A DNA stretch of 64,000 nucleotides from Escherichia coli (lineage in GTDB: Bacteria; Pseudomonadota; Gammaproteobacteria; Enterobacterales; Enterobacteriaceae). Of this stretch, positions 1 through 64,000 are shown piece by piece. The position numbers and the translations under genes are program-made. How positions within the stretch are numbered: the first letter of the stretch is position 1; each line of letters begins with the position of its first letter. Below the pieces are notes generated by a model. The model was not told the DNA's origin, did no database searches, and saw nothing but the letters and a program-made list of their open reading frames with translations. The stretch lies in assembly GCF_003018255.1 (NCBI RefSeq), contig NZ_CP027440.1. One strand, 5' to 3'.

Positions 1-50
1 GACAAATATTGATAGCCTGAATCAGTATTGATCTGCTGGCAAGAACAGAC

Positions 51-70
51 TACTGTATATAAAAACAGTA
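51..70 (+). promoter_or_regulatory. LexA (SOS) box upstream of umuDC
   Basis: Sequence TACTGTATATAAAAACAGTA matches the CTGT-N8-ACAG SOS box consensus about 20 nt upstream of the umuD start. Confidence 0.85.
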
Positions 71-89
71 TAACTTCAGGCAGATTATT

Positions 90-509
90 ATGTTGTTTAT
101 CAAGCCTGCGGATCTCCGCGAAATTGTGACTTTTCCGCTATTTAGCGATCTTGTTCAGTGTGGCTTTCCTTCACCGGCAGCAGATTACGTTGAACAGCGC
201 ATCGATCTGAATCAACTGTTGATCCAGCATCCCAGCGCGACTTACTTCGTCAAAGCAAGTGGTGATTCTATGATTGATGGTGGAATTAGTGACGGTGATT
301 TACTGATTGTCGATAGCGCTATTACCGCCAGCCATGGTGATATTGTCATCGCTGCTGTTGACGGCGAGTTTACGGTGAAAAAATTGCAACTACGCCCGAC
401 AGTGCAGCTTATTCCCATGAACAGTGCGTACTCGCCCATTACCATCAGTAGCGAAGATACGCTGGATGTCTTTGGTGTGGTGATCCACGTCGTTAAGGCG
501 ATGCGCTGA
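90..509 (+). CDS. umuD: UmuD, error-prone polymerase V accessory subunit (LexA-like self-cleaving protein)
   Basis: 139-aa ORF recognised as UmuD ([18 protein letters not shown]...), preceded by the LexA box; stop overlaps the umuC start. Confidence 0.95.
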
Positions 510-1777
510 TGTTTGCCCTCTGTGATGTAAACGCGTTTTATGCCAGCTGTGAGACGGTGTTTCGCCCTGATTTATGGGGTAAACCGGTGGTTGTGCTATC
601 GAATAATGACGGTTGCGTTATCGCCCGAAACGCTGAGGCAAAGGCGTTGGGCGTTAAAATGGGCGATCCCTGGTTCAAACAAAAAGATCTGTTTCGCCGC
701 TGTGGCGTGGTTTGCTTTAGCAGTAACTATGAGCTTTACGCCGATATGAGCAATCGGGTGATGTCGACGCTGGAAGAATTATCGCCCCGCGTCGAGATTT
801 ACAGTATTGATGAGGCATTCTGCGATCTGACCGGTGTGCGTAATTGTCGCGATCTGACTGATTTTGGCCGAGAAATTCGCGCAACGGTGCTACAACGTAC
901 CCATCTTACTGTTGGCGTGGGGATCGCCCAGACCAAAACGCTGGCTAAGCTTGCCAATCATGCGGCAAAAAAATGGCAGCGGCAGACGGGTGGGGTGGTG
1001 GATTTATCAAATCTGGAACGCCAGCGTAAATTAATGTCTGCTCTCCCCGTGGATGAAGTCTGGGGGATTGGACGGCGGATCAGCAAAAAACTGGACGCGA
1101 TGGGGATCAAAACCGTTCTCGATTTGGCGGGTACAGATATCCGGTTTATCCGTAAACATTTTAATGTCGTGCTCGAAAGAACGGTGCGTGAACTGCACGG
1201 TGAACCCTGTTTGCAACTGGAAGAGTTTGCACCGACGAAGCAGGAAATTATCTGTTCCCGTTCGTTTGGTGAACGCATCACGGATTATACGTCGATGCGG
1301 CAGGCCATTTGTAGTTACGCTGCCCGGGCGGCGGAAAAACTTCGCAGTGAGCATCAATATTGTCGGTTTATTTCCACGTTTATTAAGACGTCACCATTTG
1401 CGCTCAATGAACCTTATTACGGCAATAGCGCGTCGGTAAAACTGCTGACGCCCACTCAGGACAGCAGGGATATCATTAACGCCGCTACGCGATCTCTGGA
1501 TGCCATCTGGCAAGCGGGCCATCGCTACCAAAAAGCGGGCGTGATGCTGGGAGATTTCTTCAGTCAGGGAGTCGCGCAGCTCAATTTATTCGATGACAAC
1601 GCACCGCCCCCCGGGAGTGAGCAATTGATGGCGGTAATGGATACTCTGAATGCTAAAGAGGGCAGAGGAACACTCTATTTTGCCGGGCAGGGGATCCAAC
1701 AACAATGGCAGATGAAGCGAGCTATGCTTTCACCACGTTATACAACGCGAAGTTCTGATTTACTGCGGGTCAAATAA
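509..1777 (+). CDS. umuC: UmuC, DNA polymerase V catalytic subunit (Y-family)
   Basis: 422-aa ORF starting [15 protein letters not shown], the Y-family polymerase N-terminus; 1-nt overlap with umuD. Confidence 0.95.
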   Translation: MFALCDVNAFYASCETVFRPDLWGKPVVVLSNNDGCVIARNAEAKALGVKMGDPWFKQKDLFRRCGVVCFSSNYELYADMSNRVMSTLEELSPRVEIYSIDEAFCDLTGVRNCRDLTDFGREIRATVLQRTHLTVGVGIAQTKTLAKLANHAAKKWQRQTGGVVDLSNLERQRKLMSALPVDEVWGIGRRISKKLDAMGIKTVLDLAGTDIRFIRKHFNVVLERTVRELHGEPCLQLEEFAPTKQEIICSRSFGERITDYTSMRQAICSYAARAAEKLRSEHQYCRFISTFIKTSPFALNEPYYGNSASVKLLTPTQDSRDIINAATRSLDAIWQAGHRYQKAGVMLGDFFSQGVAQLNLFDDNAPPPGSEQLMAVMDTLNAKEGRGTLYFAGQGIQQQWQMKRAMLSPRYTTRSSDLLRVK

Positions 1778-1784
1778 ACATAGC

Positions 1785-1815
1785 GGCAGGAAAAAAGCGC
1801 TCCCGCAGGAGCGCT
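1785..1815. terminator. Hairpin between convergent umuC and dsbB (likely dsbB terminator)
   Basis: Inverted repeat AGCGCTCC-CGCA-GGAGCGCT at 1796..1815; an A-run precedes it on the plus strand, giving a T-run after the hairpin on the minus strand. Confidence 0.5.
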
Positions 1816-1822
1816 GAATGGA

Positions 1823-2353
1823 TTAGCGACCGAACAGGTCACGTTTTTTCGCTTTAAACGGCTGGGAAATCACCACCAGCACCGCGACAATCAGGTAAGC
1901 GATAAAAATACCGAGCAACCACTGCGGCATTTCCAGACCTAAAAAATCCCACTGACGCTCGGCGCAATCGCCAGAGGCGACAAACACTTGCGGCACCCAT
2001 TTATCCAGCGGCAGCCATTCCGGGAAACGAACCATAAAATCACAGGTCGCAAACGGCGAAGGATAGAGCTGAAGCATGGTGTGCTCGTAAGTTAACTGCA
2101 CACCGCGGAACGCACTATACAACCAGATAACCATCGCTACATAACGCAGCGGAGTTTTCGGGGCGATCGCGCCAATCAGCGCAGCACCCAGAACGCCGAA
2201 TAATGCGCAGCGTTCATAAATACAGAGCACGCAAGGTTTCAGTAACATCACATGCTGGAACCACAGTGCCGTCAGTTCCAGTGCCAGAGCGGTAAACGCC
2301 ATCAACAGCCACGCGCCCCGGCCTTGTGAACATTGGTTCAAAAATCGCAACAT
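1823..2353 (-). CDS. dsbB: DsbB, disulfide bond formation membrane protein
   Basis: ORF translation [20 protein letters not shown]... recognised as DsbB; start trimmed to the second Met of the track ORF to give 176 aa. Confidence 0.9.
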
Positions 2354-2498
2354 AATCATTTCCCTGCAATATGCATAGAGTGCGCAGTTTAAACCAATTC
2401 ATTCGCTGCGCCACCAGGAGGCAGCAAAAATAGGACGCAATTGGACAATTATCGGGCGAAAAGGCAAACCGGGCATTTATATGCCCGGTAAGTTGTTA

Positions 2499-4040
2499 TC
2501 AAAGCGTTGCTATCCAGCCCATTTGCATAAACCATTCGGTTACAGGGGCAAGCGTAAACTCGACGCAAAGTAGTCCGACGAGTGTCAGGACGAGGGTGTA
2601 AGGCAGGGCCATCCACACCATGCGGCCATAAGAGAGGCGAATCAATGGCGCGAGTGCAGAGGTCAGCAGGAACAGGAACGCAGCCTGACCGTTCGGCGTA
2701 GCGACAGAGGGCAGATTGGTACCGGTATTAATGGCGACCGCCAGCAGCTCGTATTGCTTCAACGTGATAGCGCCACTTTCCATTGCCGCTTTCGCTTCGT
2801 TGATATAAATCGTCCCCACGAAGACGTTATCCGAAATGGATGACAGCAGACCGTTGAAAATATAGAACAGCGACAGCTGAGCATGTTCCGATGCCTGCAA
2901 CACAAACTGAATAATCGGCGAAAACAGTTGTTGGTCGATAATCACCGCGACTACCGAGAAAAACACCGTCAACAGTGCGGTGAATGGCAGAGATTCGGTG
3001 AAGGCTTTACCGATAGCATGTTCATCGGTGACACCGGTCAATGATGTCGCCAGAATAATGACTGACAAACCAATCAAGCCAACTTCCGCCAGATGCAACG
3101 CCAGCGCAGTCACCAGCCAGACGCCAATAATCGCCTGGACAATCAGACGGATTTTATCCTGACGGGTACGCTGGTGGCGGCTTTGATCGTCAAACTGTTG
3201 CAGTACTTCGCGGACTTTCTCCGGCAGCGTTTCACCATAGCCAAACCAACGCAGCTTCTCTACCAGCAGGCAGGTTAACAGGCCACAAATCAGAACCGGA
3301 ACGGTCACTGGCGACATGCGCAGGAAGAAATCGCCAAAATGCCAGCCAGCCGCTTTAGCGATGATCAGGTTCTGTGGTTCGCCCACCATGGTCATTACGC
3401 CGCCTAATGCGGTGCCGACACCGGCATGCATCATCAGGCTACGCAGAAAGCCACGGAACTGTTCCAGAACCACTTTGTAATGCTTGTCGATATGACTATC
3501 GTCTTGCAGGTCGGTATCTTCGGTACGGGAAGAGGCTACGCGGTGATAAATCCCATAAAAACCGACTGCAACGCTGATCACCACCGCCACGACGGTTAAG
3601 GCATCGAGGAACGCGGAGAGGAACGCCGCCGCCACGCAAAAAGAGAGCGACAGCAGCATTTTGGAGCGAATGCTTAACAGCAAACGGGTAAATATGAACA
3701 GCAACAGCTGTTTCATAAAATAGATACCCGCCACCATAAACATCAGTAACAGCAAGACTTCAAGATTTGCCGCCACCTCTTCACGGACGTGTTCCGCGCT
3801 GGTCATGCCGATGAATACCGCTTCGATAGCCAACAGGCCACCGGGGAGTAGCGGGTAGCATTTCAGGGCCATCGCCAGAGTGAAAATAAATTCCGCTACC
3901 AGCAACCAGCCAGCGACGAAAGGGCTGATGAGGAAAATTAACGGATTTACGATTAAGAAAATGATGAGGGCGAGTTTGTACCAGTCGGGGGACTGGCCCA
4001 AAAAATTGCGCCATAACGCGCGGCCCCAGGAGATCTCCAT
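2499..4040 (-). CDS. nhaB: NhaB Na+/H+ antiporter
   Basis: Polytopic membrane protein recognised as NhaB; start trimmed to [13 protein letters not shown] (513 aa) from the 531-aa track ORF. Confidence 0.9.
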
Positions 4041-4261
4041 GATGGTTTCCCTTACCTTACAAATAATCAATGATGTTTTTATGTTTAAACGCAAAGCTTA
4101 ACGGTCAGGCAGGAGTGAGGCAAGTCTTGATAGTCAAGGGTAAAGAGATGCGGAAAATGAAGCCTTGATCCCTTTTTTCTTCTTTTTGTCTGCTATCAGC
4201 GTAGTTAGCCCTCTGGTATGATGAGTCCAACTTTGTTTTGCTGTGTTATGGAAATCTCACT

Positions 4262-4981
4262 ATGGTCATTAAGGCGCAAAGCCCGGCGGGTTTCGCGGAA
4301 GAGTACATTATTGAAAGTATCTGGAATAACCGCTTCCCTCCCGGGACTATTTTGCCCGCAGAACGTGAACTTTCAGAATTAATTGGCGTAACGCGTACTA
4401 CGTTACGTGAAGTGTTACAACGTCTGGCACGAGATGGCTGGTTGACCATTCAACACGGCAAGCCGACGAAGGTGAATAATTTCTGGGAAACCTCCGGTTT
4501 AAATATCCTTGAAACACTGGCACGACTGGATCACGAAAGTGTGCCGCAGCTTATTGATAATTTGCTGTCGGTGCGTACCAATATTTCAACGATTTTTATT
4601 CGCACCGCGTTTCGTCAGCATCCTGATAAAGCGCAGGAAGTACTGGCAACCGCTAATGAAGTGGCCGATCACGCCGATGCCTTTGCCGAGCTGGATTACA
4701 ACATATTCCGCGGTCTGGCATTTGCTTCCGGCAACCCGATTTACGGTCTGATCCTTAACGGGATGAAAGGGCTGTATACGCGCATTGGTCGTCACTATTT
4801 CGCCAATCCGGAAGCGCGCAGTCTGGCGCTGGGTTTCTACCACAAACTGTCGGCATTGTGCAGTGAAGGCGCACACGATCAGGTATACGAAACAGTGCGT
4901 CGCTATGGGCATGAGAGCGGCGAGATTTGGCACCGGATGCAGAAAAATCTGCCGGGTGATTTAGCCATTCAGGGGCGATAA
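4262..4981 (+). CDS. fadR: FadR, GntR-family fatty acid metabolism regulator
   Basis: Translation [60 protein letters not shown] is the FadR HTH N-terminus; 239 aa from the internal Met. Confidence 0.95.
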
Positions 4982-5000
4982 TCCCTTCCGTTTAAAAAGC

Positions 5001-5030
5001 AAACCCCTCAAACGAGGGGTTTTGTTGTTT
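5001..5030. terminator. Bidirectional rho-independent terminator between fadR and ycgB
   Basis: Hairpin CCCCTC-AAAC-GAGGGG followed by TTTTGTTGTTTTT on plus and a T-rich run on minus. Confidence 0.7.
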
Positions 5031-6563
5031 TTACAGATTTCCCATTCTCGGCGGGCAACGTTCCAGCAACTCGACGCTGCCGTCTTCGTTTTGCTGTTCC
5101 AGCATTACATCAAATCCCCACAGGCGATGCACATGCTTCAGTACTTCTTTGCGCCCCCGATCTAGCGGTGCGCGATTATGTGGAATGTAACGCAGCGTCA
5201 GCGAACGGTCGCCGCGCAAATCCACGTTCCAGATCTGAATATTCGGCTCCAGATTACTTAAATTATATTGAGACGATAACCGGTTACGGATCTCCCGATA
5301 ACCTTCTTCATTATGAATAGCGGAAATCTCCAGATAATTATGCCGATCGTCATCCAGCACGGTGAAGAAGCGGAAATCACGCATCACTTTCGGTGACAGG
5401 AACTGGCTGATAAAACTCTCATCTTTGAAATCACGCATCGCGAAATGCAGCGTTTCCAGCCAGTCGGAACCGGCGATATCCGGGAACCAGTATTTGTCTT
5501 CTTCCGTTGGCGACTGACAAATCCGTTTAATATCCTGGAACATGGCGAACCCGAGGGCATACGGGTTGATGCCGCTGTACCACGGGCTGTTATAGGGTGG
5601 CTGGAAGACCACATTGGTGTGGCTGTGCAAAAACTCCAGCATAAAACGTTCCGTTACTTTCCCTTCATCATACAGATGGTTAAGGATGGTGTAGTGCCAG
5701 AAGGTCGCCCAGCCTTCGTTCATCACCTGAGTCTGTTTTTGCGGATAAAAATACTGGCTCACCTTACGCACAATACGCAGAATTTCACGCTGCCATGATT
5801 CCAGCAGTGGCGCATTTTTCTCCATAAAATAGAGCAGGTTTTCTTGTGGCTCGGACGGATAGCGGCGCGCTTCAGCAACCGTTTTCTCTTCCTCGCGCTT
5901 CGGCAGGGTACGCCAGAGCATATTGACCTGACTTTGCAGATACTCTTCGCGACTTTTCTGCCGGGCTTTCTCTTCTTGCAGCGAGATTTTTTGCGGGCGT
6001 TTGTACCGGTCCACGCCGTAGTTCATCAGCGCGTGGCACGAGTCCAGAAGCCGTTCTACTTCATCAACGCCATAACGTTCTTCGCACTCGGTAATATATT
6101 TACGGGCAAAAATCAGATAATCGACAATCGAACTGGCGTCGGTCCAGCTACGGAATAAGTAATTGTTTTTGAAGAAAGAGTTATGCCCATAGCAGGCGTG
6201 TGCCATCACCAGCGCTTGCATGGTAATGGTGTTTTCTTCCATCAGGTAAGCGATACACGGGTTAGAGTTAATGACGATTTCATAGGCCAGTCCTTGCTGA
6301 CCGTGCTTATACAGCCGTTCAGTCTCGATAAACTTTTTACCGAATGACCAGTGCGGATAGTTAATTGGCATGCCGACGCTGGAGTAGGCATCCATCATCT
6401 GTTCTGAGGTTATCACTTCAATCTGGTGCGGGTAGGTATCCAGCCGGTAGAGTTTCGCCACCCGGTCTATCTCTGCCAGATAAACATCCAGCAGGTCGAA
6501 CGTCCAGTCGGGTCCATCGCTCAAACGTGTGGTGTCCTTATTCATAGAATCGATCGTCGCCAT
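5031..6563 (-). CDS. ycgB: YcgB, SpoVR-family protein
   Basis: 510-aa ORF recognised as the conserved enterobacterial YcgB at its usual place between fadR and dadA. Confidence 0.85.
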   Translation of the reverse strand: MATIDSMNKDTTRLSDGPDWTFDLLDVYLAEIDRVAKLYRLDTYPHQIEVITSEQMMDAYSSVGMPINYPHWSFGKKFIETERLYKHGQQGLAYEIVINSNPCIAYLMEENTITMQALVMAHACYGHNSFFKNNYLFRSWTDASSIVDYLIFARKYITECEERYGVDEVERLLDSCHALMNYGVDRYKRPQKISLQEEKARQKSREEYLQSQVNMLWRTLPKREEEKTVAEARRYPSEPQENLLYFMEKNAPLLESWQREILRIVRKVSQYFYPQKQTQVMNEGWATFWHYTILNHLYDEGKVTERFMLEFLHSHTNVVFQPPYNSPWYSGINPYALGFAMFQDIKRICQSPTEEDKYWFPDIAGSDWLETLHFAMRDFKDESFISQFLSPKVMRDFRFFTVLDDDRHNYLEISAIHNEEGYREIRNRLSSQYNLSNLEPNIQIWNVDLRGDRSLTLRYIPHNRAPLDRGRKEVLKHVHRLWGFDVMLEQQNEDGSVELLERCPPRMGNL

Positions 6564-6779
6564 ACGCGCACCTCATTGTTGTCGGCGCTCTCTGTGTGGA
6601 GCACCTCATTTCAAGCATAGAACACCTGTTAAAAACCGCGTCGCCGGAGAATTTTTTTCTTTGCGATTTCTTATTATCAGAGTGCCACTAATCCGCTTCT
6701 GAACGGAATTTTATGCTGGATAAAAAGGGCGTTCAGCAGGAGATACTAAAGACGCCATATTGCCGCAGAGTCAGGGAGA

Positions 6780-6795
6780 TGTGAGCCAGCTCACC
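6780..6795 (+). promoter_or_regulatory. Candidate CRP site in dadAX promoter region
   Basis: TGTGAGCCAGCTCACC resembles the CRP consensus TGTGA-N6-TCACA, about 100 nt upstream of dadA; dadAX is known to be CRP-activated. Confidence 0.55.
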
Positions 6796-6847
6796 ATAAA
6801 AAAGCCGCATGTTGAATAATATTTTCAACTGAGTTATCAAGATGTAA

Positions 6848-8191
<1,344 letters not shown>

Positions 8192-8200
8192 GGAAACGAG

Positions 8201-9271
8201 ATGACCCGTCCGATACAGGCCAGCCTCGATCTGCAGGCATTAAAACAGAATCTGTCCATTGTCCGCCAGGCTGCGCCGTACGCGCGCGTCTGGTCGGTGG
8301 TAAAAGCAAACGCTTACGGGCACGGTATTGAGCGTATCTGGAGCGCGCTCGGGGCCACCGATGGCTTTGCATTGCTTAATCTGGAAGAGGCAATAACGTT
8401 ACGTGAGCGCGGCTGGAAAGGACCGATCCTGATGCTGGAAGGATTTTTCCATGCTCAGGATCTGGAGATTTATGACCAGCACCGCCTGACCACCTGCGTA
8501 CACAGCAACTGGCAGCTCAAAGCACTGCAAAATGCGCGGCTAAAAGCACCGTTGGATATTTATCTTAAAGTGAACAGTGGGATGAATCGGTTGGGCTTCC
8601 AGCCCGATCGCGTGCTTACCGTCTGGCAGCAGTTGCGGGCGATGGCGAATGTTGGCGAAATGACCCTGATGTCGCATTTTGCCGAGGCGGAACATCCTGA
8701 TGGAATTTCCAGCGCGATGGCGCGTATTGAGCAGGCGGCGGAAGGGCTGGAGTGTCGGCGTTCGTTGTCCAATTCGGCGGCGACTCTGTGGCACCCGGAA
8801 GCGCATTTTGACTGGGTTCGGCCTGGCATTATTTTGTATGGCGCTTCGCCGTCCGGTCAGTGGCGTGATATCGCCAATACCGGATTACGTCCGGTGATGA
8901 CGCTAAGCAGTGAGATTATTGGTGTCCAGACGCTAAAAGCGGGCGAGCGTGTGGGCTACGGCGGTCGCTATACTGCGCGCGATGAACAGCGAATCGGCAT
9001 TGTCGCCGCAGGATACGCCGACGGTTATCCGCGCCATGCGCCTACCGGTACTCCTGTTTTAGTGGACGGCGTGCGCACCATGACGGTGGGGACCGTCTCG
9101 ATGGATATGCTGGCGGTTGATTTAACGCCTTGCCCGCAGGCGGGGATTGGTACGCCGGTTGAGCTGTGGGGCAAGGAGATCAAAATTGATGATGTCGCCG
9201 CCGCTGCCGGAACGGTGGGCTATGAGTTGATGTGCGCGCTGGCGTTACGTGTCCCGGTTGTGACAGTGTAA
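8201..9271 (+). CDS. dadX: Catabolic alanine racemase
   Basis: 356-aa ORF containing the PLP-lysine motif [10 protein letters not shown]; operonic with dadA. Confidence 0.95.
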
Positions 9272-9327
9272 CTTGTTATCGCTGGATGCGACCAGCGTCG
9301 TATCCAGCGTTACAAAACACATTAAAC

Positions 9328-11112
<1,785 letters not shown>

Positions 11113-11158
11113 TTAGCGGCAGAGACAGCGTTTTACTTAGCCCTGAAGCGTGATTTTT

Positions 11159-12784
<1,626 letters not shown>

Positions 12785-12785
12785 A

Positions 12786-13520
12786 TCAGTCGCGCACTTT
12801 GTCCGCTTTCTCCCGAGCTTCCCGCTCGAGAGAGAAAATAATCCGTTGTAATTGCCGCTCCACCGTCGGGCTGACGTTAAGAAAACGGAAGCTCAGACGG
12901 GGAGTGGTGATGGTTTCATTCCTGCCATCAATCACTTTGCGCTCGCTGATGGAGATTAACTGGGCGTCAAAGTGAAAAACACCCCATTGCCCCATGTTGA
13001 CTTCAATCTGAGCGAAGCGCATGCCTTCGTGCAATCCGGCAGGCTTTGTTGTTTCCAGTAATGCGCCCATGCCGCCTAACGACAAATCATACAGGCGGAA
13101 ACGTAACGTACTGTTATCCGCCAGTTTGGTCTGGCAAAAATATGGCGGATGGAGTGGGGCGGTGATGCGGAAATATCGGCGTCGTTGTACAAACCATAAG
13201 GTGGGAGGCGGTACGGTAATAAATGCCGGAAGCTGCAAGTATTCACTCTGCTGTAGTTGTTCAACAGTAAACTCGACTTTCGCACCCTGAGTTTCGGCGG
13301 TAATGGTAATGTGCTGCGCCTTTAGCACGGCGATGTTGTCTTCGGCCCGGCTGCCGAAATCCAGCACCAGTTTATCCGGAGTTATTGCCAGTATTTTGCT
13401 GATCAGCTGCCCGCCATTCCAGCTAATACGCAAAGGAATTGCGGCTTTGTGCAAATCGCGTAACACGCCCAGGACGGCTAACGGATTTTGTTTCAGGAAC
13501 TGCTCATGGTAATGACTCAC
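12786..13520 (-). CDS. ycgR: YcgR, c-di-GMP-binding flagellar brake protein (PilZ domain)
   Basis: 244-aa ORF with the PilZ motif region RRRYFRI and DLSLGG. Confidence 0.9.
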   Translation of the reverse strand: MSHYHEQFLKQNPLAVLGVLRDLHKAAIPLRISWNGGQLISKILAITPDKLVLDFGSRAEDNIAVLKAQHITITAETQGAKVEFTVEQLQQSEYLQLPAFITVPPPTLWFVQRRRYFRITAPLHPPYFCQTKLADNSTLRFRLYDLSLGGMGALLETTKPAGLHEGMRFAQIEVNMGQWGVFHFDAQLISISERKVIDGRNETITTPRLSFRFLNVSPTVERQLQRIIFSLEREAREKADKVRD

Positions 13521-13720
13521 GCGGAAAAACTCCTGACTGACAAACTGTCTTAGGTTTATCGGTCACAGTTAACAAAACTTAATACAAATGCGTGAATGTT
13601 TTTTACATGTCGTTCTTAAATCAGCCGACATACGCCCAGCATCGATCCCGCCCTTGCCTATACTTAGAGCGTTGACGTAAGCATTTCTTGCGTCCGATTC
13701 ATCGAAACGAGGGCCTGAAC

Positions 13721-13975
13721 ATGGGAATTATTGCCTGGATTATTTTTGGCCTGATAGCCGGCATAATCGCCAAGCTAATCATGCCGGGACGTGATGGTGG
13801 TGGATTTTTCCTGACCTGTATTCTCGGGATAGTCGGTGCGGTGGTCGGCGGCTGGCTGGCGACCATGTTTGGCATTGGCGGCTCCATCAGTGGTTTTAAT
13901 TTGCACAGCTTCCTGGTGGCGGTGGTGGGCGCTATCCTGGTGCTGGGCGTATTCCGCCTTCTGCGAAGAGAATAA
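13721..13975 (+). CDS. ymgE: YmgE, transglycosylase-associated (GlsB/YeaQ/YmgE family) small membrane protein
   Basis: 84-aa glycine-rich membrane peptide MGIIAWIIFGLIAGIIAKLIMPGRDGGGF; start trimmed from the track ORF. Confidence 0.85.
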   Translation: MGIIAWIIFGLIAGIIAKLIMPGRDGGGFFLTCILGIVGAVVGGWLATMFGIGGSISGFNLHSFLVAVVGAILVLGVFRLLRRE

Positions 13976-13987
13976 GATTTTCATAAG

Positions 13988-14020
13988 GCGGATAGCGATA
14001 CATATGCCGCTATCCGCTTT
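13988..14020 (+). terminator. Hairpin terminator after ymgE at the left border of the accessory operon
   Basis: Perfect 10-bp stem GCGGATAGCG / CGCTATCCGC with a 10-nt loop, followed by TTT; lies between the ymgE stop and the receptor gene stop. Confidence 0.55.
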
Positions 14021-14024
14021 CACA

Positions 14025-15995
14025 TCAGAACGTATACTCGATACCTGCCCAGAAATTGCGACCTTCTTCAATAAACCCTTCACTGTAGGCATATTTGGTA
14101 TCAAACAGGTTATTGACCGACGCATTGACGCTGAAGCCATGACCTAAGGTGTAATCGGCTCGAATGTGAGTCACCGCAAAACCGGCGGCTTTTTGTGAAC
14201 CGTCACTGTTGCTGTAGCTGGAGGAACGCGCCTCTTCCGACAGCGTTACGCTTAACGGCTCCCACGGTTTGAGAGTCATCCATGCGGTCATTGTCTGCGT
14301 TGGCAGATCGGTTATCTTGCCGATGTCTTTGCGTTTGGCATCAGCGTGGATCAGGGCGTAGCTCAATCCTACATCCAGTATATTGCTGATTTTCCCCTTA
14401 ATACCGGCATCCAGACCGCTGTAATCCACCGTGCCGCTGTTCTGATTTTGAATGGTATCGGCATCGATATTGTGCGAGAGGATGGCATCACTCACCCGGT
14501 TATAGTAAACGCTGACCTCAAACCCCCAGTCGTGCGTGAAGGCACCATTCCAGGTTAAATCCACCCCGCGCGCGCGTTCCGGCTTGAGCTGCGGGTTAAC
14601 AATCGCTATCTGGTTATACGCAGGTTTGGACGTGGTATAGCGTTCTTTCAGCGTCGGAAAGCGTGTGCGGTCATAGTACGAAAGCGCCAGCGTGTCTTCA
14701 TTGGCAAAGTGGTATTTCCCCATCACCTGCCAGTTAAAAGCTGACTGATTGTTGTCGTCATAATGGGTGATACTGCCATCTTTCTCATGTTTTTTCGCTT
14801 CTACGCTATCGCGCCAGTCATAGCTGATTCCAGCCACGACATCGACATTATCGGCAGCAGCCCATTGATATTCACTGGCGAGCGACCAGGTACGATCTTC
14901 ATAGCGATCGTAAGCGGCGTGCGGCGCACCTTTTTCCCGGTGTACGTCATCTTTCCAGTTAACGGCAAACGACAGCAGATCGTTTTCACGCACATCGGCT
15001 GCCAGTTGTAACCCGGCACCGTCGCTGTAATCGGAATAATGGCTGTAGCTGCCTTTTTTATTTTTCAAATCAGCCAGCGAGTTGTACATCATCAGCGTAT
15101 TTTCAAAGGTATCGCGATACAGCCGACTTTTCAGGGTAAAACGATCGTTTAGTTGGGTCGTTCCCTGATAATAAAAACTTTCTTTGTCATACTCTGGCCA
15201 CTGCCAGTAGCGTGATTTTTGACCACTATTTCCACTGTATGGCGGATTATCTTTTTCACCATCCTGCTTAATGTAAGTCAATGTGTATTCATCGTTTTCG
15301 CGTGGTGTAAAACCGAGCTTCACAATGCCGCGTTTATCATCAGCCGATGAATTAATCATCTTGCCGTGTTTGCCTGCAATATCATTATTTACACCATGCG
15401 GCAGGCCGAGAAAATCCTGCTTTAGCTGGCTACCGCTGACTTGCAAATACCCCAGATCGCTGCTGGCGGCAAATGAAGCATGCATATCGTAGGCATTGTC
15501 CTGGCTACGGCTCCATCCCTGGCGATATCCCAGATTTGCTTCCAGAGGTTTTGTTGGCTTCTGGGTGGTGATATTAATGGCTCCGCCCATCTGATTAGGC
15601 CCCTGAAGCAGCGACGAATACCCTTTGGAAACTTCAACTGCCCCCAAATTGTTGGTCAGAATCCGCGCCAGATCGAGGTTGCCGTCATAGGGAACATAAA
15701 TGGGCACACCGTCGAAATAGACTGGCACCTGACGACTATCAAAGCCACGAACTTTGACCTGTTCTTCGTTGCGGCTACCTGACTTTTGCAGCACCACGCC
15801 GGGGACGACACTTAATGCCTGAGCGACATTCTGTTTATCCAGGGCCTTCATGGTGGGGTGATCGAGAACGGTGGTCGTCGTCGATGATACCGGACTGGAC
15901 CATACGGTCAGCGTGTCACTCTCCTGAGCCGCTAAGGCCTGCTGGGTAAAGGCAAGTGATAATGCTGTGCAGAGATAACGTTTTTTGAGTCTCAT
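14025..15995 (-). CDS. TonB-dependent outer-membrane receptor (accessory, not in K-12 layout)
   Basis: About 656 aa with signal peptide MRLKKRYLCTALSLAFTQQALA, TonB-box-like DTLTVWS near the mature N-terminus, and a C-terminal aromatic residue (…AGIEYTF); start set to the second Met. Confidence 0.85.
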   Translation of the reverse strand: MRLKKRYLCTALSLAFTQQALAAQESDTLTVWSSPVSSTTTTVLDHPTMKALDKQNVAQALSVVPGVVLQKSGSRNEEQVKVRGFDSRQVPVYFDGVPIYVPYDGNLDLARILTNNLGAVEVSKGYSSLLQGPNQMGGAINITTQKPTKPLEANLGYRQGWSRSQDNAYDMHASFAASSDLGYLQVSGSQLKQDFLGLPHGVNNDIAGKHGKMINSSADDKRGIVKLGFTPRENDEYTLTYIKQDGEKDNPPYSGNSGQKSRYWQWPEYDKESFYYQGTTQLNDRFTLKSRLYRDTFENTLMMYNSLADLKNKKGSYSHYSDYSDGAGLQLAADVRENDLLSFAVNWKDDVHREKGAPHAAYDRYEDRTWSLASEYQWAAADNVDVVAGISYDWRDSVEAKKHEKDGSITHYDDNNQSAFNWQVMGKYHFANEDTLALSYYDRTRFPTLKERYTTSKPAYNQIAIVNPQLKPERARGVDLTWNGAFTHDWGFEVSVYYNRVSDAILSHNIDADTIQNQNSGTVDYSGLDAGIKGKISNILDVGLSYALIHADAKRKDIGKITDLPTQTMTAWMTLKPWEPLSVTLSEEARSSSYSNSDGSQKAAGFAVTHIRADYTLGHGFSVNASVNNLFDTKYAYSEGFIEEGRNFWAGIEYTF

Positions 15996-16020
15996 AGAAT
16001 AAATTCCGTTTAACAAAGAA

Positions 16021-16875
16021 TTAAATAGAGGCTGCGGGTTGCAGACTGACTTTAATGTCAGCTGGTGTCGCGTAATAAGGCGCGGAGGTAATAAAAAGGC
16101 GAATGCCGCAGTCGAGGTAATTTTTGAGTGTTGTCAGATTAATTCCGCCGGTCAGAGCCAGCGTGCAGTGAGGAGCCAGCGACGGTGCTATTTGCGCAAT
16201 TTCAGTTGCCTGTTGCGGATTAAATTTGTCGAGCTGAAGTACGTCTGGTTGCGCGCGTAACGCGGCGATTGCCTCTTTCGGCGTGTCGGCTTCAACAACT
16301 ATTTTCTTCTCGGGTGCGTGGCGGCGTAACTGATTGATTGCGCCTGACCAGTCCTGATTGTCATGAAGAAAATGACGGTGGTTGGCAAACAATAATATGG
16401 TTTCCGCACATCCGGCACGATGAATCAGTCCTCCGGCAGCCAGAATTGCCTGCGAGGCCAGTAAGCGGGTGCCCGGAATTGCTTTTCGGGTGCAGGCGAT
16501 ATTGCCATCAGGGTAACGTTCACGAAGTAACGCCAGCATTTGAGCGAGATAATCAGAAACACCGCAACTCCACTCCAGCACATTCTGGACTGCCTTCCAT
16601 CCCTGATGAAGTGCTGCGGCATTACCCTGCGCACGGATTAGCCGCTGACCCGCGTTCGCTTGTGAACCGTCGCTGACTGCGTCATCAATAGTTAATCCCA
16701 GCGTAGTTAACATCTTACACGCGACAGAAATTCCGCTGACGCAGCCGCCCTGACGGTGAAAAAACTCTATATAGCCATGCTGGTGTCCAATATTTAATGC
16801 TCGCGTGGTCAGGTCACCGCCCTGGATATCTTCCAGAAGTAACGCATCGATTTGTGCCTGAGAAAGGAAAATCAT
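16021..16875 (-). CDS. ModD / NadC-like (quinolinate phosphoribosyltransferase family) protein
   Basis: 284-aa ORF with blocks that align by eye to E. coli NadC (LLEDIQGGDLTT; TRKAIPGTRLLASQAILAAGG..NHR; VEADTPKEA..LQLDKF; LALTGGINLTTL); 4-nt ATGA overlap with the upstream methyltransferase gene. Confidence 0.75.
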   Translation of the reverse strand: MIFLSQAQIDALLLEDIQGGDLTTRALNIGHQHGYIEFFHRQGGCVSGISVACKMLTTLGLTIDDAVSDGSQANAGQRLIRAQGNAAALHQGWKAVQNVLEWSCGVSDYLAQMLALLRERYPDGNIACTRKAIPGTRLLASQAILAAGGLIHRAGCAETILLFANHRHFLHDNQDWSGAINQLRRHAPEKKIVVEADTPKEAIAALRAQPDVLQLDKFNPQQATEIAQIAPSLAPHCTLALTGGINLTTLKNYLDCGIRLFITSAPYYATPADIKVSLQPAASI

Positions 16876-17684
16876 CGCAGTGCCTCTTGCGGTACGCTAT
16901 CCCACCAGATGAGCGCCCAGTCGCGGCTGGCAGGGGCGAGGGCACGAGCATCTTGTTGTTGATACCAGCGATATAACCGCTCACGCTCATCGTCGTTAAG
17001 CGCGCCCAGACTCCAGCTGACGTTCTGCTCAAAACGTTCCCAGGTGCTGTTATCCTGTTGGCAATTTTGTCCGCGGATAAAATCAACGTGAGCATAAATT
17101 CCCATCTGATACAGGACGTTGAGCGCAAAGATATAGTTGGGTAATTCGACCACTTCCCGACCAGCCGCCCGCTGAATGGCTGGAGAGACGAACGAGGTGC
17201 TGACCAGATGAGTCGTATAGACGCGAAGCCGTGCCTGATTATTCAGTTTGCTCATTGCCTGGCGCATATCAGCCACCAGAGTGGAGCGGGAAGCCACGGC
17301 AATATCGCAGCGTGGCAGGTCACTCCAGTCCTCTTCCCAGGCGCGCTGGATCCAGTGGACATTGTCTGCCTTTAGCGCGGCGGCGCGACGGGCGGCAACG
17401 TTCAGCATCCCCTGACTGTAATCAACGCCATAAATCGTCGTGAGTTTGTCCGCCAGCGCCAGCGATACGGTACCCGGTCCGCAGCCCATATCGAATAAGG
17501 TTTGCGCGCCTTGCAGGTCAATTTTTGAGGTCAGTTGTTGCAGGTAGCTGTCCGTCGGCGAGGCGCAATTTTCCGCCATTTTTTCCGCCCGTTGATCCCA
17601 GTGATCCGGCGTTTTTTCTGTGCGATGGGCCAGCCTGAGTTGCTGAAGGTAAAGGTCTGCAAAATCAATATCGTCAATGAGCAT
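16872..17684 (-). CDS. Class I SAM-dependent methyltransferase
   Basis: 270-aa ORF with Rossmann motif I LFDMGCGPGTVSLALA and a downstream acidic motif (VDYSQGML); operonic between the ABC ATPase and the ModD-like gene. Confidence 0.75.
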   Translation of the reverse strand: MLIDDIDFADLYLQQLRLAHRTEKTPDHWDQRAEKMAENCASPTDSYLQQLTSKIDLQGAQTLFDMGCGPGTVSLALADKLTTIYGVDYSQGMLNVAARRAAALKADNVHWIQRAWEEDWSDLPRCDIAVASRSTLVADMRQAMSKLNNQARLRVYTTHLVSTSFVSPAIQRAAGREVVELPNYIFALNVLYQMGIYAHVDFIRGQNCQQDNSTWERFEQNVSWSLGALNDDERERLYRWYQQQDARALAPASRDWALIWWDSVPQEALR

Positions 17685-17693
17685 GATTTTTCC

Positions 17694-18452
17694 TTAGTGC
17701 TTAATTGCAGAGAGGTGATGGTGAATCTGGTCGGCAGAAACCCGGTACAGGGCAGCCAGTTTTTTCGTTGTTAACTGTTCGGTCGGTAAGCCTTGTGTTA
17801 CTCGTCCATCTGGCTCTACCTGGATAATGCTGTCGGCAATGGCGTTTGCATGGAGCGGATGATGAGTCGACATTAACATTGTCATGCCGTTATTTTTGAG
17901 CTGCGCCAGCGTGTCCAGAAGTTGGATCTGATGACCGAAATCGAGGCTAGAGGCAGGCTCATCCAGTAATAACAAGCGCGGTTGCTGGACGAGTGCACGG
18001 GCGATTAAAGCCAGCTGACGTTCACCGCCGCTAAGCGTATTCCAGCGTCGTGTCGCCAGATGCAAAATGCCCAGCTTTTCCAGTTGCTCCGTTGCTTTCA
18101 GGCGTTCTTGCTTACCGGGAACGGAAAAAGCGCCTATGGTGGGGGCCTGGCCCATCAACACCATATCCAGCACACTAAAAGCAAAAATGCCGTCGTGCGC
18201 CTGCGGCACCCAGGCAATAGCCTGCGCGCGCTGGCGATGGCTGAGTGTCTGCACAGGGAGGCTATCCAGTAAGATCTCGCCTTTTAATAACGGTATAACG
18301 CCAAGAATGGAGCGCATGAGTGTGGTTTTGCCGCAACCATTGGCTCCTAACAGACAACAAATTGTTCCTTGCGACAGGGTGAAGGACACGTCGCGTAGCA
18401 CCGGATGGCGGGAGTAACCCAGAGACGCATGACGGACGGCAAGCAAAGTCAC
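17694..18452 (-). CDS. ABC transporter ATP-binding protein (FecE/FepC-like)
   Basis: Walker A GANGCGKTT, ABC signature LSGGERQ and Walker B LLLLDEP are present; start assigned to GTG in a GTGA overlap with the permease stop (the track ORF is extended to 18590). Confidence 0.8.
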   Translation of the reverse strand: MTLLAVRHASLGYSRHPVLRDVSFTLSQGTICCLLGANGCGKTTLMRSILGVIPLLKGEILLDSLPVQTLSHRQRAQAIAWVPQAHDGIFAFSVLDMVLMGQAPTIGAFSVPGKQERLKATEQLEKLGILHLATRRWNTLSGGERQLALIARALVQQPRLLLLDEPASSLDFGHQIQLLDTLAQLKNNGMTMLMSTHHPLHANAIADSIIQVEPDGRVTQGLPTEQLTTKKLAALYRVSADQIHHHLSAIKH

Positions 18453-19429
18453 TGGCGACCTCCGCGTAACAACAAAAACAGGAAAAACGGTGCGCCAACA
18501 AAAGCGGTCAGAATGCCAAGTGGGATTTCTGTTGTTCCAATGCTGCGTGCCAGCGTATCGGTAAGCAGGAGCAGAATCGCGCCAGTACACATTGCCATGG
18601 GCAACAGCTGCTGATGGTTATGACCGGTCAACAAGCGGGCAATGTGCGGAACGACCAGGCCGACCCAACCAATTATGCCCGCTATTGCTACCGTGCTGGC
18701 GGTGATGAGTGTGGCACAGACAATCAATCCAAAGCGCAGACGTGTCACGTTCAGTCCCAGCGAACGGGCTTCGTCGTCGGAAAGCGTGAGTAAATTCATG
18801 CGCCAGCGGAGAAAAAACAGGGGCAAGGAGCCTATGAGAATGATCGGTGCAGCATAGCAGAGATCGCGTAAGGTCACGGTGGACAGCCCCCCCAGCAACC
18901 AGAAGGTAATTGACGGTAACTGGGTATAAGGATCGGCCAGCGTTTTTATTAGCGATATCCCCGCTCCGCACAACGTTCCTAACGCAATGCCTACCAGCAC
19001 CAGGGTTAAGATCGGATCGTGGCGGGTCACCCGACGCGTAATCAACCAGACGCCCGCGACCACCATCAGCCCGCCGCAAAATGCGTACAGCTGGATGTAA
19101 ACAATGGATAATCCCCACAGGATTGCCGCGCAGGCACCAAGTCCGGCACCGGCGGAGACGCCTAAAATATCCGGTGACACTAAGGGATTACGGAACATTC
19201 CCTGATAGGTGGTTCCGGCCCCTGCCAGCGCCGCGCCCAGAAACAGCGCAGCAAGAATACGCGGCACGCGGATTTGCCAGAAGACAATTTGTTCCTGCAC
19301 AGTAACATTTTCTTGACGAAGAATGAGCGCCAGCAGTTGCTGCATATCGAGATGATAAGCCCCACTTACGGCGGCAAAAGTGATACTGATAGCTGCCAGC
19401 AGCAAAATACATCCGTTTACGGTTCTCAT
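18449..19429 (-). CDS. ABC transporter permease (FecCD/BtuC family)
   Basis: 326-aa polytopic membrane protein typical of iron-chelate/B12-type permeases; start overlaps the stop of the upstream binding-protein gene by 1 nt. Confidence 0.8.
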   Translation of the reverse strand: MRTVNGCILLLAAISITFAAVSGAYHLDMQQLLALILRQENVTVQEQIVFWQIRVPRILAALFLGAALAGAGTTYQGMFRNPLVSPDILGVSAGAGLGACAAILWGLSIVYIQLYAFCGGLMVVAGVWLITRRVTRHDPILTLVLVGIALGTLCGAGISLIKTLADPYTQLPSITFWLLGGLSTVTLRDLCYAAPIILIGSLPLFFLRWRMNLLTLSDDEARSLGLNVTRLRFGLIVCATLITASTVAIAGIIGWVGLVVPHIARLLTGHNHQQLLPMAMCTGAILLLLTDTLARSIGTTEIPLGILTAFVGAPFFLFLLLRGGRQ

Positions 19430-20451
19430 TAGCTCGCCACCAATTTTTGATAGTCGGCGTCACTTAATGGGCAATGCCAGAACAGTTGGGCGTAATGCTG
19501 CATGTCACTTTTAAACTGGCGATTGATGGCGGGATCCAGCCAGGCGTGAAGTCTGCGTAATCCCAGAAGACGGTTGATTCCCGGCGGGGCATCCAGCCAG
19601 CCAAAGGGCAGGCCACTTAAAAATAAGATGCGTTGTTCCGCAACCGCTTTCACGCCCTGCCAGAGAGGATCACGACGAATAAAATCTGCAGTAACGGCCT
19701 CCTGAACCAGAATAATATCCGGCTGCCAGCGCAGGAGATTTTCCATGGAAACCTGTGTCAGACCGTGGCGATCGGCTATTTGCGCGACGTTGTGCAAACC
19801 TAATAATTCCGCCGCCTCGGTATGCAACGAACCCTGTAAGCCCGTTTCCAGCCCTCGAGGACCGCGCGCAGCATAAAAGCTGAGATTAGCGGCGGGTGAG
19901 GTGGCGAATGCCTGAGCTTCACCAACGAAGCGGCTGGCGAGATTGGCTTGTTCTGCGGCGCGGTGCTCTTCGCCTAACGTTTTGCCAAGCGTTGTTAACT
20001 GTTCTGCTGATTGTTCCAGTTTCCCGTTAAGCAATAACCAGGGTATTTGTGTCTGTTCGCTAACCTGCCGTGCCTGGGAGATCCAGGTTTCATCCGTATT
20101 GCCGCAATCAACGACCAAATCGGGATGTAACGCCATAAGCCCTTCCAGCGAGAGTGTACTGGCGCGCCCGGCGAGTCGTCCCAGCCTGGGGAACTGGCGA
20201 ATGTGCTCTGGCAATGGAATTAATGCCTGACGGGCAAAATCAAAAGAGGAAAAACCGACCATTTTTTCTGGCGCGACAGCCAGCAATAGTAAATCGGCGG
20301 GCGCGCCTGCGCTGACGATGCGTGTAATGTTTTGGGCTTCGGGAAGCGTCAGTGAGGCCCAGAATTTGACTGATTGTGCAAAGGACGGCAGATGATGCAG
20401 GAACAATGTCGACGCAAGAATCTGTGTAAACCTCCGTCTGGTTAGTGACAT
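19429..20451 (-). CDS. Periplasmic substrate-binding protein (class III, FecB/BtuF-like)
   Basis: Signal peptide MSLTRRRFTQILASTLFLHHLPSFA with a twin-arginine-like TRRRF; start chosen at the Met preceded by AGGA 7 nt upstream; first gene of the operon. Confidence 0.75.
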   Translation of the reverse strand: MSLTRRRFTQILASTLFLHHLPSFAQSVKFWASLTLPEAQNITRIVSAGAPADLLLLAVAPEKMVGFSSFDFARQALIPLPEHIRQFPRLGRLAGRASTLSLEGLMALHPDLVVDCGNTDETWISQARQVSEQTQIPWLLLNGKLEQSAEQLTTLGKTLGEEHRAAEQANLASRFVGEAQAFATSPAANLSFYAARGPRGLETGLQGSLHTEAAELLGLHNVAQIADRHGLTQVSMENLLRWQPDIILVQEAVTADFIRRDPLWQGVKAVAEQRILFLSGLPFGWLDAPPGINRLLGLRRLHAWLDPAINRQFKSDMQHYAQLFWHCPLSDADYQKLVAS

Positions 20452-20463
20452 AAGTAATATCCT

Positions 20464-20482
20464 GATAATTAAAACCGCTATA
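20464..20482 (-). promoter_or_regulatory. Candidate Fur box upstream of the accessory transport operon
   Basis: GATAATTAAAACCGCTATA matches about 13 of 19 positions of the Fur consensus GATAATGATAATCATTATC by hand alignment; a TTGACA hexamer lies further upstream on the operon strand. Confidence 0.3.
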
Positions 20483-20787
20483 TACTTACACATATAGCGA
20501 AAAAGATCATGTTTGATGTCAAAATTTGTCTAAAGAGACGGAATGATTTGCTTGTTGCTTAAATAACACTTTGTTCCACAAGAAAATTGTCAGGGAGAAT
20601 GGGGAGTGGGGGAAAATATAAATAGAGGTGTAATGATTAACAAGTTGATAAAATAAAATTAAAATCTTCTCTAATAAAAGAAAATAAAGGCATAGACCGT
20701 AGAAAGAGTGGTATTTGGTATTTCGTGGTGAAGAAAGAGCAATGCCAATTTTATGCACGTAATGGCATTGCTCGATATACAGTAAAG

Positions 20788-22485
20788 TTAAGGCGTAGGT
20801 TCCGCCTCATTTTGTTTTACCGGCTGTGTTGTTGATTCACTGAGTGGACGCGTCGCCGGAACATTGTCGCACGGTTGCTCTTTCGGGCAGATCAAATCCA
20901 GCATTTTCAGCGTCACGCCATTGGTCCAGCCAAAGCCATCCTGTAATGGATATTCGCCACCGCCGCCCCCTGTTCCGGTGGTGCTGACATCATATTTTTC
21001 CACCAGCTTTTTCTCCCGGTCATAGGTGTGCTGAACATTGGTCAGGAAGTGCCAGCTAATGTCCATCGCCACCTCTTTTTGCCCGTAGTTTTGTAATCCT
21101 TCTGTCGCGACCCACTGCAACGGTGCCCAGCCGTTTGGCGCATCCCATTGTTGCCCACTTTTCACCGACGTGGTGTTCAGGCCGCCTGGTTGCAGCAGAT
21201 GTGTTTTCGTCGCCGTCGCCATTTTGCTGGCGCGATCTTTCGCTGCCGCATTGACGTACAGCGGGAACAGGGCGGCCGCGGTTAACTGATTGCGCACTTT
21301 ATGACTTTTCAGGTCGTAATCGGCATACCAGCCTTGTTGATCGTTCCACAGGTATTTTTCGATCCCTTTTTGACGGGCATTCGCCAGCGTTTCGTACTGG
21401 TTTGCCATCGCGTTATCTCCGGCAGCTTTGCTGGCGCGGGCGAGGATTTTTTCCATTTTAAACATCAGGCTGTTCAGATCGACCGGTACGATGCTGGTGG
21501 TGCGTAAGGTATTTAACTGCTGCGGATTGTCCATCCAGCGCGAGCTGAAATCCCAGCCAGACGCAGCGGCAGAGCGCAGGTCGCGGTAAATTTCAGTGGC
21601 AGGTCGATTCGGATTGCTTTTGGCGGTGGCAATATCTTCCACCCATGACTCTGGTCGTGGCGTATCGCGATCGTCCCAGTAGCGGTTGAGAAGGGTACCA
21701 TCCTGAAGTTTGACAACGCGTTTTTCCTGTTGTCCGGCTTGCAGGTTTTCAACACCGTCCATCCAGTAAGCATATTCTTTTTGCATTTGCGGCAGGTATT
21801 GCTTCAACGCGGCATCGCCTTCATGCTGCGCCAGTAACTCTACCATCAGGGCAAAGAATGGCGGTTGTGAGCGGCTTAAATAGTAACTGCGGTTGCCGTT
21901 GGGAATATGCCCGTAAGTGTCTATTTCATGAGCAAAATTGGCCACCATATCCGCGACTTTATCCCAGTGACCACTTTCGGCAAGCCCTAACATGGTGAAG
22001 TAACTGTCCCAGTAATATACCTCGCGAAAACGTCCGCCCGGCACAACATAAGGTTCCGGCAGCGGTAACAGAGAATCCCATTTTTCGGTATTTTCGGTAG
22101 AACGCGTTAATACCGGCCAAAGTCCGTCAATATGTTCGCGTAGTGATTGCCCCTCTGGCGGAACATATTTCTCGCCCTCTTTCGGCAGGGTGAAATTGAC
22201 GTTAACGAAATGGCGTAGATCAAATCCGCTCTGGTTTTGCTGCATCCGATAATCAGCAAGGATCATCAGCGGATCGCTGTTCGGCACGGCATCGGCAAAG
22301 GTTTTTTGGTCCGGAAAAAGTTTGGCGTTTTGCACATCATTAAACAGCGGCCCTAATAAAATATCAGGCGGCTGTGGCGTTACCGGTGTTTCTTCTGCCT
22401 GCACCGATAGCGCAGCGAAACACAAAAAGATGCAGGCTGGAATTAACGCCATTTTTAGCGGGCGAGAAGCTGCGGGGGATTTCAT
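20788..22485 (-). CDS. treA: Periplasmic trehalase
   Basis: 565-aa ORF recognised as TreA (signal peptide, then [22 protein letters not shown]). Confidence 0.95.
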
Positions 22486-22805
22486 CAATCATTCTCCTTT
22501 GGCGAAACCGAATAAAACGGTATTCAAGTATCAGAAAACCTTAGTTCAGGATCGCACTAGCTGCATGATCGAAATCTCATTCTGCGAACGGTCAGGCATT
22601 TTAGAAAAGGGAATTAAAGGGATAAATAACGTCGAAATAGAGTGATCAAATAACGTCTGTTTGTTAGCCAGCCAGCGGCGTTGGGTTCGCGATTAGCGCC
22701 GAAAAAATCATCATGATTTGGTAAAAAATATAACAGGTAGTTAAAAATCATCCGTGCAGAGTAAATAGCCGGATGGCATCAGAACGATGCCATCCGAACG
22801 GTGGT

Positions 22806-24224
22806 TTAACCCTGACGGCTGAAACGTTGCGTTTTAACGTCCAGCGTTAGCGTTTCTTCTGGTTGTATCGCATACAGTTTCTCACCCTGCTGGCAAATCC
22901 AGCCAATCCCCAGTTCACGGGCGATCAGGGCGCTGTGGGATAGCGGACTTCCGGCGCTAAGGCAGATACCTTTTACAACCGCCGGATCCAGTTGCAGTAT
23001 TGTGGAGGGATAGATGTTCTCCGCCAGTAGAATAGTTGGCGAGTTAAACTGCGGGAGTTCTTCTTTCGTTTGGGTCAGGTGGACCAGGGTGCGATGCAGA
23101 AGATCGTCCACATCAATATAGCGAGCCTGTAGATATTCATCATCCAGTTGCTGGTATTGCTGGCTAAGTTCTTTAAGAACTTGCTGCCAGGCATATTCTG
23201 CCGTGCAATGTTCATGCTGAAGGAGTTCGCTTGCCGCCGCCAGCAGTTCCGGATCATCTAACAGTGTATGGTGACCAGAAAAGATTGCGGCAATATCGTC
23301 AAGCCCGCTGGCTTCTGCTTTCGCTGTTAACGTCATCAGATCTAATAACGTGAAGTCAATGGCCTGGCGTAATCGTTCTTGTTCTTCATCCACGGTCAGG
23401 GTTGATTTTGCCTGTACCGTACATAAAACCGGTTGATAATAAAAGGCTTTACCCGAAACAGGCGGAACGGGACGCAGAATAGGTGGAGCAACTTCCTCCG
23501 TTTCACCAAAGTTATCTTCAGCCAGCTGACGGAAAGCGATCAGTGCCTCTTCAGCTTCTGGCCCTTTCGCAATCAGGCGCAGCGTATCGTTATAGCGAAC
23601 TTGTAGTAACGCAATCTGGTTAATACTCTCCGGTGTGACGCATTTGCCGTTTTTCTCCAGCAACATATCGGCATTAAATGTCGATAAGGTATAAACCAGC
23701 CGGGAGGCCGGACGTACATGCAGGCCGTTACGGTTTTTTATGACCACCGCCAGAGAACGGGCTTCTTCATCGTACGAAGGACATGTGTCAGAGATTTCAG
23801 TGTTGGAGGAGGGTAAACCCAGTTGTTCACGTTTGGCTTCCAGCGCATGCATGGCGTCAAAGATCACTTTGTCGATCTCCGCCCCCGAGGCCGCGCTAAC
23901 CGTTGCTGCCAGTGTACCTTCGACCAACGGCGCAGCACACAAACGTACTTTTGCGGCGATCTCGGGAGCCAGCAATTCCAGCGCAGTTTCAGCACTCAAT
24001 AATGCGCTTCCTATATCCATCATGACCAGCACATGGTCGGTATCGGCAACAGATTCGATGGCCTCCATCACTTTGACGGCATCGGTACCAATGGGATTTT
24101 GTGGATCGTCAATTCCCGCGGCAATGGCGATTTTACAATTATCACTCATTAACATCTGACGGGCTAATTCACCGACGCCTTCTCCCAGTCGGCTGCTATG
24201 TGAAACTATGACCAGGTTTACCAT
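22806..24224 (-). CDS. dhaM: DhaM, dihydroxyacetone kinase phosphotransfer subunit
   Basis: 472-aa multidomain protein MVNLVIVSHSSRLGEGV... recognised as DhaM (EIIA-Man-like, HPr-like and EI-like domains). Confidence 0.9.
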   Translation of the reverse strand: MVNLVIVSHSSRLGEGVGELARQMLMSDNCKIAIAAGIDDPQNPIGTDAVKVMEAIESVADTDHVLVMMDIGSALLSAETALELLAPEIAAKVRLCAAPLVEGTLAATVSAASGAEIDKVIFDAMHALEAKREQLGLPSSNTEISDTCPSYDEEARSLAVVIKNRNGLHVRPASRLVYTLSTFNADMLLEKNGKCVTPESINQIALLQVRYNDTLRLIAKGPEAEEALIAFRQLAEDNFGETEEVAPPILRPVPPVSGKAFYYQPVLCTVQAKSTLTVDEEQERLRQAIDFTLLDLMTLTAKAEASGLDDIAAIFSGHHTLLDDPELLAAASELLQHEHCTAEYAWQQVLKELSQQYQQLDDEYLQARYIDVDDLLHRTLVHLTQTKEELPQFNSPTILLAENIYPSTILQLDPAVVKGICLSAGSPLSHSALIARELGIGWICQQGEKLYAIQPEETLTLDVKTQRFSRQG

Positions 24225-24234
24225 CACCAATTCC

Positions 24235-24867
24235 TTACTCTTTTGCGGCTAACGCCAACATTTGCATCATAAACATCACCGAGGTCGCACCGGGGTCCTG
24301 GTGACCAATACTGCGTTCACCGAGATAACTGGCACGGCCTTTGCGAGCTTGCATCGTAATCGTACTTTGTGCAGCGGATTCGGCGACGCTACTGGCAGCT
24401 TCGAGCGCCGCCGGAATAGAGAGATTTTGCTCGCTGGACTGACGTAACGATTCCACCACCGGCACCCACACATCACACATGGTTTTATCGCCAGGTTCGG
24501 CTTTCCCGCGACTGATTACGCCGTCCGCGCCATCGCGGAACATCTGATAAAGCTCTTCCAGCGTCAGGCTTTGCCGTGCCTGGGTCGCCTGTGCGGCGCG
24601 GATAAAGAAGGTACCGAAAAGCGGACCACTGGCACCACCGACGCTGGAAAGTAGCGTCATACCGGTATTCTTGAGAATGAAACCGATATCTTTATCTGCG
24701 ATAGCAGGGAGTTTTTCCACCACTTTGCTAAAGCCTCGGTTCATATTTAGCCCGTGGTCAGCGTCGCCAATTTCGCGATCCAGTCCGGTAAGATACTCGC
24801 TCTCGGTGCTGAAAATATCGCCACAACGAGTGAGCCAGTTAACAATTTGAGTTCTGCTCAGTGACAT
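24235..24867 (-). CDS. dhaL: DhaL, dihydroxyacetone kinase ADP-binding subunit
   Basis: 210 aa from MSLSRTQIVNWL; the track ORF carries a 26-codon N-terminal extension. Confidence 0.9.
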   Translation of the reverse strand: MSLSRTQIVNWLTRCGDIFSTESEYLTGLDREIGDADHGLNMNRGFSKVVEKLPAIADKDIGFILKNTGMTLLSSVGGASGPLFGTFFIRAAQATQARQSLTLEELYQMFRDGADGVISRGKAEPGDKTMCDVWVPVVESLRQSSEQNLSIPAALEAASSVAESAAQSTITMQARKGRASYLGERSIGHQDPGATSVMFMMQMLALAAKE

Positions 24868-24877
24868 TGCTATCTCC

Positions 24878-25948
24878 TTATTTACCCCAGTTAAGGGCCG
24901 GGGTGTGGACCGGGGCGTCCCAGAGTGCCAGCGTTTCGTCATCAACTTTCAGTAAGGTGATTGAGAAACCGGTCATATCCAGTGAGGTGCAGTACGCGCC
25001 AATTAAATTACGCTCGATAGTCAATCCCGCTTGCTGGCAACGTGTGGTCAGGCGGTTATAGACGCCGTACAGCTCAGAAAGCGGAGTTGCGCCAAGATTG
25101 TTAACCAGCGCAATCAACCGATCGCCAGACTGGAGCGGTTGTTTAGTTTGTGATTCTTCCTGCCAACTGCCTTGTTGATAATCCCAGAAACGCAAAGTGC
25201 GATGGTATGAGCCATTTTCCAGCAGGGTGTCGAACATTTCATCGACGGTTTGATCAAGGGAAGAGAAGGGACGGCGGTCAATACCTGGCTCACCATGAAT
25301 GCCGACGCCAAACTCCATCTCATTGTCCGCCAGGGTAAAAGAAGGTTTGCCCGCGGCAGGAACGGTACAGGCACCGAGAGCGATACCTATTGAGTGGCCT
25401 TGATTATTCAACTTACGCCCCAGTTCCGCACAGGCGTCCAGTGAGTCGCCACGCTCGGCCGCTGCGCCTACGAGTTTTTCAATTAATACGGTGTTGGCAA
25501 CGCCGCGTCGCCCGGCGGTATAAAGACTGTCTTTTACCGCAACGTCGTCATCAATGACCACAGTGGTCACTTTTACGCCGCTATCGTGCAGTAACTCGGT
25601 CGCTGTTTCAAAGTTAAGAATATCGCCGGTGTAATTTTTGATAATCAACAGTACACCTTCGCCGCCATCAATTTGCATGGCGCATTCAAAGATTTTATCG
25701 GGCGTCGGTGAGGTGAAAATTTCGCCCGGACAGGCCCCCGAAAGCATCCCCTGACCGATATAACCACAATGCATCGGCTCGTGTCCGCTGCCGCCACCCG
25801 ACAGCAGGGCGACTTTACCTGCAACGGGGGCATCAGATCGGGTGACATACACCGGATCCTGGTGCAGTGTCAGAGATGGATGCGCTTTCGCTAGTCCTGC
25901 CAGTTGTTCGTCCAGTACGTCTTGCACATCATTGATCAATTTTTTCAT
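24878..25948 (-). CDS. dhaK: DhaK, dihydroxyacetone kinase substrate-binding subunit
   Basis: 356 aa from MKKLINDVQDVLDEQL; Dak1 domain. Confidence 0.9.
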   Translation of the reverse strand: MKKLINDVQDVLDEQLAGLAKAHPSLTLHQDPVYVTRSDAPVAGKVALLSGGGSGHEPMHCGYIGQGMLSGACPGEIFTSPTPDKIFECAMQIDGGEGVLLIIKNYTGDILNFETATELLHDSGVKVTTVVIDDDVAVKDSLYTAGRRGVANTVLIEKLVGAAAERGDSLDACAELGRKLNNQGHSIGIALGACTVPAAGKPSFTLADNEMEFGVGIHGEPGIDRRPFSSLDQTVDEMFDTLLENGSYHRTLRFWDYQQGSWQEESQTKQPLQSGDRLIALVNNLGATPLSELYGVYNRLTTRCQQAGLTIERNLIGAYCTSLDMTGFSITLLKVDDETLALWDAPVHTPALNWGK

Positions 25949-26063
25949 TATTTTGCTCCAGCAATTACGGTAGGGCATGGATGATGTTCAACGACACGGC
26001 GACCACTGACTGCCGATGAATCCATTGTGCATCAGGCAAGGGAAAAGAAAATTAGCCCAAATT

Positions 26064-26082
26064 ATGTTTCATAGTGAAACAT
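26064..26082. promoter_or_regulatory. Perfect palindrome in the dhaK-dhaR divergent region (candidate DhaR operator)
   Basis: ATGTTTCA-TAG-TGAAACAT, a 19-bp perfect inverted repeat upstream of dhaK; a related half-site repeat GTTCCATATTGAAAC follows. Confidence 0.5.
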
Positions 26083-26175
26083 ATTCTTTAATGAATGTTC
26101 CATATTGAAACTTTTACGTGTATTAATACTTAAAATTGCGAGCCGGAACACCTTTTGTCATAAGGGATGCGGGAT

Positions 26176-28095
26176 ATGAGTAGCGCTTTTAACAACGATG
26201 GTCGGGACATATCTCCCTTAATTGCAACCTCCTGGGAGCGATGCATTAAGCTGATGAAACGGGATACATGGAACGTACCACACCAGGCCCAGGGCGTGAC
26301 ATTTGCGTCTATTTATCGGCGTAAGAAAGCGATGCTGACGCTCGGGCAGGCTGCGCTGGAAGATGCCTGGGAATATATGGCACCGCGAGCGTGTGCGCTG
26401 CTTATCCTCGATGAAACCGCCTGCATTCTCAGCCGTAATGGCGATCCGCAAACCTTGCAGCAACTAAGTGCACTGGGATTCAATGACGGCACGTATTGCG
26501 CCGAGGGAATTATTGGTACTTGTGCGCTATCGTTAGCGGCTATCTCTGGTCAGGCCGTGAAAACGATGGCCGATCAACATTTCAAACAGGCACTCTGGAA
26601 CTGGGCCTTTTGTGCAACGCCGTTGTTTGACAGCAAGGGCCGATTGACGGGAACAATAGCGCTGGCGTGTCCGGTTGAGCAAACTACCGCAGCTGATTTG
26701 CCGTTGACGTTGGCAATCGCACGCGAGGTCGGAAATTTACTGCTGACGGACAGTTTGCTCGCTGAAACTAACCGTCATTTAAATCAACTTAATGCCCTGT
26801 TAGAAAGTATGGATGATGGCGTGATTAGCTGGGACGAGCAGGGTAATTTGCAATTTATTAATGCCCAGGCGGCGCGGGTCTTACGCCTTGACGCGACGGC
26901 AAGTCAGGGACGGGCAATCACTGAACTCTTAACGTTACCCGCCGTATTGCAACAAGCAATAAAACAGGCACATCCGCTCAAACACGTAGAAGCAACCTTT
27001 GAAAGCCAGCACCAGTTTATTGATGCGGTGATAACCCTTAAACCGATAATAGAAACGCAGGGAACCAGCTTTATTTTGTTGCTCCATCCTGTGGAACAGA
27101 TGCGGCAGTTAATGACCAGTCAATTAGGAAAAGTCAGCCATACTTTCGCTCATATGCCACAAGAGGATCCGCAAACCCGCCGTTTGATTCATTTTGGTCG
27201 CCAGGCGGCGCGCAGTAGCTTTCCTGTCCTGCTTTGTGGAGAAGAGGGCGTGGGCAAGGCACTGCTAAGTCAGGCAATTCATAATGAAAGTGAGCGTGCA
27301 GCAGGGCCTTATATCGCCGTCAATTGTGAGTTATATGGTGATGCGGCGCTGGCGGAAGAATTTATTGGCGGCGATCGCACGGACAATGAAAATGGTCGTT
27401 TGAGTCGACTGGAACTGGCGCACGGCGGCACGCTGTTTCTTGAAAAGATTGAATATCTGGCGGTGGAGTTACAGTCTGCTTTGCTTCAGGTTATCAAGCA
27501 GGGTGTTATCACGCGACTGGATGCGCGGCGTTTAATACCCATTGATGTCAAAGTGATTGCCACAACGACCGCGGACCTGGCAATGCTGGTGGAACAAAAT
27601 CGTTTTAGTCGCCAGCTGTATTACGCGCTGCATGCATTTGAAATTACCATCCCGCCTCTGCGTATGCGGCGTGGCAGCATTCCGGCGCTGGTGAATAACA
27701 AATTACACAGTCTTGAAAAACGCTTCTCTACGCGGCTGAAAATTGATGACGATGCCCTCGCTCGCCTGGTTTCCTGTGCATGGCCTGGCAACGATTTTGA
27801 ACTTTACAGCGTCATCGAGAATCTTGCTCTGAGTAGTGATAACGGGCGCATTCGCGTCAGTGATTTACCTGAACATCTCTTTACCGAGCAGGCGACAGAT
27901 GATGTCAGCGCCACTCGCCTTTCCACCAGTCTGTCATTTGCGGAAGTTGAAAAAGAGGCAATTATTAACGCAGCCCAGGTCACAGGCGGTCGCATTCAGG
28001 AAATGTCGGCTTTACTTGGAATCGGCCGCACTACGCTGTGGCGGAAAATGAAGCAACATGGCATTGATGCAGGGCAGTTTAAGCGCCGTGGATAG
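26176..28095 (+). CDS. dhaR: DhaR, sigma-54-type AAA+ transcriptional activator of dhaKLM
   Basis: 639-aa ORF with GAF/PAS N-terminal region, an AAA+ core with a degenerate Walker A (GEEGVGKAL, Thr replaced by Ala) and a C-terminal Fis-type HTH; divergent from dhaK. Confidence 0.9.
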   Translation: MSSAFNNDGRDISPLIATSWERCIKLMKRDTWNVPHQAQGVTFASIYRRKKAMLTLGQAALEDAWEYMAPRACALLILDETACILSRNGDPQTLQQLSALGFNDGTYCAEGIIGTCALSLAAISGQAVKTMADQHFKQALWNWAFCATPLFDSKGRLTGTIALACPVEQTTAADLPLTLAIAREVGNLLLTDSLLAETNRHLNQLNALLESMDDGVISWDEQGNLQFINAQAARVLRLDATASQGRAITELLTLPAVLQQAIKQAHPLKHVEATFESQHQFIDAVITLKPIIETQGTSFILLLHPVEQMRQLMTSQLGKVSHTFAHMPQEDPQTRRLIHFGRQAARSSFPVLLCGEEGVGKALLSQAIHNESERAAGPYIAVNCELYGDAALAEEFIGGDRTDNENGRLSRLELAHGGTLFLEKIEYLAVELQSALLQVIKQGVITRLDARRLIPIDVKVIATTTADLAMLVEQNRFSRQLYYALHAFEITIPPLRMRRGSIPALVNNKLHSLEKRFSTRLKIDDDALARLVSCAWPGNDFELYSVIENLALSSDNGRIRVSDLPEHLFTEQATDDVSATRLSTSLSFAEVEKEAIINAAQVTGGRIQEMSALLGIGRTTLWRKMKQHGIDAGQFKRRG

Positions 28096-28131
28096 CGGGA
28101 GAGTATGTACTTTCCCGCTATGAATTGCTAA

Positions 28132-28308
28132 TTAATAGCGACCATGACTGCCGTGATTTGGTCCACCATTTGAAGGTGGCATTGGCTTACCGGAGGGCGC
28201 AGGACCACGAGGGCCATCGCTGTGGCGGTGATGATGGTGGGGAACACAAGCACTTAACAGGCTCGCAAAGACAATTGCTAACAGGCTGAAGGTAAATGTT
28301 TTTTTCAT
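28132..28308 (-). CDS. Small putative lipoprotein, His/Pro/Gly-rich (58 aa)
   Basis: MKKTFTFSLLAIVFASLLSAC with an LSAC lipobox, then CVPHHHHRHSDGPRGPAPSGKPMPPSNGGPNHGSHGRY; sits in the dhaR-ychF gap where I recall ycgV in K-12. Confidence 0.4.
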   Translation of the reverse strand: MKKTFTFSLLAIVFASLLSACVPHHHHRHSDGPRGPAPSGKPMPPSNGGPNHGSHGRY

Positions 28309-28498
28309 GACAAACTCTTGAACGGTTAATGCACTGTGATTGTTATCACATAAAAGGCACATTGTTAATATTGCCAGGAGTCTGATTATGATTTTCGATA
28401 ACTCAGAATTGAAAGAAGCCGCGTAGCAGGCGTAAAAAAGCCATTATGTGCGACTCACATAATGGCTCATTATTAACCGTCAGGGTATTACGTGGAAT

Positions 28499-29590
28499 TT
28501 AGACGTTGAACAGGAAGTTCATCACATCGCCATCTTTAACGATGTAATCTTTACCTTCTGCACGCATTTTGCCTGCTTCTTTCGCGCCTTGTTCACCTTT
28601 GTAAGTGATGAAATCTTCAAACGAGATAGTCTGTGCGCGGATAAAGCCTTTTTCGAAATCGGTATGGATTTTGCCAGCCGCTTGCGGTGCAGTTGCGCCG
28701 ACGGGGATGGTCCATGCGCGCACTTCTTTCACCCCAGCGGTGAAGTAAGTTTGCAGGTTCAGCAGTTTATAACCGGCACGGATCACACGGTTCAGGCCCG
28801 GCTCTTCCAGTCCCAGTTCCTGCATAAACTCTTCACGTTCTTCATCGTCCAGTTCGGCAATGTCTGCTTCAACAGCTGCACAAACCGGAACCACAACAGA
28901 ACCTTCTTTCGCCGCGATTTCACGCACCTGGTCAAGATACGGGTTGTTTTCAAAACCGTCTTCGTTGACGTTGGCGATGTACATCGTCGGTTTCAGCGTC
29001 AGGAAGCTCAGGTAACGAATAGCCGCTTTTTCTTCTGCGCTTAAATCCAGCGCGCGCAGCATGCCCGCGTTTTCCAGCTGTGGAAGGCATTTTTCCAGTA
29101 CTGCCAGTTCGGCTTTCGCGTCTTTATCGCCGCCTTTGGCTTTCTTCTGTACGCGGTGAATCGCGCGCTCGCAGGTGTCGAGATCCGCCAGTGCCAGTTC
29201 GGTATTGATAACTTCAATATCGTCCGCCGGGTTAACTTTACCGGAAACGTGAATGATATTGTCATTCTCAAAGCAGCGAACAACGTGGCCGATCGCTTCG
29301 GTTTCACGAATGTTGGTCAGGAACTGGTTACCCAGACCTTCACCTTTCGACGCGCCCTTTACCAGACCGGCGATATCGACAAATTCCATGGTAGTGGGAA
29401 GCGTACGCTGCGGTTTTACGATTTCAGCCAGTTGATCCAGGCGAGGGTCAGGCATTGGTACGACGCCCGTGTTCGGCTCAATGGTACAGAATGGAAAGTT
29501 GGCCGCTTCAATACCGGCTTTGGTCAGCGCGTTGAACAGGGTAGATTTCCCGACGTTGGGCAAACCGACGATACCGCATTTGAATCCCAT
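28499..29590 (-). CDS. ychF: YchF, ribosome-associated ATPase/GTPase (Obg family)
   Basis: 363-aa ORF with P-loop GLPNVGKST at the N-terminus. Confidence 0.95.
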
Positions 29591-29706
29591 GATTTAAATC
29601 ACCTTAATATCTTAATAATCAACCTGTTATTGCTAACAGATTGCAGAAATGGAAATAACTTTGCCTATTATACACGGCACTCGGCAAAAATGCCGCAGAC
29701 AACGAC

Positions 29707-30291
29707 TTATTGCGCTTTAAAGGCGTGCAATCGGTTCGTTGCTTTGGTCAAGCCATCTGTAAACCATATTTCAGTACAACGTGCCGCTTCGTCGATGGCT
29801 TCATCAATTAACTTCTGTTCACTAACAGGCGGTTTGCCTAACACAAAACCGACAACTTTATTTTTATCGCCTGGATGACCAATTCCGATGCGTAAACGGT
29901 GAAAGTTAGGGTTATTACCCAATTTACTGATGATGTCTTTCAGTCCATTGTGACCACCATGGCCACCGCCCAACTTAAATTTGGCGACGCCAGGAGGCAG
30001 ATCCAGTTCGTCGTGGGCCACCAGAATCTCGTCCGGATTAATGCGGAAAAAACTGGCCATCGCCGCAACGGCTTTGCCGCTGAGATTCATAAATGTAGTC
30101 GGGACTAACAGGCGGACATCTTCGCCTCCAAGGGTGACTCGCGAAGTATAACCAAAGAATTTAGCCTCTTCGCGCAGCGGAGCGCGCAATCGCTCTGCCA
30201 GTAAGTCAACGAACCAGGCACCAGCATTATGTCGCGTTGCGGCGTATTCAGCGCCGGGGTTCGCCAGGCCGACAATCAATTTAATCGTCAC
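29707..30291 (-). CDS. pth: Peptidyl-tRNA hydrolase
   Basis: 194-aa [30 protein letters not shown] recognised as Pth. Confidence 0.95.
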
Positions 30292-30568
30292 GTTTTTTTG
30301 TCCTGAGTGTGTACATAACTGGCGCGTAGTTTACTGTTTGCGGCCCCGCTTGACAAAAAACTGCGTATCAAATGCAGATAACGCAATAATTGCCTAAGTG
30401 GACTATTAGAAAGTCAAGGTGTTCAGGCGTTTATTTGTAAAGTTTTGTTGAAATAAGGGTTGTAATTGTGATCACGCCCGCACATAACCCACAGGGTGTT
30501 GTCTATACTTTACACATAAGGAAGAGGGGTATTCCCTGTTACAACCCAGAAAGTTCCGGAGGTGACAT

Positions 30569-30847
30569 ATGAAACGCAAAAACGCTTCGTTACTCGGTAA
30601 CGTGCTCATGGGGTTGGGTCTGGTGGTAATGGTGGTCGGCGTGGGGTATTCAATCCTCAACCAGTTACCACAGTTTAATATGCCCCAGTATTTCGCACAT
30701 GGTGCAGTGCTAAGTATTTTCGTCGGTGCCATTCTCTGGCTGGCGGGTGCCCGTGTTGGCGGGCATGAACAGGTGTGCGACCGTTACTGGTGGGTTCGCC
30801 ACTATGACAAACGTTGCCGCCGTAGCGATAATCGCCGTCATAGCTAA
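30569..30847 (+). CDS. ychH: YchH, small stress-induced inner membrane protein
   Basis: 92-aa ORF with two hydrophobic segments, divergent from pth as in K-12. Confidence 0.85.
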   Translation: MKRKNASLLGNVLMGLGLVVMVVGVGYSILNQLPQFNMPQYFAHGAVLSIFVGAILWLAGARVGGHEQVCDRYWWVRHYDKRCRRSDNRRHS

Positions 30848-30901
30848 CAAATAATGCGGTTTGCTGACCAGTCAGTTTGCGCTGACTGGTCAATTTCGTA
30901 C

Positions 30902-32581
30902 TTATAAATCCGCCATCGCCGCGCGACGATTCGGGAAGAACGCCAGGCGTCCCGGGATCGGTTGAATGCCTGCGCGAGCCATAGTGCGCAGTGGCTGGAA
31001 TTCCACGTTGCACACGCGCAGTTCACATCCTTCGGGTAGACGCTTCACAAAACGCTGGAACGCATCAAGACCACCAGCATCAAGTACCGGAACGGCATCC
31101 CACTTCAGAATCACAATCCGTTTGCCTTCAAGACGTGACTCCAGGTCCGTGAACAAGCCTTCAGCGGCAGCAAAGAACAGCGGGCCAATAACGCGCAGAA
31201 CCAGAACATCGTCTGGAACGTCTACGACTACCGGTGCCAGGCGAGTCATACGTGCGATACGACGCATAAACAGTAGCGATGCCAGCACGATCCCCACGCT
31301 GATGGCAATAACCATATCAAACAGCACGGTCAGCGACATGCACAGCAGCATGACGATGATGTCATCTTTCGGCGCATGACGCAGCAAGTCGACCACTTTG
31401 TGCGCTTCACTCATGTTCCACGCCACCATCAACAGCAGGGCAGCCATGGCGGAAAGAGGCAGCCAGGAGAGCAGCGGTGCCAGTACCAGCAGGGCAAGAA
31501 TAACCAGAATAGAGTGGATCACCGCCGAGATAGGGGAAGTTGCCCCGGCACGGACGTTAGCGGCAGAACGCGCGATGGCAGCTGTAGCGGTAATACCACC
31601 AAAGAACGGAGCGATGATATTCCCCAGTCCCTGTCCAACCAGTTCACTGTTCGCTTTGTGTTTCGTCCCGGTCATACCATCCAGCACCACGGCGCAGAGC
31701 AGTGATTCAATTGCCCCTAACATCGCCATCGAAAATGCTGCCGGAAGCAGAGTGCGAATGGAGTCCCAGGTGAGGGTAAATTCGGAATTGGGCAGGTCCC
31801 ACGGCAGTACCAGTTGCGGCAGCAGTTGCGGAATACCGTTACCCTGAGAACCATCGGCCAGAACGTAGTGGAATTGCGAACCGATGGTAGCAACATGTCC
31901 GCCGAGCAGGTTAACAATCCCCATCACCGCGCAACCAGCCAGCAAGGCCGGAAGGTGACCGGGTAAACGAATGCCCAGACGTGGCCAGAAAACCAGAATG
32001 CCAAGCGTCACAATGCCAATGGCAGCATCACCCACATTAATGGTCGGCAACGCCATAAATAATGCGCCGACTTTTTGTAGATAATGTTCAGGGACATGGG
32101 CCATTTGCAGACCGAGAAAATCTTTAATCTGCATGGTACCGATGGTGATCCCGATACCGGAAGTAAAACCTAAGGTAACGGAAACCGGAATATATTCAAT
32201 CAAGCGTCCAAAACGTGCCAGCCCCATCAGGATCAAAAAGACACCTGACATGAGTGTCGCGACCAGCAGTCCTGCCAGTCCAAACTGTTGCGAAACGGGA
32301 TAGAGAATTACCACAAATGCCGCAGTCGGACCGGAAACGCTAAAGCGTGACCCACCCGTCAGAGCAATGACAATCCCCGCAACAGCTGCGGTATATAAAC
32401 CGTACTGGGGTGCCACACCACTACCAATAGCCAACGCCATTGCCAGCGGGATAGCAATAATCCCGACGGTTATCCCGGCAATCAGGTCACGGGTAAACCG
32501 TGCGGCAGTATATTTTTCTTTCCAGCAAGCGTCGATCAGAGCGCGGAAAGGCATCACATGTGAGGAAAATATTTTGTTCAC
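30902..32581 (-). CDS. dauA: DauA (YchM), SLC26/SulP-family C4-dicarboxylate transporter with STAS domain
   Basis: 559-aa membrane protein with a C-terminal STAS-like domain, at the K-12 position next to prs. Confidence 0.9.
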
Positions 32582-32705
32582 AATAATGTTTCATCCGTGA
32601 GCGCATCATCTGTCAACTAAATGGCAGGTGAAGGAGGCATAGGTCATACAAATGGATATTACAGACAAAAAAACCCGCCGCAGCGGGTCTTTGAGCCGGG
32701 TTCGA

Positions 32706-33779
<1,074 letters not shown>

Positions 33780-33803
33780 TCACCGAAACTCAGCTTGCCC
33801 GGC

Positions 33804-34654
33804 TTAAAGCATGGCTCTGTGCAATGGGGAAAGATTAACGCCTTTCGCCACAAAGCCATTGAGCCATTCCGGGGCTTGCTCTAGCACCTGGCGGGCTTCA
33901 GACTCTGTATCAAATTCAGCAAAGACACAGGCCCCTGTCCCAGTCAGGCGCGACGGGGCGTATTCTAACAGCCAGGAAAGCACCGCATCAACCTCGCGAA
34001 AACGTTTTCTTGCGATAACCTCGCAATCATTGCTGAATTCACATTTTAGCAACGTTTCTATTGACCTTTTTGGCGTATTGCGCGGGAGTTCAGGATCTTT
34101 AAAAATCACCGGTGTCGGAATACTTACACCAGGGTGCGCCACCAAGTACCACTTCTCTGGCGGATCCACCGGCGTTAGTATTTCACCAACGCCTTCGGCA
34201 AACGCGGCATGCCCCCGAACAAAGACAGGAACATCTGCGCCCAGCGTCAGCCCCATTTCCGCCAGCTCATCCATGCTTAGCCCGCATTGCCAGAGATGGT
34301 TTAATGCCACCAGCACCGTCGCGGCATTGGATGAACCACCACCCAGACCGCCGCCCATCGGCAAACGCTTGTCAATACTGATTTCTGCACCGCTTCCCGT
34401 AGGAAGACGCCCGCTGTCTGCCGCTGTTTTCATCAGCAACCGTGCTGCGCGAACGATCAGGTTATCTTCATGTTCCACGCCTTCAACGGGTGTTAACAGA
34501 CGAATATCCCCATCGTCACGAAGCTCAATGCTGATGGTGTCGCCGTAATCCAGGAACTGAAACAGCGTTTGCAGCGTGTGGTAACCGTCCGCACGCTGAC
34601 CGGTAATGTATAAAAACAGATTAAGTTTTGCCGGAGAGGGCCACTGTGTCCGCA

Positions 34655-34655
<1 letters not shown>
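33804..34655 (-). CDS. ispE: 4-diphosphocytidyl-2-C-methyl-D-erythritol kinase
   Basis: 283-aa GHMP-kinase [29 protein letters not shown] recognised as IspE. Confidence 0.95.
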
Positions 34656-35347
<692 letters not shown>

Positions 35348-35491
35348 CTATGTTCAAGTTGTCTTAATTGCCAGAATCTAACGGCTTTCGGCAATTACTC
35401 CAAAAGGGGGCGCTCTCTTTTATTGATCTTACGCATCCTGTATGATGCAAGCAGACTAACCCTATCAACGTTGGTATTATTTCCCGCAGAC

Positions 35492-36748
35492 ATGACCCTT
35501 TTAGCACTCGGTATCAACCATAAAACGGCACCTGTATCGCTGCGAGAACGTGTATCGTTTTCGCCGGATAAGCTCGATCAGGCGCTTGACAGCCTGCTTG
35601 CGCAGCCGATGGTGCAGGGCGGCGTGGTGCTGTCGACGTGCAATCGCACGGAACTTTATCTTAGCGTTGAAGAGCAGGATAACCTGCAAGAGGCGTTAAT
35701 CCGCTGGCTTTGCGATTATCACAATCTTAATGAAGAAGACCTGCGTAAAAGCCTCTACTGGCATCAGGATAACGACGCGGTTAGCCATTTAATGCGTGTT
35801 GCCAGCGGCCTGGATTCACTGGTTTTGGGGGAGCCGCAGATCCTCGGTCAGGTTAAAAAAGCGTTTGCCGATTCGCAAAAAGGCCATATGAAGGCCAGCG
35901 AACTGGAACGCATGTTTCAGAAATCTTTCTCTGTAGCGAAACGTGTTCGCACTGAAACAGATATCGGTGCCAGCGCTGTTTCTGTCGCTTTTGCGGCTTG
36001 TACGCTGGCGCGGCAGATCTTTGAATCGCTCTCTACGGTGACGGTACTGCTGGTGGGTGCGGGCGAAACCATCGAGCTGGTGGCGCGTCATCTGCGCGAA
36101 CACAAAGTACAGAAGATGATTATCGCCAACCGCACTCGCGAACGTGCCCAAATTCTGGCAGATGAAGTCGGCGCGGAAGTTATTGCCCTGAGTGATATCG
36201 ACGAACGTCTGCGCGAAGCCGATATCATCATCAGTTCCACCGCCAGCCCGTTACCGATTATCGGGAAAGGCATGGTGGAGCGCGCATTAAAAAGCCGTCG
36301 CAACCAACCAATGCTGTTGGTGGATATTGCCGTTCCGCGCGATGTTGAGCCGGAAGTTGGCAAACTGGCGAATGCTTATCTTTATAGCGTGGACGATCTG
36401 CAAAGCATCATTTCGCACAACCTGGCGCAGCGTAAAGCCGCAGCGGTTGAGGCGGAAACTATTGTCGCTCAGGAAACCAGCGAATTTATGGCGTGGCTGC
36501 GTGCACAAAGCGCCAGCGAAACCATTCGCGAGTATCGCAGCCAGGCAGAGCACGTTCGCGATGAGTTAACTGCCAAAGCGTTAGCGGCCCTTGAGCAGGG
36601 CGGTGACGCTCAAGCCATTATGCAGGATCTGGCATGGAAACTGACTAACCGCCTGATCCATGCGCCAACGAAATCACTTCAACAGGCCGCCCGTGACGGG
36701 GATAACGAACGCCTGAATATTCTGCGCGACGGCCTCGGGCTGGAGTAG
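35492..36748 (+). CDS. hemA: Glutamyl-tRNA reductase
   Basis: 418 aa from [21 protein letters not shown]; the track ORF carries a 66-codon upstream extension. Confidence 0.9.
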
Positions 36749-36789
36749 CAGTACATCATTTTCTTTTTTTACAGGGTGCATTTACGCCT

Positions 36790-37872
36790 ATGAAGCCTTC
36801 TATCGTTGCCAAACTGGAAGCCCTGCATGAACGCCATGAAGAAGTTCAGGCGTTGCTGGGTGACGCGCAAACTATCGCCGACCAGGAACGTTTTCGCGCA
36901 TTATCACGCGAATATGCGCAGTTAAGTGATGTTTCGCGCTGTTTTACCGACTGGCAACAGGTTCAGGAAGATATCGAAACCGCACAGATGATGCTCGACG
37001 ATCCTGAAATGCGTGAGATGGCGCAGGATGAACTGCGCGAAGCTAAAGAAAAAAGCGAGCAACTGGAACAGCAATTACAGGTTCTGTTACTACCAAAAGA
37101 TCCTGATGACGAACGTAACGCCTTCCTCGAAGTCCGTGCCGGAACCGGCGGCGACGAAGCGGCGCTCTTCGCTGGCGATCTGTTCCGTATGTACAGCCGT
37201 TACGCCGAAGCCCGCCGCTGGCGTGTAGAAATCATGAGCGCCAGCGAGGGTGAACATGGTGGTTATAAAGAGATCATCGCCAAAATTAGCGGTGATGGTG
37301 TATATGGTCGTTTGAAATTCGAATCTGGCGGTCATCGCGTGCAGCGTGTGCCTGCTACGGAATCGCAGGGTCGAATTCATACTTCCGCTTGTACCGTTGC
37401 GGTAATGCCAGAACTGCCTGACGCAGAACTGCCGGACATCAACCCAGCAGATTTGCGCATTGATACTTTCCGCTCGTCAGGGGCGGGTGGTCAGCACGTT
37501 AACACCACCGATTCGGCAATTCGTATTACTCACTTGCCGACCGGGATTGTTGTTGAATGTCAGGACGAACGTTCACAACATAAAAACAAAGCTAAAGCAC
37601 TTTCTGTACTCGGTGCTCGCATCCACGCTGCAGAAATGGCAAAACGGCAACAGGCCGAAGCGTCTACCCGTCGTAACCTGCTGGGGAGTGGCGATCGCAG
37701 CGACCGTAACCGTACTTACAACTTCCCACAGGGGCGCGTTACCGATCACCGCATCAACCTGACGCTCTACCGCCTGGATGAAGTGATGGAAGGTAAGCTG
37801 GATATGCTGATTGAACCGATTATCCAGGAACATCAGGCCGACCAACTGGCGGCGTTGTCCGAGCAGGAATAA
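36790..37872 (+). CDS. prfA: Peptide chain release factor 1
   Basis: 360-aa ORF with the GGQ motif (SGAGGQHVN) and the PxT-type stop-recognition motif (PAT). Confidence 0.95.
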
Positions 37873-38705
37873 TGGAATATCAACACTGGTTACGTGAAGC
37901 AATAAGCCAACTTCAGGCGAGCGAAAGCCCGCGGCGTGATGCTGAAATCCTGCTGGAGCATGTTACCGGCAGAGGGCGTACTTTTATTCTCGCCTTTGGT
38001 GAAACGCAGCTGACTGACGAACAATGTCAGCAACTTGATGCGCTACTGACGCGTCGTCGCGATGGTGAACCCATTGCTCATTTAACCGGGGTGCGAGAAT
38101 TCTGGTCGTTGCCGTTATTTGTTTCGCCAGCGACCTTAATTCCGCGCCCGGATACGGAGTGTCTGGTGGAGCAGGCACTGGCGCGGTTGCCTGAACAACC
38201 TTGCCGTATTCTCGATCTCGGGACGGGTACCGGGGCGATTGCGCTGGCGCTGGCCAGCGAGCGTCCGGACTGCGAAATTACCGCTGTAGATCGTATGCCA
38301 GATGCTGTCGCCCTGGCGCAACGTAATGCCCAGAATCTGGCGATCAAAAACATCCATATTCTGCAAAGCGACTGGTTTAGCGCGCTAGCCGGGCAGCAGT
38401 TTGCGATGATTGTCAGTAATCCGCCGTATATTGACGAGCAGGACCCACATCTTCAACAAGGCGATGTCCGCTTTGAGCCGCTCACTGCGCTGGTTGCGGC
38501 AGACAGTGGAATGGCAGACATCGTGCATATCATCGAACAGTCGCGTAACGCGCTGGTATCCGGCGGCTTTCTGCTTCTGGAACATGGTTGGCAGCAGGGC
38601 GAAGCGGTGCGACAGGCATTTATCCACGCGGGATATCATGACGTCGAAACCTGTCGGGACTATGGTGATAACGAGCGCGTAACGCTCGGCCGCTATTATC
38701 AATGA
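37872..38705 (+). CDS. prmC: PrmC (HemK), release-factor glutamine N5-methyltransferase
   Basis: 277-aa ORF with SAM motif ILDLGTGTGAIA and the NPPY catalytic motif; 1-nt overlap with prfA. Confidence 0.95.
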   Translation: MEYQHWLREAISQLQASESPRRDAEILLEHVTGRGRTFILAFGETQLTDEQCQQLDALLTRRRDGEPIAHLTGVREFWSLPLFVSPATLIPRPDTECLVEQALARLPEQPCRILDLGTGTGAIALALASERPDCEITAVDRMPDAVALAQRNAQNLAIKNIHILQSDWFSALAGQQFAMIVSNPPYIDEQDPHLQQGDVRFEPLTALVAADSGMADIVHIIEQSRNALVSGGFLLLEHGWQQGEAVRQAFIHAGYHDVETCRDYGDNERVTLGRYYQ

Positions 38706-39094
38706 CAAGTTTTTCTACACTGCTTAGTGTTCATCTTATTAGTATCGCGCTTTCAGTTGGGCTATTAACCTTACGTTTCTGGCTACGTTATCAGAAGCAT
38801 CCACAGGCATTTGCGCGCTGGACGCGCATTGTGCCGCCGGTTGTCGATACGCTGTTATTGTTAAGCGGCATTGCGTTGATGGCTAAAGCGCACATCCTGC
38901 CATTTTCCGGGCAGGCACAGTGGCTGACTGAAAAGCTGTTTGGAGTTATCATTTATATCGTTTTGGGTTTTATTGCACTCGATTATCGTCGTATGCACAG
39001 TCAGCAGGCGCGCATTATTGCCTTCCCGCTGGCGTTGGTGGTGCTGTACATCATCATTAAACTCGCCACCACAAAAGTACCGTTACTGGGGTAA
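38702..39094 (+). CDS. sirB2: SirB2 (YchQ) membrane protein
   Basis: 130-aa hydrophobic ORF overlapping the prmC stop, at the K-12 position. Confidence 0.8.
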   Translation: MTSFSTLLSVHLISIALSVGLLTLRFWLRYQKHPQAFARWTRIVPPVVDTLLLLSGIALMAKAHILPFSGQAQWLTEKLFGVIIYIVLGFIALDYRRMHSQQARIIAFPLALVVLYIIIKLATTKVPLLG

Positions 39095-39097
39095 GTC

Positions 39098-39907
39098 ATG
39101 AGATCGTTAGCTGATTTCGAATTTAATAAAGCGCCATTGTGCGAAGGCATGATCCTGGCTTGCGAAGCAATCCGCCGCGATTTTCCCTCGCAAGATGTTT
39201 ACGACGAACTGGAGCGTCTCGTTAGTCTGGCGAAGGAAGAAATCAGCCAGCTTCTGCCTTTAGAAGAGCAGCTGGAAAAACTGATCGCGCTGTTTTACGG
39301 CGACTGGGGATTTAAAGCCTCACGCGGCGTTTATCGTCTTTCCGATGCATTATGGCTGGACCAGGTGTTAAAGAATCGACAGGGCAGTGCGGTATCATTA
39401 GGTGCCGTTTTATTATGGGTCGCGAATCGTCTTGATTTGCCGCTGCTGCCGGTGATTTTCCCTACGCAGCTGATATTGCGCATTGAATGTCCGGATGGCG
39501 AAATTTGGCTGATTAATCCTTTTAACGGTGAATCGTTAAGCGAACATATGCTGGACGTATGGTTAAAGGGAAATATCAGCCCGTCGGCGGAACTGTTTTA
39601 TGAAGACCTTGATGAAGCTGATAACATTGAGGTAATCCGCAAATTGCTGGATACACTCAAAGCTTCGTTGATGGAAGAGAATCAGATGGAGCTGGCGTTA
39701 CGCACCAGCGAAGCTTTATTACAATTCAACCCGGAAGATCCCTATGAAATTCGCGATCGCGGGTTGATTTATGCGCAACTGGATTGCGAACACGTTGCGT
39801 TGAACGATTTAAGTTATTTCGTTGAACAGTGTCCGGAAGACCCGATCAGCGAAATGATCCGTGCGCAAATAAATAACATCGCGCATAAACATATTGTGCT
39901 GCATTAA
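39098..39907 (+). CDS. sirB1: SirB1 (YchA), transglutaminase-like/TPR protein
   Basis: 269-aa ORF between sirB2 and kdsA, as in K-12. Confidence 0.8.
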   Translation: MRSLADFEFNKAPLCEGMILACEAIRRDFPSQDVYDELERLVSLAKEEISQLLPLEEQLEKLIALFYGDWGFKASRGVYRLSDALWLDQVLKNRQGSAVSLGAVLLWVANRLDLPLLPVIFPTQLILRIECPDGEIWLINPFNGESLSEHMLDVWLKGNISPSAELFYEDLDEADNIEVIRKLLDTLKASLMEENQMELALRTSEALLQFNPEDPYEIRDRGLIYAQLDCEHVALNDLSYFVEQCPEDPISEMIRAQINNIAHKHIVLH

Positions 39908-39933
39908 TTAATCGACATTTTACTCAAGATTAA

Positions 39934-40797
<864 letters not shown>

Positions 40798-40819
40798 TCT
40801 TTTTTGCCTGAAAACTAAA

Positions 40820-40848
40820 GCCTTAGCGTTCTGCGTTAAGGCTTTTTT
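40820..40848 (+). terminator. Rho-independent terminator after kdsA
   Basis: Hairpin GCCTTAGCG-TTCTG-CGTTAAGGC followed by TTTTTT. Confidence 0.7.
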
Positions 40849-40945
40849 CATGGGGGCCGGATACAAAAAGGGCCGCAGGCTGTTACCCCTGCGGCCGGTT
40901 TCGGGCGCATATTGCCATCACGGCAGCCTGACGCCCGTTTTCGCC

Positions 40946-41053
40946 TTACTTCCGGTTACGCCACCAGCCGACAATCGCTGCGGTAATAATTCCCGCCAGG
41001 ATCGGTGCTGCCAGGTCGTGCCAGAAAATCACGGTAAACTGCGCGAGCGTCAT
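40946..41053 (-). CDS. ldr: Ldr-family type I toxin peptide (35 aa)
   Basis: Hand translation of the minus strand gives MTLAQFTVIFWHDLAAPILAGIITAAIVGWWRNRK, nearly identical to the LdrA/LdrC peptides as I remember them; below the ORF-track length cutoff. Confidence 0.8.
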   Translation of the reverse strand: MTLAQFTVIFWHDLAAPILAGIITAAIVGWWRNRK

Positions 41054-41099
41054 ATAGCCGCCTTGTTGTAATGACAACATTTTGCGGCTATTCTTGAAT

Positions 41100-41167
41100 T
41101 GTTCTGGTTCAAGATTAGCCCCCGTTCTGTTGTCAGGTTATACCTCTCAACGTGCGGGGGTTTTCTC
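41100..41167 (+). ncRNA. rdl: Rdl-type antisense RNA (antitoxin of Ldr)
   Basis: Sequence ...TTCAAGATTAGCCCCCGTTCTGTTGTCAGG...ACGTGCGGGGGTTTTCTC matches remembered Rdl RNAs, including the terminal GC hairpin and U-tract; lies antisense to the ldr leader. Ends are approximate. Confidence 0.55.
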
Positions 41168-41457
41168 TTTCCAGCAACCAATGCCACCAGGGATAAAGCC
41201 CCCGCAACATTGCGCCTCACCGGATAACGCCGGCTTGGTGTGGATACTACGACTCAATTCATCTTCACTTCATCCCTGAAATGTTTGCAATGAAGAGTGC
41301 ATTCCGGTTTTTCAACAGCTGTTACAGTCGTTTCGTGCAGGTTGTGGTTCAGGCTCGCAATTCTGATTAACAACCTGTCCAGGTAGTATGAAGAAATACA
41401 ATAAGCAGGAATTTATATTATCTCCCCCGATTTCCGTCATCGGAGGAGATATAACTG

Positions 41458-42558
41458 TCAGGCAAATATCGTCATCAAATAGGCGGCAAACAGTGCCAGA
41501 TGCGCTGCGCCATTGAGCACGTTAGTACGTCCGGTGGAGAAGGAGATATGACACAGCACTAAAGAGGCCACCATCACCACCATTTCTGGCGCACCAAGTG
41601 CAAACTGCAATTCGTTACCCGTCATAAAGGCAATTAGCGTGACGACAGGTACGGTAAGCGAAATGGTTGCTAACACTGAACCAAAGAACAGATTCATCGC
41701 GCGCTGGACCTGGTTGTTCAACACTGCTTTTAACGCACCTAAACCTTCCGGCGACAGAATCAACAGAGCCACCAGGAAGCCAGTAAAGGCGACAGGGGCA
41801 TTCATGCTGTCGAGCAATGTCTCCAGCGGGCTGGCGTTCATTTTGGTCACCGCAATAACGGCAATCAGATGGACAATCAACCAGATAGCATGCCACAGGC
41901 TGCTATGGGCAGACGGTTTACCGTGATGCGGGTCGTCGTCATCACTGTCATCTTCGTGCTCGTAGACAAACAAACTTTGATGCGTTTTGGTCTGGATCAG
42001 CAAAAATACGCCATACATTGCCGCAGAAATTAATGCTACCAGTAACGCCTGACCGGTTGAAAAATTCGCCGCAGGCAGAGCCATTGGAAATACCAGTACG
42101 ATTATCGCCAGGGGGAACAGCGCAATTAAATACTGCTTGATACCAAACAGATTCATATATTGGGTGGCAAACTTGCGTCCGCCCAACAATAATGAAAAGC
42201 CAACCAGCCCACCGGTAACAATCATAATGATTGAATAGAGCGTATCACGCATTAGCGTTGGCGCGGCGTCGCCGGTTGCCATTAAAGCTGAAATCAAACT
42301 GACTTCAAGAATAACCACTGAAAGGCTAAGAATAAGCGAACCGTAAGGCTCTCCCAGGCGATGGGCTAATACGTCCGCATGACGGACAACACTAAAGGCG
42401 CTACTTAAAATACCAATAAGAGCAAGAAGATTGATGGCAATGACCACTGGTAGTGTCTGGCTGCTTCCCCACAGGAACAGCACTACCAGCGCCAGAACCG
42501 GGAAAATAAGCGAAGTCTCCTTGTGGCGGGTTTTTACCGCCTCTTGAGCATTTGACAT
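41458..42558 (-). CDS. chaA: ChaA, Ca2+/H+ (Na+/K+) antiporter
   Basis: 366 aa from MSNAQEAVKTRHKETSLIF; CaCA-family membrane protein with an acidic loop (EHEDDSDDDDPHH). Confidence 0.9.
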   Translation of the reverse strand: MSNAQEAVKTRHKETSLIFPVLALVVLFLWGSSQTLPVVIAINLLALIGILSSAFSVVRHADVLAHRLGEPYGSLILSLSVVILEVSLISALMATGDAAPTLMRDTLYSIIMIVTGGLVGFSLLLGGRKFATQYMNLFGIKQYLIALFPLAIIVLVFPMALPAANFSTGQALLVALISAAMYGVFLLIQTKTHQSLFVYEHEDDSDDDDPHHGKPSAHSSLWHAIWLIVHLIAVIAVTKMNASPLETLLDSMNAPVAFTGFLVALLILSPEGLGALKAVLNNQVQRAMNLFFGSVLATISLTVPVVTLIAFMTGNELQFALGAPEMVVMVASLVLCHISFSTGRTNVLNGAAHLALFAAYLMTIFA

Positions 42559-42827
42559 TATGGTTATCCCTTTGCAGATGAATTTATCGAAAATGTAAAA
42601 AATAGGTAGGAAAAATAACAGAAAGTGTCTGGATATCGGTAACATTTTACGAATTTTTACCCCGCTGTCGATTTTTTACTCATTTGGGCATAAAAATAAG
42701 TAATACGTTTAGACAATGTTTGTTTTAGCACTTCTTAAGAAGAGTCTGACATGAAAATTCTTATGTTTTGGCAAGAGTAGATATTGTTGACCACACTTAA
42801 TGTTCAACTTTGTAAAAGGAGTCAACG

Positions 42828-43058
42828 ATGCCGTATAAAACGAAAAGCGATCTGCCGGAAAGCGTAAAGCACGTGCTTCCGTCTCATGCCCAGGATATCT
42901 ATAAAGAAGCGTTCAACAGCGCATGGGATCAATATAAAGATAAAGAAGATCGGCGTGATGACGCCAGTCGCGAAGAAACAGCGCATAAAGTGGCCTGGGC
43001 TGCTGTGAAGCATGAATATGCCAAAGGGGATGATGATAAATGGCATAAAAAATCGTAA
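42828..43058 (+). CDS. chaB: ChaB, putative cation transport regulator
   Basis: 76-aa ORF MPYKTKSDLPESVKHVLPSHAQDIYKEAFNSAWDQYKDK recognised as ChaB. Confidence 0.9.
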   Translation: MPYKTKSDLPESVKHVLPSHAQDIYKEAFNSAWDQYKDKEDRRDDASREETAHKVAWAAVKHEYAKGDDDKWHKKS

Positions 43059-43215
43059 AACCGGTAGCTTAGTTAAAGCTATTCGTGCGGTGTTGCCTTG
43101 CAAGTGGTCCGTGGATTGCATATTGTCCCGTTAGTGGTTTCAAAATGAGCAGTAAAAATGTCCGGAAGACACCAAAAAGTTGTCGCAGGGAAGTATGCAG
43201 TGGCGGAGGTGTAAG

Positions 43216-43911
43216 GTGATAACGCGTGATTTCTTGATGAATGCCGATTGTAAAACGGCATTTGGTGCCATTGAAGAATCACTCTTATGGTCAGCAGAAC
43301 AACGGGCGGCTTCGCTGGCGGCGACGCTGGCTTGTCGACCTGATGAGGGACCGGTGTGGATCTTCGGTTATGGATCGTTGATGTGGAATCCGGCACTGGA
43401 GTTTACCGAGTCGTGCACCGGTACACTGGTTGGATGGCATCGTGCGTTTTGCCTGCGCCTGACCGCCGGGCGCGGGACTGCGCACCAGCCGGGACGGATG
43501 CTTGCACTGAAAGAGGGCGGACGCACCACAGGCGTCGCCTATCGACTGCCAGAAGAGACGCTGGAGCAGGAACTAACCCTGTTGTGGAAGCGCGAGATGA
43601 TTACCGGCTGTTATCTGCCAACCTGGTGTCAGCTTGATCTTGATGATGGACGCACAGTAAACGCCATTGTGTTTATTATGGACCCGCGACATCCAGAATA
43701 TGAATCTGACACTCGCGCTCAGGTCATCGCGCCGTTGATTGCGGCGGCGAGCGGTCCACTGGGAACCAACGCACAATACCTGTTTTCACTGGAACAGGAG
43801 CTTATCAAACTGGGAATGCAGGACGATGGGCTGAATGATTTGCTGGTATCGGTAAAAAAACTGCTGGCGGAGAATTATCCGGATGGTGTGTTACGGCCGG
43901 GACTCGCCTGA
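43216..43911 (+). CDS. chaC: ChaC, gamma-glutamylcyclotransferase-family protein
   Basis: 231 aa assuming a GTG start (V/MITRDFLMNADCKTAFG); the track ORF has a 12-codon upstream ATG extension. Confidence 0.85.
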   Translation: MITRDFLMNADCKTAFGAIEESLLWSAEQRAASLAATLACRPDEGPVWIFGYGSLMWNPALEFTESCTGTLVGWHRAFCLRLTAGRGTAHQPGRMLALKEGGRTTGVAYRLPEETLEQELTLLWKREMITGCYLPTWCQLDLDDGRTVNAIVFIMDPRHPEYESDTRAQVIAPLIAAASGPLGTNAQYLFSLEQELIKLGMQDDGLNDLLVSVKKLLAENYPDGVLRPGLA

Positions 43912-43954
43912 GTAAACTTCCCTCATAGTGGGGCGTCAGACGCCCCCTCAAACA

Positions 43955-44308
43955 TTAAAATGTGAGCACTTTATCGGCTGACAGCGTCCATTGCGCCAGT
44001 TCCACAAGCGTACCGATTTCCACCCCATCAATCAGAGGAAGTGTACTAATCCCGCGCCCGTCGGTACAGGTTTTGCACAATTTCACCGGTACATTCTGAG
44101 CGGTAAGGATCTCCAGCATTTGCTGAATGTTGTAGCCTTCCCCTGGTTTTTGCCCGCGCAACCCGGCTGTGACCGCATCAGACATCAGGAACAGACGCAG
44201 ATCCAGATTGCTCTCCTGCTCTCGTAACGCAATGGCCAGCCGCAAGCTGTTAAATAAGGATTCGCTCCCGTAAGGTGCGCCATTGGCAACGATCACGATT
44301 TTTTGCAT
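43955..44308 (-). CDS. ychN: YchN, DsrE/DsrF-like family protein
   Basis: 117-aa ORF MQKIVIVANGAPYGSESLFNSLRLAIAL recognised as YchN. Confidence 0.9.
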   Translation of the reverse strand: MQKIVIVANGAPYGSESLFNSLRLAIALREQESNLDLRLFLMSDAVTAGLRGQKPGEGYNIQQMLEILTAQNVPVKLCKTCTDGRGISTLPLIDGVEIGTLVELAQWTLSADKVLTF

Positions 44309-44325
44309 TATTTACTCCTGTATTC

Positions 44326-44429
<104 letters not shown>

Positions 44430-44457
44430 TTGCCAGTAATCGTTATTCTTTAGGGCT

Positions 44458-45888
44458 ATGGTTTTTCATTTTTTACCGGAAGTTACCGACGTTTTGAGCC
44501 GTTTCGTTCCTCGCATTATTCCGTTTTATTTACTCTTGCTGGCGGCAGGCGGTACAGCTAACGCACAATCTACCTTCGAGCAAAAAGCGGCAAATCCCTT
44601 TGATAATAACAATGATGGTCTGCCGGATTTAGGCATGGCACCTGAAAATCATGATGGGGAAAAACACTTTGCTGAAATTGTGAAAGATTTCGGCGAAACC
44701 AGTATGAATGATAACGGGCTGGATACTGGCGAGCAGGCAAAAGCTTTCGCATTGGGAAAAGTCCGCGACGCGTTTAGTCAACAGGTTAATCAGCACGTAG
44801 AGTCGTGGCTATCAGCGTGGGGAAATGCCAGTGTTGACGTCAAAGTGGATAACGAAGGACATTTCACCGGCAGTCGTGGAAGCTGGTTTGTGCCGTTACA
44901 AGATAATGATCGTTATCTCACCTGGAGCCAGCTTGGTCTTACTCAGCAGGATGATGGGCTGGTGAGCAATGTGGGCGTTGGGCAACGCTGGGCGCGCGGC
45001 AGCTGGCTGGTGGGTTATAACACTTTTTATGACAACTTGCTGGACGAAAATCTTCAGCGAGCGGGCTTCGGTGCCGAAGCGTGGGGCGAATATTTGCGAC
45101 TATCGGCAAACTTTTATCAGCCGTTTGCTGCATGGCATGAACAGACAGCCACGCAGGAACAACGGATGGCGCGCGGGTACGACCTGACAGCCCGGATGCG
45201 CATGCCGTTTTATCAACACCTCAATACCAGTGTCAGCGTAGAACAGTATTTTGGTGATCGTGTTGATTTGTTTAACTCTGGTACGGGTTATCACAATCCC
45301 GTCGCGTTGAGTCTGGGATTAAATTATACCCCAGTGCCATTAGTCACTGTGACGGCCCAGCATAAACAGGGTGAAAGTGGCGAAAATCAAAATAACCTCG
45401 GGCTGAATCTTAATTACCGCTTTGGTGTACCGCTCAAAAAACAACTTTCTGCGGGCGAGGTTGCCGAAAGTCAGTCGTTACGTGGTAGTCGCTATGACAA
45501 TCCGCAGCGAAATAATCTACCGACTCTTGAGTACCGACAGCGAAAAACGTTAACGGTGTTTCTGGCGACACCGCCGTGGGATCTAAAACCTGGCGAAACA
45601 GTGCCGCTGAAATTACAAATCCGCAGTCGTTACGGTATTCGGCAACTGATTTGGCAGGGCGATACGCAGATATTAAGTTTGACGCCGGGCGCACAAGCCA
45701 ACAGTGAGGAGGGCTGGACGCTGATCATGCCTGACTGGCAAAACGGGGAAGGCGCAAGCAATCACTGGCGATTGTCAGTGGTGGTGGAAGATAACCAGGG
45801 GCAGCGTGTCTCCTCCAATGAGATCACGCTAACGCTTGTCGAACCGTTCGACGCATTGTCAAACGACGAACTGCGCTGGGAACCGTAA
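44458..45888 (+). CDS. ychO: YchO, invasin/intimin-like (inverse autotransporter family) protein
   Basis: 476-aa ORF with signal-like N-terminus and beta-rich content, located between ychN and narL as in K-12; true start uncertain. Confidence 0.75.
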   Translation: MVFHFLPEVTDVLSRFVPRIIPFYLLLLAAGGTANAQSTFEQKAANPFDNNNDGLPDLGMAPENHDGEKHFAEIVKDFGETSMNDNGLDTGEQAKAFALGKVRDAFSQQVNQHVESWLSAWGNASVDVKVDNEGHFTGSRGSWFVPLQDNDRYLTWSQLGLTQQDDGLVSNVGVGQRWARGSWLVGYNTFYDNLLDENLQRAGFGAEAWGEYLRLSANFYQPFAAWHEQTATQEQRMARGYDLTARMRMPFYQHLNTSVSVEQYFGDRVDLFNSGTGYHNPVALSLGLNYTPVPLVTVTAQHKQGESGENQNNLGLNLNYRFGVPLKKQLSAGEVAESQSLRGSRYDNPQRNNLPTLEYRQRKTLTVFLATPPWDLKPGETVPLKLQIRSRYGIRQLIWQGDTQILSLTPGAQANSEEGWTLIMPDWQNGEGASNHWRLSVVVEDNQGQRVSSNEITLTLVEPFDALSNDELRWEP

Positions 45889-46539
45889 TCAGAAAATGCG
45901 CTCCTGATGCACCCATACCGCAGCTTCCACGCGAGACTTTAGCTTCATTTTCTTCAGCATGTGCTTGACGTGAACTTTTACTGTGCTTTCGGTGATGTCC
46001 AGGCGGCGGGCAATCATCTTGTTCGGCAAACCCTGGGCAATTAGCTTGAGAATATCGCGCTCGCGTGGGGTTAACTGGTTAACATCGCGCTCAGTAGTGG
46101 CACGGTTAGCGCGCAAGCTGGCGGCCAGAACAGGCGTTAATGCTTCGCTTAATACCATTTCGCCAGCAGCTGCCTGATGTAACGCTTTCAGCAGATCTTC
46201 CGGTTCCATATCTTTTAACAGATAGCCATCCGCGCCGCGTTTCAGTGCGGTGACCACATCTTCTTCATGGTTAGAGACGCTGAATACCACAATGCGCCCG
46301 GAGAGGGACTTTTCGCGCAGTTTATCCAGCGTTTCCAGACCGTTCATGCCGGGCATATTGAGATCTAACAGGATCAGATCGGGATCAAGAGACTCCGCCA
46401 GTTCAATACCCTGTTCGCCATTACTCGCTTCGCCAACCACGGTGATATCTGGTGCCATACTGATAAGCTGTTTTACGCCAGTTCGCAGCATCGGGTGATC
46501 GTCAATCAGCAGGATAGTAGCCGGTTCCTGATTACTCAT
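45889..46539 (-). CDS. narL: NarL, nitrate/nitrite response regulator
   Basis: 216 aa from [25 protein letters not shown]; receiver domain plus LuxR-type HTH; start overlaps the narX stop. Confidence 0.95.
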
Positions 46540-48328
46540 GGGTATCTCCTTGGACGTCTGTGAAAGTTTTTTCGGGAATAAAGGTGACCACCACTTCGGT
46601 GCCACCTGATTCACGACGGCGGACGCGGCAATCGCCCCGTAAACTTTGCGCACGGTCGCGCATTATTATCATGCCGTAGTGATTGCTGCGGATGGCATTT
46701 TCAGGCACGCCGCAGCCGTTATCCTGGACGGTCAGTTTGACCTGATTATCGTTTTGCGCCACTGTCACCACGACCTCACTCGCTTGCGAATGTTTGAGGG
46801 CGTTACTTAATGCCTCACGGGCAATTTGCAACAGATGGATTGCCTGATGCGAAGGCACCAGACGAGGCGGCAATTGATAATCCAGCTTCACCGGGAAGCC
46901 AAACCTGGCGCTGTACTCTTCGCAACTCGCCTCCAGCGCCGGACGTAATCCAGGCTCGGTGAGCTGCAAGCGGAATGTGGTGAGCAATTCACGCAACTGC
47001 GCCCAGGATGCATTCAGTTCGTTACGGATCTGACTTAACAGTTCGCGGCTGCTTTCTGGCAGCGCATCGCCCTGCATCTGTAAACAACTCACCTGCATCT
47101 TCATGCAAGAGAGAGATTGGGCAATAGAATCATGCAGTTCGCGCGCAATGGTGGCACGCTCTTCCATCACGATCAACTGTTGCTGACGTTCCTGATGGCG
47201 ATCCAGCGCAAGCGTGGCGGTGAGTTGTTCAACCAGGGTATCCACCAGTTGTTGTTGATCATGACTAAGATGACGCCCCTGCGGCAGGGTTGCCAGCAAA
47301 ATACCGTACTGCGTATGAGAGTCAGCCAGCCGCCACTTCAGGGTTGTGCCGCGATCGCCAACGGGGAGTACACCGCGCGGGCAGAGCTGACAGCCTTTAT
47401 CATCGCAGGTCATATCTGGCTGGCAGGTAAACTCCTGATGATTCTCTTCATCATCAGTGTCATACACCCGCAGTTCGATATCACGTAGCAGGGTTAAATT
47501 CTGTAAGCCGTTGAGTACAGGTGACAAGCGTTCACACAGCGGGGCGCGGGAATGCAAACGGCGGTTAGCCTGCCATAAAAAAGAGAGGATCTGATTTTTA
47601 TGCTCCAGCCCGGCGGTTTTCTCCTGAACCCGCTGCTCAAGTACGGCATAACTTTCGGCCAGTTCTGCAGACATATTGTTCAACGCAGTTCCAAGCATCG
47701 CCATTTCGTTGCGCCCGCTGATGTTCGCGCGTTGGGTAAAATCGCGATGACTGACGGCACTCGCCATTGCCAGCAATTGCCGCCACGGTTGTAGCAGTCG
47801 CGCCCGCAACCAGATAATAGTGAACACCAGTAAAAGTGCCATAAATACCGCCATTACCCGATGGACCAGTACCACTGTCTCAATGCGCATTTCCGTGGTG
47901 CGGTCAAAACCAGATACCAGCTGATCAAGCCCGGCAACAAACTGGCTGACATCCGCTGACACCGTTTCGCGGTTTTGAGCACGCATCAGCGTAGGGATCA
48001 GTTCATTACGCCAGTAATCTTGTAAACCCTGTAATTGCGCCAGTTGTCCGTCTCGTTCTGCTGCTCGGGTTAACTCGGCGCTAAATGCCGTTTGTTCCAT
48101 TTCTTTAATTAAGGGCTTGTCTTTCTCGCTTAATGGCACTGCTGCCAACAGACGGTAACTTTGCATGCGCAGCGATCCCGCTTTGTTGATCGCATGGGCG
48201 CTGCCCTGAACGCCTTGCACTAGCCAGCCAGAAACTGCCATCCCTGCCAGTCCAATAGCAGTAGAAAGCAACACAATAAGCGCAACCTGATTAACCAGGG
48301 TGAGCGGAGAGAGACAACGTTTAAGCAT
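46532..48328 (-). CDS. narX: NarX, nitrate/nitrite sensor histidine kinase
   Basis: 598-aa ORF with periplasmic P-box region, HAMP domain and histidine kinase core (ELHDSIAQ). Confidence 0.95.
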
Positions 48329-48593
48329 GTAAACCTCTTCCTTCAGGCTTTAAATGAGCAATAACCTTAATGAATGTGACGATACATTCTGGAATGGCAG
48401 TATTCTCGGCTATTGGCTGAAGTATACCCATACCCGGAAAGAGTTACTCCTTATTTGCCGTGTGGTTAGTCGCTTTACATCGGTAAGGGTAGGGATTTTA
48501 CAGCACCGTGAAAAATCTCATAATTTTTATGAAATCACTGTACTCACTATGGATAATGATAAATATCAATGATAGATAAAGTTATCTTATCGT

Positions 48594-48607
48594 TTGATTT
48601 ACATCAA
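48594..48607 (+). promoter_or_regulatory. FNR box in the narK promoter
   Basis: TTGAT-TTAC-ATCAA is a perfect match to the FNR consensus TTGAT-N4-ATCAA, about 60 nt upstream of the narK start. Confidence 0.75.
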
Positions 48608-48666
48608 ATTGCCTTTAGCTACAGACACTAAGGTGGCAGACATCGAAACGAGTATCAGAGGTGTCT

Positions 48667-50058
48667 ATGAGTCACTCATCCGCCCCCGAAAGGGCTACTG
48701 GAGCTGTCATTACAGATTGGCGACCGGAAGATCCTGCGTTCTGGCAACAACGCGGTCAACGTATTGCCAGCCGCAACCTGTGGATTTCCGTTCCCTGTCT
48801 GTTGCTGGCGTTTTGCGTATGGATGTTGTTCAGCGCTGTTGCGGTGAACTTACCGAAAGTCGGTTTTAATTTTACGACCGATCAGCTATTTATGTTGACT
48901 GCGCTGCCTTCGGTTTCTGGCGCGTTATTACGTGTTCCATACTCCTTTATGGTTCCTATCTTTGGTGGTCGTCGCTGGACGGCGTTCAGCACCGGTATTC
49001 TGATTATTCCTTGCGTCTGGCTGGGTTTTGCCGTGCAGGATACCTCCACGCCTTATAGCGTCTTCATCATCATTTCTCTGCTGTGCGGCTTTGCTGGCGC
49101 GAACTTCGCATCCAGTATGGCAAACATCAGCTTCTTCTTTCCGAAACAGAAGCAGGGTGGCGCGCTGGGTCTGAATGGTGGTCTGGGCAACATGGGCGTC
49201 AGCGTCATGCAGTTGGTTGCTCCGCTGGTGGTATCACTGTCGATTTTCGCAGTATTTGGTAGCCAGGGCGTCAAACAGCCGGATGGGACTGAGCTGTATC
49301 TGGCGAATGCGTCCTGGATATGGGTGCCGTTCCTTGCCATCTTCACCATTGCGGCGTGGTTTGGCATGAACGATCTTGCTACCTCGAAAGCCTCCATCAA
49401 GGAGCAGTTGCCGGTACTCAAACGGGGTCATCTGTGGATTATGAGCCTGCTGTATCTGGCAACCTTCGGCTCCTTCATCGGCTTCTCCGCGGGCTTTGCG
49501 ATGCTGTCAAAAACGCAGTTCCCGGATGTTCAGATTCTGCAATACGCTTTCTTCGGGCCGTTTATTGGTGCGCTGGCGCGTTCTGCAGGTGGTGCATTAT
49601 CTGACCGTCTGGGCGGAACTCGTGTCACTCTGGTGAACTTTATCCTGATGGCGATTTTCAGCGGCCTGCTGTTCCTGACCTTACCGACTGACGGACAGGG
49701 CGGAAGCTTCATGGCGTTCTTCGCAGTCTTCCTGGCGCTGTTCCTGACCGCTGGGCTGGGTAGTGGTTCCACTTTCCAGATGATTTCCGTGATCTTCCGT
49801 AAACTGACAATGGATCGTGTGAAAGCAGAAGGGGGTTCTGACGAACGTGCGATGCGTGAAGCGGCAACCGACACGGCGGCGGCGCTGGGTTTCATCTCTG
49901 CGATTGGCGCGATTGGTGGCTTCTTTATCCCGAAAGCGTTTGGTAGCTCGCTGGCATTAACGGGTTCGCCAGTCGGCGCAATGAAAGTATTTTTGATTTT
50001 CTATATCGCCTGCGTGGTGATTACCTGGGCGGTATATGGTCGGCATTCTAAAAAATAA
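48667..50058 (+). CDS. narK: NarK, nitrate/nitrite antiporter (MFS)
   Basis: 463 aa from MSHSSAPERATGAVITDWRPEDPAFWQQRGQR; 12-TM MFS protein. Confidence 0.95.
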   Translation: MSHSSAPERATGAVITDWRPEDPAFWQQRGQRIASRNLWISVPCLLLAFCVWMLFSAVAVNLPKVGFNFTTDQLFMLTALPSVSGALLRVPYSFMVPIFGGRRWTAFSTGILIIPCVWLGFAVQDTSTPYSVFIIISLLCGFAGANFASSMANISFFFPKQKQGGALGLNGGLGNMGVSVMQLVAPLVVSLSIFAVFGSQGVKQPDGTELYLANASWIWVPFLAIFTIAAWFGMNDLATSKASIKEQLPVLKRGHLWIMSLLYLATFGSFIGFSAGFAMLSKTQFPDVQILQYAFFGPFIGALARSAGGALSDRLGGTRVTLVNFILMAIFSGLLFLTLPTDGQGGSFMAFFAVFLALFLTAGLGSGSTFQMISVIFRKLTMDRVKAEGGSDERAMREAATDTAAALGFISAIGAIGGFFIPKAFGSSLALTGSPVGAMKVFLIFYIACVVITWAVYGRHSKK

Positions 50059-50182
50059 ATCGTAATATTTGATTATCCTTTGCGCGGCATGATGTCGCGC
50101 TTTTTTTATGCGTCATTTAGTTACAACATACTAATGTTGTATGGCTTATTTCGCTGGATTTCATTAAGAGTCATTAATATGT

Positions 50183-50212
50183 TACCCATGGGGAATACTC
50201 CTTAATACCCAT
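50183..50212 (+). promoter_or_regulatory. NarL heptamer region of the narG upstream activating sequence
   Basis: Two TACCCAT heptamers (50183..50189 and 50206..50212) about 200 nt upstream of the FNR box, consistent with the known NarL site architecture at narG. Confidence 0.6.
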
Positions 50213-50345
50213 CTGCATAAAAATCTTAATAGTTTAAATAACTACAGGTATAAAACGTCTTAATTTACAGCGTGTTATGCCGTAACCGCTAATTATCCTA
50301 AAGGGGTATCTTAGGAATTTACTTTATTTTTCATCCCCATCACTC

Positions 50346-50359
50346 TTGATCGTTATCAA
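50346..50359 (+). promoter_or_regulatory. FNR box in the narG promoter
   Basis: TTGAT-CGTT-ATCAA is a perfect FNR consensus, about 95 nt upstream of the narG start codon. Confidence 0.8.
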
Positions 50360-50450
50360 TTCTCACGCTGTTTCAGAGCGTTACCTTGCCCTTAAACATT
50401 AGCAATGTCGATTTATCAGAGGGCCGACAGGCTCCCACAGGAGAAAACCG

Positions 50451-53400
50451 ATGAGTAAATTCCTGGACCGGTTTCGCTACTTCAAACAGAAGGGTGAAAC
50501 CTTTGCCGATGGGCATGGCCAGCTTCTCAATACCAACCGTGACTGGGAGGATGGATATCGCCAGCGTTGGCAGCATGACAAAATCGTCCGCTCTACCCAC
50601 GGGGTAAACTGCACCGGCTCCTGCAGCTGGAAAATCTACGTCAAAAACGGTCTGGTGACCTGGGAAACCCAGCAGACTGACTATCCGCGTACTCGCCCGG
50701 ACCTGCCAAACCATGAACCTCGCGGCTGCCCGCGCGGTGCCAGCTACTCCTGGTATCTTTACAGCGCCAACCGCCTGAAATACCCAATGATGCGCAAACG
50801 CCTGATGAAAATGTGGCGTGAAGCGAAGGCGCTGCATAGCGATCCGGTTGAGGCATGGGCTTCTATCATTGAAGACGCCGATAAAGCGAAAAGCTTTAAG
50901 CAGGCGCGTGGACGCGGTGGTTTTGTTCGTTCTTCCTGGCAGGAAGTGAATGAACTGATCGCCGCCTCTAACGTTTACACCATCAAAAACTACGGCCCGG
51001 ACCGCGTCGCTGGCTTCTCGCCAATTCCGGCAATGTCGATGGTTTCTTACGCATCGGGTGCACGCTATCTTTCGCTGATTGGCGGTACTTGCTTAAGCTT
51101 CTACGACTGGTACTGCGACCTGCCTCCTGCGTCTCCGCAAACCTGGGGCGAGCAAACTGACGTACCGGAATCTGCTGACTGGTACAACTCCAGCTACATC
51201 ATCGCCTGGGGTTCAAACGTGCCGCAGACGCGTACCCCGGATGCTCACTTCTTTACTGAAGTGCGTTACAAAGGCACCAAAACTGTTGCCGTCACACCAG
51301 ACTACGCTGAAATCGCCAAACTGTGCGATCTGTGGCTGGCACCGAAACAGGGCACCGATGCGGCAATGGCGCTGGCGATGGGCCACGTAATGCTGCGTGA
51401 ATTCCACCTCGACAACCCAAGCCAGTATTTCACCGACTATGTGCGCCGCTACACCGACATGCCGATGCTGGTGATGCTGGAAGAGCGCGACGGTTACTAC
51501 GCTGCGGGTCGTATGCTGCGCGCTGCTGATCTGGTGGATGCGCTGGGCCAGGAAAACAATCCGGAATGGAAAACTGTCGCCTTTAATACCAATGGCGAAA
51601 TGGTTGCGCCGAACGGTTCTATTGGCTTCCGCTGGGGCGAGAAGGGCAAATGGAATCTTGAGCAGCGCGACGGCAAAACTGGCGAAGAAACCGAGCTGCA
51701 ACTGAGCCTGCTGGGTAGCCAGGATGAGATCGCTGAGGTGGGCTTCCCGTACTTTGGTGGCGATGGCACGGAACACTTCAACAAAGTGGAACTGGAAAAC
51801 GTGCTGCTGCATAAGCTGCCGGTGAAACGCCTGCAACTGGCTGATGGCAGCACCGCCCTGGTGACCACCGTTTATGATCTGACGCTGGCAAACTACGGTC
51901 TGGAACGTGGCCTGAACGACGTTAACTGTGCAACCAGCTATGACGATGTGAAAGCTTACACCCCTGCCTGGGCAGAGCAGATTACCGGCGTTTCTCGCAG
52001 CCAGATTATTCGCATCGCCCGTGAATTTGCCGATAACGCTGATAAAACGCACGGTCGTTCGATGATTATCGTCGGCGCTGGGCTGAACCACTGGTATCAC
52101 CTGGACATGAACTATCGTGGTCTGATCAACATGCTGATTTTCTGCGGTTGTGTCGGTCAGAGCGGGGGCGGCTGGGCGCACTATGTAGGTCAGGAAAAAC
52201 TGCGTCCGCAAACCGGCTGGCAGCCGCTGGCGTTTGCCCTCGACTGGCAGCGTCCGGCGCGTCACATGAACAGTACCTCTTATTTCTATAACCACTCCAG
52301 CCAGTGGCGTTATGAAACCGTGACTGCGGAAGAACTGCTGTCGCCGATGGCGGATAAATCTCGCTATACCGGACACTTGATCGACTTTAACGTCCGTGCA
52401 GAACGCATGGGCTGGCTGCCGTCTGCGCCGCAGTTAGGCACTAACCCGCTGACTATCGCTCGCGAAGCAGAAAAAGCCGGGATGAATCCGGTGGACTATA
52501 CGGTGAAATCCCTGAAAGAGGGTTCTATCCGTTTCGCTGCGGAACAGCCGGAAAACGGTAAAAACCACCCGCGTAATCTGTTCATCTGGCGTTCTAACCT
52601 GCTCGGTTCTTCCGGTAAAGGTCATGAGTTTATGCTCAAGTACCTGCTGGGGACGGAGCACGGTATCCAGGGCAAAGACCTGGGGCAGCAGGGCGGCGTG
52701 AAGCCGGAAGAAGTGGACTGGCAGGACAACGGTCTGGAAGGCAAGCTGGATCTGGTGGTGACGCTGGACTTCCGTCTGTCGAGCACCTGTCTCTATTCCG
52801 ACATCATTTTGCCGACGGCGACCTGGTACGAAAAAGACGATATGAATACTTCGGATATGCATCCGTTTATTCACCCGCTGTCTGCGGCGGTCGATCCGGC
52901 CTGGGAAGCGAAAAGCGACTGGGAAATCTACAAAGCCATCGCGAAGAAATTCTCCGAAGTGTGCGTTGGTCATCTGGGTAAAGAAACTGACATCGTCACG
53001 CTGCCTATCCAGCACGACTCTGCCGCTGAACTGGCGCAACCGCTGGATGTGAAAGACTGGAAAAAAGGCGAATGCGACCTGATCCCAGGTAAAACTGCAC
53101 CGCACATTATGGTCGTAGAGCGCGATTATCCAGCAACTTACGAACGCTTTACCTCTATCGGCCCGCTGATGGAGAAAATCGGTAACGGCGGTAAAGGGAT
53201 TGCCTGGAACACCCAGAGCGAGATGGATCTGCTGCGTAAGCTCAACTACACCAAAGCGGAAGGTCCGGCAAAAGGCCAGCCGATGCTCAATACCGCAATT
53301 GATGCGGCAGAGATGATCCTGACGCTGGCACCGGAAACCAATGGTCAGGTAGCTGTAAAAGCCTGGGCTGCCCTGAGCGAGTTTACCGGCCGTGACCATA

Positions 53401-54194
53401 CGCATCTGGCGCTGAATAAAGAAGACGAGAAGATTCGCTTCCGCGATATTCAGGCACAGCCGCGCAAAATCATCTCCAGCCCGACATGGTCTGGCCTTGA
53501 AGATGAACACGTTTCTTACAACGCCGGTTACACCAACGTTCACGAGCTGATCCCGTGGCGTACGCTCTCTGGCCGTCAGCAGCTGTATCAGGATCACCAA
53601 TGGATGCGTGATTTCGGTGAAAGCCTGCTGGTTTATCGTCCGCCGATCGACACCCGTTCGGTGAAAGAAGTGATGGGCCAGAAATCCAATGGCAACCCGG
53701 AAAAAGCGCTCAACTTCCTGACGCCACACCAGAAGTGGGGTATCCACTCCACCTACAGCGACAACCTGCTGATGCTGACTTTAGGTCGCGGTGGTCCGGT
53801 GGTCTGGCTGAGTGAAGCCGATGCCAAAGAGCTGGGTATCGCCGATAACGACTGGATTGAAGTCTTCAACAGCAACGGTGCACTGACTGCCCGTGCGGTT
53901 GTCAGCCAGCGTGTTCCGGCAGGGATGACCATGATGTACCACGCGCAGGAACGTATCGTTAACCTGCCTGGTTCGGAAATTACCCAACAGCGTGGTGGTA
54001 TCCATAACTCGGTCACCCGTATCACGCCGAAACCGACGCATATGATCGGCGGCTATGCCCATCTGGCATATGGCTTTAACTACTACGGCACCGTAGGTTC
54101 TAACCGCGATGAGTTTGTTGTAGTGCGTAAGATGAAGAACATTGACTGGTTAGATGGCGAAGGCAATGACCAGGTACAGGAGAGCGTAAAATGA
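50451..54194 (+). CDS. narG: Respiratory nitrate reductase A, alpha subunit
   Basis: 1247-aa ORF MSKFLDRFRYFKQKGETFADGHGQ with the N-terminal Fe-S motif region (HGVNCTGSCSW). Confidence 0.97.
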   Translation: MSKFLDRFRYFKQKGETFADGHGQLLNTNRDWEDGYRQRWQHDKIVRSTHGVNCTGSCSWKIYVKNGLVTWETQQTDYPRTRPDLPNHEPRGCPRGASYSWYLYSANRLKYPMMRKRLMKMWREAKALHSDPVEAWASIIEDADKAKSFKQARGRGGFVRSSWQEVNELIAASNVYTIKNYGPDRVAGFSPIPAMSMVSYASGARYLSLIGGTCLSFYDWYCDLPPASPQTWGEQTDVPESADWYNSSYIIAWGSNVPQTRTPDAHFFTEVRYKGTKTVAVTPDYAEIAKLCDLWLAPKQGTDAAMALAMGHVMLREFHLDNPSQYFTDYVRRYTDMPMLVMLEERDGYYAAGRMLRAADLVDALGQENNPEWKTVAFNTNGEMVAPNGSIGFRWGEKGKWNLEQRDGKTGEETELQLSLLGSQDEIAEVGFPYFGGDGTEHFNKVELENVLLHKLPVKRLQLADGSTALVTTVYDLTLANYGLERGLNDVNCATSYDDVKAYTPAWAEQITGVSRSQIIRIAREFADNADKTHGRSMIIVGAGLNHWYHLDMNYRGLINMLIFCGCVGQSGGGWAHYVGQEKLRPQTGWQPLAFALDWQRPARHMNSTSYFYNHSSQWRYETVTAEELLSPMADKSRYTGHLIDFNVRAERMGWLPSAPQLGTNPLTIAREAEKAGMNPVDYTVKSLKEGSIRFAAEQPENGKNHPRNLFIWRSNLLGSSGKGHEFMLKYLLGTEHGIQGKDLGQQGGVKPEEVDWQDNGLEGKLDLVVTLDFRLSSTCLYSDIILPTATWYEKDDMNTSDMHPFIHPLSAAVDPAWEAKSDWEIYKAIAKKFSEVCVGHLGKETDIVTLPIQHDSAAELAQPLDVKDWKKGECDLIPGKTAPHIMVVERDYPATYERFTSIGPLMEKIGNGGKGIAWNTQSEMDLLRKLNYTKAEGPAKGQPMLNTAIDAAEMILTLAPETNGQVAVKAWAALSEFTGRDHTHLALNKEDEKIRFRDIQAQPRKIISSPTWSGLEDEHVSYNAGYTNVHELIPWRTLSGRQQLYQDHQWMRDFGESLLVYRPPIDTRSVKEVMGQKSNGNPEKALNFLTPHQKWGIHSTYSDNLLMLTLGRGGPVVWLSEADAKELGIADNDWIEVFNSNGALTARAVVSQRVPAGMTMMYHAQERIVNLPGSEITQQRGGIHNSVTRITPKPTHMIGGYAHLAYGFNYYGTVGSNRDEFVVVRKMKNIDWLDGEGNDQVQESVK

Positions 54195-55729
54195 AAATTC
54201 GTTCACAAGTCGGCATGGTGCTGAATCTCGATAAGTGCATCGGCTGCCACACCTGTTCAGTGACCTGTAAAAACGTCTGGACCAGCCGTGAAGGCGTGGA
54301 ATACGCGTGGTTCAACAACGTGGAAACCAAGCCGGGCCAGGGCTTCCCGACTGACTGGGAAAACCAGGAAAAATACAAAGGCGGCTGGATCCGTAAAATC
54401 AACGGCAAACTGCAGCCGCGCATGGGTAACCGTGCCATGCTGCTGGGTAAAATCTTCGCTAACCCGCATCTGCCGGGGATCGACGATTATTACGAGCCGT
54501 TCGATTTTGATTATCAGAACCTGCATACCGCGCCGGAAGGCAGCAAATCACAGCCGATTGCCCGTCCGCGTTCACTGATTACCGGCGAACGGATGGCGAA
54601 AATCGAAAAAGGGCCGAACTGGGAAGATGACCTGGGCGGTGAGTTTGACAAGCTGGCGAAAGACAAGAACTTCGACAACATCCAGAAGGCGATGTATAGC
54701 CAGTTCGAAAACACCTTCATGATGTATTTGCCGCGCCTGTGCGAACACTGTCTGAACCCGGCATGTGTGGCGACCTGCCCGAGCGGTGCGATTTACAAGC
54801 GTGAAGAAGATGGCATCGTCCTGATCGACCAGGATAAATGCCGTGGCTGGCGTATGTGCATCACCGGATGCCCGTACAAAAAAATCTACTTCAACTGGAA
54901 GAGCGGTAAGTCTGAGAAGTGCATCTTCTGCTATCCGCGTATTGAAGCCGGCCAGCCGACAATATGTTCAGAAACCTGTGTCGGTCGTATCCGTTATCTT
55001 GGCGTGCTGCTGTACGATGCCGACGCGATTGAACGTGCGGCAAGTACCGAGAACGAGAAAGATCTCTACCAGCGTCAGCTGGATGTGTTCCTCGATCCGA
55101 ACGATCCGAAAGTCATCGAGCAGGCGATTAAAGACGGTATTCCGCTGAGCGTTATTGAGGCTGCACAGCAGTCGCCAGTTTATAAAATGGCGATGGAATG
55201 GAAACTGGCGCTGCCGCTGCATCCGGAATATCGCACACTGCCGATGGTCTGGTACGTGCCGCCTCTGTCGCCGATTCAGTCTGCGGCAGACGCGGGTGAA
55301 CTGGGCAGCAACGGCATTCTGCCAGACGTCGAAAGCCTGCGTATTCCGGTACAGTATCTGGCGAATCTGCTGACCGCCGGTGATACCAAACCGGTACTGC
55401 GCGCGCTGAAACGTATGCTGGCGATGCGTCATTACAAACGTGCTGAAACCGTTGACGGTAAAGTCGATACCCGTGCGCTGGAAGAGGTCGGTCTGACCGA
55501 AGCCCAGGCACAGGAGATGTATCGTTATCTGGCTATTGCCAACTACGAAGATCGCTTTGTGGTGCCGAGCAGTCATCGTGAACTGGCGCGGGAAGCCTTC
55601 CCGGAGAAAAATGGCTGCGGCTTTACCTTTGGTGATGGCTGCCACGGTTCAGATACCAAATTCAATCTGTTTAACAGCCGTCGTATCGATGCCATCGACG
55701 TGACCAGTAAAACGGAGCCGCACCCATGA
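54191..55729 (+). CDS. narH: Respiratory nitrate reductase A, beta (iron-sulfur) subunit
   Basis: 512-aa ORF with several ferredoxin-type Cys clusters (CIGCHTCSVTC, CEHCLNPACVATCP); overlaps the narG stop. Confidence 0.97.
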   Translation: MKIRSQVGMVLNLDKCIGCHTCSVTCKNVWTSREGVEYAWFNNVETKPGQGFPTDWENQEKYKGGWIRKINGKLQPRMGNRAMLLGKIFANPHLPGIDDYYEPFDFDYQNLHTAPEGSKSQPIARPRSLITGERMAKIEKGPNWEDDLGGEFDKLAKDKNFDNIQKAMYSQFENTFMMYLPRLCEHCLNPACVATCPSGAIYKREEDGIVLIDQDKCRGWRMCITGCPYKKIYFNWKSGKSEKCIFCYPRIEAGQPTICSETCVGRIRYLGVLLYDADAIERAASTENEKDLYQRQLDVFLDPNDPKVIEQAIKDGIPLSVIEAAQQSPVYKMAMEWKLALPLHPEYRTLPMVWYVPPLSPIQSAADAGELGSNGILPDVESLRIPVQYLANLLTAGDTKPVLRALKRMLAMRHYKRAETVDGKVDTRALEEVGLTEAQAQEMYRYLAIANYEDRFVVPSSHRELAREAFPEKNGCGFTFGDGCHGSDTKFNLFNSRRIDAIDVTSKTEPHP

Positions 55730-56436
55730 TCGAACTCGTGATTGTATCGCGTCTCCTTGAATATCCGGATGCTGCCTTATGGCAGCATCAACAAGAGATG
55801 TTTGAGGCGATTGCCGCGTCGAAAAATCTGCCAAAAGAGGATGCCCATGCGCTGGGCATTTTCCTGCGCGATTTAACGACGATGGATCCGCTCGATGCCC
55901 AGGCGCAGTACAGCGAACTGTTCGACCGTGGCCGCGCCACGTCACTGTTGCTATTTGAACATGTTCACGGTGAATCCCGTGACCGCGGCCAGGCGATGGT
56001 GGATCTGCTGGCGCAGTACGAGCAGCACGGCTTGCAGTTAAACAGCCGCGAATTGCCCGACCATCTGCCGCTGTATCTGGAGTACCTGGCGCAGCTGCCG
56101 CAAAGCGAAGCCGTGGAGGGTTTGAAAGATATTGCGCCGATTCTGGCATTGCTGAGCGCGCGTCTGCAACAGCGTGAAAGCCGTTATGCCGTGCTGTTTG
56201 ATCTGCTGCTGAAACTGGCGAATACCGCCATCGACAGCGACAAAGTGGCGGAAAAAATTGCCGATGAAGCGCGCGACGATACGCCGCAGGCGCTGGATGC
56301 AGTCTGGGAAGAAGAGCAGGTTAAATTCTTTGCTGAAAAAGGCTGCGGTGATTCAGCAATCACTGCTCATCAGCGTCGCTTTGCCGGTGCCGTCGCGCCG
56401 CAATATCTGAATATCACCACCGGAGGACAGCACTAA
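55726..56436 (+). CDS. narJ: NarJ, nitrate reductase assembly chaperone
   Basis: 236-aa ORF overlapping the narH stop. Confidence 0.95.
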
Positions 56437-57113
56437 TGCAATTCCTGAATATGTTCTTCTTTGATATCTACCCGTACATAGCCGGGGCGGTCTTCCTGAT
56501 TGGTAGCTGGCTGCGTTATGACTACGGGCAGTACACCTGGCGCGCGGCGTCCAGCCAGATGCTGGATCGCAAAGGGATGAACCTGGCGTCGAACCTGTTC
56601 CATATCGGTATTCTGGGGATTTTTGTTGGTCACTTCTTCGGTATGCTGACGCCGCACTGGATGTATGAAGCCTGGCTGCCGATTGAAGTGAAACAGAAAA
56701 TGGCGATGTTTGCTGGTGGTGCCAGCGGTGTGCTGTGTCTGATTGGCGGCGTGCTGTTGCTGAAGCGTCGTCTGTTCAGCCCACGCGTGCGTGCAACCAC
56801 TACCGGAGCGGATATCCTGATCCTGTCGCTGCTCGTTATCCAGTGCGCGCTGGGCCTGTTGACCATTCCGTTCTCCGCCCAACATATGGACGGTAGCGAG
56901 ATGATGAAACTGGTTGGCTGGGCGCAGTCGGTAGTGACCTTCCACGGTGGCGCTTCTCAACACCTTGATGGTGTGGCGTTTATCTTCCGTCTGCACCTGG
57001 TGTTGGGGATGACGTTATTCCTGCTGTTCCCGTTCTCGCGTCTGGTGCACATCTGGAGCGTACCGGTGGAGTATCTGACACGTAAGTATCAGCTGGTGCG
57101 CGCTCGTCACTAA
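56436..57113 (+). CDS. narI: Respiratory nitrate reductase A, gamma (cytochrome b) subunit
   Basis: 225-aa membrane protein [35 protein letters not shown]; 1-nt overlap with narJ. Confidence 0.97.
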
Positions 57114-57132
57114 GCGAATTTTAGTTTGCATA

Positions 57133-57158
57133 GACCCCGCTTCGGCGGGGTTTTTTTA
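57133..57158 (+). terminator. Rho-independent terminator of narGHJI
   Basis: Hairpin ACCCCGC-TTCG-GCGGGGT followed by TTTTTTT. Confidence 0.85.
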
Positions 57159-57293
57159 TGGGCACGGTACGGGGTGAGTTGTCGGATGCGCTTCGCTTAT
57201 CCGACCTACAGGGGAGGATATTGTAGGTCCGGTAAACGCGGTGCCATTGGGCAGAATTAGCTCGGAGTAACAGGTTTTGAGTATTTACAGGAA

Positions 57294-57475
57294 GTGATGG
57301 TGGTGGAGGAAGGATTACTCAGCGCTGCGCGCTTCGCCCTTCGGGTCGTTGCCTGCGGCCACGCTCTCTCGCTGGCGCTCGAGTCGAACCCTGGTCGAAG
57401 CTTCTCATCCTTCCCCGCTTGGGCAGAATATTTAATCGCGGATTCGTTTGAGAGTTCACGGACTTTTGAAAGTGA
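57294..57475 (-). repeat. tyrT-distal 178-bp repeat unit (tpr-type repeat) carrying a degenerate tRNA 3'-end copy
   Basis: AGTGATGGTGGTGG(A/G)GGAAGGATT occurs at 57293 and again at 57471 (178 nt apart); the downstream copy is the true 3' end of the first tRNA-Tyr gene. Confidence 0.6.
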
Positions 57476-57560
<85 letters not shown>

Positions 57561-57594
57561 AGGGGTAATTCAAATTTTGAGGTAATGCTTGAGA

Positions 57595-57679
<85 letters not shown>

Positions 57680-57713
57680 AGGGGTAATTCAAATTTTGAG
57701 GTAATGCTTGAGA

Positions 57714-57798
<85 letters not shown>

Positions 57799-57844
57799 AC
57801 GGGGTAATGCTTTTTACTAGCCTGCTCCCTTATCGGGAAGCGGG

Positions 57845-57880
57845 GCGCATCATATCAAATGACGCGCCGCTGTAAAGTGT
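57845..57880 (-). promoter_or_regulatory. tyrT promoter (stringently controlled, sigma-70)
   Basis: On the minus strand: -35 TTTACA (57871..57876), -10 TATGATG (57851..57857) and the GC-rich discriminator CGCCCC, matching the classic tyrT promoter sequence as I remember it. Confidence 0.8.
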
Positions 57881-57957
57881 TACGTTGAGAAAAATGAACT
57901 GGTTGCGTAATTTTCACCCGTAACGGATTAAAGGTAACCAGTTATTTTTGCTGGCGA

Positions 57958-58800
57958 TTAAAGAATAATCGTCCGATTACCGTAAACAAAGACGCGCTGC
58001 GCCAGTACTTTGTAGAGTGCGCGACTTAAGACGTTTTTCTCGACGTCACGACCTGCGCGCATCATATCTTCAGCTGTGTAGGTATGATCGACATGAATAA
58101 CGTCCTGCATGATGATTGGACCTTCGTCCAGATTGTCATTCACATAGTGAGCGGTAGCGCCAATAATCTTCACGCCACGTTCATAGGCCTGGTGATAAGG
58201 ACGTGCGCCGATAAACGCTGGCAGGAATGAATGGTGAATATTGATGATCTTATTCGGGAAGCGTGCCACAAATTCTGGCGTTAATACCCGCATATACTTC
58301 GCCAGCACCACGTAGTCAGGCTGATAAGCATCAATGGCATCCGCCATCTTTTGATCGTGCTCGTTGCGGCTTAACCCTTCATGGCTTACCAGCTCAAACG
58401 GAATATCAAAACGCTCAACCAGAGAACGTAAAGTATCGTGGTTACCAATAACTGCCGCGATTTCGACATCCAGGCCGCCGTAATTGGCTTTCATCAACAA
58501 ATCGCCAAGGCAATGCGCCTCTTTAGTGACCAGAATCACTATCCGGCGACGACCGGCAGGATTCAGCTCACGTACGGAGCCTTCTGGCAATGCGCTGTCG
58601 AGATCCGCCAGCAGGGTGGAATCATTAAAAATTCCTTCCAGTTCCGTGCGCATAAAAAAGCGCCCGGTACGGTGATCAACAAATTCATTGTTCTGTACGA
58701 TATTTAACTCGTGCTTGTAGCAAATATTGGTAATACGTGCGATCAGACCTTTTTGGTCCGGACAAATAGTACGCAGAACTTTACGTTGGAGTGAATGCAT
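57958..58800 (-). CDS. purU: Formyltetrahydrofolate deformylase
   Basis: 280-aa ORF with ACT-like N-terminus and formyltransferase domain. Confidence 0.95.
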   Translation of the reverse strand: MHSLQRKVLRTICPDQKGLIARITNICYKHELNIVQNNEFVDHRTGRFFMRTELEGIFNDSTLLADLDSALPEGSVRELNPAGRRRIVILVTKEAHCLGDLLMKANYGGLDVEIAAVIGNHDTLRSLVERFDIPFELVSHEGLSRNEHDQKMADAIDAYQPDYVVLAKYMRVLTPEFVARFPNKIINIHHSFLPAFIGARPYHQAYERGVKIIGATAHYVNDNLDEGPIIMQDVIHVDHTYTAEDMMRAGRDVEKNVLSRALYKVLAQRVFVYGNRTIIL

Positions 58801-58849
58801 TGCTGGAAAAACCTTGTTGAGAGTGTTTGCTAAACCGTACCGTCAACCA

Positions 58850-59308
58850 TTATTGGCCGCAGCACTTTTTAAATTTTTTACCTGAACCACAAGGGCAGGG
58901 ATCGTTGCGGCCAAACTGCGGACGTGTACCGTCAATATAGTACCATTGACCGTTTTCTTTCAAAAATCGCGAACGTTCAATTATTGCACCTGTTTTGCTA
59001 CCTTCGGTAAATCGCGCAACAAAACTGACAAATCCGATATTGTCGACGTCCTGCCAACAATGTTCAAATACGGTCAATCCCAACCATTCAGTATGCGCAA
59101 ATCCGGCAATCAATTCGGCACGTAACGTCGCCGCTCCACAAGATGGATGCCAGGTCTTTATTAAATAATCTGCGTCTTTCATCACAAAAGCGCAGTAACG
59201 CGAACGCATGAGATGTTCTGGATCAGGTGCAACCTTTTCACCAGACACATAAGGGTGGCAACATAGGCTATACTCGACAGCACTACCACAGGGACAAAGC
59301 TGAGACAC
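58850..59308 (-). CDS. ychJ: YchJ, UPF0225/SEC-C motif protein
   Basis: 152 aa assuming a GTG start ([19 protein letters not shown]...); Cys-rich motifs at both termini ([15 protein letters not shown]). Confidence 0.8.
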
Positions 59309-59420
59309 AAATAATCTCCCTGGAAACAATAACGGCGTATTAACCGCCTGAGTAGCACTATGTTAACCGAGCAGTAGCGATGTTGCTACGATTGCATTCC
59401 AGGGGAATCTTGCGGGAATA

Positions 59421-60326
59421 ATGAGAAAGATAAAAATAGGGCTGGCGCTGGGATCTGGCGCGGCGAGAGGTTGGTCGCATATTGGCGTTATTAATGCGCT
59501 AAAAAAAGTGGGTATTGAAATTGATATCGTTGCAGGATGTTCAATTGGTTCGCTGGTGGGCGCTGCCTATGCATGCGATCGACTATCTGCGCTGGAAGAT
59601 TGGGTGACCTCTTTCAGTTATTGGGATGTTTTACGCCTGATGGATCTCTCCTGGCAGCGCGGTGGGTTACTGCGCGGCGAGCGTGTCTTCAATCAATATC
59701 GCGAAATAATGCCGGAAACAGAGATCGAAAATTGTTCCCGTCGCTTCGCGGCTGTTGCCACCAATTTAAGTACTGGGCGCGAATTATGGTTTACTGAAGG
59801 CGATCTCCATCTTGCTATTCGTGCATCATGCAGTATTCCAGGACTAATGGCACCCGTTGCGCATAACGGCTACTGGCTGGTTGATGGCGCTGTAGTTAAC
59901 CCAATTCCTATTTCCCTCACGCGTGCATTGGGGGCTGATATTGTGATAGCGGTCGACCTGCAGCACGATGCTCATTTGATGCAACAAGATTTGCTCTCCT
60001 TTAATGTCAGTGAAGAAAATAGCGAGAATGGTGATTCTCTGCCGTGGCATGCGCGTCTGAAAGAAAGGTTAGGCAGCATAACGACACGTCGGGCGGTGAC
60101 AGCGCCAACGGCAACAGAGATTATGACCACTTCTATCCAGGTGCTGGAGAACCGCCTTAAAAGGAACCGCATGGCAGGTGATCCGCCCGATATTCTGATT
60201 CAACCTGTTTGCCCGCAAATATCTACGCTTGATTTCCATCGCGCGCACGCTGCCATTGCGGCCGGGCAGCTGGCAGTGGAAAAGAAAATGGACGAACTTT
60301 TGCCGTTGGTACGCACCAACATTTGA
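59421..60326 (+). CDS. rssA: RssA, patatin-like phospholipase
   Basis: 301-aa ORF with patatin motifs GSGAARG and the GCSIGS serine lipase motif. Confidence 0.9.
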   Translation: MRKIKIGLALGSGAARGWSHIGVINALKKVGIEIDIVAGCSIGSLVGAAYACDRLSALEDWVTSFSYWDVLRLMDLSWQRGGLLRGERVFNQYREIMPETEIENCSRRFAAVATNLSTGRELWFTEGDLHLAIRASCSIPGLMAPVAHNGYWLVDGAVVNPIPISLTRALGADIVIAVDLQHDAHLMQQDLLSFNVSEENSENGDSLPWHARLKERLGSITTRRAVTAPTATEIMTTSIQVLENRLKRNRMAGDPPDILIQPVCPQISTLDFHRAHAAIAAGQLAVEKKMDELLPLVRTNI

Positions 60327-60417
60327 CCAGAATTTTTATCTACACTTAAGTTAATTCTGACAGGCGCAGGTGGCAATAGCATGCCACTATTGAGTAAAGC
60401 CAGTCAGGGGAGAGAAC

Positions 60418-61431
60418 ATGACGCAGCCATTGGTCGGAAAACAGATTCTCATTGTTGAAGATGAGCAGGTATTTCGCTCGCTTCTGGATTCGTGGTTTTC
60501 CTCATTGGGAGCGACAACGGTACTGGCGGCTGATGGGGTGGATGCCCTTGAGTTGCTGGGAGGTTTCACTCCAGACCTGATGATATGTGATATCGCGATG
60601 CCACGAATGAACGGGCTTAAACTGCTGGAGCATATACGTAACAGAGGCGACCAGACCCCAGTTCTGGTGATATCTGCCACTGAAAATATGGCAGATATTG
60701 CCAAAGCGTTACGTCTGGGCGTTGAAGATGTTTTGCTGAAACCAGTTAAAGATCTGAATCGCTTGCGCGAGATGGTTTTTGCCTGTCTCTATCCCAGCAT
60801 GTTTAATTCCCGCGTTGAGGAAGAGGAAAGGCTTTTTCGCGACTGGGATGCAATGGTTGATAACCCTGCCGCAGCGGCGAAATTATTACAGGAATTGCAA
60901 CCGCCGGTTCAGCAGGTGATTTCCCATTGCCGGGTTAATTATCGTCAATTGGTTGCCGCGGACAAACCCGGCCTGGTGCTTGATATTGCCGCACTTTCGG
61001 AAAACGATCTGGCATTTTACTGCCTTGATGTCACCCGAGCTGGACATAATGGCGTACTTGCTGCCTTGTTATTACGCGCATTGTTTAACGGATTATTACA
61101 GGAACAGCTTGCACACCAAAATCAACGTTTGCCAGAGTTGGGCGCGTTATTGAAGCAGGTAAACCATTTACTCCGTCAGGCCAATCTGCCGGGGCAGTTT
61201 CCGCTATTAGTTGGCTATTATCATCGCGAACTGAAAAATCTCATTCTGGTTTCTGCGGGTCTGAATGCGACGTTAAATACCGGCGAACACCAGGTGCAAA
61301 TCAGTAATGGTGTTCCGTTAGGCACTTTAGGTAACGCTTATTTGAATCAATTGAGCCAGCGATGCGATGCCTGGCAATGCCAAATATGGGGAACCGGTGG
61401 TCGGCTTCGCTTGATGTTGTCTGCAGAATGA
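60418..61431 (+). CDS. rssB: RssB, RpoS-degradation adaptor response regulator
   Basis: 337-aa ORF MTQPLVGKQILIVEDEQVFRSLL with a receiver domain and PP2C-like C-terminal domain. Confidence 0.95.
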   Translation: MTQPLVGKQILIVEDEQVFRSLLDSWFSSLGATTVLAADGVDALELLGGFTPDLMICDIAMPRMNGLKLLEHIRNRGDQTPVLVISATENMADIAKALRLGVEDVLLKPVKDLNRLREMVFACLYPSMFNSRVEEEERLFRDWDAMVDNPAAAAKLLQELQPPVQQVISHCRVNYRQLVAADKPGLVLDIAALSENDLAFYCLDVTRAGHNGVLAALLLRALFNGLLQEQLAHQNQRLPELGALLKQVNHLLRQANLPGQFPLLVGYYHRELKNLILVSAGLNATLNTGEHQVQISNGVPLGTLGNAYLNQLSQRCDAWQCQIWGTGGRLRLMLSAE

Positions 61432-61632
61432 GCAAACGATAACGCGGGCTAAATTTGCATTACCTGCTAATGTCGGCTGGTGGTACTATCGTCGCCATTC
61501 GTATAAGTAATTGTCTTAATTATGCTAACTCGCCTCCTTTTCAGAACTTAGCCCCTTCGGGGTGCTGATATACTGGGATGCGATACAGAAATATGAACAC
61601 GTTCAAAACACGAACAGTCCAGGAGAATTTAA

Positions 61633-62541
61633 ATGGCTGCCATTAATACGAAAGTCAAAAAAGCCGTTATCCCCGTTGCGGGATTAGGAACCAGGATGTT
61701 GCCGGCGACGAAAGCCATCCCGAAAGAGATGCTGCCACTTGTCGATAAGCCATTAATTCAATACGTCGTGAATGAATGTATTGCGGCTGGCATTACTGAA
61801 ATTGTGCTGGTTACTCACTCATCTAAAAACTCTATTGAAAACCACTTTGATACCAGTTTTGAACTGGAAGCAATGCTGGAAAAACGTGTAAAACGTCAAC
61901 TGCTTGATGAAGTGCAGTCTATTTGTCCGCCGCACGTGACTATTATGCAAGTTCGTCAGGGGCTGGCGAAAGGCCTGGGACATGCGGTATTGTGTGCTCA
62001 CCCGGTAGTGGGTGATGAACCTGTGGCTGTTATTTTGCCTGACGTTATTCTGGATGAATATGAATCCGATTTGTCACAGGATAACCTGGCAGAGATGATC
62101 CGCCGCTTTGATGAAACGGGTCATAGCCAGATCATGGTTGAACCGGTTGCTGATGTGACCGCATATGGCGTTGTGGATTGCAAAGGCGTTGAATTAGCGC
62201 CGGGTGAAAGCGTACCGATGGTTGGCGTGGTTGAAAAACCAAAAGCGGATGTTGCGCCGTCTAATCTCGCTATTGTGGGTCGTTACGTACTCAGCGCGGA
62301 TATTTGGCCGTTGCTGGCAAAAACCCCTCCGGGAGCTGGTGATGAAATTCAGCTCACCGACGCAATTGATATGCTGATCGAAAAAGAAACGGTTGAAGCC
62401 TATCATATGAAAGGGAAGAGCCATGACTGCGGTAATAAATTAGGTTACATGCAGGCCTTCGTTGAATACGGTATTCGTCATAACACCCTTGGCACGGAAT
62501 TTAAAGCCTGGCTTGAAGAAGAGATGGGCATTAAGAAGTAA
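61633..62541 (+). CDS. galU: UTP--glucose-1-phosphate uridylyltransferase
   Basis: 302-aa [38 protein letters not shown] recognised as GalU. Confidence 0.97.
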
Positions 62542-62565
62542 CATCCGTATCGGTGTTATCCACGA

Positions 62566-62597
62566 AACGGCGTTGAGCAATCGACGCCGTTTTTTTA
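62566..62597 (+). terminator. Rho-independent terminator after galU
   Basis: Hairpin AACGGCGTTGA-GCAA-TCGACGCCGTT followed by TTTTTTT. Confidence 0.8.
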
Positions 62598-62630
62598 TAG
62601 CTTATTCTTATTAAATTGTCTTAAACCGGA

Positions 62631-62658
62631 CAATAAAAAATCCCGCCAATGGCGGGAT
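62631..62658 (-). terminator. Rho-independent terminator of hns
   Basis: Hairpin ATCCCGCC-AAT-GGCGGGAT followed on the minus strand by TTTTTTATT. Confidence 0.8.
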
Positions 62659-62684
62659 TTTAAGCAAGTGTCATCTACAAAAGA

Positions 62685-63098
62685 TTATTGCTTGATCAGG
62701 AAATCGTCGAGGGATTTACCTTGCTCATCCATTGCTTTTTTGATTACAGCTGGAGTACGACCCTGGCCAGTCCAGGTTTTAGTTTCGCCGTTTTCGTCAA
62801 CGTAGCTATATTTTGCCGGACGCTGAGCACGTTTAGCTTTGGTGCCAGATTTAACGGCAGCAAGGCTATTCAGCAGTTCGTTCGGGTCAATACCGTCAGC
62901 GATCAGCATTTCGCGATATTGCTGCAGTTTACGAGTGCGCTCTTCAACTTCAGCAGCAGCCGCGCTTTCTTCTTCGCGACGTTCGTTAACAACAACTTCT
63001 AATTTTTCCAGCATTTCTTCCAGCGTTTCAAGTGTACATTCTCTTGCCTGCGCACGAAGAGTACGGATGTTGTTCAGAATTTTAAGTGCTTCGCTCAT
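62685..63098 (-). CDS. hns: H-NS nucleoid-associated protein
   Basis: 137-aa [47 protein letters not shown] recognised as H-NS. Confidence 0.97.
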
Positions 63099-63701
63099 TG
63101 TAGTAATCTCAAACTTATATTGGGGTGGTTTGTTGAGGTAATAATAGAGCCTTAAATTCAGTTGTGCAATAGCCAGGAATGTAAGGAATTCAAAATTGTT
63201 CTTTATTTTGTGCCGCCAATAAATATCTTTTCATAAAATTAGCCAGAAAAGACGCGGCATATAGCCCTATTTGCGCCGATGATTTCGCAGCACGTGAGGT
63301 TAAAACTTCCTGATTCATGTCACATTTTATGGGGAGATTATCGTAGGCTGACGACCTTTCAGTCTTCTGTATTAGTCGTGTTTACAAGAATTCCCTATTA
63401 AGCGAATGATGAAAAGTAGAACAGTCGCAATAAGAGCAGGGACTTAGTATTGCACTATCTCCTGGAGGTCAACAGAGGGCTATTACTTGCGCAACAGGTT
63501 AAAGATTGTGAATAGTTACCAGCAGTCATTTACCCGCTTATAACAAGCGAGGCAGTTGTAATGATAGCTCAGAAGGATTATGCAAGGCTTCGTAAGGGAG
63601 AACGCATATACCACTTCTGTGCATACTGTTGAGCTGAAAAACTGACGAATTATGATAAACTCCAGCCAACTTTAATTCATATCATTGAGGGCCTGTGGCT
63701 G

Positions 63702-64000
63702 ATGGCACAGCTATATTTCTACTATTCCGCAATGAATGCGGGTAAGTCTACAGCATTGTTGCAATCTTCATACAATTACCAGGAACGCGGCATGCGCACT
63801 GTCGTATATACGGCAGAAATTGATGATCGCTTTGGTGCCGGGAAAGTCAGCTCGCGTATAGGTTTGTCATCGCCTGCAAAATTATTTAACCAAAATTCAT
63901 CATTATTTGATGAGATTCGTGCGGAACATGAACAGCAGGCAATTCATTGCGTACTGGTTGATGAATGCCAGTTTTTAACCAGACAACAAGTATATGAATT
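63702..64000 (+). CDS. tdk: Thymidine kinase (5' portion; continues past the window end)
   Basis: ATG at 63702 opens [30 protein letters not shown] with the P-loop; the ORF runs to the window edge without a stop. Confidence 0.9.

Follow-up and report, generated by a model that had tools for sequence, protein, structure and literature searches.

The 403-bp spacer between dhaR and ychF in the 64,000-nucleotide stretch of Escherichia coli DNA analysed here (hereafter the window) is judged, from its sequence, to hold a genuine, annotated, and uncharacterised small lipoprotein gene. Taken as a whole, we consider it probable that this is a monocistronic, Escherichia-only prolipoprotein gene whose product would be a disordered, metal-binding outer-membrane lipopeptide, that it would be repressed by CRP, and that it was replaced by ycgV in the K-12-type lineage. 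K-12, BL21, and O157 all lack the gene, which is probably why it has never been studied; a literature search using accessions, locus tags, and the peptide motif retrieved nothing on it.

In the window, dhaR (+ strand) ends at 28095 and ychF (- strand) ends at 28499, thus leaving a spacer of 403 bp (28096-28498), in agreement with the gap of about 400 bp given in the original prediction. The region is 100% identical in E. coli strain JNE23-011. The ORF at 28132..28308 on the - strand translates to MKKTFTFSLLAIVFASLLSACVPHHHHRHSDGPRGPAPSGKPMPPSNGGPNHGSHGRY (58 aa), an exact match to the protein sequence quoted in that prediction, and the corresponding protein is annotated as a CDS in JNE23-011, CFT073, and A37. 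The gene and the parts of its predicted product are as follows.

28132..28308, - strand: small prolipoprotein gene, 58 codons and stop (RefSeq 'hypothetical protein' WP_001311636.1)
28249..28308, - strand: predicted signal peptide, residues 1-20 (MKKTFTFSLLAIVFASLLSA), from a lipoprotein rule match
28246-28257, - strand: lipobox L18-S19-A20-C21, with Cys21 invariant in all orthologues
28135..28248, - strand: predicted mature 38-residue peptide CVPHHHHRHSDGPRGPAPSGKPMPPSNGGPNHGSHGRY, read from the sequence

This ORF had been described as the only one in the spacer, which does not hold as worded: ORFs of 54 aa and 28 aa are also listed on the + strand, as are a 41-aa ORF in another frame of the - strand and a 76-aa extension of the small-gene frame from an upstream ATG. 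What does stand is that it is the sole ORF with a coding signature. The 76-aa form was considered and rejected, as its extension would spoil the signal peptide and its ATG is absent in E. marmotae, making the 58-aa form the conserved one.

The predicted lipoprotein and its coding signature

The N-terminus was compared to a PROSITE PS51257-type lipoprotein rule, {DERK}(6)-[LIVMFWSTAG](2)-[LIVMFYSTAGCQ]-[AGS]-C with at least one K or R among residues 1-7, and to a lipobox criterion of an uncharged hydrophobic h-region followed by [LVI][ASTVI][GAS]C with the Cys at position 15-35. Residues 11-21 (AIVFASLLSAC) match the rule, with K2 and K3 in the n-region, and Cys21 fits as the Cys of the LSAC lipobox that had been proposed; LLSAC is invariant in 10/10 orthologues. 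The UniRef name of the E. marmotae orthologue is 'Lipoprotein'. The AlphaFold2 model has a helix over residues 3-21 and is without secondary structure beyond it, with pLDDT values of 58-66 in the mature part. The 38 residues of the mature peptide include 8 Pro, 7 His, 7 Gly, 4 Ser, and 3 Arg. A His cluster, HHHHRH (H24-H29, 28222-28239), begins three residues past the lipidated-Cys position, Cys21, and a second His pair, H-G-S-H, lies near the C-terminus. HHHHRH is kept in 10/10 orthologues, and both elements of the earlier claim, a run of His and a lipoprotein signal peptide, were confirmed. The Pro/Gly spacer of the mature peptide is conserved as well as the His residues.

Profile searches with the small protein retrieved nothing significant from Pfam-A (best DUF6769, i-E 0.057) or from the PADLOC profiles, and from NCBIfam only a sub-threshold match to the LptM model NF047847 (13.9 bits vs a cut-off of 27.7, residues 1-21). 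No homologue was found in the PDB; the weak matches there (E of at least 0.05) are to N-terminal stretches of unrelated chains and look like the affinity/His-tags of recombinant proteins. An exhaustive HMMER search of 1.84 billion representative proteins retrieved only the Escherichia family itself, and a word-indexed protein search found no homologue outside that family. A 1035-aa database protein (P0027) was rejected as a homologue, being a repetitive artefact in which only the hydrophobic segment matches.

The case that the frame is coding comes from its pattern of change. Across 10 orthologues there are 19 synonymous and 10 non-synonymous changes (76% non-synonymous expected; binomial p=1.8e-6), with 18/29 of these changes at third codon positions, and the sole indel among the orthologues is a 6-nt, in-frame insertion. 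The remaining two - strand frames contain stops and have no synonymous bias (p=0.5-0.9). Between the window and E. marmotae, the small gene has a dN/dS of ~0.03 at a dS of 0.27, similar to neighbouring genes, and the window and CFT073 proteins are identical with 3 synonymous nucleotide differences between their genes. Of 59 full-length matches sampled evenly over the 1297, 57 have the gene annotated as a CDS, and the two genomes without the annotation nonetheless have an intact ORF. These patterns indicate that the reading frame is under purifying selection. The original prediction had called the ribosome-binding site weak and expression therefore doubtful. The site is indeed weak, with a duplex energy to the 16S 3' end of -2.4 kcal/mol, but the purifying selection on the frame speaks for translation of the ORF in spite of it. 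That prediction had also allowed for a frame without conservation in related genomes, and what was found is that the orthologues retain the frame as well as the Cys of the lipobox and the run of His.

A frame open by chance, in a non-coding spacer that owes its conservation to a regulatory DNA element or RNA, would fit the weak Shine-Dalgarno, a 5' flank that is more conserved than the ORF and is the most conserved part of the region, a short, low-complexity protein without homologues beyond the genus, and a second frame open in the 3' half. It fits poorly with a codon periodicity of substitutions seen in the small-gene frame only, with the phase of the one interspecies indel, with a canonical signal peptide and lipobox, and with the lack of any Rfam match or unusual fold, and we regard it as very improbable.

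The second frame mentioned above (28128-28253, - strand, 41 aa) runs open across the 3' half of the small gene. Frameshifted versions of the small protein (database proteins P0006-P0012) switch into this alternative frame at differing points and all end in ...MVAIN at 59 aa. They are rare, with 1-3 contigs each in public assemblies, and could be either genuine pseudogenes or the result of sequencing errors where the His/Pro codons are C/G-rich.

The conserved upstream block and the transcription unit

The sequence around the start of the small gene and the two ends of the spacer contain the following features.

28294..28353, - strand: near-invariant 60-nt block comprising the operator/predicted -10, the 5' UTR, and the first five codons, from the alignment
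28315..28319, - strand: weak Shine-Dalgarno AAGAG, 6 nt before the ATG and inside the invariant block
28335..28350, no strand assigned: perfect palindrome TGTGAT-TGTT-ATCACA (TGTGATTGTTATCACA), which is the CRP core TGTGA-N6-TCACA, from a motif scan
28368-28363 and 28344-28339, - strand: predicted sigma-70 promoter with -35 TTAACA, an 18-nt spacer, and -10 AACAAT, from a consensus scan only
28431..28470, - strand: ychF intrinsic terminator with a 12-bp perfect stem (arms 28439-28450 / 28456-28467), a 5-nt loop, and U6
28092..28121, no strand assigned: hairpin between the convergent 3' ends of dhaR and the small gene, an inverted repeat with 14-nt arms

In an alignment of 8 sequences, 1/60 columns of the 60-nt block are variable, compared to 38/146 in the other non-coding flanks (Fisher p=8e-6). 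Taken as RNA, the block has no unusual fold (z=+0.65), and a structured RNA or sRNA at this position was rejected, the Rfam search also being blank.

The CRP core has a single match in the 64-kb window, against 0.02 expected by chance, and the palindrome is invariant in all aligned Escherichia sequences. Its centre lies ~34-34.5 nt upstream of the small-gene ATG. The predicted -10, which belongs to the only sigma-70-like promoter found by the scan, sits within the palindrome; both the predicted -35 and -10 are conserved, and a patch of the spacer between them (28354-28359) is variable. Functional CRP sites are centred at -41.5, -61.5, and similar distances from the transcription start for activation, or overlap the core promoter for repression. 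With its centre 34.5 nt from the ATG, class I/II activation of the small gene is geometrically impossible, as the start site would fall inside the ORF, and CRP was therefore rejected as an activator of this gene. A standard role as a + strand activator was rejected as well, given that the sole -10-like hexamer places the site near -57. From the overlap with the predicted -10, our guess, among the most speculative steps of the model, is that cAMP-CRP bound there would repress transcription of the small gene (catabolite repression). A function of the palindrome on the other strand is an alternative guess.

We also scanned the upstream region with consensus sequences for the operators of Zur, Fur, NikR, CusR, and other regulators. 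No convincing or conserved operator was detected: the best scores for Zur (12/22), NikR (8/12), and CusR (12/20) were reached by many shuffled sequences. A Fur-box-like match of 14/19 (GTTATCGAAAATCATAATC) at 28384-28402 (- strand) varies at matching positions in other lineages and is probably due to chance.

The ychF terminator has a fold energy of -21.6 kcal/mol (z=-3.7) and is also found in E. albertii. The hairpin between dhaR and the small gene has an energy of -16.5 kcal/mol (z=-6.4), and its stem is retained, with changes, in other species; it is probably a bidirectional terminator, though it is without a U-run. With the ychF terminator on one side and the hairpin shared with dhaR on the other, the small gene appears to be monocistronic.

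Proposed function and comparison to known small lipoproteins

By general lipoprotein biology, the precursor would be exported, after which Lgt would attach diacylglycerol to Cys21, LspA would cleave off the signal peptide, and Lnt would carry out the N-acylation. Under the +2 sorting rule, lipoproteins without Asp at +2 are sent to the outer membrane by Lol, and the Val at +2 here would direct the same transfer. The mature product would then be a 38-residue, intrinsically disordered, His/Pro/Gly-rich outer-membrane lipopeptide. In the other most speculative step of the model, HHHHRH beside the anchor and the C-terminal H-G-S-H would bind Zn, Ni, or Cu in the envelope. We consider the binding of divalent transition metals by the conserved His clusters quite possible, if on balance improbable. 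The evidence that points to it is the His-rich composition and the conservation of that composition; no metal gene is linked to the locus, and with no conserved Zur, Fur, NikR, or CusR operator upstream it is composition that ties the small gene to metal homeostasis.

His-rich segments that capture metals are found in the N-terminus of ZinT/YodA and in the ZnuA loop, and storage proteins rich in His, Hpn among them, are also known. The small peptide resembles these in having His runs and pairs within a flexible segment, which in its case would be exposed in the envelope, and its HHHHRH is effectively a natural His-tag. ZinT, ZnuA, and Hpn are not homologous to it; their His segments either belong to proteins with folded domains or lie in the cytoplasm, and their genes have Zur/NikR operators. 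The small peptide, in contrast, would be lipid-anchored, has no folded domain, and has no such operator detected upstream.

A real lipoprotein with a role other than metal binding would be the main, if rather doubtful, alternative: the peptide, as a small disordered outer-membrane lipoprotein, could bind and modulate some larger machine or sensor of the envelope, much as LptM (YifL) does with LptD, with the His residues serving as a pH-titratable or partner-binding patch. LptM, of the LPS translocon, has the same architecture of signal peptide, lipobox, and Pro-rich, disordered tail of ~40-50 residues, and is likewise very short and monocistronic. The sole NCBIfam match of the small protein, weak and confined to the signal peptide, is to LptM, and both the lack of a metal-regulator box upstream and a Pro/Gly spacer as conserved as the His residues would suit such a role. 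However, the mature part resembles neither LptM nor any other family in sequence, no partner gene is linked to what appears to be a monocistronic gene at a fixed locus, and the most distinctive conserved feature of the peptide is its 7 His in 38 residues, HHHHRH included, whereas LptM has no His cluster. LptM is also widespread in Enterobacterales, unlike the Escherichia-only small gene. The entericidins EcnA/EcnB and other E. coli lipoproteins of <60 aa are similar in size, in having a lipobox, and in being encoded by stand-alone chromosomal genes. The entericidins are amphipathic helices, in contrast to the Pro/Gly/His-rich small peptide, which has no predicted structure in its mature part and no homology to them.

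If expressed, the product would add a small envelope lipopeptide to the core of the ExPEC lineages. It would also offer a clear-cut case of a small protein that is confined to one genus and under selection, with the invariant CRP palindrome as a regulatory handle. No major concept is changed by this; the gene is a reasonable small-protein target in ExPEC strains.

The ycgV arrangement, distribution, and history of the locus

The original prediction placed a 955-aa ycgV at this position in K-12, and took the window to have lost it, with the small ORF in its place. The K-12 arrangement does differ as stated there: in DH5a the slot between dhaR and ychF holds a 99-bp spacer, a 955-aa ycgV, and a 768-bp spacer, a segment of ~3.7 kb not homologous to the window spacer. 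YcgV carries Pertactin and Autotransporter domains, and thus is also an envelope protein encoded at the same slot, but its sequence and size are unrelated to those of the small protein, and the two genes are mutually exclusive at the locus. Absence relative to K-12 therefore stands, and it is the framing as a loss that does not, ycgV more probably having been gained.

About three in four complete E. coli genomes have ycgV at this locus. A published ancestral reconstruction (PMC6896753) reports its absence from all F/G/B2 strains and scores this as loss. Its absence is thus a known lineage polymorphism and is not peculiar to the window strain.

Deletion of ycgV, with the small ORF left over or arisen at the scar, would agree with that reconstruction, with the prevalence of ycgV at the locus, and with the existence of decayed ycgV copies such as the one in HH97, and we nevertheless consider it unlikely. 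The window spacer contains no ycgV remnant and nothing that can be aligned to the K-12 segment; homology between the window and K-12 stops in the last dhaR codon (…KRRG* vs …KRRV*) and resumes at the ychF stop. With zero homology to the K-12 segment, the small ORF was rejected as a leftover of ycgV. No direct repeats flank the small-gene unit as an insertion scar would.

The small gene is found with the same flanks (dhaKLM-dhaR-ORF-ychF-pth) in E. marmotae, E. whittamii, Escherichia sp. E1V33, and one further Escherichia lineage ~91% identical to the window, an arrangement that also counts against deletion of ycgV. In one E. albertii strain (Logan DRR017213), the dhaR-ychF spacer is 160 bp long and contains neither gene, and it matches the window around the dhaR stop, where the hairpin starts, and in the ychF terminator. 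Compared with E. albertii, the small-gene unit (~28105-28433) thus amounts to an indel, and, as the E. albertii junctions are of the window type, those of K-12 are the exceptional ones. Relatives of YcgV are scattered patchily among genera (Citrobacter farmeri at 83%; Leminorella, Morganella, Pragia, and Pantoea at 45-60%), and in Citrobacter farmeri, which has the nearest non-coli copy, ycgV lies at an unrelated locus. The 768-bp ycgV-ychF spacer of K-12 has a GC content of 34%, and an AT-rich flank is typical of acquired DNA.

From the small gene's presence in four non-coli lineages, the E. albertii junctions, the Citrobacter ycgV at another locus, and the AT-rich spacer, the small-gene arrangement is probably the older one in the group of E. 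coli and the cryptic clades, with the ycgV segment as a derived replacement. This polarity rests on one E. albertii strain with an internally deleted dhaR, in a comparison that covers E. albertii, E. marmotae, E. whittamii, E1V33, and one further Escherichia lineage. By this reading the ycgV segment would have replaced the small gene in the lineage leading to K-12-type strains, and the locus would modestly correct the published account of a ycgV 'lost' in F/G/B2, the outgroup junctions pointing to gain by replacement elsewhere. The finding is otherwise one of ordinary strain polymorphism and an orphan small protein, with alternative inserts at one E. coli locus and no new kind of system.

As the small gene is absent from E. 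albertii and from everything beyond, it was possibly born de novo in the dhaR-ychF spacer. Extended to the rest of the model, this gives a tentative and rather improbable account in which a young Escherichia gene, perhaps arisen de novo in the spacer, encodes a lipid-anchored 'His-tag' that would capture or buffer Zn, Ni, or Cu at the outer membrane under catabolite (CRP) control, and which was kept in the lineages of extra-intestinal pathogens (B2/F/G) and overwritten by an acquired autotransporter in K-12-type strains.

A few observations on the alternative spacers are given here. In the E. albertii strain, dhaR is cut to 527 aa by an internal deletion (equivalent to window ~26877-27200), and 81 bp of the 160-bp spacer are unrelated to either E. 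coli arrangement. The K-12-type ycgV-ychF spacer, upstream of ycgV, has a called 59-aa ORF (MYLHNKNNMRHFCITNKKKQKTSIFIFGQWVFWPIVVIVLLVIIFILPAYWSVINFDQL) with one hydrophobic helix that is unrelated to the His-rich gene. In HH97 (locus positions 3083-4154), ycgV has decayed to two pseudogene fragments, and the 130 bp beside ychF form a third, intermediate spacer, ~75% like window 28364-28498 and ~73% like K-12, with its junction at a shared 18-mer (GTTGATATTGCCAGGCGT vs GTTAATATTGCCAGGAGT in the window).

On the searches made, the small gene occurs only in the genus Escherichia. The 403-bp spacer was found in 1297/5426 complete E. coli genomes (~24%), in every case as a single copy next to dhaR. 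Among the genomes that have it are CFT073, UTI89, E2348/69, and ATCC 11775, the type strain, with the main extra-intestinal pathogens included, and the gene is probably also present in ST131-type strains. In ~690 genomes ychF directly adjoins the spacer, and the other ~600 give a shortened match like that of DSM 101139, the one strain of this type that was examined. There, an integrase-bearing island of ~40 kb lies between the ychF 3' end and the small gene, which is intact along with its 5' flank despite the island.

The DSM 101139 island encodes a tyrosine recombinase beside ychF, two DEAD/DEAH helicases, an AAA ATPase, very large hypothetical proteins, RadC, IS1182, and IS3, and its far end carries a second copy of the final 12-13 nt of ychF (GTTCAACGTCTAA). 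Other integrase islands occur at the same ychF 3' end in strains encoding the K-12 YchF protein. With islands at this position in several strains, the ychF 3' end looks like a hot spot at which islands integrate, some of them possibly defence islands. The small gene is also found on five records of 150-540 kb labelled 'non-mobilizable plasmid' (NZ_AP026904.1, CP088398.1, NZ_CP141085.1, CP054248.1, and NZ_CP082081.1), which are probably chromosomal fragments deposited as plasmids.

Additionally, we would like to note that the window's ychF allele is rare: 2/5426 complete E. coli genomes have one at least 99% identical, and 5260 have one at 90-95%. The window is 92-94% identical to CFT073 and K-12 only across ~1.1 kb (28300-29400), compared to 97-100% on either side. 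This stretch, which covers ychF and the small-gene 5' flank, looks like a recombination patch from a non-coli Escherichia, and of the loci compared the closest to the window's ychF patch is that of E. whittamii, at a dS of 0.17.

What the first reader, a model, noticed from the sequence alone, without database searches (positions are those of the whole stretch)
40800..41457. Single ldr/rdl type I toxin-antitoxin module where K-12 has a tandem triplet
Only one 35-aa Ldr toxin gene (40946..41053, minus) and one Rdl-like antisense RNA (about 41100..41167, plus) are present between kdsA and chaA, in a region of about 650 bp. K-12 as I recall has three tandem long direct repeats (ldrA/B/C with rdlA/B/C). 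Copy number here has either contracted or was never expanded. The toxin gene is missed by the ORF track because it is under the length cutoff.
Basis: partly seen in the sequence, partly recalled or inferred. Interest (0 to 1): 0.45.

Follow-up and report, generated by a model that had tools for sequence, protein, structure and literature searches.

The report
Single ldr/rdl toxin-antitoxin unit, contracted array
Between kdsA and chaA this E. coli strain carries one intact copy of the known Ldr toxin / Rdl antisense-RNA module where K-12 has three; about a quarter of sequenced E. coli share this ordinary state, and here it most likely arose by loss of repeat units.

Summary
Window 40946..41053 (-) encodes a 35-aa Ldr toxin (Pfam Ldr_toxin, E=2e-23, full length). 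Window 41101..41166 (+) is a full-length Rdl antisense RNA (Rfam RF01813, 87 bits against a threshold of 50). The 660-bp kdsA-chaA spacer holds exactly one long direct repeat (LDR) unit.

The state is not unusual:
- 4052 of 5426 complete E. coli genomes carry the inter-unit spacer, meaning two or more units. About 25% therefore have a single unit.
- RefSeq already annotates this exact gene (WP_001563152.1) in genomes 100% identical to the window.
- Ldr copy-number variation was published in 2010.

The unit carries the sequence states of non-terminal array units right up to 41329, then switches within 5 nt to the flank that normally follows the terminal unit. That marks a recombinant deletion allele, which 17 of 5426 genomes share.

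In the identical relative JNE23-011, the second ldr locus (bcsG-yhjV) holds four units where K-12 has one.

Verdict: a real feature, already known, of low interest.

The parts
39943..40797 (+). kdsA, left flanking gene
   Evidence: ORF. RefSeq annotation of the 100% identical JNE23-011 locus.
40863..41335 (.). The single LDR unit: the core that is homologous to each of the K-12 units LDR-A, LDR-B and LDR-C
   Evidence: BLAST against the K-12 spacer. Identity to the first units of arrays in other strains is 98.3-98.7%.
40871..40896 (-). Intrinsic terminator of the ldr mRNA: a 9-bp GC-rich stem followed by CTTTTTGT
   Evidence: Terminator scan. Inverted repeat I12.
40946..41053 (-). ldr, the 35-aa Ldr toxin. 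It differs from K-12 LdrA by A7T, M8V and S29G.
   Evidence: Pfam PF13940, E=2e-23. Annotated in RefSeq as WP_001563152.1.
41065..41094 (+). Putative rdl promoter read by eye: TTGTAA, 18-nt spacer, TATTCT, ending 7 nt before the Rdl 5' end. The interval 41054-41100 is identical to K-12 LDR-A.
   Evidence: Sequence read. Identity to K-12. The consensus scan did not report it, so this part is an inference.
41101..41166 (+). rdl, the cis-encoded antisense antitoxin RNA. It is complementary to the ldr 5' UTR, 48-113 nt upstream of the ldr start codon.
   Evidence: Rfam RF01813 at 87 bits. Fold of -27.1 kcal/mol, z=-4.68. Own terminator stem plus U-run.
41054..41335 (-). ldr 5' UTR and upstream promoter region. 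The transcription start was not located. It differs from K-12 LDR-A at only two positions, 41140 and 41330.
   Evidence: Alignments.
41324..41336 (.). Recombinant junction. States typical of non-terminal units (A at 41324, C at 41329) switch to terminal-unit / right-flank sequence at 41335. The switch lies inside GTTTC (41330-41334).
   Evidence: The same junction occurs in 17 of 5426 genomes.
41336..41457 (.). Unique right flank, including a hairpin just downstream of the chaA stop codon
41458..42558 (-). chaA, right flanking gene

Best explanation
This is one intact unit of the E. coli long direct repeat (LDR). It forms a type I toxin-antitoxin module.

How it works:
- The minus strand gives a stable ldr mRNA that encodes a 35-aa hydrophobic membrane toxin.
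- The plus strand gives the roughly 66-nt unstable Rdl RNA, which is fully complementary to the ldr 5' UTR and holds toxin translation down.
- This mechanism comes from published work on K-12 LdrD/RdlD and LdrA. It is inferred here from near-identity to the K-12 units.

How the single-unit state arose: it is a common copy-number allele of a polymorphic tandem array. In this lineage it most likely arose by contraction. A recombination (or conversion) fused a kdsA-proximal, non-terminal 'A-type' unit to the flank that normally follows the chaA-proximal terminal unit, and the unit or units between were deleted.
For: Identity of the module:
- Pfam Ldr_toxin matches full length at E=2e-23.
- Rfam rdlD matches full length at 87 bits.
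- The Rdl fold has z=-4.68, and both genes have terminators.
- The regulatory region 41054-41335 differs from K-12 LDR-A at only two positions.
- RefSeq annotates the same gene in genomes 100% identical over 22 kb.

The single-unit state is common:
- The inter-unit spacer is found in 4052 of 5426 genomes, which leaves about 25% with a single unit.
- A systematic sample gave 15 of 60 single-unit genomes.

Evidence for contraction:
- Units cluster by position in the array rather than by genome, and W falls among the first units.
- At 41329, W has C. This state occurs in 11 of 11 non-terminal units, including one from the separate Escherichia lineage E1V33. It occurs in 0 of 16 terminal or sole units.
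- At 41324, W has A. This state occurs in 9 of 11 non-terminal units and 0 of 16 terminal or sole units.
- At 41335, W has the terminal-unit state G.
- Most other single-unit strains carry the ordinary terminal-type end: LF82, NC101, KKo009, SC434, SCU-171, APEC O78 and 2017.09.02CC.
- Two-unit arrays also exist in Escherichia sp. E1V33 and in a Pseudocitrobacter MAG, so arrays at this site are old.

Published mechanism: PMC4147584, PMC7472228, PMC2887945.
Against: - No expression or toxicity data exist for this allele. The T7/V8 combination has not been tested.
- The ldr promoter was not located, and the consensus scan found no promoter.
- The contraction inference rests on a few diagnostic sites in about 470 bp. 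Units at this locus are visibly mosaic: DETEC-S792 unit 1, FORC_042 unit 3 and E2348/69 all mix markers. Conversion from imported DNA could therefore mimic a deletion.
- A crossover in the last 5-10 nt of the homology is improbable a priori.
- How Rdl blocks translation (the ldrX coupling model) is unconfirmed in the literature. The upstream ORF that overlaps the ldr start codon is not conserved among units.
Confidence: 0.85

Rival explanations
1. The locus never expanded. The single unit is the ancestral, pre-duplication state, retained in this lineage.
For: Single units at the same syntenic site occur in Pseudocitrobacter faecalis, P. vendiensis, E. coli E69 and B2 strains such as NC101. Their units branch below the split between A-type and C-type units. 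Single copy may therefore be ancestral for some lineages.
Against: - W does not branch basally. It nests among the first units of arrays at 98.3-98.7% identity.
- W carries states exclusive to non-terminal units at 41324 and 41329, and derived A-type states at 41252, 41308 and the Rdl 5' end. It is nevertheless joined to the terminal flank.
- A unit that was never duplicated should show the terminal/sole-type end, as every other sampled single-unit strain outside the junction-sharing genomes (W's lineage, E2348/69, A25) does.
Confidence: 0.1
2. Assembly artefact. A tandem array was collapsed into one chimeric unit during assembly.
For: A collapsed 535-bp repeat would produce exactly this arrangement: left flank, one unit, right flank, with a chimeric end.
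Against: The identical single-unit locus appears in four independent RefSeq assemblies from Japan, Mali and elsewhere, all from the collection of complete-genome-level assemblies (two are titled 'complete genome', one 'whole genome shotgun sequence'). The same junction appears in 13 more genomes, including several independent records of E2348/69. A 1.7-kb array is easily spanned by long reads.
Confidence: 0.03
3. A degenerate, non-functional relic of a toxin-antitoxin module.
For: The peptide has three substitutions relative to LdrA. Chromosomal type I loci are sometimes decayed (PMC2887945).
Against: - The ORF is intact, and the Pfam match is full length.
- The family signature is present: a PXXXG motif (P17-G21), tryptophans, then the charged tail RNRK (PMC7472228).
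- V8 and G29 also occur in other Ldr copies.
- Rdl scores as high as the K-12 and JNE23-011 copies.
- The promoter and UTR region is about 99% identical to K-12 LDR-A.
Confidence: 0.05

Closest known systems
E. coli K-12 LDR-A (ldrA/rdlA), first unit of the ldrABC array
   Same: - Same chromosomal site, orientation and gene layout.
- The unit core is 98.3-98.7% identical.
- Rdl differs by one loop nucleotide.
- The Rdl 5' end is the same (GTTCTGG).
   Different: - It stands alone instead of being followed by LDR-B and LDR-C.
- Its right end is fused to the chaA-side flank.
- The peptide differs at A7T, M8V and S29G.
E. coli K-12 LDR-D (ldrD/rdlD), the experimentally characterised member (Kawano et al. 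2002, as cited in PMC4147584)
   Same: Both have a 35-aa toxin with the WHDLAAP core and an Rdl of the same Rfam family. [quoted passage not shown]
   Different: It is a different paralogue group, LdrB-group against LdrD-group. The peptide is 57% identical to LdrD. The chromosomal site is different.
hok/sok of plasmid R1
   Same: Both are type I toxin-antitoxin modules with a small membrane toxin, a long 5' UTR and an antisense RNA that acts upstream of the toxin start codon. The literature proposes that the two work similarly.
   Different: The toxins are not homologous. The Rfam sok model gives only a sub-threshold hit on the ldr 5' UTR (31.5 bits against a threshold of 59). A mok-like coupled reading frame is not conserved.
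Fst/RNAII (par of pAD1), the Fst/Ldr superfamily
   Same: The toxin signature is shared: a transmembrane helix with PXXXG, a conserved tryptophan and a charged C-terminus.
   Different: The antisense RNA in Fst systems overlaps the 3' end of the toxin gene. Here it overlaps the 5' UTR.

Membership tests
Ldr toxin (Pfam PF13940) | Full-length match of a roughly 35-aa peptide to the family profile | tested here: met
   E=2e-23, 82.6 bits, residues 1-35 on model positions 1-35.
Ldr toxin (Pfam PF13940) | Fst/Ldr superfamily signature: a hydrophobic helix with PXXXG, a conserved Trp after the helix, and a charged C-terminal cluster | tested here: met
   The sequence shows P17-ILA-G21 and W30-W31 followed by RNRK. 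The signature is defined in PMC2887945 and PMC7472228.
Ldr toxin (Pfam PF13940) | Growth arrest or cell killing on overexpression | not testable with these tools
   Shown only for K-12 LdrA and LdrD in the literature.
Rdl antitoxin RNA (Rfam RF01813) | Covariance-model score above the gathering threshold, full length | tested here: met
   87.0 bits against 50, model positions 1-66 of 66.
Rdl antitoxin RNA (Rfam RF01813) | Encoded in cis, opposite the 5' UTR of ldr, without covering the start codon | tested here: met
   Rdl lies at 41101..41166 (+) and the ldr ATG at 41053..41051 (-). The gap is 47 nt.
Rdl antitoxin RNA (Rfam RF01813) | Expressed, unstable, and able to repress the cognate toxin | not testable with these tools
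   Supported only by the promoter region 41054-41100 being identical to K-12 LDR-A.
LDR tandem array (ldrABC type) | Two or more head-to-tail units separated by the roughly 70-bp inter-unit spacer | tested here: not met
   There is one unit and no spacer sequence in the window. The spacer is present in 4052 of 5426 E. coli genomes.
NCBIfam protein families | A hit to a curated HMM | tested here: not met
   No family at E<=0.01. RefSeq still names the protein 'Ldr family'; by what rule was not checked.

The most novel reading that the evidence does not exclude
All differences between Rdl paralogues fall in positions predicted to be unpaired. These are the 5' tail (41103-41107, three variants), an internal bulge (41127) and the apical loop (41140-41141).

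These variants might be specificity determinants that keep tandem ldr/rdl modules from cross-regulating each other, as has been shown for Sib/Ibs. On that reading, contraction to a single type-1 unit here and expansion to four units at bcsG-yhjV would change the repertoire of non-cross-reacting toxin-antitoxin pairs, not just the gene dosage.
Probability: 0.12. Interest if true: 0.4.

Novelty: already known. Interest (0 to 1): 0.12.

Why it matters
It matters little. The result shows that K-12 is not a reference for ldr copy number at either locus: K-12's three units here is the median among genomes that have an array, but its single ldrD is the minority state. It also gives a clean small example of tandem-array contraction that can be read from a chimeric junction. 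It is useful for annotation, because small toxin genes and their antisense RNAs are easily missed. It is also a caution for studies that delete 'all ldr copies' on the basis of the K-12 layout. It opens no new question.

Tried and rejected
- NCBIfam search of the peptide returned nothing. Pfam was used instead.
- The consensus promoter scan found no sigma-70 site in 40750-41500. The rdl promoter given in the report is read by eye and rests on identity to K-12. The ldr transcription start was not located.
- The ldrX / mok-like coupling idea was tested. In W, a frame ending in TGA that overlaps the ldr ATG (ATGA) is open for 67 codons. In other units it is open for only 3-30 codons, so it is not a conserved reading frame.
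- The in-frame upstream ATG at 41080, which gives the 44-aa ORF, is ACG in ldrD. It is not taken as the start.
- Copy-number compensation between the two ldr loci was considered. In the systematic sample, single-unit genomes have on average about 2.3 other LDR places and two-unit genomes about 2.5, so no compensation is evident.
- The weak Rfam sok hit (31.5 bits against 59) is treated as sub-threshold.
- The DNA Research 2002 LDR comparison is not held in the library.
- The mobilome preprint mentions ldr/rdl only as an RNA heteroduplex signal.
- The genome contigs pattern scan returned only 12 stretches. It missed species whose Rdl differs from the exact pattern, so absence elsewhere cannot be concluded.

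Full report
**What is there**

The 660-bp spacer between kdsA (39943..40797, +) and chaA (41458..42558, -) contains a 35-aa ORF on the minus strand at 40946..41053. It reads MTLAQFTVIFWHDLAAPILAGIITAAIVGWWRNRK. The peptide matches Pfam Ldr_toxin (PF13940) over its full length with E=2e-23.

On the plus strand, 47 nt beyond the ldr start codon, Rfam's rdlD model (RF01813) matches 41101..41166 end to end at 87 bits. The gathering score is 50, and this is the only such match in the 64-kb window.

The RNA folds into the family's long stem-loop at -27.1 kcal/mol, z=-4.68 against shuffles. It has an unpaired 11-nt 5' tail and a U-rich 3' end. An intrinsic terminator for the ldr transcript lies at 40896..40871 on the minus strand. 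No second unit or direct repeat of this kind is present.

**Comparison with K-12**

MG1655 carries ldrA/rdlA, ldrB/rdlB and ldrC/rdlC in a 1729-bp spacer at the same site. The window's 660 bp consist of a 65-bp left flank, one unit and a roughly 120-bp right flank. K-12 has the same plus two further 535-bp periods.

The window peptide differs from LdrA at A7T, M8V and S29G. G29 is the LdrB state, and V8 occurs in other lineages. From 41054 to 41335, which covers the Rdl promoter, Rdl and the ldr 5' region, the window differs from K-12 LDR-A at only two positions. Nothing suggests decay.

**Origin of the window**

The window is 100% identical over 22 kb to E. coli JNE23-011 and JNE112863. RefSeq annotates the same 35-aa gene there as 'type I toxin-antitoxin system toxin Ldr family protein', WP_001563152.1. 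The same protein accession is found in strain 200164.

**How common a single unit is**

A query with long flanks, sampled evenly down the ranking of 5440 records, gave these counts among 60 genomes:

| State at kdsA-chaA | Genomes |
|---|---|
| One unit | 15 |
| Two units (some with IS200C or IS481 insertions) | 16 |
| Three or more units | 28 |
| Locus absent | 1 |

The inter-unit spacer exists only in arrays. It is found in 4052 of 5426 complete genomes, with up to six spacers per genome. About 25% of genomes therefore have one unit. Single copy is an ordinary allele.

Fozo et al. 2010 already tabulated 2 to 10 Ldr genes per Escherichia, Shigella or Salmonella genome. They inferred an ancient LdrB-group / LdrD-group duplication followed by lineage-specific duplications and losses (PMC2887945).

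**Contracted or never expanded**

I extracted every unit from 18 Escherichia loci and aligned them. A first round also included three Pseudocitrobacter loci.

Units cluster by position in the array, not by genome. The kdsA-proximal units of K-12, O157:H7, O26:H11, FORC_042, S1-SRB and 129130 form one group. The chaA-proximal units form another group, together with most single units. The window's unit sits in the first group at 98.3-98.7% identity.

Three neighbouring positions are diagnostic:

| Position | State in W | Non-terminal units | Terminal or sole units (outside W's lineage) |
|---|---|---|---|
| 41324 | A | A in 9 of 11 | G in 16 of 16 |
| 41329 | C | C in 11 of 11, including Escherichia sp. 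E1V33 | G in 16 of 16 |
| 41335 | G | A in 11 of 11 | G in 15 of 16 |

The window reads GTTACAGTC-GTTTC-GTGCAGG. It has the non-terminal states up to 41329 and the terminal flank from 41335. It is a chimera whose switch lies within GTTTC.

This is what a deletion fusing a first unit to the end of the last unit would leave. It is not what a never-duplicated unit should look like. LF82, NC101, KKo009, SC434, SCU-171, APEC O78 and 2017.09.02CC are all single-unit and all have the ordinary terminal-type end.

Arrays are old at this site. Escherichia sp. E1V33 and a Pseudocitrobacter MAG each have two units between kdsA and chaA, while P. faecalis and P. vendiensis each have one.

The chimeric junction is rare. 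It is exact in 4 genomes and has one mismatch in 13 more, including EPEC E2348/69 and strain A25. Both of those are also single-unit but mosaic in other markers.

I put contraction at about 0.8. The caveats are the small number of diagnostic sites, the obvious mosaicism of the units, and the position of the crossover at the very edge of the homology.

**Mechanism**

Work on K-12 shows the following (reviewed in PMC4147584 and PMC7472228):
- Overproduced LdrD or LdrA kills or arrests cells, with nucleoid condensation, loss of ATP synthesis and membrane localisation.
- Co-expressed Rdl relieves the toxicity.
- Rdl pairs with the 5' UTR rather than with the ribosome-binding site.

How Rdl blocks translation is unsettled. 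The proposed leader frame ldrX is unconfirmed. The frame that overlaps the ldr start codon in the window is not conserved among units. For the window, all of this is inference from near-identity to K-12.

**The other ldr locus**

In JNE23-011, bcsG-yhjV holds four tandem ldrD-type genes, each with a full Rfam Rdl match, at a 483-bp period. K-12 has one unit there. The junction between those units occurs in 3301 of 5426 genomes, so K-12's lone ldrD is the minority state. I found no sign that copy numbers at the two loci compensate for each other.

**Verdict**

This is a real, intact, correctly identified feature that is already known and already annotated. The only added value is the evidence that this particular single-unit allele is a contraction product.

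Noticed in passing
window 57298..57798 (-): Three tandem tRNA-Tyr(GTA) genes with a 119-bp period (99% matches), followed by RtT RNA (RF00391, 125 bits). K-12 has two tRNA-Tyr genes here (tyrT and tyrV, 294 bp apart) plus rttR. This is another copy-number-variable tandem locus, 16 kb from the ldr site.
   Followed up: partly
L005 23118..24788 (JNE23-011, bcsG-yhjV; outside the window): The genome that is 100% identical to the window has four tandem ldrD/rdlD modules with a 483-bp period, where K-12 has one. The inter-unit junction of this array occurs in 3301 of 5426 complete E. coli genomes.
   Followed up: yes
L022 unit 2 (E. coli O157:H7 ECP17-46, kdsA-chaA): The chaA-proximal unit has a 6-nt deletion at the position corresponding to window 41121-41126, inside the main Rdl stem. 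This may disable that Rdl copy.
   Followed up: no
L006, L007, L009, L010, L016, L017 (Pseudocitrobacter spp.): Both ldr loci (kdsA-chaA and next to bcsG) are present in synteny in another genus, with one or two units each. Both loci therefore appear to predate the split between Escherichia and Pseudocitrobacter.
   Followed up: partly
L015 (503-bp contig of 'Bacillus sp. EB106-08-02-XG196', coverage 0.66): It encodes a peptide 97% identical to E. coli LdrD together with an Rdl pattern match. This is very likely enterobacterial contamination in a Bacillus assembly.
   Followed up: no
kdsA-chaA spacers of other strains (e.g. Ecol_545, DA33137, UTME-10): IS200C and IS481-family insertions inside the LDR region are recurrent in some lineages.
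   Followed up: no
window 41051..41203 (-): There is a sub-threshold Rfam hit of the sok model on the ldr 5' UTR (31.5 bits, gathering score 59). It echoes the proposed hok/sok-like regulation but is not evidence on its own.
   Followed up: no
window 41103..41107, 41127, 41140..41141 (+): All sequence differences among Rdl paralogues (K-12 A, B, C and the other strains) fall in predicted unpaired positions of Rdl. There are three distinct 5'-tail variants.
   Followed up: partly

Follow-up and report, generated by a model that had tools for sequence, protein, structure and literature searches.

The gene at 44494..45888 on the plus strand of the 64,000-nt stretch of Escherichia coli DNA that we analysed (hereafter the window) is very probably an intact, core-genome copy of ychO (iatA), the smallest inverse autotransporter of E. 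coli (type Ve secretion), read from a TTG start codon. Its family assignment, fold and start position were established by homology and comparative analysis. A first-pass annotation of this DNA had described a 476-aa frame; an ORF of 476 codons with an ATG start is indeed present in the ORF listing at 44458..45888 (+), but the supported coding sequence is the 464-aa one at 44494..45888, and the longer call overshoots it by 36 nt. The gene, its predicted parts and its neighbours are as follows:

44494..45888, plus strand: ychO (iatA) coding sequence, 464 codons plus a TAA stop, from TTG
44494..44565, plus strand: predicted Sec signal peptide of 24 aa, MSRFVPRIIPFYLLLLAAGGTANA, with cleavage before QS
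44566..44814, plus strand: putative periplasmic N-terminal segment, residues 25-107, with the motif NPFDNNxDGLPDLG, predicted helices and no LysM
44815..45537, plus strand: predicted inverse-autotransporter beta-domain, residues 108-348, comprising a 12-strand barrel (111-308), a linker and a short helix (320-325)
45550..45834, plus strand: predicted passenger, a single Ig-like beta-sandwich resembling intimin D00, residues 353-447
43955..44308, minus strand: ychN, the divergent upstream neighbour
45889..46539, minus strand: narL, the convergent neighbour, followed by narX (placed from mapped RefSeq coordinates and the sequence)

The gene name ychO, which the first-pass annotation had already proposed, was borne out by a match to the NCBIfam YchO/YchP equivalog NF007556 of 799.9 bits (cutoff 508) over model positions 3-452 of 454, and by the annotation of strain JNE23-011, in which the gene is called ychO and the DNA is 100% identical to the ychO region of the window. 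Its description as a short inverse autotransporter with an intimin/invasin beta-domain likewise held, the protein of the 476-codon ORF matching Pfam IAT_beta (PF11924) with an E-value of 1.3e-102 over profile positions 4-279 of 279. The more specific models were not satisfied: YchO scored 183.6 bits against the intimin model NF033627 (cutoff 1400), in the beta-domain region only, and 176.9 bits against the Inv model NF040980 (cutoff 710), and it fell far under the cutoffs of SinH and the other NCBIfam models. An alignment to invasin and intimin, a check suggested at the outset, gave matches of residues 108-348 to the beta-domains of invasin 4E1T (phmmer E 1.1e-47) and intimin 4E1S (E 3.1e-41), with the invasin alignment continuing through the linker to residue 348.

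The proximity to the nar regulators was also correct, as narL follows directly after the ychO stop on the opposite strand and narX comes next. The gene order chaC-ychN-ychO-narL-narX is kept, and the same ychN and narL neighbours were found in all annotated E. coli genomes that we inspected. The 1,601-nt ychO region is present in 5422 of 5426 complete E. coli genomes, at least 80% of it in 5420 of these 5426; the window allele is uncommon but not unique, with 213 records at least 99% identical over the locus. Horizontal acquisition of ychO was ruled out by a GC content (0.45-0.56) like that of the neighbouring genes, together with the synteny across genera. In E. coli assemblies thirteen matches to the ychO region lie on plasmid-labelled records, and one genome carries three copies; mis-assigned replicons or engineered strains may lie behind these. 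The YchO cluster at 90% identity includes a 95-aa protein fragment assigned to Pseudomonas aeruginosa and encoded on a contig of 287 nt, most likely an E. coli contamination of that assembly.

More than one possible start had been anticipated for this frame, and we considered four: ATG 44458, TTG 44494, TTG 44536 and ATG 44635. The features that bear on the choice are these:

44458..44493, plus strand: strain-specific 12-codon extension from the ATG at 44458-44460, outside the conserved gene; no orthologue aligns to it
44469..44474, plus strand: T-run length polymorphism, T6 here and T5 or TTATT elsewhere, which sets the frame of the ATG
44478..44482, plus strand: weak Shine-Dalgarno-like GGAAG, 11 nt upstream of the TTG, whose best anti-SD duplex is -3.6 kcal/mol
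44635..44637, plus strand: internal ATG, Met48 of the 464-aa protein, the start of an old 417-aa (1,254-bp) annotation

Judged by comparison of orthologous sequences, the supported start of ychO is TTG 44494, 36 bases downstream of ATG 44458. RefSeq/PGAP places the start at this TTG in 10/10 genomes inspected, including the identical strain JNE23-011. We compared 72 orthologous loci, obtained from one scan of species-representative genomes of the Enterobacteriaceae, which take in the Escherichia clades, Citrobacter, Salmonella arizonae/diarizonae, Enterobacter, Leclercia, Lelliottia, Kosakonia, Phytobacter, Cedecea and others. An ATG, GTG or TTG codon lies within four codons on either side of the TTG column in 69 of these 72 loci, and a start falls exactly in the TTG-aligned column as TTG in 26 and as ATG in 11. 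In 33 of the 72 an in-frame stop occurs less than 12 codons upstream, in Citrobacter only 5 codons upstream. The TTG itself is invariant in the 15 Escherichia sequences compared, and the 405-nt distance given in Bonocora 2015 also leads to TTG 44494.

The presequence read from TTG (MSRFVPRIIPFYLLLLAAGGTANA|QS) has an n-region charge of +2, a hydrophobic core and an A-x-A motif (A-N-A) at -3/-1, a pattern that is kept across the 72 orthologues. A signal-peptide prediction for each candidate start had been suggested as a check, and by the simple heuristic rules that we applied (n-region charge, hydrophobic core, A-x-A) this canonical 24-aa presequence is obtained from TTG 44494 and none from ATG 44635. 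TTG 44536 was rejected as a start, being without an SD and placed such that it would cut the hydrophobic core.

Against TTG 44494 stand a weak start codon, a weak SD-like GGAAG and a long 11-nt spacer. A GAAG 11-12 nt upstream of the TTG is common to Citrobacter and Salmonella. SD pairing is weak for both TTG (-3.6 kcal/mol) and ATG 44458 (-3.4 kcal/mol), so sequence signals alone cannot decide between the two. In public collections, for the exact window allele, the 464-aa version is deposited on 590 contigs, under PGAP names, and the 476-aa version on 392 contigs, as "invasin" or hypothetical protein, and as both versions are deposited the ambiguity amounts to a difference between annotation pipelines. 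The 476-aa overshoot is an artefact of the same kind as the longest-ORF calls of two nearby genes. The longest-ORF rule gives narL 254 aa (45889-46653, minus strand) where 216 aa are annotated (45889-46539), and chaC 243 aa (43180-43911, plus strand) where 231 aa are annotated (43216-43911).

Translation could nevertheless begin at ATG 44458 here and in the other T6 lineages, giving a 476-aa precursor with a 36-aa extended signal peptide. An ATG is intrinsically a better initiator than a TTG, this one is in frame in the window and in at least 1244 E. coli records, its equally weak SD means that it could compete with the TTG in the window strain, the local mRNA structure around it is weaker (-4.2 kcal/mol, as against -7.8 kcal/mol around the TTG), and the 392 contigs mentioned above carry the 476-aa product. 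Long signal peptides also occur elsewhere, as in intimin and the classical autotransporters. If the ATG were used in the window strain, signal peptidase, cutting after ANA, would still yield an identical mature protein. We nevertheless consider its use unlikely, in view of how the T-run behaves across the species. K-12 lacks one nucleotide between this ATG and the TTG (CATTTTTTACC -> CA-TTATTACC), and the ATG is out of frame there as a result. Across the 15 Escherichia sequences, T6 is the only form of the T-run that keeps the ATG in frame; it occurs in the window, JNE23-011, O157, a B strain and 65COLEC. With T5 or TTATT the ATG is out of frame, e.g., in K-12 (TTATT), MS7163 and S7, and in none of the four outgroup Escherichia lineages examined is the ATG both present and in frame. 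Exact-match counts of the 89/90-nt start-region haplotypes over about 5422 complete E. coli genome records gave the following tally:

ATG out of frame: K-12 type (2528) and MS7163 type (1167), at least 3695 records, 68%
ATG in frame: window type (570), O157 type (309), 65COLEC type (94) and B/C type (271), at least 1244 records, 23%
Unassigned: other haplotypes, 483 records, 9%

An evenly spaced sample of genome matches agrees with this tally, 19 of its 29 full-length matches being 1 nt shorter. Since at least 68% of the E. coli records, and every outgroup Escherichia, are without an in-frame ATG at this site, the 12-residue extension cannot be required. The extension is furthermore found in none of the 72 orthologues; its 12 extra residues add two acidic ones, which leaves a 19-aa n-region that is net neutral; the AGGG near the ATG is only about 2-3 nt away, too close for a good SD; and PGAP leaves the ATG unused even in the identical strain JNE23-011. 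The start that the first-pass annotation had chosen is thus the least supported candidate, in frame only with T6 and elsewhere absent or out of frame. As a conserved start, ATG 44458 is ruled out by the K-12 frameshift, the Escherichia outgroups, the 72 orthologues and the haplotype tallies; it is a lineage-specific by-product of a 1-nt T-run insertion upstream of the real start.

In the out-of-frame haplotypes (K-12 and MS7163 types) the upstream ATG opens a 12-codon uORF, MVFH[YF]YRKLPTF* (equivalent to 44458-44497 of the window; positions 1659-1697 of locus L002), the TGA of which overlaps the ychO TTG start (TTGA). Such a uORF, ATG- or GTG-initiated, is found in E. coli and two close clades; E. 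whittamii, Escherichia sp. E1V33 and most Citrobacter do not have it. This restricted range leaves it unsupported as a conserved regulatory element. The T-run might conceivably switch lineages between termination-reinitiation coupling through the uORF and a direct ATG start with a longer signal peptide, a long shot in our estimation; were it true, YchO surface levels would differ between E. coli lineages.

The remaining candidate, the internal ATG 44635, is the start assumed by older K-12 and PGAAP annotations, in which the protein would be 417 aa long. It is at least an ATG, and it has a history of use, since Pilatti 2016 (PMC4787180) worked from the 1,254-bp annotation and added back a 141-bp "signal peptide" for a total of 1,395 bp. 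As 1,254 + 141 = 1,395 bp, however, the Pilatti 2016 total corresponds to the TTG start. The product of ATG 44635 would be without a signal peptide, leaving an outer-membrane barrel no route of export; conservation as protein in 72 species extends to the 47 codons upstream, including NPFDNNxDGLPDLG; and the exact 417-aa sequence was not found in the public collection. The missing signal peptide and the coding conservation upstream rule this start out, and it is almost certainly wrong.

Returning to the TTG-initiated gene, the suggestions that it might be truncated or extended relative to other strains, or pseudogenised, were both contradicted by the alignments. The window protein is 464 aa long, as in K-12 and O157, with an uninterrupted frame and no internal stops. 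It is colinear with K-12 YchO, with no indels and 7 substitutions (98.5% aa identity; window residue first in the 464-aa numbering, A17V, F94L, A108P, D154N, S170N, V249L and E405A), and with O157 YchO, with no indels and 4 substitutions. Against the expectation that a standard ychO would be identical to the K-12 reference, the full length and colinearity agree, and the protein identity is 98.5%, not 100%. At residue 108 (44815-44817), just before the first barrel strand, the window has Ala (S-A-W-G) where K-12, O157 and 67 of 70 orthologues have Pro. Intact orthologues were found at 70 of the 72 loci, 452-473 aa long and 57-94% identical over the whole length, C-terminal domain included, and this conservation of length and identity argues for purifying selection on the whole protein, including that domain. 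In agreement, Goh 2019 found iatA (EcSMS35_1920; 1,395 bp) complete in 124/126 genomes with >98% aa identity.

One might still read ychO as a degraded or truncated remnant, either a pseudogene or the passenger-less stub of a once longer adhesin, given that its passenger is very short compared with those of intimin, invasin, FdeC and YeeJ, that Goh 2019 could not detect the IatA protein, and that disrupted copies exist, by IS66-family insertion in strain S7 and by apparent frameshift in C. amalonaticus. We regard this as extremely improbable. Against it, the frame is uninterrupted, at 452-473 aa in 70/72 species and 57-94% identity; the passenger is predicted with confidence to fold as a complete Ig-like domain; among inverse autotransporters, Heinz 2016 described a monophyletic clade whose C-terminal extensions are short; and an APEC knockout has phenotypes. 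Pseudogenisation and truncation were ruled out by the uninterrupted frame, the colinearity with K-12 and O157 and the conserved length of the orthologues. In strain S7 (NZ_CP107128.1; disrupted region at 889-4823 of locus L004) an IS66-family element (ISEc23; tnpA, tnpB and transposase) interrupts ychO, which is annotated there as two pseudogene fragments, and in one C. amalonaticus genome the gene is apparently frameshifted; disrupted copies are rare.

The structure predictions suggest a simple architecture for this intact protein. A full-length AlphaFold2 (AF2) model built from the 71-sequence orthologue alignment had a mean pLDDT of 55 and a pTM of 0.39, with barrel pLDDT of 50-77, and was used only for the strand count and for Foldseek; the passenger was re-modelled separately. 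The full-length model has exactly 12 strands within residues 111-308, a helix at 320-325 and a C-terminal beta-sandwich, and in its low-confidence N-terminal part helices at 55-69 and 78-109. Foldseek matched it to 4E1T (E 5.9e-16 over 244 columns), 4E1S (E 3.6e-14) and 6TQD (E 4e-4). Modelled alone, residues 340-464 (125 residues) gave a mean pLDDT of 82, and the best PDB matches of this passenger were the four chains of 6TQD (intimin D00-D0; E 2.2e-5, TM 0.56, 22% identity), the remaining matches being to generic Ig, cadherin and FN3 folds. IAT_beta was the sole Pfam match in YchO, with no LysM, lectin or Big_1 domain detected. Following the signal peptide, a strongly conserved acidic motif, NPFDNNxDGLPDLG (44596-44640, residues ~35-49), is present in nearly all of the 71 sequences; it falls within what is presumed to be the periplasmic segment, N-terminal to the part for which beta-domain structures have been solved.

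On these models YchO is a minimal inverse autotransporter, in which a linker joins a predicted N-terminal barrel to one D00-like Ig domain at the C-terminus. Translation would begin at TTG 44494, and the 24-aa signal peptide would direct the protein through Sec; the N-terminal helical segment of ~80 aa would remain periplasmic, residues ~110-310 would form a 12-strand barrel of the intimin/invasin type in the outer membrane, the linker would thread its pore, and the one Ig-like domain at the C-terminus, a relative of intimin D00, would be displayed on the surface. Hairpin export by the type Ve route and surface display are what the family would lead one to expect, with the failure of Goh 2019 to detect IatA counting against display, and a role as adhesin or invasin is suggested by the family and by the APEC knockout study. 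In that work (PMC4787180) deletion of ychO affected pathogenicity, and expression of the gene in vivo was high in lung and spleen; it is the single APEC knockout study behind the pathogenicity role, and the phenotypes were pleiotropic.

Among known systems, the closest is K-12 YchO (b1220), which is the IatA of Goh 2019 and shares the ychN-ychO-narL locus, the length of 464 aa (1,395 bp) and the domain layout; it differs from the window gene by the seven substitutions listed above and by TTATT upstream in place of T6. Yersinia invasin and EHEC/EPEC intimin (4E1T, 4E1S, 6TQD) have a homologous 12-strand beta-domain (33-38% identity) in the same inverse order, barrel before passenger, and the first passenger domain is like intimin D00; YchO, however, has only one Ig-like domain and is without the C-type lectin/receptor-binding tip and LysM. 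The short-extension group of Heinz 2016 (PMC4943183), composed of a barrel and a short IgSF/FN3-like C-terminal extension with no Pfam Big domain, resembles YchO in layout. Some of its members, ZirT among them, work with co-encoded substrates, whereas no such partner gene adjoins ychO.

Everything essential here is in print (Pilatti 2016, Goh 2019, Heinz 2016) and in RefSeq: what the gene is and which family it belongs to, how short its passenger is, that nearly all E. coli carry it, and that its start has been a source of confusion. Only slightly new is the explicit link between the T-run and the 476-aa as opposed to 464-aa calls, to which the lineage-restricted uORF is related. The practical point is that the longest-ORF call adds 12 non-conserved residues; for cloning or tagging ychO from a T6 strain (O157, B) the TTG-defined N-terminus should be taken, or both starts kept in mind. 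Beyond annotation hygiene the importance of this is very little.

As to expression, the ychO stop TAA (45886-45888) abuts the narL stop TGA on the minus strand (45889-45891) with a gap of 0 nt, so any terminators must sit inside the opposite gene, and a 2025 long-read RNA-seq study (PMC12288877) described ychO-narL as a convergent excludon in K-12. On the upstream side the putative promoter site is as follows:

44309-44493: ychN-ychO intergenic region, 185 nt, putative site of the ychO promoter

A promoter scan returned one weak sigma-70-like match only, fewer than in shuffled sequences, and the promoter and terminator scans together gave nothing above the shuffled background. Rfam had no match at E <= 1 across 43900-46700, which takes in the leader and flanks, and an RNA element there was accordingly rejected. 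The sigma-54 binding site IA11 of Bonocora 2015 (TCGGTACAGGTTTTGCA) has an exact copy at 44061-44077 (+), inside ychN on its antisense strand, pointing toward ychO from about 417 nt upstream of the TTG. In addition, ychO is listed in the YfeC regulon. In the Cedecea, Buttiauxella and related orthologues (loci L066-L069), TGTTATAAT, an extended -10 consensus, lies ~8-17 nt upstream of the ATG; its end about 8 nt before the ATG suggests that these genes may be expressed from a leaderless or very short-leader mRNA, unlike in E. coli.

Follow-up and report, generated by a model that had tools for sequence, protein, structure and literature searches.

The window analysed here is a stretch of 64,000 nucleotides from Escherichia coli (contig NZ_CP027440.1 of assembly GCF_003018255.1), and its positions 48329..48666 form the intergenic region between the divergently transcribed genes narX and narK. 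The narX gene (- strand, 46532..48328, 598 aa) has its start at 48328, and narK (+ strand, 463 aa) begins with an ATG at 48667..48669. The segment highlighted by the initial annotation (48330..48666) is essentially the whole of this region. In MG1655 the same two genes lie on both sides of it, and 5415 of 5426 complete E. coli genomes match a 601-bp query across the region, with narX/narK annotation in every match listed. This is the narK control region of E. coli, a well-studied nitrate transporter promoter. Compared with narKp of E. coli K-12, it has the same locus, the same FNR box sequence and coordinate and the same NarL heptamers, and its 341-bp intergenic sequence is identical to that of MG1655 save for two G-to-A changes, at 48534 and 48553. 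Coordinates of the window are converted to U00096.3 with an offset of +1,229,290. The narKp annotation of K-12 is reportedly drawn from Kolesnikow et al. 1992, Bonnefoy & DeMoss 1992, Li et al. 1994 and Myers et al. 2013, the first three of which enter our analysis via secondary tables.

Other kinds of features were also considered for this DNA. An Rfam scan of 48200..50500 yielded no intergenic match and only two matches at chance level, located inside or just after narK. A 72-aa open reading frame at 48354..48572 was discounted because the region carries indels and has diverged to saturation across genera. As a separate observation, 13 of the ~5420 matches to the narX-narK region in the E. 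coli collection are on plasmid-labelled records, and some genomes carry up to three copies.

The FNR binding site of the region is the palindrome TTGATTTACATCAA at 48594..48607, which is composed of the half-sites TTGAT and ATCAA. It matches the consensus TTGAT-N4-ATCAA at 10 of 10 positions, and thus the perfect box that the initial annotation had reported upstream of narK is verified in both position and sequence. Perfect matches to this consensus are rare in the window (two observed versus 0.06 expected), and none of 100 shuffled sequences reached two. The other perfect site is the box of narG at 50346..50359, and both sites are therefore situated upstream of nitrate-respiration genes. Supplementary file 6 of Myers et al. 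2013 (PMC3688515) lists TTGATTTACATCAA for narX/narK at U00096.2 position 1277107, which corresponds to position 48594 of the window. Its PWM score there (17.06) is the joint highest, with the identical 14-mer of nirB, among the entries examined (PMC3688515). For narK, Table 1 of the same study reports a ChIP-seq peak of FNR, a single site at -41.5 and activation that is anaerobic and depends on FNR, and a supplementary table gives a value of 0.068, which we take as expression in an fnr mutant relative to wild type (PMC3688515). In Salmonella, mutants of fnr or narL lack narK mRNA and its 3'-UTR small RNA NarS, whereas narP mutants retain both (PMC7038943).

A search for NarK in one genome per species yielded 80 loci, 46 of which have narX divergently upstream with an intergenic distance of 300-375 bp. 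These narX-linked loci represent about 25 genera, and every one of the 46 carries a perfect TTGAT-N4-ATCAA. Once distances were adjusted for four matches that begin inside narK, the box was located 71-75 nt before the narK ATG in 42 of these loci, the exceptions being three Rahnella (95 nt) and one Limnobaculum (~100 nt). In an alignment of 22 genera, column identity is 0.98 for the box and 0.65 for the whole region. The narU-like paralogue loci (L041-L071; roughly 70-77% identity, without narX upstream) exhibit no FNR-like site of at least 9/10 within 260 bp upstream. Thus, the perfect box is specific to the narX-linked copy.

A palindromic site has no orientation of its own, and in a divergent region such a box might act on another promoter, for example that of narX, if it is not simply a chance palindrome. 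We give this reading almost no credence and regard it as effectively refuted, given that the chance expectation noted above applies to the full 64 kb and that the box is conserved in all 46 loci. Its position is fixed relative to the -10 element and ATG of narK, but varies by about 30 bp relative to narX, whose start codon is 266 bp away in the window. Furthermore, the published ChIP and expression data assign the box to narK (PMC3688515). The reading of TTGATTTACATCAA as the FNR site of narK is retained below.

The -10 hexamer TAAGGT (+ strand, 48629..48634) is located 21 nt after the FNR box. Although it matches only 3 of 6 consensus positions, the hexamer is conserved, with a column identity of 0.88, invariant first and last T nucleotides and an A retained at 90% or more. 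At precisely this 21-nt distance from the box, 40 of the 46 loci have the pattern TAnnnT, and this geometry places the transcription start at 48641-48643. By combining the published value of -41.5 with the position of the -10 element, the start of narK can be assigned to the A at 48642 (+ strand), which would create a leader of 25 nt and center the box (48600.5) at -41.5. A start at 48641, which corresponds to -40.5, fits the -10 element equally well. From the literature and the promoter geometry, we conclude that the FNR site is centred at -41.5 of narK and overlaps the -35 position. A Shine-Dalgarno sequence, GAGG (+ strand, 48658..48661), precedes the narK ATG, and the block ATCAGAGGTGTCTATG in this segment (48658..48669) exhibits a column identity of 0.96.

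The nirB promoter of MG1655, a Class II FNR promoter co-regulated by NarL and NarP, carries the same TTGATTTACATCAA, the same 21-nt spacer length and the same TAAGGT, and it is listed at -41.5. This match provides independent support for the -41.5 geometry of narK. The site had been proposed at the outset to act at about -41.5, and both the literature value and the conserved -10 geometry, which equals that of nirB, are compatible with this placement.

The narK core promoter is weak, with no usable -35 element and a weak -10 element, and a scan with the sigma-70 consensus found nothing promoter-like there. Upstream, the same scan yielded two + strand matches versus 1.0 expected by chance, which is close to expectation. 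These matches, TTTACA-16-CATAAT (48497..48524) and ATGAAA-17-GATAAT (48529..48557), were both rejected as the narK promoter because their hexamers are unconserved outside Escherichia, and the latter exists only through the substitution at 48553. Within E. coli, 4553 of 5408 matching records carry an exact copy of a 60-mer comprising the box, spacer and -10 element, and the sampled variants alter the spacer while box and -10 element are unchanged.

NarL sites for narK (b1223) number ten in RegulonDB/CoryneRegNet, where Li et al. 1994 is given as their source, and they include TACCCAT and TACTCCT (PMC2718512 supplements). One of the ten, CACTGTA, was suggested for removal by MotifAdjuster (PMC2718512). 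The two distal heptamers are both annotated and perfect matches to TACYYMT on the + strand: TACCCAT resides at 48425..48431 (centre -214; its end overlaps a conserved TACCC at 48431..48435), and TACTCCT follows 20 bp later at 48445..48451 (centre -194). Three annotated - strand heptamers come next, given here in + strand spelling: GTGGTTA at 48462..48468 (centre -177), ATCGGTA at 48479..48485 (centre -160; TACCGAT, one mismatch) and AAGGGTA at 48485..48491 (centre -154; TACCCTT, one mismatch). Closer to the box are the annotated heptamers TACTCAC (+ strand, 48541..48547, centre -98), ATGGATA (48549..48555, centre -90; reverse complement TATCCAT, and ATGGGTA in K-12), ATAAATA (48559..48565, centre -80), which overlaps an FNR-like site discussed below, and ATAGATA (- strand, 48572..48578, centre -67; reverse complement TATCTAT), which is weakly conserved, with a column identity of 0.50.

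The interval 48418-48578 includes two perfect matches to TACYYMT (48425 and 48445) and eight more with one mismatch. Across the whole window, TACYYMT is not significantly enriched (38 observed versus 29.4 expected), so that the pattern alone is weak evidence, and we have not used motif counts as support. The case for TACCCAT and TACTCCT is based instead on cross-genus conservation and on the database list. Both had been described as NarL-like sites near 48425..48455 in the initial annotation, and both prove to be annotated as well as conserved.

Heptamers at 48425, 48445 and 48541 are conserved across genera, with column identities of 0.99 for TACCCAT, 0.88 for TACTCCT (kept as TACYYCT) and 0.90 for TACTCAC. 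Their distances to the box are likewise preserved. The start of TACCCA[T/C] precedes that of the box by 169-170 bp in 41 of the 46 loci; for TACYYCT the distance is 149 bp in 40 loci and 149-151 bp in all 46, and for TACTCAC it is 53 bp in 42. Both distal heptamers are found at the fixed 169/149 bp distances in 40 of 46 loci. In contrast, ~54 bp between the distal heptamers and the box (48452..48505) have diverged to ~53% identity (column identity 0.53), and both the leader and the narX side contain indels. That the length from distal heptamers to box is kept while the sequence drifts suggests a constraint on helical phase, spacing or looping. The poor conservation of this same spacer implies that the heptamers within 48462..48491 are Escherichia-specific or less constrained.

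One of the two substitutions relative to K-12 affects an annotated heptamer. The G-to-A change at 48553 converts ATGGGTA (TACCCAT) to ATGGATA (TATCCAT) and also creates the -10-like hexamer GATAAT. It is a common natural allele: in the complete-genome E. coli collection, 1011 records, ATCC 11775 among them, match exactly the haplotype with A at both 48534 and 48553. Because position 48553 is also variable between genera, the altered heptamer ATGGATA is probably tolerated.

The arrangement of NarL sites distinguishes narK from nirB. At nirB, a single 7-2-7 site at -69.5 serves NarL and NarP, which counter repression by IHF and Fis, whereas narK has dispersed heptamers out to -214. A search of the narK region for TACYYMT-NN-AKRRGTA identified no 7-2-7 site, and the sole inverted pair, TACTCAC-T-ATGGATA, has a 1-bp spacer (7-1-7). 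This lack of a 7-2-7 site is consistent with control by NarL without NarP, and with the report from Salmonella that narK is unaffected by NarP.

A second FNR-like site, ATGATAAATATCAA, is present at 48556..48569, with 9 of 10 consensus positions and a centre at -79.5. Conceivably, tandem FNR dimers activate narK, such that FNR bound at 48556..48569 contributes to or modulates transcription; we consider this possible but doubtful. The site is rare, being one of only four 9/10 matches in the 64 kb, and its distance upstream from the main box is exactly 38 bp. Curated databases presumably list an FNR site at -79.5 for narK. In the Myers et al. 2013 data, the centre of the FNR ChIP-seq peak (1,277,082 in U00096.2) falls between the main box and this site. 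However, that study (PMC3688515) counts a single FNR site for narK. Moreover, the site is poorly conserved: E. coli and E. albertii alone have it at 9/10, and it drops to 6/10 in Escherichia sp. MOD1 and is at most 7/10 elsewhere. It also overlaps annotated NarL heptamers, and therefore NarL may instead account for its being conserved within E. coli. If functional, the -79.5 site would appear to be a recent addition seen only in Escherichia. Activation through the single perfect box at -41.5 remains the reading that we prefer.

Between the distal and proximal heptamers is a conserved block, GTGAAAAAyCnC (48508..48519), followed by a T-tract to 48529 and centred near -125, which is a candidate site for IHF. 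Column identity for 48507..48529 is 0.84 in the 22-genus alignment. In the Myers et al. 2013 supplement, the FNR site of narX/narK is marked for overlap with a region from IHF ChIP-chip (PMC3688515). The IHF consensus WATCAANNNNTTR, with at most two mismatches allowed, has no match in the block at 48508..48519, and the nearest match is at -108 with two mismatches. Despite the poor agreement with the consensus, the block near -125 is probably an IHF bending site, and the conserved spacing of 169 bp from heptamer to box fits a phased or looped geometry.

The distal heptamers might have the divergent narXL promoter as their main or additional target and thereby mediate NarL autoregulation. A conserved block, TATTCTC (48401..48407), reads GAGAAT on the - strand (48407..48402), and this is a candidate narXL -10 element. 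TACCCAT is 17 bp upstream of GAGAAT on the - strand and would thus occupy the -35 position, as at yeaR, a Class II NarL promoter with a NarL site at -43.5 (PMC10853779). Five of the seven positions of the block (T, A, T, T and T of TATTnTC) are invariant in 22 genera, which include the would-be A2, A4, A5 and T6 of a - strand -10 element, and the 17-bp distance to TACCCAT is fixed. In addition, narX needs a promoter in this region, and the remaining narX-proximal DNA is poorly conserved. We nevertheless judge a narXL role for the heptamers, though plausible, to be rather unlikely. Literature searches on the narX promoter yielded no narX start site or footprint, the sigma-70 scan had no - strand match, and TATTCT, the + strand reading, resembles a -10 element just as well. 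The strict 169-bp interval to the FNR box also argues for heptamers that work with the narK promoter.

These two roles of the distal heptamers are compatible rather than mutually exclusive. As a tentative proposal, in which we place low confidence, the pair at 48425..48451 could be a shared bidirectional element, which would activate narK by looping from about -200 and, from the -35/-55 positions of GAGAAT, would drive autoregulation of narXL. If this were true, a bent, length-constrained loop would account for the 169-bp spacing in 40 of the 46 loci. Action of the distal heptamers on narK is the reading carried forward here.

The narGHJI promoter, located 1.7 kb downstream, provides a second comparison. 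It resembles narK in having a perfect FNR box at -41.5 (TTGATCGTTATCAA, 50346..50359) and in carrying the heptamers TACCCAT and TACTCCT about 140-163 bp upstream of this box. In the published model for narG, IHF is required (PMC4549865). Within the narG control region (50183..50359), three distal heptamers are clustered (TACCCAT, TACTCCT and TACCCAT at 50183, 50196 and 50206) and one more, TACCCCT, is on the - strand at 50302..50308 and precedes the box by 44 bp. The spacer sequence and -10 element of narG are different from those of narK. Unlike narG, narK exhibits a distal pair with 20-bp spacing, a cluster from -100 to -65 and the extra FNR-like site. We also observed that narK has an intrinsic terminator at 50082..50100 with a T-run, and that the narS ncRNA annotated in RefSeq MG1655 (1279337..1279520; window 50047..50230) runs ~120 nt past this terminator and into the distal NarL heptamers of narG. 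The annotated 3' end of narS looks too long.

The narK promoter almost certainly belongs to the FNR-dependent sigma-70 promoters of Class II, with phospho-NarL as co-activator. Under anoxia, a dimer of [4Fe-4S] FNR would bind the palindrome at 48594..48607, 41.5 bp upstream of a start at ~48642 and over the -35 position, and would recruit RNA polymerase to a weak core promoter that offers TAAGGT but no usable -35 element. When nitrate is present, NarX would phosphorylate NarL, which would then occupy the heptamers near -214/-194 and from -100 to -65 and raise promoter activity. A bend near -125, probably formed by IHF, may draw the distal NarL sites towards the complex of FNR and polymerase, in the way proposed for narG. 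The products would be narK mRNA, which encodes a nitrate/nitrite antiporter, and its 3'-UTR small RNA NarS. FNR occupancy, the -41.5 position and the dependence on FNR and NarL are taken from the literature, whereas motif identities, positions and conservation were established from the sequence and its comparison. Looping mediated by IHF and contacts between NarL and polymerase are steps that we infer.

The feature is already known, and its architecture is as expected, deeply conserved and ordinary. In locus, box and heptamers, the initial reading of a narK promoter with expected architecture agrees with published and database annotation. That reading was correct but incomplete, as it lacked three elements: the FNR-like site at -79.5, seven other NarL heptamers on the database list and the probable IHF block. 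As such, narK serves as a positive control, for which a call made from sequence alone was accurate, and it has little value as a discovery. What the present comparison would add to existing knowledge is a quantification of the rigid geometry, evidence that the -79.5 site is confined to Escherichia and a candidate -10 element for narX. The geometry of the box, the 21-nt spacing and the 169/149/53-bp offsets, shared by most of the 46 loci, offers quantitative support for an activation complex that is geometry-dependent and probably looped. Through this promoter, nitrate transport is coupled to anoxia via FNR and to nitrate via NarX-NarL, and the same promoter also drives the NarS small RNA.

Follow-up and report, generated by a model that had tools for sequence, protein, structure and literature searches.

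The narGHJI control region of an Escherichia coli-type chromosome: a K-12-like promoter and a conserved leader box complementary to RyhB

The question raised by the DNA in front of narG is easily put. Does a chromosome from another E. coli lineage still carry, in the right places, everything through which K-12 controls nitrate reductase A, and does it carry anything besides? The DNA in hand is a stretch of 64,000 nucleotides from an E. coli contig (NZ_CP027440.1), which we call the window. An earlier reading of its letters alone, the sequence-only reading, had picked out positions 50160-50450 as a narG control region with the known FNR/NarL/IHF-looped promoter architecture. Our analysis supports that description, with the positions and spacing of the elements as in K-12 and in the literature. 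We have very little doubt that this is the canonical narGHJI control region, from which K-12-like function is to be expected, and that its leader carries a RyhB-complementary box and a hairpin. As a promoter it is already known, being that of K-12 narG found again in a different E. coli-type lineage. The leader is the part that repaid a longer look.

The identity of the locus is plain from the open reading frame map and the K-12 annotation. Positions 50059-50450 are the narK-narG intergenic region of an E. coli-type chromosome, and 50160-50450 the control region of narGHJI. The genes in the window run narL-narX / narK-narG-narH-narJ-narI, with narXL adjoining. The window aligns collinearly with positions 1,230,678-1,293,825 of E. 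coli K-12 MG1655 at 97-98.7% identity, and the 431 bases around the control region find a match in 5,415 of 5,426 complete E. coli genomes, where the neighbors are annotated narK and narG. The narK stop codon ends at 50058 and the narG ATG is at 50451. (Features lie on the plus strand unless we say otherwise.) The narG reading frame, for the alpha subunit of nitrate reductase A, occupies 50451..54194; its 1247-aa product is 99.68% identical to K-12 NarG, and the gene is annotated narG in the matching genomes. Then come narH, narJ, and narI, ending at 57113, their products 99.6-99.8% identical to those of K-12. NarL, NarX, NarK, NarG, NarH, NarJ, and NarI all have their K-12 lengths, with identities of 99.56-100% and internal stops absent. 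The claim that the locus is intact is thereby borne out, narXL, narK, and narGHJI being full length and, to one decimal, 99.6-100% identical to the K-12 proteins. The genes for FNR and IHF (fnr, ihfA/B) are located elsewhere, outside the window.

The intergenic region measures 392 bp in the window against 515 bp in K-12. The difference is a 123-bp insertion that K-12 carries directly after the narK stop codon and that the window, like many other E. coli, is without; recognizing it by eye, we take it to be ERIC-like. The upstream boundary of the control region is the intrinsic terminator of narK (50082..50108), which a terminator scan picked out as an 8-bp GC-rich stem followed by a run of seven Ts and which, on alignment, has the K-12 sequence. 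The same terminator is also the 3' end of NarS, a small RNA from the narK 3'-UTR that is annotated there in K-12 (PMC7038943). An Rfam scan of 50059-50450 at the gathering threshold returned no match, neither to a known leader family nor to a riboswitch, that for Moco included.

Everything downstream of the terminator is best measured from the FNR box. A perfect site, TTGATCGTTATCAA, sits at 50346-50359 (with no strand assigned), exactly where the sequence-only reading had reported one, and K-12 has the same sequence at the same alignment position. The 64-kb window has two copies of its pattern, TTGATNNNNATCAA, where 0.06 would be expected, and none of 100 shuffles reaches that number. The second site falls at 48594-48607, in the interval from narX to narK, which is where one expects the FNR-dependent narK promoter. 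The FNR site of narGHJI has been placed at -41.5 (Myers et al., PMC3688515), and from this the remaining landmarks follow. With the box centered at 50352.5, adding 41.5 puts +1 at 50394, a start transferred from the K-12 literature. The base there is an A, the leader would be 57 nt long, and TACCTT falls at -12 to -7 (50382..50387) as the presumptive -10 hexamer. A center at -41.5 is the class II position, at which the FNR box replaces a -35 element. A sigma-70 consensus scan found no promoter at narG; because a class II promoter is activator dependent, this null is no evidence against there being one.

For a view beyond E. coli we fetched narG loci with a degenerate pattern for the first 13 codons of the gene, which gave 120 loci, mostly from Enterobacterales with a few from Vibrio. 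In 103 of these 120 a TTGA-N6-TCAA box stands 95-160 nt upstream of the narG ATG, and the distance in the window, whose box starts at -105 counted from the ATG, is the one met most often among the fetched loci. One hundred sequences could be anchored on the FNR box. The 53 of them with the same spacing to a NarL heptamer at -195 (see below) were used to score conserved blocks, and an alignment of 16 sequences from nine genera agrees with the blocks so found. The FNR box together with TTCTCAC (-47 to -28) is one such block in the 53 same-spacing species; downstream of it, TTTCAGAGCGTTACCTT (-22 to -5) is 80-90% conserved across species.

NarL is expected to bind heptamers of the form TACYYMT, and the control region has four exact ones. 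Three lie on the same strand far upstream: TACCCAT centered at -208 (50183..50189), which is identical in K-12, TACTCCT at -195 (50196..50202), and a second TACCCAT at -185 (50206..50212). The fourth, TACCCCT, is inverted and lies on the minus strand at -89 (50302..50308). Heptamers with one mismatch occur at -153 and -147. The sequence-only reading had spoken of TACCCAT heptamers about 150 nt upstream of the FNR box. Both copies are present and the distance was roughly right, the heptamer centers lying 143.5 to 166.5 nt upstream of the center of the box; what that reading missed were TACTCCT at -195 and the inverted heptamer at -89. Counted over the whole window, TACYYMT shows no enrichment (38 matches against 29.4 expected, with 8 of 100 shuffles reaching 38). 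The cluster is another matter. Three same-strand matches within 30 nt, as at 50183-50212, turned up in none of 1000 first-order Markov simulations of the window, where the largest cluster was two, seen in 136 runs.

These positions agree with what has been seen biochemically. In K-12, phosphorylated NarL (NarL-P) protects a high-affinity region at -89 and a lower-affinity one at -195, with weaker protection around -150, and the narG promoter is without a 7-2-7 NarL site (Katsir et al., PMC4549865). A later summary of narG lists NarL at -190, IHF at -125, and FNR at -41 (Zere et al., PMC4682653). The exact heptamers at -208/-195/-185 and at -89 coincide with the published footprint regions. The nearest partner of the -89 heptamer is a one-mismatch heptamer at -101, and the two form a 7-5-7 rather than a 7-2-7 arrangement.

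How constrained is each heptamer? Among the 100 anchored sequences, TACYYMT has its center exactly at -195 in 53, and one or two bases further upstream (-196 or -197) in another 16; it is found at -185 in 8 and at -89 in 18. The -208 heptamer is unconserved outside Escherichia, with fewer than 6 of the 100 having it. The block TACYCCTTAATACCC (-198 to -184) is at least 90% conserved in the 53 same-spacing species and is found again in the 16 sequences from nine genera, and GGGGTAT (-93 to -86) is strongly conserved in both sets. The distance from the -195 heptamer to the FNR box is 153.5 bp, center to center. It is exact in 53 of the 100 anchored sequences and within 2 bp in 69, and this retention to the base pair in most relatives fits a looping geometry that depends on helical phase. 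Judged from the alignments, the distal region has its conserved core in the -195 heptamer and the beginning of the one at -185; the two TACCCAT copies that the sequence-only reading had picked out are the less constrained.

The IHF site proved harder to place. A scan for it between the NarL and FNR elements had been proposed together with the sequence-only reading; run with the consensus WATCAANNNNTTR, the scan gives only matches with two or three mismatches, and the site was placed by position and homology instead. The candidate core is TTACAGCGTGTTA, from -129 to -117 and centered at -123 (50265..50277), with an A/T-rich tract upstream of it; IHF at narG has been assigned to -125 (PMC4682653). 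It departs from WATCAANNNNTTR at three of the nine specified positions, the same number as the K-12 core (TTACAGTCTGTTA). Only at 50271-50272, both in the NNNN spacer, does it differ from that core, and the specified bases are identical in the two. A second weak candidate, with two mismatches, lies on the minus strand at 50253-50265.

The relatives make the case for the first candidate. Plus-strand IHF sites with no more than one mismatch are present in 56 of the 100 FNR-anchored sequences, and in 53 of these the site begins between -130 and -128; the same scan of a control zone found one in 95 sequences. The cross-species majority at these positions reads AATCAATAAGTTA, a perfect match to the consensus. 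Seen from the other genera, the putative Escherichia IHF site is a degenerate version of a site that is perfect in many of them. Across Enterobacterales, then, constraint falls on the -195/-185 heptamer pair and the heptamer at -89, on the IHF core and the FNR box, and on the -10 region, but not on the -208 heptamer.

Put together, these elements would work as follows. Transcription would start at about 50394. In anoxia, FNR bound at -41.5 would act in the class II manner, recruiting RNA polymerase without a -35 element. With nitrate present, phospho-NarL would occupy heptamers in two regions, -208/-195/-185 and around -89, and IHF at about -123 would bend the AT-rich DNA in between, so that the distal NarL complex could reach the complex of FNR and RNA polymerase. 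This is the scheme of the orthologous K-12 promoter, with class II FNR, NarL-P from about -200 and -89, and an IHF bend at -125. The promoter in the window shares every one of these elements and spacings with K-12, and it should therefore work as the K-12 promoter does.

Two other promoters help to locate the design. The narK promoter, in the same window, has its own perfect TTGAT-N4-ATCAA box (the copy at 48594-48607), with FNR at -41.5 (PMC3688515), and TACYYMT heptamers at 48425 and 48445; it differs from narG in serving another operon and in the arrangement of its heptamers. The nirB promoter resembles narG in combining class II activation by FNR (-41.5) with NarL and IHF. At nirB, NarL or NarP acts at -69.5 from a 7-2-7 site by anti-repression, displacing IHF and Fis. 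At narG, by contrast, NarL works from a long way upstream and without a 7-2-7 site, with IHF as co-activator.

That leaves the leader, the 57 nt from 50394 to 50450, whose 5' end depends on the start taken over from K-12. It is identical in the window, K-12, E04, and 2014C-3075. Across genera it is better conserved than the upstream promoter and is the best conserved part of the whole region. At its 3' end the Shine-Dalgarno AGGAG (50439..50443) stands 7 nt before the narG ATG within a CAGGAGA that is invariant in 63 leaders. Directly upstream of it is a hairpin, GGGCC-GACA-GGCTC (50421..50434), which appears both in the single-sequence fold and in the RNAalifold consensus of the 63 leaders. 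Hairpins of the form GRGCC-N3-5-GGYTY are found in 72 of 98 leaders, with loops that vary in sequence and length, and more distant genera have different hairpins in the same place. The variants in the stem, as aligned by RNAalifold in the 63 leaders, are all one-sided: five of them, each to a G.U pair, and zero double compensatory changes. The single-sequence fold of the leader is no more stable than those of shuffled sequences (z = -0.22). It also predicts pairing of CAGGAG (50438-50443), over the Shine-Dalgarno, with TTCCTG (50460-50465) in codons 4-5 of narG.

The stretch that stands out lies further upstream. The box AGCAATGTCG, at +8 to +17 (50401..50410), is a perfect Watson-Crick complement, 10 nt long, of nucleotides 37-46 of the small RNA RyhB (read from K-12), within the single-stranded core of RyhB at about nt 35-50. 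Taking the E. coli RyhB sequence for every species, we found perfect complementarity of at least 10 nt in 68 of 98 distinct leaders and of at least 8 nt in 93, nearly all of it to RyhB nt 35-49; shuffled leaders manage this in 0.5% and 6% of cases, respectively. The flanks of the box differ by lineage and extend the pairing accordingly, to RyhB nt 35-46, 36-46, 37-48, 38-48, 39-49, or 40-48. That these lineage-specific extensions track the RyhB sequence is hard to explain except by pairing. The box is unpaired in the centroid fold of the leader.

There is, moreover, a family resemblance. The same 10-mer, TAGCAATGTC, occurs in the narG leader and in the start region of sodB (a sequence found at 100% identity in E. 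coli genomes), where it is presumably the RyhB pairing site of what we take to be a classic RyhB target. Energies add little to the case. The core hybrid comes to -15.7 kcal/mol, matched by 155 of 1000 shuffles, and full-length RyhB-leader duplexfold to -38.3 kcal/mol, matched by 93 of 500, such long duplexes being meaningless. With energies this unexceptional, it is the contiguous match, together with its conservation and the 10-mer shared with sodB, that carries the case for RyhB.

Others have arrived at RyhB and narG from different directions. A ribosome-profiling study lists narG as a RyhB target predicted by TargetRNA2, in the category "predicted," with 2.1-fold repression by Ribo-seq (log2 1.07) and an unchanged RNA level (PMC4666370), and anaerobic transcriptomics made narGHJI an anaerobic RyhB candidate (PMC4676285). 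We found no experimental validation of the narG site in the literature. The RyhB box at narG is thus an already known prediction; its depth of conservation, the 10-mer in common with sodB, and its position may not have been spelled out before.

Position is where narG and sodB part company. The AUG that the box contains serves in sodB as the start codon, so that pairing with RyhB occludes the ribosome. The predicted box in narG, 41-50 nt ahead of the start codon, falls outside a ribosome footprint, and a different mechanism would be needed. Three routes suggest themselves: RyhB might act through a short open reading frame in the leader, on a standby or enhancer site, or by a switch between structures in which the hairpin takes part along with the Shine-Dalgarno paired to codons 4-5. 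RyhB, a small RNA repressed by Fur, would probably add an iron-sparing, post-transcriptional repression.

Might the box at 50401-50410 be conserved for some other reason? It could belong to an upstream open reading frame whose translation is coupled to that of narG, it could be the DNA site of a repressor downstream of +1, or it could be the target of another small RNA. The first of these deserves a proper hearing. The ATG inside the box (at 50405 in the window) is nearly invariant, and here it opens a frame of 17 codons whose stop overlaps codons 2-3 of narG. In 49 leaders the frame ends at a TGA or TAA that overlaps the narG start, and the Shine-Dalgarno folded onto codons 4-5 is just the sort of structure that a ribosome coming from upstream could open. 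The unexceptional energy of the RyhB duplex counts in favor of the alternatives in general. Yet the frame is not maintained. It has 1-9 codons in more than 30 leaders and is fused in frame to narG in 12; the distances modulo 3 are spread over all frames; the ATG has no Shine-Dalgarno before it; and third-codon positions are conserved as much as the others. We rejected a conserved small protein as the main explanation, its length and frame being unconserved. Nor would a peptide or an unrelated protein site predict flanks that follow RyhB lineage by lineage, and the same box recurs at the start of sodB.

Taken as a whole, then, conservation of the box for a reason other than RyhB seems to us rather unlikely, and the strong conservation of the leader is, from the comparisons made here, best explained by a RyhB site. 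The fuller proposal is that the box, conserved across Enterobacterales, would give narG a third input, one that senses iron and is so far only predicted, and that represses translation from outside the ribosome-binding window. We would put the chances of that at about even.

What of the features that are peculiar to this strain? Between the narK terminator and the narG ATG, alignments with K-12 MG1655, E04, and 2014C-3075 show zero indels. The alignment with the K-12 narG promoter, which had been suggested as a check on the sequence-only reading, thus shows undisturbed spacing, the opposite of the disruption that was named as counting against it. Relative to K-12, nothing has changed in the FNR box or the inferred -10 hexamer, in any of the four exact heptamers, at the specified positions of the IHF core, in the Shine-Dalgarno, or anywhere else in the leader. 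Downstream of the terminator and up to the ATG there are 16 point substitutions relative to K-12, none at a consensus-specified position of a known site. Half of them, 8 of 16, cluster within 19 nt at 50271-50289 (-123 to -105). The sole difference in the core promoter is a T for C at -31. The control-region allele as a whole is identical to none of the 5,415 matching E. coli genomes, the best of which reaches 98.6% over 291 nt, and its private substitutions relative to those genomes include -223, -113, and -107.

One could suppose that these changes, among them the cluster between the IHF core and the -89 NarL region, keep the architecture and still alter, measurably, the response to nitrate or IHF compared with K-12. 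Their clustering and the absence of the exact allele from the complete genomes lend the idea some color, as does the NarL-P protection that extends around the -89 region in K-12. The details go against it. From -114 to -105 the clustered substitutions fall where the cross-species alignment is least conserved (majority fraction 0.3-0.6), and ordinary E. coli strains vary there too, which makes them probably neutral polymorphism; both changes in the IHF core sit in the spacer; and the T at -31 is the cross-species majority and is shared with other E. coli strains, so that by this comparison K-12 is the outlier. The private substitutions are put down to a lineage with few representatives among the complete genomes (at best, these match it at 99.2% over 25 kb, 99.5% for narG, and 98.6% for the control region), and they give no reason to think the promoter unusual. 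An altered response strikes us as very improbable. Chance need hardly detain us: AT-rich intergenic DNA (32.8% GC against 51.1% for the window) does favor such motifs, TACYYMT is not enriched window-wide, and the IHF match is weak, but a perfect FNR palindrome at 0.06 expected per window, a three-heptamer cluster that no simulation produced, elements standing at the K-12 base-pair positions where binding has been shown experimentally, and positional conservation over about 100 species effectively refute the view that these motifs are without regulatory meaning.

So we return to the reading with which we began, a canonical narGHJI control region with a box for RyhB in its leader. For this strain, it means that the nitrate-respiration locus is normal and intact, with a control region from which K-12 behavior can be expected. 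For the experimenter, the AGCAATGTCG box is a precise 10-nt target for validation. And for the family, if the RyhB site is real, it would tie the availability of iron to the production of an enzyme dependent on five Fe-S clusters and two haems.

Across the Enterobacterales, the narG mRNA leader (50394-50450) is better conserved in our cross-species comparison than the narG promoter. Within it lies a box of 10 nt (50401-50410) that is perfectly complementary to nucleotides 37-46 of RyhB, the iron-stress sRNA. The narG leader box and the start region of sodB have a 10-mer in common, TAGCAATGTC, which contains the RyhB complement. In the literature, narG is only a predicted RyhB target, with support from Ribo-seq. 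A small conserved hairpin (50421-50434) stands 5' of the narG Shine-Dalgarno sequence. That region itself, CAGGAG (50438-50443), is predicted by a single-sequence fold to pair with TTCCTG at codons 4-5 (50460-50465), placing the narG start codon in the loop that this pairing closes; the pattern used to retrieve relatives fixed codons 4-5, so conservation of this pairing is not informative.

Between narX and narK we came upon a second perfect FNR box, TTGATTTACATCAA (48594-48607), with TACCCAT and TACTCCT heptamers upstream (48425-48451), which places the narK promoter here.

Among 5,426 complete E. coli genomes, the closest reaches 97.9% over the 431-nt intergenic query (50040-50470) and 98.6% over the narG control region (50160-50450); the closest genomes reach 99.5% over narG and 99.2% over the 25 kb from 39001 to 64000. 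The window belongs to a lineage of the E. coli/Shigella clade that is sparsely represented among RefSeq complete genomes. In the E. coli genome collection, 13 of the 5,430 places matching the narK-narG intergenic region fall on records typed as plasmids.

Elsewhere in the window, gene content departs from that of K-12 MG1655 in several places. K-12 lacks a 6.8-kb segment (14049-20827) and has ycgY at the corresponding position. On its minus strand this uptake island, of the iron or siderophore type, encodes a TonB-dependent receptor, a ModD/quinolinate-phosphoribosyltransferase-like protein, a methyltransferase, an ABC ATPase, a FecCD permease and a periplasmic binding protein. The window also has no ycgV, an autotransporter gene of 3.7 kb in K-12; about 410 bp of unmatched sequence (28089-28498) stand in its place. 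Three tRNA genes with identical Rfam scores stand in tandem at 57479-57798, upstream of the RtT element (57298-57429), against two (tyrT and tyrV) in K-12 and in a further E. coli strain, E04; the tyrT repeat unit seems to have expanded in copy number. The ldr/rdl type I toxin-antitoxin repeat is single here (40863-41334, with rdl at 41101-41166) and threefold in K-12 (ldrABC/rdlABC).

One further difference lies immediately 3' of the narK stop codon, where K-12 carries a 123-bp insertion (5350-5472 of the K-12 locus L001; window junction 50058/50059), given as ~170 nt in PMC7038943. By eye it looks ERIC-like. It sits in the narK 3' UTR, the source of the sRNA NarS, and is absent from the window and from many other E. 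coli; without it, NarS in this strain would therefore be expected to take the short, Salmonella-like form.
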